Notes under the pieces: generated by a model
The model's database searches: none
Seen by the model: only the letters and a program-made list of their open reading frames with translations
Told to the model about the DNA's origin: nothing
Translations under genes and position numbers: made by a program
Source of the DNA: Comamonadaceae bacterium
Lineage (GTDB): Bacteria > Pseudomonadota > Gammaproteobacteria > Burkholderiales > Burkholderiaceae_C
DNA length: 18,783 nucleotides
Assembly: GCA_947374485.1 (NCBI GenBank)
Contig: CANCCF010000067.1
Location: forward strand, 1 to 18,783
Direction of reading: 5' to 3'
Part shown: positions 1-18,783 of the stretch, in pieces
How the letters are laid out: every line of letters begins with the position of its first letter
Numbering within the stretch: position 1 is the stretch's first letter

Positions 1-60
1 GGCCAGACGCCGTTAGCCGTTACCATCTGCGCTCCCTTCGTTCTGGAATGATTCCTCTGC

Positions 61-2193
61 ATGTCTGCTCCCTCCGGTATGAACCTGGCCCAGCAAGAGG
101 CCGTCAACTATTTGCACGGCCCCTGCCTGGTGCTGGCCGGTGCCGGCTCGGGCAAGACGCGCGTCATCACGCACAAGATTGCGCGCCTGATCCAGACCGG
201 CATGCCAGCCAGGCGCATTGCCGCCATCACGTTTACCAACAAGGCCGCGGCCGAGATGCGCGAGCGCGCCAAGAGCCTGATTGGCAAACCCGCCAAGGAC
301 GTGGTGGTCTGCACTTTTCATTCGCTGGGCGTGCGCATGCTGCGCCAGGACGGCGCGGCGCTCGGCCTCAAGCCCGCCTTTTCCATCCTCGACACCGACG
401 ACGTCACCAGCATCCTGAAGGACGCGGGTGGCACGGTGGATGCAGCCACCGCGCGCCAATGGCAGTGGACCATCAGCGGCTGGAAGAGCGCCGGGCTGAA
501 TGCCGAGCAGGCCCTGGCCGTGGCTGCCAATGACAGCGAACGCCAGGTGGCCGTGGTCATGGCACGCTATGAGGAGCGCCTGAGCGCCTACCAGAGCGTG
601 GACTTTGACGACCTGATCAGCCTGCCTTTGAAGCTGCTGCAAAACCACCCCGAGGTGCGCATGAAATGGCAGGAGCAGATGGGCCATGTGCTGGTGGACG
701 AGTACCAGGACACCAACGCCACACAGTACGAGATGCTCAAAATGCTGGTGGGCGAGACGGCCGACCTTGCCCGCTTCACGGCCGTGGGCGATGACGACCA
801 ATCCATCTACGGCTGGCGCGGCGCCACGCTGGACAACCTGCGCCGCCTGCCGGTGGATTTTCCGGCCCTGAAAGTCATCAAGCTGGAGCAGAACTACCGC
901 TCCACCTCGGCGATCCTGCGCGCCGCCAACAACGTGATTGGCCCCAACCCCAAGCTGTACCCGAAGAACCTGTGGAGCGATCTGGGCGAAGGTGAGCCGG
1001 TGCGTGTGGTGGACGCCGACAGTGAGGAACACGAGGCCGAGCGGGCGGTAGCGCGCATCCAGAGCCTGCGCGCCGAGGGCAGCCTGGCGCAGGACGGCAA
1101 GCAGTACCGCGAGTTCAAGGATTTCGCCGTGCTGTACCGCGCCAACCACCAGGCCAAGCCGTTCGAGAAAGCCTTGCGCCGCGCCAACATCCCCTACAAG
1201 GTCTCGGGCGGTCAGAGCTTTTTTGACCGCGCCGAGATCCGCGACCTGTGCGCCTGGTTTCGCCTGTGGGCCAACAACGATGACGACCCGGCCTTTGTGC
1301 GCGCTGTGACCACACCCAAGCGCGGCATTGGCCACCAGACCCTGGGCACGCTGGGCGTATATGCCAGCCAGTACAAGCTCAGCCTGTTCGAGGCCCTGTT
1401 TTCGTCGTCACTTGGGGCGACGCTCAGCGGCAAAGCGCTGGGCAGCCTGCACGAGTTCGGCCGCTATGTGAACGACCTGCAGTTCCGCGCCCGCCACACC
1501 GAAGGCGCGGAAAACGCTATTTCATTCTTGACCGAGTGGCTGAAGGAAATCGGCTACGAAAGGCACCTCTACGACGGCGAAGAAAGCGAGAAATTGGCAG
1601 CAGCCAAATGGGCCAATGTGATCGAGTTTTGCGAGTGGATGGCGCAGCGCTGTGGCGGCCAGGTGGAAGGTGTGGCCGGAGTGGACGAGCGCGAGGTGAA
1701 GAACCTGCTGGAGGTCTCGCAAACCATCGCCCTGCTCTCCACCCTGACCGAGCGCGAAAAGGACCAGAACGTGGTGACGCTCTCCACCCTGCACGCCTCC
1801 AAGGGCCTGGAATGGCCGCATGTGCTGCTGGTGGGCGTGAACGAAGGTGTGCTGCCCTTCAAGCTCAAGGAGTCCACCGGTGCCGATGGCAGTGTGGTGC
1901 GCGATGAAGAGGCCGTGGCCGAGGACCTGGCCACGCGCTTGCAGGAAGAGCGGCGCCTGATGTACGTGGGCATTACCCGCGCACAGCGCAGCCTGGCCGT
2001 GAGCTGGGCCAAGCGGCGAAAGAAGGGGCGGGAACTGGTGGCGGCCTCGCCCAGCCGCTTTATTGCCGAGATGGCACTCAACCAGGCCACCACCAAAGAA
2101 GACCCGCGGGAAAGACTGCGTGCGCTGCGGGCCGAATTTGCCCTGAAGGCGCAGTTGTCAGCAGCGGCCAGCGCAGCACACAAACTGCGTTGA
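61..2193 (+). CDS. rep: ATP-dependent DNA helicase Rep (UvrD/Rep superfamily 1)
   Basis: 710-aa ORF. The N-terminus [34 protein letters not shown] closely matches E. coli Rep ([25 protein letters not shown], Walker A). It also has DEYQDT (motif II), LEQNYRST, and [17 protein letters not shown] plus [11 protein letters not shown] (motifs V/VI). Confidence 0.92.
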   Translation: [710 protein letters not shown]

Positions 2194-2201
2194 CACAGCC
2201 G

Positions 2202-2852
2202 CTAAATGGATAGCCCCAGTGCGCCGCTCAAGGTGGACGGCGGGCCAAACTCGGCATCGTGAATATCTGAAAGCGCCAGCATGGCGGCCACCGCATCCTG
2301 GTTGAAGCCGACGCGGGCATGGCCCATGCCGTCACCACCCGCCATGATCAGCCGGTTGATGTAGGTGCTGCATTCCCTGTAACCCCACAGCGTGCGTATC
2401 GTGTTGGCAATGCGCTGGTGGTGCGCCTCTACCGCCTCCAACGCCATGTTTTTACGCTGCTCCAGCGTCAGCTCGGGCTCCAGCGGCATGGGCGCGGTGG
2501 GCAAAACGAAATCAATCTGGTGGTCATCCATGACCGGCGTGGCCGAGGACGGTACAGCCACGGGCGTCATCACCGGCTTTGGCAGGGGTGCGGCCGCCAT
2601 GTGGGCGGCAACGCGTACAAGGGGTTGCACGGGCTTGGACGGCCCAGTGGACGTAGCAGTCGGTGCGGCACGTGCTAGAGAGGGTTCGGCTTGGGGCATG
2701 CGGGCATTTTCCGAAGCCAGCGTGCGCTCCAGTTCAGCCAGCGACGACGGCCGGGCCGGCAGTCGGCTGTCCGACGGCAAGCGCGAGCTTTGCGCCTCTT
2801 TGGTAGGCGAGTCAGTTGCTTTGTCGCTCTTGCCAAAAAACCTGCTGAACAT
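2202..2852 (-). CDS. hypothetical protein (Pro/Ala/Ser-rich N-terminal half, conserved-looking C-terminal ~80 aa)
   Basis: 216-aa ORF with host-like GC, convergent with rep (8-bp gap). It has an ATG start and a low-complexity linker followed by a structured C-terminus (RTLWGYRECSTYINRLIMAGGDGMGHARVGF). I do not recognise the family. Confidence 0.55.
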   Translation of the reverse strand: MFSRFFGKSDKATDSPTKEAQSSRLPSDSRLPARPSSLAELERTLASENARMPQAEPSLARAAPTATSTGPSKPVQPLVRVAAHMAAAPLPKPVMTPVAVPSSATPVMDDHQIDFVLPTAPMPLEPELTLEQRKNMALEAVEAHHQRIANTIRTLWGYRECSTYINRLIMAGGDGMGHARVGFNQDAVAAMLALSDIHDAEFGPPSTLSGALGLSI

Positions 2853-2953
2853 GGATCACTTTCGTCGGATTTTTGCCATGGTAACGCAGACCCCAGTCGT
2901 TTTACAGCCATTGGCGTAAAAAGCCAAGCGCCCTTTGCTGTGGATGGCCTCTG

Positions 2954-3038
2954 CTTCGAAAGCCATGGAGCGGCGAAGGAGGGGCGAAGGAGCGGCGAAC
3001 CCTAGGCCGCTACCCCGGCAAGGGCTCGCCAATCAACC
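2954..3038 (-). pseudogene. degenerate tRNA-Gly(GCC)-like remnant (possible relic att site or decayed duplicate)
   Basis: CTTCGAAAGCCATGGAGCGG (2954-2973) matches 19/20 the sequence spanning the 3' end and downstream flank of the intact tRNA-Gly (5146-5165, CTTCGAAAACCATGGAGCGG). Further in there is a CCTTGCC anticodon-loop-like string (GCC at 3017-3019), a GGTTCG T-loop-like string and a GTTGATTGG-GAGC D-arm-like string. No acceptor 5' strand and no canonical T-arm can be formed. An 11-bp-period GGCGAA(GGAG) triplication (2972, 2983, 2994) disrupts it. Confidence 0.4.
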
Positions 3039-3328
3039 CGTTTACAAGCCAAAACCACTTCGGACTTGGGCTTGATTTTTGTCTAGGGCACCAGGTGTTG
3101 CCCCCGCTTCAATACACCATTTATAGGCGGGATCCGGAGCAACTGGATGCCTGAAGCAGCGATCCTCACATCCGCAACTTGCAAAATGGAAACGGGTTTG
3201 TCAGATATGTACCAGGTTTGATACCAGCCATCACCATGTACCGACGTGACGCCTTCGCACGTGTTCGACAACTCGCTCTGCGGCTGCGGACGTGGGCCCG
3301 GATCAAACTGCGCCTCGGGTTGAAATCA

Positions 3329-5023
3329 ATGGATGACTCCGCTTACACGGAGTGGGTCAGACGGTATGACACACTGGATGGCAACAAAAGGGCCGCTTTA
3401 GCCGAATTGTGCAATGGATTTGCCCATCGGCCGAAAATATCCGTTCTGATGCCGATTTGCAGTCCAATTCACAATTGGCTTGTCGAAGCGATCGAGTCGG
3501 TCCGGAATCAGATATATCCAAATTGGGAACTGTGCATCACTGTGGCCACATCCATTGATCCATCCGTTCGGGCCAGTCTCGAAGACTTCTCCAGAAAAGA
3601 CAAACGCATCAAGCTGGCACTTGTTACAGCGCCCGGGCGATTTTCTATCGCTTCAAATAGTGCGCTTGAACTTGCGACAGGTGAATGGATTGCGTGGCTG
3701 GGTCACAACGATATATTGGCAGAAACGGCCTTGTGCCGGGTCATGGAAGCGTTCAACCTTGATTCAAATGCCGTATTTTTCTACTCTGATGAAGACAAAG
3801 TCAATTCCAAAGGGATTCGATGCGAACCCCTTTTCAAACCTGACTGGTCGCCACATTTGGCGTGTTCCCAGGCATATATTGGGCGCCTGTTCGTTTTCAA
3901 GGCAATACAGGCTAAACCCGAGCTTGAGGAAGATTCAGTTGGTTCACATGACTACGCGCTATGGCTCTCCATCACGAGCAAGCTGAAACGGAACCAGATT
4001 CATCATATAAGCTGCGTGCTCTATCACCGAAGGAAGGGCGCATACCCGACTGCAAGCATCACATCCAGTGAAAACAGGGCAAACCTGAAAGCCTTGAACA
4101 GGTTCATCTCCGACAGGTATTGCGATGAAACCTTGTATGCAAAAAATGGCAAGTCGAAGTTCACATATTCCCTGGAGCGCCGTCTTGGCGTGGAAATCCT
4201 CATCTCGATAATTATTCCAACAAAGGACAAAGTTGATCTTCTGTCAGATTGCATTCAAAGCATTCGCAAAAAGTCAACATGGCATAATTTTGAGATTATC
4301 ATTATCAACAACAATTCCATCGAAAAATCGACTTTTGAGTACCTTGACAAGATCAGGGCAATCGATGCGAGGATTACTGTTGTGGATGCACCGATTGAAT
4401 TTAATTGGTCACGAATCAACAATATAGGAATATCCAGGGCCCATGGGGACTTGTATGTATTTTTAAATAATGACACCCTCATTGTTGAGGGGACCTGGCT
4501 TGAAGCACTGTCAACTTATGCATTGCTCCCGGATGTAGGGGTTGTTGGGGGACTTTTGACGTATGAGGATGGAAGCATTCAGCACTCAGGTGTGGTAGTG
4601 GGCATGGGAGGCTGGGCGGATCATATTTTCTGCACCCAAGCTGCCACGCACGCCTCGGGTACAGGTTTTGTATCTCCGGTATTGACTCGCAATGTACTTG
4701 CCGTGACAGGTGCATGCATGGCAATTTCAAGAAGAACAATCAGGTCAATTGGCCTGTTTGATGAGAACTTTGTTATCTGCGGAAGCGACGTGGAGATGTG
4801 CATACGTTCCCACAAATACGGCTACTTTAATGTAATGTGTGCAGAAGCCAGGTTATTTCACTTTGAATCGAAAACCCGATCATCTTTTGTCCCGGCAATT
4901 GATATTGAACAATCAAGGGAAAAGTATGCGCCCTATCGAAAGGAAAAGATCGACCCGTTCTTCAATGAGAATCTTTCACTGAATACAACATATATTCGTT
5001 TGAAGGATTCACCTGTTGCTTGA
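3329..5023 (+). CDS. two-domain family-2 glycosyltransferase (GT-A fold), orphan
   Basis: The ORF is open from 3179 (TTG). In-frame ATGs lie at 3236 and 3329. I prefer 3329 because the AT-rich composition of the gene starts about there. Domain 1: ISVLMPICSP...AIESVRNQIYPNWEL...YSDEDK (DxD). Domain 2: ISIIIPTKDKVDLL..CIQSIRKKS..FEIIIINNNS...VFLNNDT (DxD-like)...GACMAISR. The pre-domain YTEWVRRYDTLD string is typical of O-antigen/EPS-type GT2 enzymes. Confidence 0.85.
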   Translation: MDDSAYTEWVRRYDTLDGNKRAALAELCNGFAHRPKISVLMPICSPIHNWLVEAIESVRNQIYPNWELCITVATSIDPSVRASLEDFSRKDKRIKLALVTAPGRFSIASNSALELATGEWIAWLGHNDILAETALCRVMEAFNLDSNAVFFYSDEDKVNSKGIRCEPLFKPDWSPHLACSQAYIGRLFVFKAIQAKPELEEDSVGSHDYALWLSITSKLKRNQIHHISCVLYHRRKGAYPTASITSSENRANLKALNRFISDRYCDETLYAKNGKSKFTYSLERRLGVEILISIIIPTKDKVDLLSDCIQSIRKKSTWHNFEIIIINNNSIEKSTFEYLDKIRAIDARITVVDAPIEFNWSRINNIGISRAHGDLYVFLNNDTLIVEGTWLEALSTYALLPDVGVVGGLLTYEDGSIQHSGVVVGMGGWADHIFCTQAATHASGTGFVSPVLTRNVLAVTGACMAISRRTIRSIGLFDENFVICGSDVEMCIRSHKYGYFNVMCAEARLFHFESKTRSSFVPAIDIEQSREKYAPYRKEKIDPFFNENLSLNTTYIRLKDSPVA

Positions 5024-5113
5024 AAAGATGATGCTACTGCCTAGATTGCGCCAGATCGAAGAAGCATAGCCAAGGCGGAAAAAGAGTAAGGCCTGAAAAA
5101 AGTCGCCGGAAAG

Positions 5114-5140
5114 CAAAAAGCCCATCCTTTCGGACGGGCT
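5114..5140 (-). terminator. rho-independent terminator downstream of tRNA-Gly
   Basis: The minus strand reads AGCCCGTCC-GAAA-GGATGGGCT followed by TTTTTGC. This is a 9-bp stem (one G.U) with a T-run, 18 nt after the tRNA 3' end. Confidence 0.7.
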
Positions 5141-5157
5141 CTTCACTTCGAAAACCA

Positions 5158-5233
5158 TGGAGCGGGAAAAGAGGCTCGAACTCTCGACCTATACCTTGGC
5201 AAGGTATCGCTCTACCAACTGAGCTATTCCCGC
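5158..5233 (-). tRNA. tRNA-Gly (anticodon GCC), CCA encoded
   Basis: The reverse complement is GCGGGAATAGCTCAGTTGGTAGAGCGATACCTTGCCAAGGTATAGGTCGAGAGTTCGAGCCTCTTTTCCCGCTCCA. It folds as a perfect 7-bp acceptor (GCGGGAA/TTCCCGC), D-arm GCTC/GAGC, anticodon stem ATACC/GGTAT with loop TTGCCAA, and T-loop TTCGAGC. It is near-identical in layout to E. coli tRNA-Gly(GCC). Confidence 0.93.
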
Positions 5234-5257
5234 ATGGTGGCTACTTGCGTAACCGTT

Positions 5258-5302
5258 TGGTGGCCTGGGGCGGAATCGAACCACCGACACAAGGATTTTC
5301 AA
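5258..5302 (-). repeat. distal att repeat: exact 45-bp copy of the tRNA-Phe 3' portion (anticodon loop to CCA)
   Basis: TGGTGGCCTGGGGCGGAATCGAACCACCGACACAAGGATTTTCAA is identical 45/45 to 11307-11351. Identity stops abruptly on both sides. No 5' half of a tRNA follows. Confidence 0.95.
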
Positions 5303-5465
5303 CACATTTAGCAGCGGCAAACCCAGCATTGACGCGGGTTGCAGCCCAAAAGTGTGTTCCGTGTGACGGACTGTGCTACAGAACCTAAAAGGTGCTTTTT
5401 GCTCCGTTCCACCCAACAGCATTGCTGTTTTTAGCATGACCGTATTGTAGCGCATAAACGAGCCG

Positions 5466-5912
5466 CTACTTGCCAAAGCCCTTACGCAGTGCACCGCTTG
5501 CAGCGTCCATCGCTGCATCCAGTTCACCGCCCTCAACTGCCTCGCGCACCACTGCCAGCACACTTGCCAACTCGCTTGCGCTGGCAACCTCAATTGCCGT
5601 CAGCCCCTTGCTGTTAAGTGCAAGGCACTTGCTGCCGTATTTCACCTGCAGCGCCAGCTTGCCGCCTTCCGTCTTAAACCACCATTGCCGCGCCTTGCGT
5701 GTCTTTTGCTCTGTGCTTTGCACGCCAGTTTCCGCGTCAACTACCGTAACTGTCTTGCTTGCCGTATAGGTAGTGCCAGCCGCAAACGCGGTAGCCATTG
5801 CTATTTGCTGATCAATCTTTACGCACAGTTTGGAGCGGCGCAATTGCACGGGTGCAACCTGCGTAACCTTCTTTGCGGCTGTGAACTTGAGTGAGGCGAG
5901 ACCTGTTGCCAT
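5466..5912 (-). CDS. hypothetical protein (148 aa), island-encoded
   Basis: An ATG at 5912 is preceded by GGAAGGAAAG (RBS) 4 nt upstream; the track's longer version starts at TTG 5927. The protein is MATGLASLKFTAAKK...RQWWFKTEGGKLALQVKYGSK...GGELDAAMDAASGALRKGFGK. It resembles a recurrent ~150-aa island-associated protein type I recall seeing, but I cannot name the family with confidence. Confidence 0.6.
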   Translation of the reverse strand: MATGLASLKFTAAKKVTQVAPVQLRRSKLCVKIDQQIAMATAFAAGTTYTASKTVTVVDAETGVQSTEQKTRKARQWWFKTEGGKLALQVKYGSKCLALNSKGLTAIEVASASELASVLAVVREAVEGGELDAAMDAASGALRKGFGK

Positions 5913-5999
5913 GTGCTTTCCTTCCAATATTTGTTAAAGCACAGTCAAGTCTGGCATCGCCGTTCAAATAGTCGATCAATACACACACGAAAAGGTCTG

Positions 6000-6284
6000 C
6001 TATTTGCGTATTGGTTTTCGCCCAGTCAATTTCGCTTGCTCTTTATTTGCAGCGCTTTGCATCTGTCCGTATTTCATAAACGCCATCTCCTTATCAAAAT
6101 TTGTTACCTGCACCTGGTTATCAGCCGTTTGTGCGATTTCCGCTGCCAATGCACCCTGCAGCTTTTGCTGGCGCTGTTGATCGCTTTGAACGGGGTAAGT
6201 TTGTGCCACTTGCGCTGCCAATTGCCGTTGCTTCATATTGGCAGCAGCCACTGCATTTTGTGGGGCGATTTCACTGTATTTCAT
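6000..6284 (-). CDS. hypothetical small Gln/Ala-rich protein (94 aa)
   Basis: An ATG at 6284 has AGGA 7-8 nt upstream. The gene is co-oriented with, and 87 bp upstream of, the 148-aa gene. The sequence is Q/A-rich and probably helical, with no recognisable domain. Confidence 0.5.
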   Translation of the reverse strand: MKYSEIAPQNAVAAANMKQRQLAAQVAQTYPVQSDQQRQQKLQGALAAEIAQTADNQVQVTNFDKEMAFMKYGQMQSAANKEQAKLTGRKPIRK

Positions 6285-6435
6285 ACTAAATCCTATCTTC
6301 TTCCATATTTATTCATAAGATTTGGCACGAAATATTATGGTTTTATTTGGTGCACATAAATACTGTATGAATATATACACCATACGACAAAAAACAGCAT
6401 ACAACCCAAACACCAGAACTACGGAGAAGCAAGCG

Positions 6436-6888
6436 ATGCGAAACTGGCTTATTGGCAAAAAGCAGGAGTTTCAGTTTGCTGTAACTCTTACTATCAAACA
6501 GACTATTACTGTGAAGAATGACAAAGGAACATACAAGCACAGGCTAAAGCGCAATGACGTAGATGGGATTGCAGAGAGGTTTACGCAAAAACTGAATGAG
6601 CAAGTGTTTGGGCATAGTGCAAAGCGTCACAAGCGCAAGCTGCTCTACATACCCATAGTTGAGGGCGTACACAATGGCAAAAACTTACACCTTCACTTTG
6701 CTATAGGGCACTACCCTAAAGATCGTCTGCCAAATCATTTTCCTCAATTAGTGCAAAACGCCATCACGCTGGTTACTGAACTGGATGAACAGCATAAGGT
6801 TGATGTGATGGACAGTGGTTGGTTTGAATACATAACGAAAGAGCTAAGCGCCAGAAACACGGACAACGTGTTATGGCATTTGGCTTAA
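6436..6888 (+). CDS. small HUH-motif protein, rolling-circle Rep/relaxase-like (150 aa from the preferred start)
   Basis: Three motifs appear in canonical HUH-endonuclease order: FAVTLT (motif I-like, 6475-6492), NLHLHFAIG (His-hydrophobic-His, 6688-6696), and WFEYITKE (YxxK-type catalytic Tyr candidate, Tyr codon 6829-6831). ATG 6436 has GGAG 9 nt upstream. Alternative in-frame starts are 6322 (TTG), 6337 and 6367. The layout resembles the Inovirus Gp2 / YfjJ-YagK type of island protein, but that assignment is from memory of motif architecture only. Confidence 0.55.
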   Translation: MRNWLIGKKQEFQFAVTLTIKQTITVKNDKGTYKHRLKRNDVDGIAERFTQKLNEQVFGHSAKRHKRKLLYIPIVEGVHNGKNLHLHFAIGHYPKDRLPNHFPQLVQNAITLVTELDEQHKVDVMDSGWFEYITKELSARNTDNVLWHLA

Positions 6889-6924
6889 CAGCATTACTGG
6901 CTTAGTGCCTCTTGCTGTCGTTGC

Positions 6925-6948
6925 ATTAAAGCTGAGTGAAGCTTTAAT
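6925..6948 (+). other. perfect 9-bp stem / 6-nt loop hairpin 37 bp downstream of the HUH-protein gene
   Basis: ATTAAAGCT-GAGTGA-AGCTTTAAT. No T-run follows, so it is not a typical intrinsic terminator. It is a candidate nick/ori-type hairpin or simply an RNA stability element. Confidence 0.4.
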
Positions 6949-7264
6949 TGGCTGCGCTTTCTTAAAAATTCGCTACTTCATCAACATAAAAGTCGTCAGC
7001 TACAAAGCAACACGAACACAGCGAGAACGCACGATAGCAAGCGTAGACAGCGTAAGGCATAGCAGAGTAGCTGACTGCTGTAGACGCTGCTGCAACGCTG
7101 GCAGGACATGCAGGAGCAGCGCATAAGAAAATAACAATATTCTTAAGTGGCTTGATTTTATTGGCTATTTTCAGCGCACCAAATAATTTGCCTATTGATC
7201 GACTTCCTGCACTAAATAAAGCAGACTAATGCGTATTAAAAAATTTGGTGAACTGGAGAAATTT

Positions 7265-7831
7265 ATGGCACAAGCAAAATCACTGACGGACGCAGAACTG
7301 CAACAGGTTTTGAATTACATAACAGAGCACACATTTGCGCAGCGCAATCGTGCAATGCTCCTTGTCAGCTTTTATGCTGGCATGCGAGTTGGCGAGATTG
7401 CCAGCTTAAAGCTTGGCGACGTGGTGAACGCAGACGGCAAAGTAAACGCAGAAGTGCGATTGGCGGCAGAGCAAACAAAGGGGCGGCATGCGCGAACCGT
7501 GTTCTTGCCTAAAAAGCTGCGCGATGAACTGCAGAGCTATGTGGACATGCGCTCAGTTAAAAACCCAGCACACCCCCTGTTCATAACGGCGGGGCGCAGG
7601 GCGTTTACGGCGAACGTGATGACGCAGCACTTCTTTTGGCTGTATCGCAGTGCGGGCGTGTCTGGCGCAAGCTCACACAGCGGCAGGCGCACATTCATTA
7701 CGAACTTGGCAGCGAAGGGGATTGGAGTGCGTGTGCTGGCTGGACTGGCAGGGCATCGCAGCATTGCAGTGACACAGCGATACATTGATGTGAACGACGA
7801 TATGAAGCGCAACGCTGTGGAGATGATTTGA
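7265..7831 (+). CDS. minimal tyrosine recombinase (catalytic domain only, 188 aa; FimB/FimE-like architecture)
   Basis: The full catalytic set is present: R in FYAGMRVGEIASL, K in EQTKGRHARTVFL, H-x-x-R in SHSGRRTF, and H and Y in AGHRSIAVTQRYI. Only about 30 residues precede box I, so there is no separate SAM-like core-binding domain. ATG 7265 is preferred; the upstream in-frame ATG 7229 would give 200 aa. Confidence 0.85.
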   Translation: MAQAKSLTDAELQQVLNYITEHTFAQRNRAMLLVSFYAGMRVGEIASLKLGDVVNADGKVNAEVRLAAEQTKGRHARTVFLPKKLRDELQSYVDMRSVKNPAHPLFITAGRRAFTANVMTQHFFWLYRSAGVSGASSHSGRRTFITNLAAKGIGVRVLAGLAGHRSIAVTQRYIDVNDDMKRNAVEMI

Positions 7832-7850
7832 GCGTTACTTAAAGTAACAC
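7832..7850. repeat. 19-bp palindromic site A (GCGTTACTTAAAGTAACAC)
   Basis: It begins 1 nt after the recombinase stop codon. The 7-1-7 core GTTACTT-A-AAGTAAC is a perfect palindrome. It matches the reverse complement of site B (9122-9140) at 18/19 positions. Confidence 0.8.
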
Positions 7851-7867
7851 TTCGCTCTCCCCAATCA

Positions 7868-7901
7868 CCCCCATTGCTTTGCCGCATGGGGGTTTTCTTT
7901 T
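7868..7901 (+). terminator. rho-independent terminator of the small recombinase gene
   Basis: CCCCCAT-(11-nt loop)-ATGGGGG followed by TTTTCTTTT. Confidence 0.65.
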
Positions 7902-7912
7902 CCTACGACGAT

Positions 7913-8103
7913 TAAAGTGATTTTCTTGTCAAGCGATTTTCGTCAATTTATTTTTTATTTTTACAGTCAAAAATGATAGCAATAAAGTCAATGTCTATGC
8001 GCTTTTCGCAATTTTTCAAAATCACATGTTCACCCATCAACGCCTCGCAAATTGGTCAAATAAATCACTTTATTTTAAACTACTTACATATTCACAAATC
8101 ACT
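7913..8103. promoter_or_regulatory. AT-rich control region with repeated GTGATTT motif upstream of the 327-aa gene
   Basis: GTGATTT occurs on the + strand at 7917-7923 and on the - strand at 8019-8025, 8062-8068 and 8096-8102. An 11-mer TAAAGTGATTT (7913-7923) is inverted at 8062-8072. A related GCGATTTTC lies at 7933-7941. A strong RBS, AAGGAG (8109-8114), lies 15 nt before ATG 8130. Confidence 0.45.
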
Positions 8104-8129
8104 GTGGATACTAAATAAAGGAGTTAGTT

Positions 8130-9113
8130 ATGGCTAAGGCAGCAGTTAACAGCGAAATCGCAACTAAGGTAATAGGTTATATTGACAGGCTTGCAGAGCA
8201 ACAAGCAGAGGTCACTGAGTACAATGAACGTAGCAATGAAGCGTTGTACAAAATGCTTGGAAAGGTTAAACAAGTTTGTGAGTATGTAAATGCCTGCGAA
8301 GATCCCGCAGATATTGTAAAGAAGATGCGCAAGATGCTGAAAGCTGATCGCAGCATTAAGACGCAAGCCAACAGTAGTATCGCGTCTATTATTATCAAGT
8401 GTCTTGTTCCCACAAGCCGCAAGACTCAGTGCGTATATGCCAGCGTTATTAAAGCCGCAGAGGCTAATGGCATTACAGGGGAAGGGCTTGCAGAGTACAT
8501 TCGCGCAAATAAAGGGATTGAAAATTTGCGAAAGATTCATGCAGGCGTAACGACGAAAGCTGCGAAAAGCTTGGACGCTGAAATCGCAAATGCTTCACAA
8601 AGGCTGCTGCGTATGCTGTGCGATACAAGCTCCAAACAGCGGCTTGGCGTAGTTAAGCTTGAGGGTGTTAAAAGCGTTAGCATGTTGCACGACAGGTGCG
8701 AGCTTACGCACTTGATGTGCAAGGAGAATAAGGTGACTGGTGAGCTTGAAATCGTCGCAGTCGCCTACCCCACGCTCCAACTGCAAAAGCTCGTACTGGA
8801 CAACTATGTTGCAGCCATGCAAGTTGCAGCCGTGCAGAAGACGAACGAGTTTTACGCAGAATGCAAGCGTATTGGTGCGGACATGGACACTGTGAATACT
8901 TGGCGCGAAGCCAACGGCATACAGTCTGGTAGCCAGGCGATTGCGTTGCTCGCAAGCATTGGCGAGATGCTTGACGCTGACATGGTGCGGCGTGTGAATG
9001 AAGCAGAGGCTGCTGCCAGCAAACGCCTTGCCATTGCGTATTCATCGCAAGTTGTGGGCGTTGACTGCAGCAAGCAGTCCGCGTCCCAGTCAAACTTCGT
9101 TATCGCCGCTTAG
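8130..9113 (+). CDS. hypothetical protein (327 aa), no recognisable domain
   Basis: The ORF is long and clean, with an ATG plus AAGGAG RBS, island-like composition, and a terminator downstream. It looks predominantly helical and soluble. No motif I can assign. Confidence 0.7.
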   Translation: MAKAAVNSEIATKVIGYIDRLAEQQAEVTEYNERSNEALYKMLGKVKQVCEYVNACEDPADIVKKMRKMLKADRSIKTQANSSIASIIIKCLVPTSRKTQCVYASVIKAAEANGITGEGLAEYIRANKGIENLRKIHAGVTTKAAKSLDAEIANASQRLLRMLCDTSSKQRLGVVKLEGVKSVSMLHDRCELTHLMCKENKVTGELEIVAVAYPTLQLQKLVLDNYVAAMQVAAVQKTNEFYAECKRIGADMDTVNTWREANGIQSGSQAIALLASIGEMLDADMVRRVNEAEAAASKRLAIAYSSQVVGVDCSKQSASQSNFVIAA

Positions 9114-9121
9114 CCGCCACA

Positions 9122-9140
9122 GTGTTACTTTAAGTAACAC
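9122..9140. repeat. 19-bp perfect palindromic site B (GTGTTACTTTAAGTAACAC)
   Basis: A perfect 9-1-9 palindrome 8 nt after the stop codon of the 327-aa gene. Its central TTTAA is the reverse complement of the TTAAA in site A. Confidence 0.8.
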
Positions 9141-9144
9141 CACA

Positions 9145-9177
9145 AAAAAGCCCACTCGTTAAAACAGTGGGCTTTTT
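9145..9177. terminator. bidirectional rho-independent terminator between the convergent 327-aa and lipoprotein genes
   Basis: AAAAA-AGCCCACT-(9-nt loop)-AGTGGGCT-TTTT. The 8-bp stem is flanked by an A-run and a T-run. Confidence 0.75.
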
Positions 9178-9209
9178 AGCATTGACGGAATTATATTTTT
9201 TAAATAAGC

Positions 9210-9818
9210 CTATATTTTTTGCTTAACCTCTTTGCAATTTAAAGAAGTTCTGTAAATTATTACATAATTATTTGGCGTTACAACCATTTTGCCATTGGAT
9301 TTGGAGAAATTGGGATGCACATTTAAATTGTAAGTTTCATCCAATATCGTCAAATTGGTCCTATCCAACACTACAATTTTTGCGCCCAATATTGAGTCTT
9401 TATTTGGTAGCCATTTTTTAAAGAATGGACTTGTTTTAGTATCATTATCTTTACTATCTATCCAGTCCCCAGTAAATTCCCTCACATCCTTCACAGCGCA
9501 ATCCCACGCATATTTGTAACTACTGGACGTTACTTCACACAATGGTAGCCTGTCATCTTTTATAACATTATCACCTTTAACTATAATATATTGCTTACCA
9601 ACAATATATTTTTGAGTAACAGCATCTGCGGGACTATGAAGACTTTTAACATCACTTGGCTCAGCTATCCCCTGCTCACTCCAAGTCCCATCGCAATCCA
9701 AAAACTTTTCCGCATCTGCATTTGAGGAGGACTTATTAAATAGCTCAACGACTCTTTCACAGCCAGTTATACAAAGCGCCAATAATAATATTGTACATAT
9801 TTTAGTAAAATTTTGCAT
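9210..9818 (-). CDS. putative lipoprotein (202 aa), very AT-rich gene
   Basis: The N-terminus MQNFTKICTILLLALCITGCERV is a signal peptide with lipobox I-T-G-C. There are four further Cys in the mature part. The gene is markedly more AT-rich than even the rest of the island. Confidence 0.75.
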   Translation of the reverse strand: MQNFTKICTILLLALCITGCERVVELFNKSSSNADAEKFLDCDGTWSEQGIAEPSDVKSLHSPADAVTQKYIVGKQYIIVKGDNVIKDDRLPLCEVTSSSYKYAWDCAVKDVREFTGDWIDSKDNDTKTSPFFKKWLPNKDSILGAKIVVLDRTNLTILDETYNLNVHPNFSKSNGKMVVTPNNYVIIYRTSLNCKEVKQKI

Positions 9819-9899
9819 ATTATTTGAATATCTTCATTTTGCATTAAAATACATTTATTTCCAAATTAGCGCTTTAAAGTGCATGAGCATGTGCGGCAT

Positions 9900-11195
9900 T
9901 TAAATTGCCGCACTACCGCTTTGCTTGTCGTCAGTTGCCTTCGTTTTGGTTGCTTCCACCTTCTTCACCCCCATCCGCTTGCCTGCAATAACATCTGCTT
10001 TTAGCGCGGGCGTTAAATGTCCATAGTACCGCTCAATCATCCCTATGCTCGTGCCCATCTGCTTTGCCAGTGTCGCAATTGGCATGCTGTCCTGCAGTAG
10101 CGCGAAGTGAGCATAGGTGTGGCGAAGGCTGTACAGCGTACGTTTTTCCTTCACATCCTTGTTCTTATCCAAGCCGCTGTCACGCATTAGGTGACGGAAT
10201 GTGCCGTTCAGCGCATTCGTTGCTTCACCAGTCCGCAACCTGAACACCAGCACATCCAGCTTCTTTTTCAGCAGTGCATCAAACTCCAGCTTCTTCAAAT
10301 CGTCAAAGCGCTCCTGTATGCGCTTCAAGTAATCCTCCGCTGCATGCCGTGCAATCAGTGTCCGTTTGCCTGTCTTGCCATTGACGGTGAACTGCAAGTA
10401 GCGCTGCCCGTCTTTCGCAATCCATTCAACATCACGCCATTTCAAATTCAACGCTTCCGTGCCATGCCGCATCCCTGTGTTCGCCAGCACCAGCACATAG
10501 TCCCGCAGCAGTTCACGCATGTGCTGCGTCTTCGCCATGTGCCCTATCGTGCTCCACTTCACCATGTAGCTTGTAAGGGACTTGTATTCTGCAAAGCTAA
10601 ACGCCTCGCGCGGCGTAGCCTTCGCGCCCTTATTCTTCATTTTGGGCACTTGCGATTGCGACATCCACCCGCGCTGCACAGCCGCATCAAACACACGATT
10701 GAGGGCAGACGTGTGCGTTGTGACGGTGCTGGCAACTGGCACCTTCTTCATTTCTTTTGTGCGCCAGTCGTCAAATGCCTTCAAGTGCTCATAGCCAATC
10801 GTGCCAATGTTGAGCTTGCCAAAAAACGGGATGAGATAACGGTTGGTGGCTGCGATGTAGCTGTTGTAAACGCTTTTGCCCACGCCGCCATCAAGCTGAT
10901 CCTGCATTTCCTTCACTGCAATCTTTGCGATTGAGTCAAAGCGCTTGGTAACGATTGGCAGATTTTCTGCCTTTAAAAATCGTGCCCTGTCATATGCCTC
11001 GCAAGCTGCCTGCGTTGCGTATTCCAAGTTGCGCTGTTTGGTGCTGATACGTTGCCACTTGCTGTCCCGCAACTTAAAGCGAGCCTGCCAAATTTTGCTG
11101 TCCAGCCGCTTGTAAAGCACCACTTCACCATCGCGTGCATACACGATGTGCATAGGTGCTTTGCTGGACTTGGGGGCTGCAGATGAGTTCGCCAT
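9900..11195 (-). CDS. int: tyrosine-type site-specific integrase (island integrase, about 431 aa)
   Basis: The C-terminal catalytic domain has LANTGMRHGTEALNLKWRDV (Arg), LYSLRHTYAHFAL (H-x-x-R region) and MIERYYGH (Tyr). An N-terminal arm/core-binding region is present (KIWQARFKL...). The gene lies directly next to tRNA-Phe. The ORF is open to 11288; I prefer ATG 11195 (MANSSAAPK...). Confidence 0.9.
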   Translation of the reverse strand: MANSSAAPKSSKAPMHIVYARDGEVVLYKRLDSKIWQARFKLRDSKWQRISTKQRNLEYATQAACEAYDRARFLKAENLPIVTKRFDSIAKIAVKEMQDQLDGGVGKSVYNSYIAATNRYLIPFFGKLNIGTIGYEHLKAFDDWRTKEMKKVPVASTVTTHTSALNRVFDAAVQRGWMSQSQVPKMKNKGAKATPREAFSFAEYKSLTSYMVKWSTIGHMAKTQHMRELLRDYVLVLANTGMRHGTEALNLKWRDVEWIAKDGQRYLQFTVNGKTGKRTLIARHAAEDYLKRIQERFDDLKKLEFDALLKKKLDVLVFRLRTGEATNALNGTFRHLMRDSGLDKNKDVKEKRTLYSLRHTYAHFALLQDSMPIATLAKQMGTSIGMIERYYGHLTPALKADVIAGKRMGVKKVEATKTKATDDKQSGSAAI

Positions 11196-11271
11196 GTTGT
11201 GCGTTACAAATGAACTGCTGTTCAGTGTATACGCATAAGCAGGAACTGTGCTAAGACCGTGTAATGGAAAA

Positions 11272-11297
11272 GCGTAGCACACTTTCATGTGCTACGC
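11272..11297. promoter_or_regulatory. 10-bp perfect inverted repeat (6-bp spacer) at the island edge, candidate integrase/regulator binding site
   Basis: GCGTAGCACA-CTTTCA-TGTGCTACGC lies 10 bp from the tRNA-Phe 3' end and upstream of the int start. Each arm contains the TGTGCTAC motif also found at 5372-5379; the shorter TGTGCTA core recurs at 11247-11253. Confidence 0.5.
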
Positions 11298-11306
11298 CTT
11301 ATGGGA

Positions 11307-11382
11307 TGGTGGCCTGGGGCGGAATCGAACCACCGACACAAGGATTTTCAATCCTCTGCTCTACCGACTGAGCTACCGGGCC
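11307..11382 (-). tRNA. tRNA-Phe (anticodon GAA), CCA encoded; integration target
   Basis: The reverse complement is GGCCCGGTAGCTCAGTCGGTAGAGCAGAGGATTGAAAATCCTTGTGTCGGTGGTTCGATTCCGCCCCAGGCCACCA. It has a canonical D-arm, anticodon loop TTGAAAA and T-loop TTCGATT, and is close to E. coli tRNA-Phe. The acceptor stem carries one C5.A68 mismatch (GGCCCGG versus CCAGGCC). Confidence 0.92.
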
Positions 11383-11391
11383 AAGCCTCAA

Positions 11392-11397
11392 ATTATA
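11392..11397 (-). promoter_or_regulatory. candidate -10 box (TATAAT) for tRNA-Phe
   Basis: The minus strand reads CTGCTATAATTTGAGGCTT followed directly by the tRNA 5' end. A perfect TATAAT sits 9 nt upstream of mature position 1. I found no convincing -35 at 17-bp spacing. Confidence 0.4.
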
Positions 11398-11418
11398 GCA
11401 GGAAGAATGGCGCCTCCT

Positions 11419-11441
11419 GGCAAAAACTGCTGATCAGTTTG
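11419..11441 (-). terminator. weak terminator-like hairpin after ntrX
   Basis: The minus strand reads AAACTG-ATCAG-CAGTTT followed by TTG. The stem is short (6 bp) and overlaps its own T-run. Confidence 0.3.
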
Positions 11442-11446
11442 GCAAA

Positions 11447-12124
11447 TTACAAACCGCTGCGTTTGCCGCGGCTCAGGTCCACGCCGAGCTGCTTGAGTTT
11501 GCGGTAGAGGTGGGTACGCTCCAGACCGGTCTTTTCGGCCACGCGGGTCATGGAGCCGTTCTCGCGCGCCAAGTGGTACTCGAAGTAGGCCTTTTCGAAT
11601 TCGTCACGCGATTCGCGCAGGGGCTTGTCGAGCATGAAGCTCTGGTTGGGTTGGGGGCCGCTTTCCTGCACGGCATGGGCTACGGCCAAAACCGTGTCCA
11701 CGGTGTCGTGCACCACGGCTTCGCGCGGCACGAGTTCAATGGCGGCGGGCTTGCGCAGGATGCTGCGGGCCAGCCCCTGCTCGACTGCCTTGAGCAGTTT
11801 TTGCATGGTGATGGGCTTTTCCAGAAAGGCCAGGGCGCCGATCTTGGTGGCCTCCACTGCGGTGTCGATGGTGGCGTGGCCGCTCATCATGATGACGGGC
11901 ATGTTCAGAAGGCCGGTGGAGGACCATTCCTTGAGCAGGGTGACGCCGTCGGTGTCGGGCATCCAGATGTCGAGCAGGACCAGGTCGGGCCGCTCGCGCA
12001 GGCGGGCCGAACGCGCCTGCGCGGCGTTTTCCGCCAGCTCGACCTGGTGGCCGCCGTCGTTCAGAATTTCCCACAGCAGGTCGCGTATGCCGTGCTCATC
12101 ATCCACCACCAAAATATTTGCCAT
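11447..12124 (-). CDS. ntrX: NtrX-like response regulator: receiver domain + C-terminal Fis-type HTH, no AAA+ sigma-54 module
   Basis: REC: ILVVDDEHGIRDLL...DLVLLDIWMPDTDG...MSGHATIDTAVEATKIGALAFLEKP. C-terminus: FEKAYFEYHLARENGSMTRVAEKTGLERTHLYRKLKQLG (Fis-type HTH). Only about 225 aa, so there is no room for a central ATPase domain. ATG 12124 (MANILVVDD) is preferred over TTG 12160. It lies immediately downstream of ntrY. Confidence 0.8.
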   Translation of the reverse strand: MANILVVDDEHGIRDLLWEILNDGGHQVELAENAAQARSARLRERPDLVLLDIWMPDTDGVTLLKEWSSTGLLNMPVIMMSGHATIDTAVEATKIGALAFLEKPITMQKLLKAVEQGLARSILRKPAAIELVPREAVVHDTVDTVLAVAHAVQESGPQPNQSFMLDKPLRESRDEFEKAYFEYHLARENGSMTRVAEKTGLERTHLYRKLKQLGVDLSRGKRSGL

Positions 12125-12156
12125 CGTGTCCGCGTTCCCTTGGGTTGTCGTGCCAC

Positions 12157-14439
12157 TCAACTCTGTGAGCTATTTACAACAGGCAATGATAACGACACTT
12201 GTGCGCCCACTATCTTTCCTTCGACCACGCGGTTGCTGATGTCCACGCGCGAGCCGTGTTCATCGGCAATTTTCTTCACCACCGCCAAACCGAGGCCCGT
12301 GCCCTTGGGCTTGGTGGTGACATAGGGTTCGAAGGCGCGTTTGAGGATCGCGTCTTCAAAGCCGGGGCCCTGGTCCAGCACGCTCAGGCGCACCCGGCCC
12401 TTGGCCTGCAGCCAGTTGGTGCGCAGCACCACCGGCCCGGCCACGCTGCCATCGGCATGCGGCAGGTCGCTGGCATCCTGGGCGTTTTGCAGCAGGTTGT
12501 GGATGACCTGGCGCAGCTGCTGGGCGTCGCCGCGCACAGGCGGGCAGTTGGCGTCGAGTTCGAGCCGCACCGGCACATGGGTGGCATCGGCCTCGTAGAG
12601 TTGCTGCACGTCCTGCACCAGGGCGTTGAGGTTGACGGGCTTGAGTTCGGCCGCGGGCAGGCGGGCGTAGTCGCGGAACTCGTTGACCAGGCGCTTCATG
12701 GCGTCGACCTGGTCGACGATGGTTTTGACCGATTTGTTGAGCACCTGTTGCTCGGGCGGCAACAGCTTGCCGCTGAGCTTGATCTCCAGACGCTCGGCCG
12801 ACAGCTGAATGGGAGTGAGCGGGTTCTTAATTTCATGGGCCAGGCGCCGCGCCACCTCGCCCCAGGCCTGGGCCCGCTGGGCCGAGACGATTTCGGAGAT
12901 GTCGTCAAACACCAGCAAGCGGGCGTCCCCAGGCAGTGTCGCGCCCCGGGCAACGATGGTCAGTGCCCGGTCAAACGGTGAGTGCATGGGGGCATTGCTG
13001 CCGCCGAGCTCGAAGGTCTGCTGCCAGTGGTCGGGCTCGTGCTCCAGCTTGGCCAACATGAAGTCGGCAAACTGGGCCTGCACGGCTTGGCCAAAGTCCT
13101 GCAGGCCTGCAACACCGGCCAGCGGCTGGCCGATGTGCGCGGCCAGTGGGGCCTGCAATATGCGTGTGGCGCCGGGGTTGGCCGACAGCAACTCGCCTTG
13201 GGGGCCCAGCACAATCACCCCGGCCGTCAGGTTGTCCAGAATGGTTTGCAGATTGGCGCGTGCCGCGTCCACCTGCGCCATGCTGTGCTCTACCGCCTGC
13301 CGCGCATCGGAGAGCTGCGCGGTCATGGTGGCAAAGGCGCGGGTCAGGCCGCCGAGTTCGTCTTTGCCTTGCATGGCCAGTTTGGGTGTCAGGTCACCCG
13401 CTGCGACCTGGCTCACACCTTCTGCCAGCAACAACAAGGGGCGGGCGAGCTGGTTGCCCAGCACCACGGCCATCAGTATGGCGGCAAACACCGCCAAAAA
13501 CAGACTCAGCGTGAGGGTGCCGATGTACATGCGCTTGAGGCCCTCGCGCGCCAGCGCCCGCTCCTGGTACTCGCGGTTGGCGGTATCCACGGCCAGGGCG
13601 TTGGCCACCAGATTGCGCGGCAAGGCCTTGGAGGCCAGCAGGAAGCGCGGCTCCGGGTTCAGACCCAGGCCCGAGGCTGCCAGCGGCACCAACACGCGGA
13701 TGCGTGCGCTCGCCTGCGCATCGGAGCCTGCATCTTCCAGACCCTCAATCCAGGCGCTGGCGCGCTCAGAGCGCGCGGTGCGGAACTGGGCGCTGGTGGG
13801 CTTGTCCGGGCTGAGCTGGATGCGCGACTGCCCGCCGCTGGCCACCAGGGTACCCGCGCTGGTCCAGATGGCGGTGTCCGTGGCGCCCAGTTGGTCCACC
13901 ATCTTTTCCAGTTGGGTGCTGGCGTTGTTGTCAGACACCTCATTGAGCTGGGGTGCAGCCGCGCGCACTTTGGCGGTGAACTCGCTGGAGAGGGTGTCCA
14001 GCGTCACCCGCCCCAGACTCAGGCCTGCTTCCAAGGCCCCTTCGACCTTGACATCGAACCAGGTTTCAATCGAACGCGAGACAAACTGGTACGACACCAC
14101 GTAAATCAGCAGGCCCGGGGCAAAACCCACCAAGGCAAAAATGGCCGCGAGCTTGACCAGCAAGCGGCTGCCAAAACGCCGCTGGCGCAAACGCAGGGTG
14201 AGGCGATAGCAGACCCAGGCAATGCCCGCCAACAGCACCGCCGCCACGGCCACATTGACATAGAACAGCAGCGCGTAGTTGCGTTCATACAGGTCGCGGT
14301 TGTTGGTGGCCTGCATCAGCATGTAGAGCAGCACCATGCCAATCAGCAGCATGCACAGCGAACCCACCGTCACGGCCCGTCGCACGAGGCGCGAGCTGTG
14401 GCGCACGCTGGGCAGGGCGGCAAGGCCCGGGTCGTTCAT
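12157..14439 (-). CDS. ntrY: NtrY-like sensor histidine kinase (TM-HAMP-PAS-HisKA-HATPase)
   Basis: 760 aa. It has N-terminal hydrophobic segments and a second TM before a HAMP-like region (LARPLLLLAEGVSQVAAGDL). The H-box AHEIKNPLTPIQLSAERL is characteristic of NtrY. N/G boxes: QVIHNLLQNA, DQGPGF, GTGLGLAVVKKI. Its start overlaps the stop of the upstream gene (ATGA). Confidence 0.88.
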   Translation of the reverse strand: MNDPGLAALPSVRHSSRLVRRAVTVGSLCMLLIGMVLLYMLMQATNNRDLYERNYALLFYVNVAVAAVLLAGIAWVCYRLTLRLRQRRFGSRLLVKLAAIFALVGFAPGLLIYVVSYQFVSRSIETWFDVKVEGALEAGLSLGRVTLDTLSSEFTAKVRAAAPQLNEVSDNNASTQLEKMVDQLGATDTAIWTSAGTLVASGGQSRIQLSPDKPTSAQFRTARSERASAWIEGLEDAGSDAQASARIRVLVPLAASGLGLNPEPRFLLASKALPRNLVANALAVDTANREYQERALAREGLKRMYIGTLTLSLFLAVFAAILMAVVLGNQLARPLLLLAEGVSQVAAGDLTPKLAMQGKDELGGLTRAFATMTAQLSDARQAVEHSMAQVDAARANLQTILDNLTAGVIVLGPQGELLSANPGATRILQAPLAAHIGQPLAGVAGLQDFGQAVQAQFADFMLAKLEHEPDHWQQTFELGGSNAPMHSPFDRALTIVARGATLPGDARLLVFDDISEIVSAQRAQAWGEVARRLAHEIKNPLTPIQLSAERLEIKLSGKLLPPEQQVLNKSVKTIVDQVDAMKRLVNEFRDYARLPAAELKPVNLNALVQDVQQLYEADATHVPVRLELDANCPPVRGDAQQLRQVIHNLLQNAQDASDLPHADGSVAGPVVLRTNWLQAKGRVRLSVLDQGPGFEDAILKRAFEPYVTTKPKGTGLGLAVVKKIADEHGSRVDISNRVVEGKIVGAQVSLSLPVVNSSQS

Positions 14440-15089
14440 TTGCTGCTTTCGGCGACCAGGGGCATCAGCACGCTGGCCGAGATGTCCCAGTCGGTCTGGC
14501 CCAAGGCGCCAATCTGGAAGGGCCGGGGCAACTGGCCCAAGTCAAGTTTGAAGCGGAAGTCGAGCTTGTACTTGATGGCCGGATCCAGCTCTGCTGCATC
14601 GGCAATTTTCCACTTGGCTACGCGCTTGATGGCCGAGAGGGCCTGCGCCAGCGAGTCAAAACTCTGGTTGAGCGCCAGCCCCACGCCGCTGCTGGCCGCG
14701 GAGCCGGAGCCCACATTCAAACGCCAGCGCCGCGTCAGGGGCTGGTAGGCCAGGCGCATGTGGCGCTCGACACCCTGCACCTTTTTGTCGTACCAGTACC
14801 AGCGCTCACGCAGCACGTCGGCGCTGTAGACGAACACCATGGGGATGCCCTTGAGCAGTGCATCTTCCACCGGCGTTGGCGTTTCAAATTGCAGCTGGGC
14901 CGAGAGCAGCCACTCGTCGTCGTTGCGCTCCAGGCGCGTCTGGGTGATGTCAGTGGCGACCTGGGCTTGCGCCATGGCCGCTGCCATCAACAGCCAGGTA
15001 ACAAACAGGCGCACTGCGACGAGCAAGCCCTTGCCTTTGGGCGAGTCAAGCAGCGCGCTTTTGCAGCAGGGCGTAAAAAAATCCGTCAT
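14436..15089 (-). CDS. secreted DUF4390-like protein conserved between rsmB and ntrY
   Basis: 217 aa from ATG 15089 (GTG 15095 also possible). It has a signal-peptide-like LLVAVRLFVTWLLMAAAMAQAQ. It overlaps the rsmB 3' end by about 44 nt and is coupled to ntrY. The position matches the rsmB-DUF4390-ntrY-ntrX arrangement I recall in betaproteobacteria; the family name is from memory. Confidence 0.6.
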   Translation of the reverse strand: MTDFFTPCCKSALLDSPKGKGLLVAVRLFVTWLLMAAAMAQAQVATDITQTRLERNDDEWLLSAQLQFETPTPVEDALLKGIPMVFVYSADVLRERWYWYDKKVQGVERHMRLAYQPLTRRWRLNVGSGSAASSGVGLALNQSFDSLAQALSAIKRVAKWKIADAAELDPAIKYKLDFRFKLDLGQLPRPFQIGALGQTDWDISASVLMPLVAESSK

Positions 15090-16368
15090 GGTCACCCTGC
15101 CGATTGTCTGGGAGGCGGCCGGCTTTATCAGGTATTGCCGGGATTAAATGGCCTGGCGAGGGCAGCAGCCGGGCGCCGGTGTTGTGTGCAAGAAACGTTT
15201 GCACCTGCAGCGCGCCTTCGGCCAGAAACACCGAGCAGGTGCAGTACAGCAGGCGCCCGCCTGGGGCCACAAGGGGCCAGAGGGCCTGCAGCAGTTGGCT
15301 TTGCAGGGCGGCGAGTTGGGCAATGTCGGTTTCGCGGCGCAGCCAGCGCACATCGGGGTGGCGGCGCACGATGCCGGAGGCGGTGCAGGGGGCGTCGAGC
15401 AGGATGGCATCAAAAGGCTGGCCATCCCACCACAGGTCGGGGCGGGCGGCGTCGGCGGCCAGCACCTCGGCCTTTAGCCCCAAGCGCGCGAGGTTCTGGC
15501 CTATGCGTTCACAGCGGCTGGCATCCACATCCAGCGCCGTGACCTGGGCTGCGCCCAGCTCCAGCAAATGCCCGGTCTTGCCACCGGGGGCGGCGCAGGC
15601 GTCCAGCACACGCAGGGTATTTCCGGGCAGCCCTTCAAGCAGCAAGGGCGCGGCGAGCTGGGCTGCCGCATCCTGCACCGAGACGCGGCCGCTGGCAAAG
15701 CCCGGTAGCTGGCCTACCGGCACGGCGCGCGCGAGTTCAATGCCGCTGGCACCCACTGCGTGGGCGGCAATGCCGCAGGCCTGCAGCTCGCTCAGATAGC
15801 CTTCCACCGTGGTCTGCAATGTGTTCAACCGCAGGGTCATGGGGGCCTGGCGGTTGGCACTTTGCAACAGGGCCTGCCACGCGTTGGGGTGGTCAGTCTT
15901 CAAGCGCTTGATCCACCAGGAGGGATGGTTCCAGCGTGCCACCGGGTCGGTGTCGGTGGCGGCCACCAGCGCCTCGCGCTCGCGCAAAAAACGGCGCAGG
16001 CAGGCGTTGACAAAGCTGGCCTGCGCACGGGTGTCGCTCTGGCGCTTGGCGGCTTCCACGGCCTGGTTTACGAGAGTGAAGGCGTCATAAGGCGCGCCTG
16101 CATCGGTCCAGGCCAGGGCCAGGGCCACACACAGCAAGGCATCGACGGTCGGCGGCGGGGGACGCTTGGCCAGCTGCTTGCGCAGGGCCTCGGCGCGGCC
16201 CAGGTTGCGCCAGGCGTGAAAGGCCAGGGCCTGCACGGCAGGACGCAAATCGGCCTGCACGCCCTGCACTGCCGCGCCACCGGACTGGCCCTCGCGCACA
16301 GCCTGCACCACCTGGGCGGTGGCCTGCAGTTGCCGCCACAACGGCACTTGTTCTTGCTTGTTTTGCAT
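15046..16368 (-). CDS. rsmB: 16S rRNA (cytosine967-C5)-methyltransferase RsmB/Sun
   Basis: 440 aa. It has an N-terminal NusB-like region, the SAM site VLDACAAPGGKT, and catalytic motifs ILLDAPCTASGIVRRHPD and LLYCTCSVF. Confidence 0.9.
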   Translation of the reverse strand: MQNKQEQVPLWRQLQATAQVVQAVREGQSGGAAVQGVQADLRPAVQALAFHAWRNLGRAEALRKQLAKRPPPPTVDALLCVALALAWTDAGAPYDAFTLVNQAVEAAKRQSDTRAQASFVNACLRRFLREREALVAATDTDPVARWNHPSWWIKRLKTDHPNAWQALLQSANRQAPMTLRLNTLQTTVEGYLSELQACGIAAHAVGASGIELARAVPVGQLPGFASGRVSVQDAAAQLAAPLLLEGLPGNTLRVLDACAAPGGKTGHLLELGAAQVTALDVDASRCERIGQNLARLGLKAEVLAADAARPDLWWDGQPFDAILLDAPCTASGIVRRHPDVRWLRRETDIAQLAALQSQLLQALWPLVAPGGRLLYCTCSVFLAEGALQVQTFLAHNTGARLLPSPGHLIPAIPDKAGRLPDNRQGDHDGFFYALLQKRAA

Positions 16369-16387
16369 TGTTCTTCTTGCTTGCGTT

Positions 16388-16915
16388 CTACAACGTACCT
16401 GCCTCTTTGAAGCCCATCATCGCCACCACCAGGCTGGCCGGAAACTGGTCCAGCGCCTGGTTGTAGCGTTCCACGATCTGGTTGAAGCCCCCGCGCGCGG
16501 TGCGCACTTTCAGTGCCGCCTCATCCCACAGCTTTTGCATAGCCTCGGGCATGGTGGGCCCGGCCAAATCGGCGGGCGCCTCGCGCAACACCGTCCAAGC
16601 GGTTTCTATCGCATCCACGGTCTGCGCCAGAGTTTGCAGCGGATCTGCTTGCAGCGGTGCGGCCCGAGCCGCCTTGCACTGCGCGTCCAAGGCCTTGACG
16701 CTGCTGACCAAGGCCGCCCATTCCATCGGGATATACGAACCCTCTTCATCCGGAAACTGCGCATTGAGCAGGCCGGTGTAACTCTTGAGCTGCTTCTCCA
16801 CCGAACCCAGCGCATCCAGCCCCCGCGCGCGCATGCGCATGAGCCGGTTGTACAGGCCCACACACCAGAACACCGTGGTGGCAGCCAGCAAACCCAACAG
16901 GACAGACGCACTCAT
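16388..16915 (-). CDS. LemA-family membrane-anchored protein (175 aa)
   Basis: An N-terminal TM is followed by LYNRLMRMR. The C-terminus RGGFNQIVERYNQALDQFPASLVVAMMGF matches the LemA pattern (R..YN..V..YN.....FP......GF). ATG 16915 is preferred because the longer ORF (to 16963) would overlap the rpoC terminator hairpin. Confidence 0.6.
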   Translation of the reverse strand: MSASVLLGLLAATTVFWCVGLYNRLMRMRARGLDALGSVEKQLKSYTGLLNAQFPDEEGSYIPMEWAALVSSVKALDAQCKAARAAPLQADPLQTLAQTVDAIETAWTVLREAPADLAGPTMPEAMQKLWDEAALKVRTARGGFNQIVERYNQALDQFPASLVVAMMGFKEAGTL

Positions 16916-16954
16916 GCGGCCAGCATACTGGCTAAAGCCTGGGCCCCAATGCAA

Positions 16955-17019
16955 ACGCCCCAAGCCTGCGTCAAGCGGGCTTGGGGCGTTAACCCGGGGC
17001 TGGCGCGTGCCAGCCCCGG
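16955..17019 (-). terminator. tandem GC-rich hairpins downstream of rpoC
   Basis: In minus-strand order: CCGGGGCTGGC-ACGC-GCCAGCCCCGG (11-bp perfect stem, 16994-17019), then ACGCCCCAAGCC-(11-nt loop)-GGCTTGGGGCGT (12-bp stem, 16955-16989) followed by TTGCATT. Confidence 0.6.
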
Positions 17020-17034
17020 CAGGGTCACGGGCAA

Positions 17035-18783
<1,749 letters not shown>

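Follow-up and report, generated by a model that had tools for sequence, protein, structure and literature searches.

Rolling-circle plasmids of the pC194/pMV158 type encode a small HUH Rep with motifs I-III and carry a hairpin-containing origin near rep, and the pSAM2-type AICEs of actinomycetes combine an integrase acting at a tRNA gene with rolling-circle replication (RCR) after excision. PICMI and VEIME are small elements without capsid genes that are packaged as concatemers attributed to RCR (PMC10803314, PMC9618062). PICMI, found in Vibrionaceae, are defined by int, AlpA and a DUF3987/DUF5906 primase and by integration next to fis, and their concatemers are packaged in full-size capsids of a virulent helper (PMC10803314); in the VEIMEs of marine bacterioplankton, the concatemers are consistent with plasmid-like RCR (PMC9618062). 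Here we analyze an 18,783-nt stretch of a Comamonadaceae genome (the window), in which an earlier note had described a compact island at a tRNA-Phe gene. We think it fairly probable that this insert is an intact integrative rolling-circle replicon of an apparently undescribed family that depends on a helper for transfer.

As the earlier note had claimed, an exact 45-bp repeat of the tRNA-Phe 3' end bounds the insert (Table 1); it is the longest repeat of the region and encloses 6004 bp (5303-11306). The GC content of the island (0.36-0.55) lies below that of the flanks (0.62-0.68), again as described, although low GC is not limited to the island and recurs at 2750-5250, left of tRNA-Gly. The empty site that the note had proposed to seek in relatives was found in four metagenome contigs, L050-L052 among them, where tRNA-Gly lies 15-24 nt from an intact tRNA-Phe, and one of these (L051) shares synteny with the window on both sides of the insert. 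The integrase ORF (9900-11288, minus strand, 462 aa) points inward and adjoins the intact tRNA-Phe, and its product is 55% identical to the integrase of a Polynucleobacter tRNA-Phe element (L022). The label "textbook integrative element" proved apt, given the att repeats, the integrase beside the tRNA, the shift in base composition and the syntenic relative whose site is empty: on this evidence, the 6-kb insert is a real and intact site-specific integrative mobile element, and it is probably still active.

Table 1. Features of the tRNA-Phe island and its borders (window coordinates).
Feature	Position	Strand	Evidence or remark
tRNA-Gly(gcc)	5158..5233	-	chromosomal left neighbor of insertion site; ARAGORN; Rfam tRNA 69.5 bits
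attL, distal att repeat, 45-nt copy of tRNA-Phe 3' end	5258..5302	-	100% identical to 11307-11351
DUF6641 protein, 148 aa, core backbone gene	5466..5912	-	ORF to 5927; PF20346, phrog_31551
Q/A-rich small protein, 94 aa	6000..6284	-	kept only in clade nearest window
HUH rolling-circle replication initiator Rep, 173 aa	6367..6888	+	motifs I-III, homologues, AF2 fold
Conserved non-coding two-hairpin element, ~85 nt	6888..6970	+	directly 3' of rep stop; 19-locus alignment
sYR, small tyrosine recombinase, 188 aa, catalytic domain only; core backbone gene	7265..7831	+	PF00589 1.4e-25; phrog_216 6e-39
Palindromic site 1, GCGTTACTTAAAGTAACAC	7832..7850		directly after sYR stop
orf327, 327-aa ORFan, variable cargo	8130..9113	+	two other clusters only, among 5.8e9 proteins
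Palindromic site 2, GTGTTACTTTAAGTAACAC (9122-9140), with bidirectional terminator (9144-9177)	9122..9177		right boundary of orf327 module
Predicted lipoprotein, 202 aa, variable cargo	9210..9818	-	signal peptide and lipobox LCITGC read from sequence
Tyrosine integrase, 431 aa from Met at 11195	9900..11195	-	phrog_1 2e-29; PF13102 7.6e-5
tRNA-Phe(gaa), intact; 3' 45 nt (11307-11351) = attR	11307..11382	-	ARAGORN, repeat comparison, Rfam

The island holds seven genes, and the inventory matches the one first drawn up: two tyrosine recombinases (431 and 188 aa), an HUH protein, a lipoprotein, and ORFs of 153/148, 94 and 327 aa. The reported absences held as well, with no AlpA/Xis, conjugation, phage-structural, resistance or defense match in the window (Pfam, PHROGs, NCBIfam, PADLOC), no recognizable excisionase or regulator in the window or its relatives, and no pac/cos site or small terminase. 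Calling the island "made almost entirely of unknown genes" was, however, an overstatement, as four of the seven genes and one non-coding element form a recognizable mobility backbone: the integrase, a rolling-circle Rep with its probable origin, a predicted-active small tyrosine recombinase and a family-conserved DUF6641 protein. Of the three proteins listed as lacking a domain, the 94-aa and 327-aa products indeed have no match in Pfam, PHROGs, NCBIfam or PADLOC, nor the latter in the PDB, whereas the 148-aa protein matches DUF6641 (PF20346, E 8e-8, 32.8 bits against a cut-off of 27; phrog_31551, 2e-21). The DUF6641 gene is transcribed away from rep and is found in all full related loci; its AF2 model is confident (pLDDT 82.6) and has no fold match in the PDB or BFVD. 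Based on its position and basic, conserved N-terminus, our guess is that it may be an accessory nucleic-acid-binding or regulatory factor of the replicon. The 94-aa protein is 82% identical (amino acids) in L001, and ORFs of 91-94 aa occupy its position in L039 and L055.

The rep ORF spans 6322-6888 (plus strand), with the true start at 6367, and its motif I (FAVTLTxKQ), HUH motif (H-L-H) and Y-I-T-K are invariant across 21-60 homologues. Homologues form at least 231 clusters, many with PF23343, and the window Rep itself scores under that family's cut-off (16.2 vs 27.8 bits). The sole Pfam family it touches is REP_ORF2-G2P, the inovirus/plectrovirus Rep family; it does not match Rep_1, Rep_2 or Rep_trans and is not a sequence-level member of the plasmid Rep families. 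Its AF2 model (pLDDT 85) has the AAV Rep nuclease domains as nearest folds, a weak match (E ~0.02, TM ~0.4). The adjoining non-coding element occurs once in the window and comprises hairpin 1 (6888-6918), with an invariant TTACT / TCT internal loop, and hairpin 2 (6926-6947). Across 19 loci, RNAalifold predicted 15 pairs, six with compensatory changes, with 98.2% of cells paired, a value equaled in 0 of 500 shuffles and compared with 22-54% in slid controls. No Rfam family corresponds to it. Its conservation and covariation suggest a probable replication origin (ori) and nick site, although the hairpins might instead serve as single-strand origin, as oriT or as an RNA element; the overlapping 73-aa ORF (6905-7126) is probably not a gene.

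An HUH endonuclease adjoining a conserved hairpin whose loop is invariant would also suit an integrative mobilizable element (IME) moved by conjugation. In that case, the protein would be a Rep-type relaxase and the hairpins oriT, with coupling protein and mating pore coming from a conjugative element in the same cell. Consistent with this, packaging genes are absent, and the family is nearly missing from viral contig collections: IMG/VR yielded three Rep matches and one ori match, all in other kinds of element. IME reviews, moreover, reportedly document IMEs and relaxases related to Rep. However, motif I is followed by HUH and then by Y, as in Rep proteins, while in MOB relaxases Y precedes HUH, and the best structural neighbors are viral Rep nuclease domains. 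T4CP, relaxase-accessory and T4SS genes occur in 0 of 11 elements, and the Rep and ori unit is also present in the genome of a lytic T4-like phage (a myovirus contig), leaving conjugative mobilization an unlikely account.

The sYR ORF (7229-7831, plus strand) encodes 200 aa, or 188 aa if read from 7265, the start conserved in the family. Its R, TK, SHSxRR, H and QxY signatures are invariant in 19 elements, all catalytic residues are kept, and the nearest solved relatives are the C-terminal domains of XerA, XerC and XerD. The palindromic site beside it occurs twice in the window, against 0 expected (200 shuffles), the two copies forming a perfect 18/18 inverted repeat, and site 1 is followed by an intrinsic-terminator-like hairpin (~7868-7901, by eye). 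The composite of palindrome and terminator reappears in L003 and L039-L044. Like the FimB/FimE invertases, sYR is a recombinase of ~190-200 aa without an N-terminal core-binding domain, and, as in the FimB/FimE, Cre/lox and ResD systems, it is encoded beside short inverted-repeat sites; its homologues are common on plasmids. It nevertheless falls far under the NCBIfam invertase cut-offs (37 vs 221 bits), and, unlike in invertase or resolution systems, the paired sites are confined to the clade nearest the window and are direct, not inverted, in L003 and L039.

The region between sYR and the integrase is variable. The orf327 gene is a discrete module in L058 and L059, homology to L058 ending at 9177, and the lipoprotein, which falls in only 28 representative clusters in 1.8e9, has no family match (Pfam, PHROGs, NCBIfam, PADLOC) and none in the PDB. 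Related elements lack both genes except for one, L023, with a partial orf327 match. The suggestion that all genes act in hijacking, replication or interference finds no support, these two being variable cargo rather than core.

The set of DUF6641, Rep with ori and sYR recurs in every complete related locus examined, in Polynucleobacter, Limnohabitans, Rhodoferax, Comamonadaceae and metagenomes, paired with differing integrases, sites and cargo in elements of 5.1-13.7 kb; Polynucleobacter sp. 86C-FISCH and Limnohabitans sp. 2KL-17 are among the carrier strains. Sibling elements are bounded by tRNA-derived repeats at tRNA-Leu, -Lys, -Met and -Phe. Backbones at least 90% identical are found in different chromosomal surroundings, together with different integrases and cargo, which implies recent mobility and modular exchange. 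Cargo reaches ~8 kb and includes R-M systems and outer-membrane proteins; among 63 cargo ORFs of 11 elements, there was no capsid, terminase, relaxase or T4SS gene. Of the seven proteins, which the note had proposed to search as a set, DUF6641, Rep and sYR recur together, orf327 and the lipoprotein do not belong to the core, and the integrase is swappable. Together, these comparisons place the element in what is apparently an undescribed family of small (5-14 kb) elements of freshwater Burkholderiales, whose fixed backbone is Rep, origin, sYR and DUF6641, with exchangeable integrase and cargo.

Having neither transfer genes nor a recognizable excisionase, the insert might also be an integrated plasmid-like replicon without a dedicated transfer route, spread by chance (transformation, vesicles, generalized transduction) or decaying and kept for its cargo. 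Decay does occur, since the sYR of one relative is cut by an IS and L059 retains an sYR remnant, and tycheposons, which have no packaging genes of their own, have been reported from both vesicles and capsids (bioRxiv 10.1101/2020.12.28.424599). Yet the att repeats are perfect, every ORF is intact, and catalytic residues are kept in Rep, sYR and the integrase family; near-identical backbones occupy several chromosomal sites in several hosts, and the presence of the family in several genera argues for efficient, ongoing horizontal spread, making this account distinctly improbable. It is highly improbable that the insert belongs with the filamentous (ssDNA) phages, as an integrated satellite or defective form that retains only replication and integration and, like RS1 or TLC of Vibrio cholerae, takes coat and assembly functions from a helper inovirus. 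In favor are the REP_ORF2-G2P contact, with precomputed matches for many homologues, the 5-6 kb size and a Rep with a divergently transcribed small gene resembling the rstR/rstA layout. Against it, genes for a pI/Zot-type ATPase, coat-like proteins or a secretin are missing from the window and from 11 relatives, integration relies on the element's own integrase at tRNA genes rather than on XerCD at dif, cargo of the size and kinds described above is carried, and we know of no helper inovirus for these hosts.

For the helper-dependent rolling-circle replicon that we favor, a reading to which the Rep and ori unit of the T4-like contig also lends support, we infer the excision, replication and transfer route as follows. 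Judging from the att anatomy and the empty site, the integrase would recombine the 45-bp tRNA-Phe 3' end in both integration and excision. On the excised circle, Rep would nick the conserved hairpin downstream of rep and drive RCR to ssDNA or concatemers, as its motifs and the covarying structure suggest. The small recombinase may then monomerize multimers or recircularize concatemers, much as Cre/lox or plasmid resolution systems do, and the palindromic sites may let it rearrange the neighboring cargo module as well, orf327 and the lipoprotein being putative accessory cargo. With no packaging or conjugation genes in the family, transfer would depend on a helper, the likeliest route, and the least certain step, being phage encapsidation of rolling-circle concatemers as in PICMI and VEIMEs. 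The earlier suggestion of a minimalist satellite or mobilizable islet thus survives as the best functional reading, although neither an excised form nor a concatemer nor a packaging signal came to light, and none of the contigs retrieved was circular or gave direct sign of excision or an episomal form. The near-absence of the family from IMG/VR also speaks against this reading, as does the finding that the Int, Rep and DUF6641 proteins are encoded in no phage record.

In concept, the element is closest to the PICMI/VEIME satellites and the tycheposons, and it is a member of none of these. Assignment to PICMI, to PICI/P4/PLE or to IMEs was considered and rejected, as the element lacks what defines each. 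Like a PICMI, it measures ~6 kb, holds six or seven genes, among them an integrase and a replication function of its own, and lacks capsid and packaging genes; PICMI carry a defense gene as cargo (PMC10803314). Unlike them, it has a tRNA site, an HUH Rep, an extra small recombinase and DUF6641 but neither AlpA nor primase, belongs to another host clade, and has a helper dependence that is putative. VEIMEs are likewise small and integrative, reside in planktonic bacteria, lack capsid genes and hold many unknown genes; most carry tyrosine integrases and some, as here, two recombinases (PMC9618062). They were, however, defined by sequencing as virion concatemers, whereas our element is known from its genes and its family is near-absent in IMG/VR, and their reported replication genes are primase/helicases or RepA/ParA rather than an HUH Rep. 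Tycheposons of Prochlorococcus and other streamlined plankton share the tRNA target and flanking partial tRNA repeats, and their integrase belongs to a specific lineage (bioRxiv 10.1101/2020.12.28.424599). In them, too, a tyrosine integrase faces inward from one end, cargo fills the middle and a small replication module lies at the opposite end, and the hosts are genome-streamlined plankton, but the replication genes that mark them encode primases, helicases and polymerases in place of HUH Rep, ori, sYR and DUF6641. With RCR plasmids and AICEs, the element has in common an HUH Rep with motifs I-III, a hairpin origin near rep and, for the integrative forms, a tRNA integrase combined with RCR; it differs in its Gram-negative host, in matching none of the Pfam families Rep_1, Rep_2 and Rep_trans of the plasmids, and in lacking the FtsK-like Tra of AICEs. 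Compared with both, sYR and DUF6641 as conserved partners are unique to this family.

The 6004 bp of the island lie between two identical 45-nt copies, in direct orientation, of the tRNA-Phe 3′ part (5258-5302 = 11307-11351, 45/45 nt), the longest repeat in the region, and GC content is 0.36-0.55 within the island compared to 0.62-0.68 in the flanks. The repeat, the size and the drop in GC are thus as reported in the earlier note, which had described a repeat-bounded stretch of low-GC DNA. The left-hand neighbor is tRNA-Gly and the right-hand neighbor an NtrX-like response-regulator ORF (read from its translation only). An empty site with 24 bp between tRNA-Phe and tRNA-Gly had also been proposed. 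The species' own exact empty junction was not found with an exact probe; a tolerant probe, consisting of the 5′ end of tRNA-Gly, a gap of 10-40 nt and an uninterrupted tRNA-Phe, retrieved four metagenome contigs. The proposed 24-nt spacer occurs in two of the compared loci (L050 and L052). A third, L051, is syntenic with the window at 128-2468 on the left (76% nt identity), at 11307-16467 on the right (70% nt, including NtrX-/NtrY-like ORFs, read from translations) and at 17081-18783 on the far right (87% nt), and its tRNA-Gly and tRNA-Phe lie 15 nt apart with no insert. Because L051 is syntenic on both sides and lacks the insert, and L050 and L052 have the 24-nt spacer, the island is an insertion and not ancestral sequence. 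[quoted passage not shown]

Low GC extends beyond the island, as a second tract (0.43-0.55) covers 2750-5250, directly left of tRNA-Gly. In the syntenic L051, ~1.3 kb stand in place of the ~2.7 kb of this tract, so that a further region varies independently at the tRNA-Gly/tRNA-Phe locus, which is a hotspot.

Features of the island, its surroundings and the paired sites of related elements
Feature	Position	Strand	Evidence or remark
Family-2 glycosyltransferase, 614 aa	ORF 3179-5023	+	PF00535 at 1e-30
tRNA-Gly(gcc)	5158-5233	-	ARAGORN
HUH rolling-circle Rep, ~173 aa	ORF 6322-6888, start 6367		at least 231 homologous clusters
Two-hairpin non-coding element, ~85 nt	6888-6970, directly after rep stop		DNA-level conservation in 19/19 aligned loci
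sYR, small tyrosine recombinase, catalytic domain only, 188 aa from family-conserved start	ORF 7229-7831		PF00589 at 1.4e-25
Palindromic site 1, 19 nt	7832-7850, directly after sYR stop		GCGTTACTTAAAGTAACAC
Palindromic site 2, 19 nt	9122-9140, after orf327, then strong terminator		GTGTTACTTTAAGTAACAC
Tyrosine integrase	ORF 9900-11288; 431 aa with start 11195 (probable)	-	phrog_1 at 2e-29
tRNA-Phe(gaa), intact	11307-11382	-	ARAGORN
Palindrome pair in L003 (Rhodoferax)	~11450 and ~14197		
Palindrome pair in L039	~7695 and ~4345		

The Rep start was fixed by homologous clusters of about 173 aa. Motif I (FAVTLTxKQ), the HUH motif (H-L-H) and motif III (Y-I-T-K) are invariant and in Rep order in both homologue alignments (A1 and A4). 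The window protein itself scores 16.2 bits against Pfam PF23343 (REP_ORF2-G2P), below the cut-off of 27.8, and many of its homologues carry a precomputed match to this family. An AlphaFold (AF2) model built from 60 sequences reached a pLDDT of 85; its best meaningful Foldseek matches were the nuclease/origin-binding domains of AAV Rep (probability 0.84-0.96), which are weak (E ~0.02, TM ~0.4). In the two-hairpin element, present as a single copy in the window, RNAalifold gives a consensus of 15 pairs, and compensatory changes occur in 6 of these; a single pair is CG in 9, AU in 6 and GC in 4 sequences, with 0 broken. Overall, 98.2% of cells are paired, compared to 22-54% in slid controls, and 0/500 shuffles reach the observed values. 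The unpaired TTACT / TCT(TG) bases of hairpin 1 are invariant, and loops of this type are of the kind nicked by HUH proteins. We read the element as a putative replication origin (ori). It matched no Rfam family. A 73-aa ORF that overlaps it is probably spurious. The Rep and hairpin could in principle serve as relaxase and oriT of an integrative mobilizable element (IME); the motif order of the protein, however, is Rep-type, and no MOB or T4CP match was obtained.

For sYR, none of the catalytic residues (R / K / HxxR / H / Y) varies across 19 elements, and its nearest solved relatives are Xer C-terminal domains. Homologues of ~190 aa (up to 47% aa identity) are encoded on 342 plasmids, mainly of Acinetobacter, Piscirickettsia and Legionella, where they are annotated merely as "site-specific integrase" (e.g., NC_013858.1 434862-435434). 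Their neighborhoods gave no functional clue. The remaining ORFs agree with the gene set listed in the earlier note. One of the genes it held to lack a recognizable domain, encoding a protein of 148 aa, in fact matches DUF6641, a Pfam family of unknown function, and phrog_31551; orf327 and the lipoprotein have no domains, nor any PDB relatives. The DUF6641 model (pLDDT 83) shows a long helix, a five-stranded sheet and two helices, and the N-terminus is conserved and basic. Neither structure searches (PDB, BFVD) nor sequence profiles yielded a relative of known function, and our literature searches found no mention of DUF6641. Two homologous clusters of orf327 exist among 5.8e9 proteins, the lipoprotein family comprises 28 representative clusters, and orf94 was found in close relatives only. 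The reported absence of AlpA/Xis, conjugation, phage-structural and resistance genes was borne out by searches of the island ORFs, which gave no defence match either; PADLOC likewise detected no known defence system in the island. A promoter/terminator scan gave no enrichment over shuffles.

Every complete locus among the Rep/DUF6641 relatives has the same arrangement, with DUF6641 on the minus strand, Rep with its ori and sYR on the plus strand, and a large integrase close by. These loci come from Polynucleobacter, Limnohabitans, Rhodoferax, Comamonadaceae and Burkholderiales MAGs. Six elements with ends delimited by tRNA-derived repeats span 5.1 to 13.7 kb: two in tRNA-Leu (L019, 53-nt repeat, 5.1 kb; L006, 15-nt repeat, 6.3 kb), and one each at a tRNA-like 3′ end (L020, 45-nt repeat, 6.4 kb), in tRNA-Met (L024, 45-nt repeat, 8.8 kb), in tRNA-Lys (L010, 27-nt repeat, 9.5 kb) and in tRNA-Phe (L022, 45-nt repeat, 13.7 kb). 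L001, the closest relative, shares DNA homology with the window at 5466-7825 only, from DUF6641 through sYR. Backbones sharing 90% identity or more are found combined with different cargo, different integrases (P4-type among them) and different chromosomal surroundings, which identifies the backbone as the mobile core and the integrase and cargo as exchangeable modules; orf327 and the lipoprotein are cargo. By this comparison, the mobility of the backbone is evidently modular and recent. The island is the first-noticed representative of a coherent and widespread family, which appears to be undescribed; literature searches found no description of a DUF6641/Rep + ori/sYR backbone.

Several loci show further rearrangement. 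A second integrase gene directly follows the distal att repeat in L010 (9536-10960), and a third partial att copy lies 5 kb past the element in L020 (18971-19005); both suggest that elements integrated in tandem or serially at the same tRNA. The backbone on an ENA contig of 7860 nt (ERZ1426828), whose DUF6641 is 94% identical, carries a truncated sYR (139 aa) beside a DDE transposase, followed by two P4-type (Arm-DNA-bind_3) integrases, indicating decay and integrase swapping within the family. A nearly element-sized ENA/JGI contig of 5048 nt (ERZ21989587) contains a complete gene set (221-aa cargo gene, sYR, Rep, DUF6641, 56-aa ORF and 437-aa integrase) and lacks chromosomal genes; it may represent an episome, or the assembly may have ended at the att sites. 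Circular contigs of ~5 kb were sought, and no terminal overlaps were present in any fetched contig.

To survey the cargo, we scanned 63 non-backbone ORFs from 11 elements. Recognizable genes comprised one type II restriction-modification pair, AAA ATPases, H-NS, MarR regulators, tautomerases and the envelope proteins OMP beta-barrel, OmpA-like and adhesin E, and most remaining ORFs had no assignment. The restriction-modification pair (L024, 6806-9846; placed in this element by ORF size only) consists of a C5 methylase (6e-86) and an NgoFVII-like endonuclease. A recurring block of two unknown proteins and an AAA ATPase adjoins an H-NS gene (L003, 12431-14205; L039, 4937-6560) and could be a defence module. 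No excisionase was recognizable, and a search of the relatives' small ORFs gave neither an excisionase nor an HTH protein. The 63 ORFs likewise include no gene for a capsid, terminase, relaxase, coupling protein or secretion system, and transfer would therefore have to depend on a helper.

The two palindromic sites next to sYR form a perfect inverted repeat (18/18) 1269 nt apart; two copies in the window compare to 0 expected from 200 shuffles. Each has ~6-bp arms around a 7-bp A/T spacer and in this resembles a simple tyrosine-recombinase core site. The Rhodoferax L003 and the L039-L044 element have their own pairs (TGTCG-7 nt-CGACA) at equivalent positions in direct orientation. All of these pairs bracket the cargo block adjoining sYR, and in each case a homologous GCCCAC...GTGGGC terminator lies directly behind the distal copy. 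Site 1 is present in L055, and the sites are absent from L001 and more distant members; the palindrome after sYR is thus confined to the clade nearest the window, and we rejected the idea that it is a core feature of the whole family. Homologues of orf327 act as a discrete module with its own AT-rich upstream region. In one such locus (L058), homology to the window stops exactly at the terminator (9177), and in another (L059) the module is preceded by the truncated remains of another sYR allele, where site 1 is identical. Inversion or cassette exchange by sYR at these sites is possible, and homologous recombination in conserved linker sequences would account for the same data equally well. As would suit a FimB/FimE-type switch, the pair next to sYR is inverted in the window (18 nt), but it is direct in L003 and L039, and sYR scores 37 bits against NF007370 (cut-off 221).

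The earlier note had also mentioned ordinary prophage remnants, for which homology searches gave no support: DNA matches to phage and plasmid records were confined to the tRNA segment, and no match to Int, Rep or DUF6641 was obtained by tblastn against 50,697 phage records. On these grounds we rejected a remnant or a known phage relative. The tRNA-Phe target itself is shared with P2-like Burkholderia phages (phiX216, phi52237, phiE202 and PhiBP82.3), whose attP is annotated as "45 bp 3' end of tRNA-Phe(GAA)" and is 94.6% identical to the island repeat. Yet the island integrase had no tblastn match (E<=1e-5) in any phage record; phages and island seem to have converged on one crossover segment. 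Among the relatives, integrase homologues carry PF00589, and the window enzyme is 55% identical to that of L022, the other tRNA-Phe element; some family members have an integrase of another lineage (24-26% identity) and no tRNA target.

Searches of IMG/VR returned three Rep relatives, none of which is a backbone element. Two contigs, L027 (10.7 kb) and L028 (8.5 kb), encode a Rep with 32% aa identity adjoining a 556-aa large serine recombinase and a 669-aa DNA methyltransferase, and appear to represent another type of small integrative element with a related Rep. The third, L026 (IMGVR_UViG_3300044546_001066), is a fragment of a T4-like myovirus with gp21 protease, gp22 scaffold, gp23, UvsY and helicase genes; the gp23 proteins of Methylophilales phage Melnitz and Pelagibacter phage HTVC008M share 60% identity with its own. 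At 10001-10600 of this contig, immediately behind gp23 and ahead of an SNase-like nuclease gene, lie an intact Rep (54% aa identity) and the two-hairpin element, without DUF6641, sYR or integrase, and L026 was the only hit in an ori-motif scan of IMG/VR. The Rep + ori unit thus moves independently and is common to the elements and a lytic phage, which would fit a helper or antagonist relationship between phage and element.

Sequence and comparison show an insertion at the 3′ end of tRNA-Phe that encodes an integrase, a Rep in which all motifs are present and an sYR whose catalytic residues are intact, with a conserved structured element next to rep; for the biology beyond integration, we infer the following course. 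The integrase would excise the island, and Rep would nick hairpin 1 and let the excised circle replicate by the rolling-circle mode. For sYR, the plasmid-borne homologues and the analogy with Cre/lox and plasmid resolution systems suggest that it would resolve multimers or recircularize the element. DUF6641 would be a nucleic-acid-binding accessory or regulator. In the most speculative step, the element may be transferred as rolling-circle concatemers in helper-phage capsids, as shown for PICMIs (PMC10803314) and proposed for VEIMEs (PMC9618062). In a bolder version, which we regard as unlikely, the backbone would be the core that replicates and processes a novel class of phage satellites in freshwater Burkholderiales, with the T4-like phage carrying Rep and ori as its helper or antagonist, and sYR and the cargo-bracketing sites as a cassette capture/inversion system. 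Such a system would explain entirely different cargo on near-identical backbones and, if real, would make the element function much like a rolling-circle satellite with a built-in integron.

The bacterioplankton of fresh waters is dominated by Polynucleobacter, Limnohabitans and related bacteria, whose genomes are streamlined and contain few classical plasmids, prophages or conjugative elements. To our knowledge, gene exchange among them is therefore poorly understood. A widespread family of 5-14 kb integrative rolling-circle replicons, which carry envelope proteins, restriction-modification systems and ORFans from one tRNA site to another, would offer a concrete means of such exchange. DUF6641 would gain a first genomic context and a testable role, as would the widespread class of ~190-aa plasmid-borne tyrosine recombinases. 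Several carrier strains are cultured isolates, among them Polynucleobacter sp. 86C-FISCH (L020, 6.4 kb), AP-Kaivos-20-H2 (L006/L009) and AM-25C3 (L022, in tRNA-Phe) and Limnohabitans sp. 2KL-17 (L017), which makes these predictions directly testable.

How does the element compare to known systems? Charybdis elements (bioRxiv 10.1101/2025.08.03.668216) are archaeal, have no Rep and are unrelated. Integrons combine an IntI-type integrase, which has an extra domain, with attI and with promoterless cassettes flanked by attC; sYR, by contrast, has the catalytic domain only and scores 37.6 bits against the NCBIfam integron integrase model (cut-off 265), and the orf327 module has its own upstream region. 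Inoviruses and RS1/TLC satellites differ in that no pI/Zot ATPase or coat match was found here, and the island uses its own integrase at a tRNA instead of XerCD/dif. Unlike PICI, cfPICI, P4-like and PLE satellites, which are marked by genes for packaging or capsid redirection (such as terS, capsid or sid/psu/delta) and a primase-helicase replicase, the window has no PHROG head/packaging or primase match, nor do the cargo ORFs of its relatives. PICMIs are defined by an AlpA regulator (PF05930/PF12728), a DUF3987 / DUF5906 primase and integration downstream of fis (PMC10803314), whereas the island ORFs of at least 40 aa gave no AlpA match, no DUF3987/DUF5906 primase was matched, an HUH Rep takes the place of the primase and the target is tRNA-Phe. 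VEIMEs are defined by head-to-tail concatemers from virus particles; for the element described here, IMG/VR contains only the three Rep relatives above. Tycheposons have a tRNA target, an inward-facing integrase, a small replication module opposite and cargo between (bioRxiv 10.1101/2020.12.28.424599), a layout that the island (5258-11382) fits with its integrase end, replication end, cargo and tRNA; their hallmark genes, which besides an integrase lineage of their own comprise a primase, helicase and polymerase, include no replication gene with a match in it. Together, the element would work most like PICMI and VEIME satellites with the layout of a tycheposon, while falling outside the gene definitions of PICMIs, PICI/P4/PLE satellites, tycheposons, inoviruses with their satellites, and integrons. 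The family would extend these "minimalist" hitchers (PICMI, VEIME and tycheposons) to fresh water and to HUH-Rep-based replication. Small helper-dependent integrative replicons as such are known, and what sets this family apart is its HUH Rep + ori/sYR/DUF6641 core.

What the first reader, a model, noticed from the sequence alone, without database searches (positions are those of the whole stretch)
6436..7228. Small island protein with HUH Rep-like motifs followed by a perfect hairpin and a 340-bp non-coding stretch
The 150-188-aa ORF carries, in canonical order and spacing, an FxVTLT-type motif I, an HLH(FAI) His-hydrophobic-His motif and a C-terminal YITK (YxxK) motif. That is the signature of HUH single-strand DNA endonucleases (rolling-circle Rep proteins, relaxases, Y1 transposases).

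Thirty-seven bp downstream sits a perfect 9-bp-stem hairpin (6925-6948) without a T-run. A long gap (6889-7228) follows, containing a T-poor tract (about 7005-7070) and GCAGC/GCTGC-rich inverted repeats. HUH enzymes typically nick at hairpin-presented sites.

A 6-kb island that carries both an integrase and an HUH nickase could replicate or mobilise as a circle after excision (integrative mobilisable element or satellite-like lifestyle). The protein is much smaller than classical relaxases or Reps.
Basis: partly seen in the sequence, partly recalled or inferred. Interest (0 to 1): 0.65.

Follow-up and report, generated by a model that had tools for sequence, protein, structure and literature searches.

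The report
Mini rolling-circle nickase on tRNA island
A 6-kb mobile island inserted in a tRNA-Phe gene carries a very small DNA-nicking enzyme of the kind that starts rolling-circle replication, with a strongly conserved double hairpin right after its stop codon that is probably its target; the gene set recurs in hundreds of lake-bacterium sequences and has not been described in the papers I could search.

Summary

- **Gene.** The real gene is 6367-6888, 173 aa, not 150 or 188 aa.
- **Conservation.** Across 96 relatives at 20-53% identity, only H108, H110 and Y155 never change. T40/T42, E99 and K158 are at least 90% conserved.
- **Fold.** The AlphaFold model (pLDDT 87) matches microvirus, G2P and P2-A replication initiators and the AAV, parvovirus and circovirus Rep nuclease domains. 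Pfam REP_ORF2-G2P is hit by 39 of 59 homologs, mostly near threshold.
- **Hairpin.** The 9-bp hairpin (6925-6948) is real and covaries. Together they form a ~95-nt element that abuts the Rep stop codon in 87 of the loci searched.
- **Motif.** The heptamer CTTTAAT, which is the Ff gene-II nick context, occurs there in 96 of 102 loci.
- **Rest of the gap.** It is A-rich, T-poor and poorly conserved. It ends in a terminator-like hairpin and the leader of a tyrosine recombinase that has only the catalytic domain.
- **Island.** It is bounded by perfect 45-nt tRNA-Phe repeats. A relative was assembled as a 7,994-bp circle.

Most likely this is the replication module of an excisable island. A mobilisation role is not excluded. 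No activity was tested.

The parts
5258..5302 (.). Left island boundary: a 45-nt copy of the 3' half of tRNA-Phe
   Evidence: It is a perfect direct repeat of 11307-11351.
5469..5912 (-). DUF6641 protein (148 aa), the conserved divergent neighbour of Rep
   Evidence: It hits Pfam DUF6641 at 8e-8 and phrog_31551 at 2e-21. A homolog lies divergently upstream of Rep in 83 of 88 loci. The AlphaFold model has no PDB match.
6000..6284 (-). 94-aa Gln/Ala-rich protein of unknown function
   Evidence: It is conserved in the close relatives L042 and L123. A 108-aa ORF occupies the same position in other loci.
6367..6888 (+). Stand-alone HUH Rep-type endonuclease, 173 aa. Motif I is FAVTLT (37-42). E99 is a probable third metal ligand. 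The HUH motif is H108-L-H110 and the Tyr motif is Y155-ITK158.
6889..6917 (+). Hairpin 1. The outer stem is CAGCA/TGCTG and the inner stem GGC/GCC. The internal-loop bases TTACT and TCT are unpaired and nearly invariant.
   Evidence: Covariation is seen. The inner pair occurs as A-T in 9 sequences, C-G in 8 and G-C in 5. The outermost pair occurs as C-G in 12, T-A in 6 and A-T in 3.
6925..6948 (+). Its 3' arm is more conserved than pairing alone requires.
6942..6948 (+). CTTTAAT heptamer at the 3' foot of hairpin 2. By analogy with Ff gene II protein, the candidate nick site lies between T6945 and A6946.
   Evidence: The heptamer lies 47-93 nt after the Rep stop in 96 of 102 distinct loci, against a background of 0.25 per kb. 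The M13 origin was read. The nick position CTTT/AAT comes from PMC11765958. This is an inference, not a demonstration.
6882..6976 (+). The whole conserved Rep-linked cis element as matched by the covariance model
   Evidence: The window scores 79 bits, E = 4e-17. Of 89 matches in 1.0 Mb, all are on the + strand and 87 abut a Rep stop codon. The element is 100% identical to L042 through both hairpins, while the two Rep proteins differ at 12% of residues.
6977..7120 (+). A-rich, T-poor spacer that includes the GCAGC/GCTGC repeats
   Evidence: The composition is conserved across loci. The sequence is not.
7124..7264 (+). Region proximal to the small recombinase: a weak hairpin (TAAGAA/TTCTTA, 7124-7145) that corresponds to the relatives' terminator-like hairpin 3, followed by the leader and Shine-Dalgarno sequence
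   Evidence: This region stays with the recombinase when cargo is inserted between it and Rep. Hairpin 3 covaries.
7265..7831 (+). Small tyrosine recombinase (188 aa; 200 aa if started at 7229) with the catalytic domain only
   Evidence: Pfam Phage_integrase scores 1.4e-25 and covers residues 18-190 of the 200-aa form. It lies downstream of Rep on the same strand in 49 of 56 loci.
8130..9818 (.). Variable cargo: a 327-aa helical protein (+) and a 202-aa lipoprotein (-)
   Evidence: Neither hits any family. Relatives carry different cargo.
9900..11288 (-). Large tyrosine integrase (462 aa)
   Evidence: It hits phrog_1 integrase at 2e-29 and abuts tRNA-Phe.
11307..11382 (-). tRNA-Phe(GAA), the integration target. 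The right-hand repeat is 11307-11351.

Best explanation
The 173-aa protein is an active, single-tyrosine HUH endonuclease of the replication-initiator (Rep) class, reduced to the nuclease domain. Its target is the ~95-nt double-hairpin element that starts at its own stop codon.

Proposed cycle:
1. The large integrase excises the 6-kb island from tRNA-Phe as a circle.
2. Rep binds the hairpin element and nicks the + strand. The most likely position is at or near CTTT|AAT at the foot of hairpin 2. It becomes linked to the 5' end through Y155, with H108/H110 (and probably E99) holding the metal ion.
3. A host helicase and polymerase then carry out rolling-circle synthesis. This amplifies or maintains the excised island and yields single-stranded copies.
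4. The small catalytic-domain-only tyrosine recombinase downstream acts in a separate step. It either resolves multimers or works as a relaxase.

Shown here: the fold, the invariant catalytic residues, the conserved covarying element tied to the gene, the island boundaries, and a circular form of one relative.

Inferred, not shown: nicking, the nick position, replication, and the recombinase's role.
For: **Enzyme**
- H108, H110 and Y155 are the only invariant columns in 96 representatives at 20-53% identity. T40/T42, E99 and K158 are at least 90% conserved.
- The AlphaFold model (pLDDT 87, pTM 0.81) puts motif I and HUH on beta-strands and Y155 on a helix.
- Against viral models, Foldseek gives 40 hits below E = 1e-3 (top 50 mostly probability 1.0). 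The few named ones are microvirus replication initiators, an ORF2/G2P-domain protein and a 'Replication gene A' protein; most have no name in the table.
- Against the PDB, the AAV Rep, parvovirus NS1 and PCV2 Rep nuclease domains make up most of the top 50, with E about 0.01-0.1.
- Pfam REP_ORF2-G2P is the only recurrent family, hit by 39 of 59 homologs with a best E of 7e-8.

**Cis element**
- Of 17 proposed pairs, 95.4% of cells are paired and 7 pairs show compensatory changes. None of 500 shuffles reaches this, and slid controls give 23-55% pairing.
- 87 of 89 model matches abut a Rep stop codon, and all 89 are on the + strand.
- The element stays with Rep when cargo separates Rep from the recombinase.
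- It is 100% identical to L042 while the Rep protein has diverged by 12%.
- CTTTAAT is present in 96 of 102 loci, including subfamilies at about 30% Rep identity. One locus shares 12 of 12 bases with the M13 nick region.

**Element**
- 45-nt att repeats bound the island.
- Contig L004 has 127-nt identical ends and is a circular permutation of the integrated copy in L003.
Against: - No activity data exist.
- The window protein itself scores only 16 bits against PF23343, below the cut-off of 27.8.
- PDB fold matches are weak, with TM about 0.4.
- hhalign against M13 gene II protein is not significant, so the CTTTAAT resemblance could be chance.
- In Ff phage the nick lies in a hairpin loop. Here the motif lies in the 3' arm.
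- No helicase, single-strand origin or copy-control gene was recognised.
- Only one of 22 whole contigs of island size shows a circular signature. A circle is expected from excision alone and does not prove replication.
- No homolog is found on any plasmid or phage record.
Confidence: 0.55

Rival explanations
1. The HUH protein is a conjugative relaxase rather than a vegetative replicase, and the double hairpin is an origin of transfer. Rep-type nickases serve this way in Firmicutes integrative elements (the MOB_T class; NicK of ICEBs1 does both jobs). The island would then hitch a ride on a co-resident conjugative element.
For: The chemistry and the cis-site architecture are the same as in the main explanation. 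The island is small, has no transfer genes and sits beside an integrase. Integrative hitchers are very common (bioRxiv 10.64898/2026.01.13.699239).
Against: There is no Pfam Rep_trans or relaxase hit. No coupling-protein or accessory genes are present. The fold matches are to viral replication initiators. No helper element is known.
Confidence: 0.2
2. The non-coding stretch mainly serves the downstream small recombinase. That protein would be a tyrosine-recombinase-type (MOB_M-like) relaxase, and the region upstream of it would be its origin of transfer. This is the layout of plasmid pIGRK: repR, a 456-bp oriT, then mobK. The HUH protein would then only be the replicon initiator.
For: The recombinase has only the catalytic domain, with no room for a core-binding domain, as in MobK, MpsA and TcpM (PMC8152469). 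The pIGRK gene order is the same. MOB_M relaxases are reported to be abundant in chromosomes, with 96% near an integrase. The ~250 nt proximal to the recombinase travel with it.
Against: The most conserved part, hairpins 1-2, stays with Rep and not with the recombinase when cargo is inserted between them. The recombinase-proximal part looks like a terminator plus a promoter and leader. Its plasmid homologs are annotated simply as site-specific integrases. The MOB_M profile could not be run and pIGRK could not be fetched. This rival is compatible with the main explanation for Rep itself.
Confidence: 0.15
3. The hairpins act at the RNA level, as 3'-end structures that stabilise or terminate the rep transcript. 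The protein would be a DNA-binding regulator that has kept HUH residues for structural reasons.
For: The hairpins lie in the 3' untranslated region on the coding strand. The stems contain four G-T pairs and no A-C pair, which fits folding of the + strand as RNA or as single-stranded DNA.
Against: There is no T-run after either hairpin. Unpaired bases and the 3' arm are conserved beyond what pairing needs. The element is 100% identical over about 75 nt between elements whose Rep proteins differ by 12%. There is no Rfam match. Only the catalytic residues are invariant, which argues for catalysis.
Confidence: 0.07
4. It is a single-strand transposase of the IS200/IS605 or REP-associated (RAYT) kind that moves a hairpin-bounded segment.
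For: It has a similar size (about 150-170 aa), HUH comes before Tyr, and a hairpin sits next to the gene. A RAYT structure appears among the weak PDB matches.
Against: The hairpin element is single-copy in the island. It lies inside an island bounded by tRNA att repeats that has its own integrase. The Tyr motif is YxxK with a motif I, as in Reps. No Y1_Tnp Pfam hit was found. Only 2 of 87 loci have a second copy.
Confidence: 0.03

Closest known systems
Replication initiators of small ssDNA phages grouped in Pfam REP_ORF2-G2P (microvirus ORF2/VP4-type and inovirus G2P-type) and P2 gene A protein
   Same: It has the same HUH fold with motif I, then HUH, then YxxK. Pfam similarity is seen at the family level. 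The origin-like hairpin element lies next to the gene. The CTTTAAT core is identical to the Ff gene II nick context.
   Different: It is only 173 aa, against about 250-570 aa for the viral hits, with nothing beyond the nuclease domain. It has a single conserved Tyr. There is no capsid or morphogenesis gene nearby. It resides in a tRNA-integrated island. No sequence similarity to M13 gene II protein itself is detectable. Most members score at or below the Pfam cut-off.
Plasmid pIGRK (Klebsiella): repR, a 456-bp oriT region, then mobK, a tyrosine-recombinase-like relaxase
   Same: The gene order is the same: an initiator gene, a non-coding region of about 350-500 bp with inverted repeats, then a tyrosine recombinase that has only the catalytic domain.
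   Different: pIGRK is a free 2.3-kb plasmid with no integrase or att sites. Homology of RepR to this Rep, or of MobK to this recombinase, could not be tested. No plasmid record matches the Rep.
Integrative elements that replicate by rolling circle after excision (ICEBs1 NicK; satellite prophages of filamentous phages such as TLC with Cri) - from my own knowledge of the literature
   Same: They combine site-specific integration with an HUH or Rep-type nickase that acts on the excised circle.
   Different: Those use Rep_trans or full-length Cri/G2P proteins and belong to much larger conjugative elements, or use the host XerCD system. Here the element is 6-8 kb with its own two tyrosine recombinases and a DUF6641 partner.
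AAV Rep, parvovirus NS1 and circovirus Rep nuclease domains
   Same: These are the best solved-structure matches. The arrangement of an acidic residue, HUH and Tyr is the same.
   Different: They are eukaryotic viral proteins fused to SF3 helicases. Structural similarity is low (TM about 0.4) and sequence identity is about 11%.

Membership tests
HUH endonuclease superfamily, Rep class | His-hydrophobic-His metal-binding motif on a central beta-strand | tested here: met
   HLH lies at residues 108-110 on strand 108-114 of the model. H108 and H110 are invariant in 96 representatives.
HUH endonuclease superfamily, Rep class | Catalytic Tyr (YxxK) on a helix C-terminal to HUH | tested here: met
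   Y155-ITK158 lies on helix 152-156. Y155 is invariant and K158 is at least 90% conserved.
HUH endonuclease superfamily, Rep class | Motif I (uuTuT) on the first strand, N-terminal to HUH | tested here: met
   FAVTLT lies at 37-42 on strand 37-43. T40 and T42 are at least 90% conserved.
HUH endonuclease superfamily, Rep class | Alpha/beta fold shared with solved or predicted Rep nuclease domains | tested here: met
   Against BFVD, 40 hits fall below 1e-3 (top 50 mostly probability 1.0); the named ones are replication initiators. In the PDB, AAV Rep, NS1 and PCV2 Rep make up most of the top 50, although weakly.
HUH endonuclease superfamily, Rep class | Site-specific single-strand nicking with a covalent 5'-phosphotyrosine link | not testable with these tools
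   This needs biochemistry.
Pfam PF23343 REP_ORF2-G2P | Score at or above the gathering cut-off of 27.8 bits | tested here: inconclusive
   The window protein scores 16.2 bits and fails. Five homologs scanned individually score 26.0-28.2 bits and one likely mis-called fusion 31.2. 39 of 59 match at E <= 0.01. The family sits at the edge of the model.
IS200/IS605 Y1 transposases and RAYTs | Gene flanked by left- and right-end hairpins, multiple genomic copies, YxxxQ-type Tyr helix | tested here: not met
   The hairpin element is single-copy in the island. The gene lies inside att-bounded islands. The Tyr motif is YxxK. There is no Y1_Tnp hit.
HUH conjugative relaxases (MOB_F/P/Q/V) | Catalytic Tyr N-terminal to the HUH motif | tested here: not met
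   Here the order is HUH (108-110) and then Tyr (155).
MOB_T / Rep_trans relaxases | Pfam Rep_trans domain | tested here: not met
   No hit even at E <= 10.
Inovirus or microvirus prophage | Coat, morphogenesis (Zot/pI) or capsid genes within the element | tested here: not met
   No island ORF hits such families in Pfam, PHROGs or NCBIfam. The 327-aa protein has no Walker A motif. Cargo differs between relatives.
tRNA-integrating genomic island | Direct repeat of the tRNA 3' end at the far boundary, integrase next to the tRNA, deviant composition | tested here: met
   Perfect 45-nt repeats lie 6,049 bp apart. The integrase at 9900-11288 abuts tRNA-Phe. GC is 39-54% inside the island against about 64% in the flanks.
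MOB_M tyrosine-recombinase-like relaxases (applies to the downstream small recombinase) | Tyrosine-recombinase catalytic domain without core-binding or arm-binding domains | tested here: met
   The protein is 188-200 aa, and Phage_integrase covers residues 18-190. The feature definition comes from PMC8152469.
MOB_M tyrosine-recombinase-like relaxases (applies to the downstream small recombinase) | Score of at least 84 bits with the CONJscan MOB_M profile; functional oriT upstream | not testable with these tools
   The profile is not available here. pIGRK is not in the plasmid collection.

The most novel reading that the evidence does not exclude
These are a previously undescribed and widespread class of 6-8-kb tRNA-integrating islands of freshwater Burkholderiales whose spread runs through a rolling-circle, single-stranded intermediate. 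Two versions fit the evidence. In one, they are satellites of filamentous phages: a minimal gene-II-type nickase and an Ff-like origin, but no coat genes. In the other, they are an integrated pIGRK-like unit in which a mini-Rep replicon is coupled to a tyrosine-recombinase-type relaxase. In both, DUF6641 would be a new accessory factor.
Probability: 0.2. Interest if true: 0.75.

Novelty: new variant of a known kind. Interest (0 to 1): 0.55.

Why it matters
Small genomic islands drive strain-level diversity in abundant lake bacteria such as Polynucleobacter, Limnohabitans and Rhodoferax. How they persist and move after excision is mostly unknown.

This work points to a conserved four-part core: a large integrase, DUF6641, a mini-Rep with its hairpin element, and a catalytic-domain-only recombinase. 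It recurs in at least 413 metagenomic loci. The nickase family has 888 clusters at 50% identity.

If the mini-Rep is active, it would be among the smallest self-contained rolling-circle initiators paired with a defined ~95-nt target. That would be useful both for understanding island biology and as a compact tool for nicking or single-stranded DNA production.

It would also give the first functional handle on DUF6641 and on this group of truncated tyrosine recombinases.

Tried and rejected
- **PDB sequence searches.** A single-sequence search and a profile search gave only spurious lectin-repeat hits.
- **Curated protein families.** NCBIfam gave nothing for Rep and PHROGs only one marginal hit of unknown function (E = 0.039). 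PADLOC gave nothing for Rep or any other island protein tested.
- **Rfam.** Nothing was found in the non-coding region.
- **Whole-gap folding.** The energy is not unusual (z = -0.8). Only the local hairpins matter.
- **tblastn of Rep and DUF6641.** Rep has no match in the plasmid or phage records, and DUF6641 (searched against phages only) has none there.
- **IMG/VR.** One locus in 2.9 million viral contigs, so there is no support for frequent packaging.
- **DUF6641 structure.** The model is good but has no PDB fold match. Its function stays unknown.
- **hhalign of the family profile against M13 gene II protein.** Not significant.
- **Long proteins in the representative search.** These look like gene-calling fusions and are uninformative.
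- **Fetching pIGRK to test homology.** The accession is absent, and one guessed accession was wrong.
- **More circular contigs.** None was found among 22 island-sized whole contigs.
- **The 19-bp palindromes flanking the 327-aa gene as recombinase sites.** They are absent from all relatives, and their 1-nt spacer is unlike tyrosine-recombinase core sites.
- **Conserved small ORF in the gap.** The apparent peptide similarity (LKLSEALIG) is the hairpin 2 DNA read in frame.
- **Similarity of the hairpin 1 loop CACGTT to M13.** It is not conserved in the window itself, so it was dismissed.
Full report
**What is in the window**

The flanks have about 64% GC. A stretch from roughly 3.0 to 11.4 kb drops to 39-54%. 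Two tRNA genes lie in it: tRNA-Gly (5158-5233, -) and tRNA-Phe (11307-11382, -). A perfect 45-nt direct repeat, 5258-5302 and 11307-11351, copies the 3' half of tRNA-Phe and bounds a 6,049-bp island.

From left to right the island holds:
- a DUF6641 protein (5469-5912, -);
- a 94-aa protein (6000-6284, -);
- the ORF under study (+);
- a non-coding stretch;
- a small tyrosine recombinase (+);
- a 327-aa protein (+) and a 202-aa protein (-) that match no family;
- a 462-aa integrase (9900-11288, -) next to the tRNA.

**Checking the observation**

The ORF, the three motifs and the perfect 9-bp hairpin at 6925-6948 are all there. Two coordinates need correction.

The first is the gene start. The gene therefore starts at ATG 6367 and encodes 173 aa. 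In this numbering the motifs are FAVTLT 37-42, HLH 108-110 and YITK 155-158.

The second is the recombinase start. Its homologs begin at the equivalent of ATG 7265, which is preceded by GGAGAA, and the closest relative is called at 188 aa. The non-coding stretch is therefore 6889-7264.

No ORF in the gap is shared among relatives. An apparent conserved peptide is just hairpin DNA read in frame. The hairpin alone is not very improbable: 0.21 are expected per 6 kb, and 15% of random islands have one. Its reality rests on conservation.

**Is it an HUH enzyme?**

Direct profile searches of the window protein are weak. As 150 aa it hits no Pfam family. As 173 aa it scores 16 bits against REP_ORF2-G2P, below the cut-off of 27.8. 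At the family level the signal is consistent: 39 of 59 homologs hit that model at E <= 0.01, with a best of 7e-8, and no other family recurs.

An AlphaFold model built on the 59-sequence alignment is confident (pLDDT 87, pTM 0.81). It places motif I and the HUH motif on beta-strands and the Tyr on a C-terminal helix. Against predicted viral structures it gives 40 matches below 1e-3 (top 50 mostly probability 1.0). Most have no name in the table; the named ones are microvirus replication initiators, an ORF2/G2P-domain protein and a 'Replication gene A' protein. Against solved structures the scores are weak (E about 0.01-0.1, TM about 0.4). Even so, most of the top 50 are AAV Rep, parvovirus NS1 and circovirus Rep nuclease domains.

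The strongest evidence is conservation. An exhaustive profile search found 888 clusters at 50% identity, nearly all 150-210 aa. In an alignment of 96 of them, at 20-53% identity to the window protein, the only invariant columns are H108, H110 and Y155. T40, T42, E99 and K158 are at least 90% conserved. E99 lies nine residues before the first His. From my own knowledge of AAV Rep, that is where its acidic third metal ligand sits.

**The hairpin and the non-coding stretch**

Aligning the gap from 16 loci showed that conservation is concentrated right after the Rep stop codon. A 22-sequence alignment of the first ~95 nt reveals two hairpins:
- Hairpin 1 (window 6889-6917) has outer stem CAGCA/TGCTG and a 3-bp inner stem.

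Of 17 proposed pairs, 95.4% of cells are paired and 7 pairs carry compensatory changes. None of 500 shuffles reaches the observed values, and slid controls pair at 23-55%. The stems contain four G-T pairs and no A-C pair, a weak hint that the + strand is the one that folds.

Conservation goes beyond what pairing needs. The internal-loop bases TTACT and TCT are nearly invariant. The 3' arm of hairpin 2 is also invariant where the 5' arm changes.

A covariance model of the element found 89 matches in 1.0 Mb of related loci, all on the + strand, and 87 abut a Rep stop codon. The element stays attached to Rep in loci where one to three cargo genes separate Rep from the recombinase. The last ~250 nt of the gap stay with the recombinase instead. 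That part holds a covarying hairpin, usually T-tailed and terminator-like, followed by a conserved leader.

The window and its nearest relative (Rep 88% identical) are 100% identical from the stop codon through both hairpins. After that, identity collapses to near random. A second relative (Rep 85%) shows about 97% identity in the element and about 80% in the tract.

The middle tract is A-rich (35-52% A) and T-poor (8-24% T) in nearly all loci, but its sequence is not conserved. The gap is thus a Rep-linked cis element, a compositionally biased spacer where cargo can insert, and the recombinase's own upstream region.

**A candidate nick site**

The heptamer CTTTAAT sits at the 3' foot of hairpin 2 (window 6942-6948). 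It occurs 47-93 nt after the Rep stop in 96 of 102 distinct loci, against a background of 0.25 per kb. It persists in subfamilies whose Rep is only 30-45% identical:
- Burkholderia: GCTCTTTAATGA
- L028: CTCTTTAATAGCG
- L037: TTCTTTAAT
- L026: GCTTTAATAGTGG

The M13 plus-strand origin reads GTTCTTTAATAGTGGAC. Gene II protein nicks it at CTTT/AAT (PMC11765958). L026 therefore matches 12 of 12 bases.

I treat this as a lead and not a result, for three reasons. The family profile shows no significant similarity to M13 gene II protein itself. In M13 the site lies in a hairpin loop rather than an arm. And the comparison was made after the fact.

**Context and distribution**

The module recurs widely. 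DUF6641 lies divergently upstream of Rep in 83 of 88 loci. The small recombinase lies downstream on the same strand in 49 of 56 loci. The trio persists down to about 30% Rep identity in Burkholderia and Paraburkholderia, where the recombinase is still about 61% identical.

Hosts are mainly freshwater Burkholderiales: Polynucleobacter, Limnohabitans, Rhodoferax and other Comamonadaceae. Methylophilaceae and a few Gammaproteobacteria also carry it. At least 413 metagenomic loci carry it; the contigs are JGI-style and WGS records whose habitat the output does not state. Integration sites vary. Besides tRNA-Phe, tRNA-Leu, -Lys, -Met and -Pro genes lie within the fetched flanks of other loci, and some loci show no tRNA nearby. 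Cargo differs between relatives.

No island protein matches phage structural, conjugation or defence families. There is no Rep homolog in 72,556 plasmid or 50,697 phage records. Only one is found in IMG/VR.

**A circular form**

Contig L004 is 8,121 bp and has identical 127-nt ends. It is an exact circular permutation of the element that is integrated in L003 between short direct repeats with core GAGTGGGAGTGAA. That is the signature of a 7,994-bp circle, or of a tandem array, of a relative whose Rep is 53% identical. No other island-sized contig showed it. A circle shows excision. It does not by itself show replication.

**How it most likely works**

After the large integrase excises the island, the mini-Rep binds the double hairpin next to its own gene and nicks the + strand through Y155, with metal bound by H108/H110 and probably E99. 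Host helicase and polymerase then perform rolling-circle synthesis. I put about 0.9 on the HUH Rep fold, about 0.75 on catalytic activity, about 0.6 on hairpins 1-2 being its target, and 0.55 on the composite statement.

The main rivals are:
- The same chemistry is used as a relaxase for conjugative hitch-hiking (0.2).
- The downstream recombinase, which has only the catalytic domain, is a MOB_M-type relaxase using its upstream region as oriT, as in pIGRK where the order is repR, a 456-bp oriT, then mobK. This is compatible with Rep being the replicon initiator (0.15).
- The hairpins act only as RNA (0.07).
- The protein is an IS200/IS605-like transposase (0.03). This is rejected on copy number, context and motif type.

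**Comparison with known systems and novelty**

The protein works like a Rep of small single-stranded DNA phages and rolling-circle plasmids. It sits at the edge of Pfam REP_ORF2-G2P. It differs in being only the nuclease domain with a single Tyr, and in residing in a tRNA-integrated island with two tyrosine recombinases and a DUF6641 partner.

HUH nickases on integrative elements are known, from my own knowledge of the literature: ICEBs1 NicK, MOB_T elements, TLC Cri and integrated inoviruses. The kind is therefore not new. The family, its cognate element and the four-part module appear to be undescribed. No paper in the searchable library mentions DUF6641 or PF23343. Papers on freshwater islands that I read discuss tycheposons, not this module.

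I rate it a new variant of a known kind, with moderate interest (0.55).

Noticed in passing
window 2954-5180: A second, older island remnant. A 35-nt stretch at 2954-2988 is 83% identical to 5146-5180, which overlaps the 3' end of tRNA-Gly. The two bracket a low-GC segment that carries a 614-aa family-2 glycosyltransferase (3179-5023) and no integrase.
   Followed up: partly
window 7834-7851 and 9121-9138: Two copies of a ~19-bp palindrome, GTGTTACTT(A/T)AAGTAACAC, form a perfect 18-nt inverted repeat. They bracket the 327-aa cargo gene and begin 3 nt after the recombinase stop. Each is followed by a terminator-like hairpin. The palindrome is absent from all 121 related loci.
   Followed up: partly
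L004 (whole contig) versus L003 296-8305: A relative of the island was assembled as a 7,994-bp circle, with 127-nt identical contig ends and an attP-like junction. The same element is integrated in another assembly.
   Followed up: yes
L074 6695-6790 and L015 10127-10222: Two loci carry a second, same-strand copy of the hairpin element 1.6-3.4 kb downstream of the first. Both extra copies also include the last ~15 nt of the Rep ORF (TGGGATTTAGCGTAA). This suggests a recurrent breakpoint just 5' of hairpin 1.
   Followed up: partly
window 7229-7831: The small tyrosine recombinase has only the catalytic domain, and its likely true start is ATG 7265. It resembles the MOB_M class of recombinase-like relaxases in architecture and in having a long conserved upstream region. 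Membership could not be tested.
   Followed up: partly
window 11272-11297: A perfect 9-10-bp hairpin (GCGTAGCAC...GTGCTACGC) overlaps the start codon of the large integrase, next to the tRNA-Phe att site. It may be a regulatory or arm-type site.
   Followed up: no
window 5469-5912 (DUF6641): This protein is Rep's near-constant divergent neighbour. It gives a confident AlphaFold model (pLDDT 84: a long helix, a beta-meander and two helices) with no match in the PDB, so it may be a new fold or an accessory factor.
   Followed up: yes
window 5158-5302: The left att copy of tRNA-Phe lies only 25 nt from tRNA-Gly. Before the insertion, tRNA-Phe and tRNA-Gly were therefore adjacent genes, and both have served as integration targets.
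   Followed up: no

Follow-up and report, generated by a model that had tools for sequence, protein, structure and literature searches.

Lineage-specific palindromes as candidate boundary sites in tRNA-targeting islands of freshwater bacteria

What is the role of two near-identical palindromes that enclose a single gene next to the gene of a very small tyrosine recombinase? This question is raised by the window, an 18,783-nt stretch of Comamonadaceae DNA (WIN when set beside the related loci used for comparison, L001, L007, etc.), in which PAL_A and PAL_B bracket a 1.27-kb segment with the gene of a 327-aa protein, p327. The initial annotation proposed that the adjacent recombinase inverts or excises this segment through both sites, and named operator- or centromere-like sites for another protein as the alternative. 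The first proposal is not supported, since a 92.6% identical recombinase occurs in islands devoid of PAL, and the alternative is the reading now favoured.

The island and its two palindromes

The 1.27-kb segment lies in the right-hand, integrase-proximal half of a mosaic integrative island of approximately 6 kb, inserted in tRNA-Phe, which carries both palindromes along with the recombinase and p327 genes. The genomic-island setting suggested earlier was borne out by the features of tRNA-inserted integrative elements: a 45-bp perfect direct repeat of the tRNA-Phe 3′ part at the left boundary (5,258–5,302), 100% identical to the right boundary repeat (11,307–11,351, the 3′ 45 nt of the tRNA-Phe(GAA) gene at 11,307–11,382, minus strand), an integrase alongside, and atypical, low GC content (38–54% inside versus 64% in the flanks). 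The conserved terminal gene of the island family (5,466–5,927, minus strand) encodes a DUF6641 protein (PF20346, 8e-8; phrog_31551), and its position matches in L001–L005, L161, and L167. It is followed by orf150 (6,436–6,888, plus strand), a putative HUH-like protein with HLHF and EYI motifs and without a family or PDB match, and by the recombinase gene. At the right end lie p202 (9,210–9,818, minus strand), to which ORF and family searches assigned no function, and the gene of a 462-aa P4-like island integrase with a SAM-like N-terminal domain (9,900–11,288, minus strand), recognized by profile searches and alignment. An 11-bp inverted repeat around orf150, TTATTTGGTGC (6,343/7,176), was considered as an alternative switch and rejected, as it is conserved in no relative.

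L001–L004 have the same design as the island in the window. The family resembles P4-like tRNA islands in tandem arrays in its 45-bp tRNA 3′ repeats, the integrase beside the tRNA, the low GC, and the tandem accretion seen in relatives (L001–L004 and the Polynucleobacter tRNA(CAU) arrays), but differs from them by an extra conserved mini-recombinase and by internal boundary palindromes of at least two dialects. When phage and plasmid collections were searched with the DNA of the whole island, the tRNA-Phe repeat alone was matched (e.g., attP of Burkholderia phages).

PAL_A, GCGTTACTTAAAGTAACAC, occupies 7,832–7,850 and PAL_B, GTGTTACTTTAAGTAACAC, a perfect 9-1-9 palindrome, 9,122–9,140. Allowing up to three mismatches, they are the sole matches in the window, while none is expected (200 shuffles). 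PAL_B agrees with the reverse complement of PAL_A at 18/19 positions, as annotated, and with PAL_A itself at 17/19. The sites are inverted copies, but because both are almost perfectly symmetric the distinction between inverted and direct hangs on one central base, approximately 1 bit. As described, each site is preceded by a stop codon and followed by an intrinsic terminator of its own. The 19-mer of PAL_A begins 0 nt after the TGA of the recombinase gene, not 1 nt after it as first reported (the strict palindrome, 7,834–7,848, begins 2 nt after this stop), and PAL_B follows the TAG of the p327 gene by the 8 nt reported. Folding confirmed terminator A (7,867–7,901, plus strand; ACCCCCAU...AUGGGGGU, then a U-run) and the bidirectional terminator B (9,145–9,182): the stem of A (7,867–7,893) reached −24.3 kcal/mol with z = −4.5, and that of B (9,145–9,177) −25.8 kcal/mol with z = −5.2. 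As hairpins, PAL_A and PAL_B themselves gave −4.3 and −7.1 kcal/mol. No target-site duplication is visible in the window sequence around the segment.

The p327 control region (7,902–8,129, plus strand), which contains promoter-like sites and the inverted AAAGTGATTT/AAATCACTTT, is 90–95% conserved in L006/L007. Neither palindrome overlaps a promoter in the window, and terminator A separates PAL_A from the p327 promoter. The p327 ORF (8,130–9,113, plus strand) has a good ribosome-binding site and, in keeping with the earlier view of a protein of unknown function, no Pfam, PHROG, NCBIfam, or PDB match. It is a member of an uncharacterized family of island backbone proteins (177 representative clusters), with HMM matches in sister islands. 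The confident structure prediction (pLDDT 85) matched no PDB fold and had no recognizable DNA-binding fold. Rfam models, scanned against the window and 14 loci, had no match at PAL; the same scan detected group I introns in Polynucleobacter tRNA(CAU).

The mini-recombinase and the proposed switch

The gene of the recombinase (7,265–7,831, plus strand; GGAGA ahead of the ATG) encodes 188 aa, matched by PF00589 (1.4e-25, 90.4 bits versus a cut-off of 27.1) over profile positions 2–170 of 172, that is, over nearly the whole protein. This coverage and the alignment to XerA (5hxy) and an XerC-like protein (4a8e) agree with the initial annotation that the N-terminal core-binding domain is missing, and the alignment that the catalytic residues are complete (R in GMRVGE, K in TKGRHAR, H-S-G-R, GH, and RY). 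Its comparison with FimB/FimE held for the size (approximately 200 aa, no N-terminal core-binding domain) but not for the type: the FimB/FimE models NF007370 and NF007371 gave 37.2 and 32 bits versus cut-offs of 221 and 222, and the best Xer family model, XerA, gave 75 bits versus 220 with the C-terminal half of the models alone matched, which places the protein nearer the Xer type, all scores being far below the cut-offs. The 188-aa length is uniform across thousands of family members. In a word-indexed search 7,961 of the 8,000 candidates were significant, and the best 120 relatives are 70–99% identical; nearly all have the 188-aa length, and lake and groundwater metagenomes are the source of most. 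Viral contigs scanned with the mini-recombinase and with a PAL-linked integrase contained no relatives.

The likeness to the fim switch lies in a catalytic-domain-only recombinase of approximately 190–200 aa and in inverted sequences flanking a short segment beside its gene. Besides the low scores against the NCBIfam invertase cut-offs, the locus differs in that the sites flank not a promoter cassette but a complete transcription unit, promoter and terminators included, and in that they are self-palindromic and family-wide; no alternate orientation was seen. No inverted or deleted variant was found among the few relatives available (WIN, L007, and the P0129 contig have the same orientation). 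L007 has both PALs and the p327 gene beside a 55-codon remnant of the recombinase gene, and L006 has the p327 gene with PAL_B only (centre C), PAL_A being absent. As to the co-occurrence of the 19-mer with recombinase homologues, suggested earlier as a check, PAL is common where no mini-recombinase is in reach and is absent from L161–165 and L169. A role of the PAL pair as a private on/off switch of the neighbouring mini-recombinase is not supported; the pair belongs to a widespread family of short boundary motifs that separate gene blocks in small mobile islands of freshwater bacteria.

PAL and PAL2 in related islands

The consensus of this family extends over approximately 25 bp (about YRA-GYGTTACTT-W-AAGTAACRC-TYR), and at least 156 non-redundant copies from lake metagenomes and Polynucleobacter genomes share the conserved flanking T-Y-R. 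The metagenome scan yielded at least 120 contigs with PAL. Among 185,579 species genomes 33 matches were obtained, 22 of them in Polynucleobacter or in lake betaproteobacterial/Burkholderiaceae MAGs, with one or two exact copies per species genome. The sites are clustered (e.g., four in 9–11 kb in L018 and L117). In islands that belong mostly to Polynucleobacter they border att arms, flank integrase genes on either side, and surround operons of cargo or backbone genes. Many lie in cargo arrays remote from the island core genes, and stop codons are abutted at 122 of the 312 half-flanks of the listed sites. What stands across PAL is variable: 14 different partners were counted for the 28 copies of the X arm, and 16 and 13 for two tRNA-3′-plus-terminator modules, the order tRNA(CAU) 3′ end, terminator, PAL being a recurring unit. 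In eight loci selected by PAL, and also in L166, which was found via its integrase protein, PAL lies 105–150 nt upstream of the integrase start, while in L117, L077, and L166 it directly follows the integrase stop. No paper in the literature contained the 15-mer, and none connects Polynucleobacter islands with a palindrome.

The symmetry of PAL is odd-length with a free central base (A, T, G, and C were all found). The half-site variants GCG and GTG are combined independently of each other, as would suit a DNA-binding dimer rather than selection for a hairpin; no covariation was found at the one variable pair. The identical 19-mer also occurs in an unrelated 70%-GC Planctomycetia MAG, approximately 23 nt upstream of ATG codons.

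In L161–165 and L169, where the mini-recombinase is 92.6% identical at the protein and 84–92% at the DNA level, no PAL was detected with up to four mismatches. A different palindrome, PAL2 (TGTCG-N5-7-CGACA), takes the equivalent positions. L161–165 contain four copies each, one of them 16 nt past the last gene and directly ahead of a homologue of terminator B of the window; L002 has PAL2 on both sides of the integrase, and in L161, L003, and L002 it is present at the 5′-end of the p327-family gene. The palindrome dialect travels with the right-hand module rather than with the mini-recombinase. The integrase clade was also considered as the setter of the dialect and was ruled out by the integrase alignment.

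The homology between WIN and L169 (92% DNA identity) ends exactly at the stop codon of the recombinase, where PAL_A begins, and everything downstream differs; PAL_A marks a mosaic seam, the end of homology with L161 as well. Homology breakpoints are approximately ninefold enriched at palindromes (29 of 239 versus 3.1 expected). The enrichment is real but, being confounded by the location of the palindromes at gene ends, does not decide the matter. Island-type palindromes enclose p327-family operons in three diverged lineages (WIN/L007, L002, and L161–165), and the bracketing of the p327 gene in the window is thus no accident; how the p327 family and the palindrome dialect vary together could be followed in a few lineages only.

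Possible functions of the palindromes

Our preferred reading, tentative and with not quite an even chance of being right, is that the PALs are protein-recognition boundary sites, specific to the island lineage and tied to the variable, integrase-proximal half. They would be double-stranded recognition sites of a sequence-specific protein dimer whose gene belongs to the right-hand module or is inherited along with it, and the best candidate for this reader would be the p327-family protein, because palindromes bracket its operon in three island lineages. Plasmid global regulators have repeated palindromic operators, such as KorB OB and KorA OA of IncP plasmids, and the PALs may work similarly. 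Like these, they are identical 12–20-bp palindromes, several per mobile element, at module boundaries and variable promoter distance, with a sequence type specific to the element lineage. The PAL islands, too, have several near-identical, lineage-specific palindromes per element at module or promoter boundaries. The differences are the setting on a 6-kb chromosomal island and the many sites that abut stop codons and terminators; no KorA, KorB, or ParB homologue was detected. The PALs may set off transcription units and insulate them, as here the p327 unit, where each site is backed by a terminator, and could possibly bring int and att under the same control. As they sit at module edges, they would coincide with the seams of module exchange between islands, and the 188-aa recombinase would be a conserved core island gene acting at some other site. 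Against this reading count the palindromes standing on no promoter in the window and the lack of PAL_A in L006, and the fold predicted for p327, with no recognizable DNA-binding domain, would also weigh against it. The many PALs that abut stop codons and lie in cargo arrays far from core genes would suit cassette recombination sites just as well as operators.

A second reading, which we consider unlikely, is an integron-like cassette platform. The mini-recombinase would act on palindromes by shared geometry or structure instead of exact sequence (TGT-N3-[A/T-rich 5]-N3-ACA; 5-bp arms and a 7-bp spacer), and the segments between them, here p327, would be excisable, invertible, or exchangeable downstream of the conserved recombinase gene. 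A palindrome indeed follows the recombinase stop by 0–5 nt in WIN, L007, and L169, lies between the recombinase and c5 stops in L161–165, and has one polarity in all four PAL2 copies of L161; same-dialect palindromes abutting stop codons part the downstream genes as attC sites do, and the end of the WIN/L169 homology at the recombinase stop also agrees with such a platform. The locus shares with integron arrays (IntI, attI, attC) a conserved tyrosine recombinase gene ahead of variable genes; at the end of each of these, an imperfect palindrome overlaps the stop or adjoins it, and the sites are alike within an array. However, the recombinase lacks IntI-specific features (TIGR02249 gave 37.8 bits versus a cut-off of 265, over residues 7–96 only) and is co-directional with the genes, the sites measure 19–25 bp versus the 57–141 bp of attC, the modules carry their own promoters and terminators, and recombinase and site dialect do not covary. 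Recombinases of 92.6% identity would have to use two dialects differing at 6 of 17 core positions. After the recombinase gene, L001 has neither PAL nor PAL2; the PAL2 copies of L003 and L005 all lie elsewhere, and in the Polynucleobacter-type PAL islands L125, L019, L099, and L167 no PAL adjoins the recombinase gene. Further, L007 kept both sites despite its truncated recombinase, the near-symmetric spacer gives no directionality, and no alternative arrangement was observed in WIN, L007, or the P0129 contig. The left halves of the palindromes differ between WIN and L169; therefore, the seam did not arise from a crossover inside the site. That the 188-aa family forms an undescribed platform, capturing and shuffling promoter-bearing modules at anticodon-arm-like palindromes recognized by geometry (PAL and PAL2), seems decidedly unlikely.

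It is likewise unlikely that the large P4-like integrases use PAL as an att-type or pseudo-att site that mimics an anticodon arm (5-bp stem TGTTA/TAACA and 7-nt loop CTTWAAG), with modules gained by integrase-mediated accretion and the p327 segment left as an integrase-less, cis-mobilizable remnant. The positions of PAL speak for such a role: it takes the places of the tRNA-Phe 3′ repeats in sister islands, abuts the DUF6641 end in L028, L125, and L155, lies between tandem islands in L167, L168, and L019, and precedes integrase genes at the short distance given above; the order in L166 is tRNA 3′ end, terminator, PAL, an 8.4-kb restriction-modification block, PAL, integrase, PAL. Nevertheless, the crossover repeats of the Polynucleobacter arrays are tRNA(CAU) 3′ parts starting from the anticodon loop CTCATAA, and PAL is a separate element 60–230 nt away from them. 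Integrase clade and dialect do not go together: the integrases of WIN and L099 (PAL) are nearer to those of L001–L003 (PAL2) than to the Polynucleobacter PAL-linked clade. Several cargo blocks (L041, L051, and L117) have PAL on one side only.

A function at the RNA level, as an mRNA 3′-end hairpin that stabilizes the transcript or aids termination with the adjacent terminator, is improbable. Both sites of the window fold as hairpins between a stop codon and a terminator, and terminators adjoin many other copies, but the hairpins are weak and lack a U-run, more than 150 contexts conserve the exact sequence beyond pairing, and the single variable pair is mismatched (C-A or G-T) in the commonest class, without covariation. 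PAL is also found in both orientations with respect to transcription, ahead of genes, and beside tRNA fragments. Most improbable is a selfish REP-like palindrome spread by a HUH (RAYT-like) nuclease such as orf150: PAL is short, lineage-specific, and intergenic, and orf150 carries HLH and C-terminal EYI motifs, yet the copy number is low, REPIN-type doublet spacing is absent, and orf150 shows no detectable Y1-transposase similarity and has homologues at almost none of the PAL loci (cluster 52: WIN and L001 only). The species-genome scan ruled out PAL as a high-copy REP, no library searched supported orf150 as a HUH nuclease, and no island ORF matched Y1_Tnp.

Whichever reading holds, read-level evidence is needed before a fim-like switch is claimed again. 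The island family, very abundant and essentially uncharacterized, has a module grammar in which short lineage-specific palindromes punctuate the att arms, the integrase, the p327 operon, and the cargo; this grammar is a handle for delimiting the modules and for finding the protein that reads the PALs. If the PALs are operators, a compact global control circuit would operate on a 6-kb island. If they are recombination sites, a new gene-cassette system would shape genome islands in Polynucleobacter, a model freshwater bacterium, and a platform that reads geometry would be a functional analogue of integrons on the tRNA-targeting islands of freshwater Burkholderiales.

Genomic setting of the palindrome pair

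The GC content is 38–54% at 5258–11351 versus 62–68% in the flanks (uvrD/rep; ntrX, ntrY, DUF4390, and rsmB). At each edge of this region stands one copy of a perfect 45-bp direct repeat, which corresponds to the 3′ part of tRNA-Phe (5258–5302 and 11307–11351), and a 462-aa P4-like integrase is encoded directly downstream of the intact tRNA-Phe. The palindromes and the gene of the 327-aa protein p327 therefore lie inside a 6-kb integrative island, in agreement with the setting proposed in the initial annotation. The gene order is DUF6641 (−), orf94 (−), orf150 (+), the mini-recombinase (7265–7831, +), palindrome PAL_A followed by a terminator and a control region, p327 (8130–9113, +), PAL_B followed by a terminator, the 202-aa p202 (−), the integrase (−), and tRNA-Phe. 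Both annotated 19-mers and the intrinsic terminator behind each were confirmed: PAL_A (GCGTTACTTAAAGTAACAC, 7832–7850) and PAL_B (GTGTTACTTTAAGTAACAC, 9122–9140; a perfect 9-1-9 palindrome) differ at one outer position and the central base. A search of the 18.8-kb window that allowed three mismatches found these two and no others, against an expectation of zero.

The product of orf150 (6436–6888) recalls HUH single-tyrosine nucleases in two motifs, H-L-H-F and, at the C-terminus, EYITKE; profile libraries and the PDB gave no supporting match. Outside the island, a 35-nt repeat (83% identical) of the tRNA-Gly(GCC) 3′-end (2954–2988 and 5146–5180) brackets a low-GC glycosyltransferase gene (3179–5023); this probably represents the decayed remains of a second island, inserted at tRNA-Gly and devoid of an integrase.

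Profile searches found no known domain in p327, and its confident AlphaFold model (pLDDT 85) matched no fold among solved structures. It has only two close homologues, while an exhaustive search and an HMM placed at least 177 representative clusters in its family, including positional counterparts in L002, L003/4, L161–165, L019, and L167. p327 is therefore a backbone gene and not exotic cargo. Its upstream control region (7902–8129) is 90–95% conserved in L006 and L007, where the protein is only 73–75% identical. The actual operator of the p327 gene probably consists of the inverted AAAGTGATTT/AAATCACTTT motifs that this region contains, spaced by about 130 nt.

One palindrome grammar in two dialects

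The locus with the 73% identical p327 homologue (L007) carries both palindromes at the same places; that with the 75% identical one (L006) has site B with C as the central base and lacks PAL_A. Scanning metagenomes with GTGTTACTTNAAGTAAC yielded at least 120 contigs, and relaxed matching gave 156 non-redundant PAL sites with a conserved extension (YRA…TYR), which lengthens the motif to about 25 bp; in some copies, perfect palindromy extends over 29 bp. Exact matches in 185,579 species genomes numbered only 33, of which 22 fell in Polynucleobacter or lake betaproteobacterial/Burkholderiaceae MAGs, at one or two per genome. The sites are clustered (four in 9.4 kb in L018, four in 11.4 kb in L117) and bracket single genes or small blocks. 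Recurrent contexts were the tRNA(CAU) 3′ part from the anticodon loop, followed by a terminator and PAL; PAL separated by 38 nt from the X hairpin, behind which come an arm of about 190 nt and the tRNA core; PAL directly at the stop codon of the DUF6641 gene; and PAL 105–150 nt upstream of the start and directly after the stop of Polynucleobacter-clade integrases (L166, showing this last context, was retrieved via the integrase protein, not via PAL). The three largest flank classes, with conserved arms, have 14, 16, and 13 distinct partners across PAL.

In L166 (1372–11375, Polynucleobacter sp. MWH-HuK1), two PALs exactly delimit an 8.4-kb type I restriction-modification block, which is also flanked by the tRNA(CAU) 3′ repeat and the integrase. 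In Polynucleobacter, a group I intron interrupts the anticodon loop of tRNA(CAU) (L157 3407–3685; L146 20–241; L138 3086–3307), and this tRNA is an insertion hot spot for tandem islands, where tRNA 3′ fragments recur many times. PAL also lies 5–7 nt from T-loop-to-3′-end fragments of other tRNAs (L018 940–975; L035 ~9975–10020; L013 1–60), thus PAL-bearing islands appear to use several tRNA targets.

PAL-less islands carry a second palindrome, PAL2 (TGTCG-N5-7-CGACA, mostly TGTCGTNTAAAACGACA), with four copies in each of L161–165 (L161 5633, 6848, 8388, and 8968), four in L002 (905, 9746, 11879, and 13271), two in L003/4 (L003 4152 and 9737), and one in L169 (1814). In L161–165, one copy separates the stops of the recombinase and c5 (a convergent gene), another marks the 5′-end of the p327-family gene, a third falls on the AAA gene's stop codon, and the fourth, 16 nt past the last gene, directly precedes a homologue of window terminator B. 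The L002 copies include both sides of the integrase, and that of L169 lies 5 nt after the recombinase stop. These positions are equivalent to those of PAL; the grammar, with palindromes at module edges that enclose the integrase and the p327-family operon, is thus conserved, and only the word differs. The dialect goes with the right-hand module. The mini-recombinase was rejected as its determinant, being 93% identical across dialects, and so was the integrase clade, because the integrases of the window and of L099 cluster with PAL2-island integrases.

Palindromes and the mini-recombinase

The ORF at 7265–7831 encodes, as first described, a 188-aa tyrosine recombinase with all catalytic residues, made up of the catalytic domain alone. 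Its family is very large and tightly conserved: 7,961 of 8,000 search candidates were significant, and the 120 best matches, nearly all 188 aa long, were 70–99% identical. These best matches stem mainly from Burkholderiaceae and from metagenomes of freshwater and groundwater. L001–L005 and L161–L165 share one island design, consisting of the DUF6641 end, the mini-recombinase, the convergent c5 (~270–320 aa), a p327-family gene, in many cases with an AAA ATPase behind it, and the integrase; these islands often stand in tandem at tRNA-Phe.

The 19-mer does not track the mini-recombinase. No PAL was found at up to four mismatches within 5 kb either side of the 92.6% identical mini-recombinases of L161–165, nor in L001–L005 (73–79% identical), and most PAL loci have no mini-recombinase; where both occur (L125, L019, L099, and L167), the two are not adjacent. 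L169 and the window share 92% DNA identity along 1.8 kb that ends with the stop codon of the recombinase, where all homology ceases. Only a 55-codon remnant of the recombinase is left in L007, while both PALs and the p327-homologue gene are intact, and the segment has the same orientation in all three window-like contexts. These data indicate that PAL is not a private site of the neighboring mini-recombinase, and the initially proposed fim-like switch is unsupported as stated.

A candidate reader of the palindromes

The reading we tentatively favor, offered in the initial annotation as the alternative, is that PALs would serve as boundary sites of an operator-like kind, recognized by a factor belonging to the right-hand module; the best candidate for this factor is p327. 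The PAL symmetry is odd-length with a free central base, half-site variants assort independently without hairpin covariation, a palindrome stands at the 5′-end of p327-family genes, and the dialect switches at homologous positions. A Planctomycetia MAG of 70% GC also has four copies of the AT-rich 19-mer, two of them about 23 nt ahead of ATG codons, and a Saprospiraceae MAG has three within a longer repeat (L142 2290; L145 2429; L159 131 and 2794; L149 361, 598, and 730), suggesting a transcription-factor site re-used in unrelated lineages. Such features agree better with DNA binding by a dimeric, sequence-specific protein than with a crossover site for recombination or a hairpin under selection.

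A role of the palindromes in cassette or att recombination is less likely, although many PAL copies abut stop codons, mosaic-island seams fall at palindromes, and PAL-bounded blocks adjoin integrases; within it, the exact switch first proposed is improbable. An RNA hairpin and a REP-like element are both unlikely, and a high-copy REP is ruled out by the one or two copies per genome and 33 matches in total. The broader finding is an undescribed boundary-palindrome system in an abundant, uncharacterized island family.
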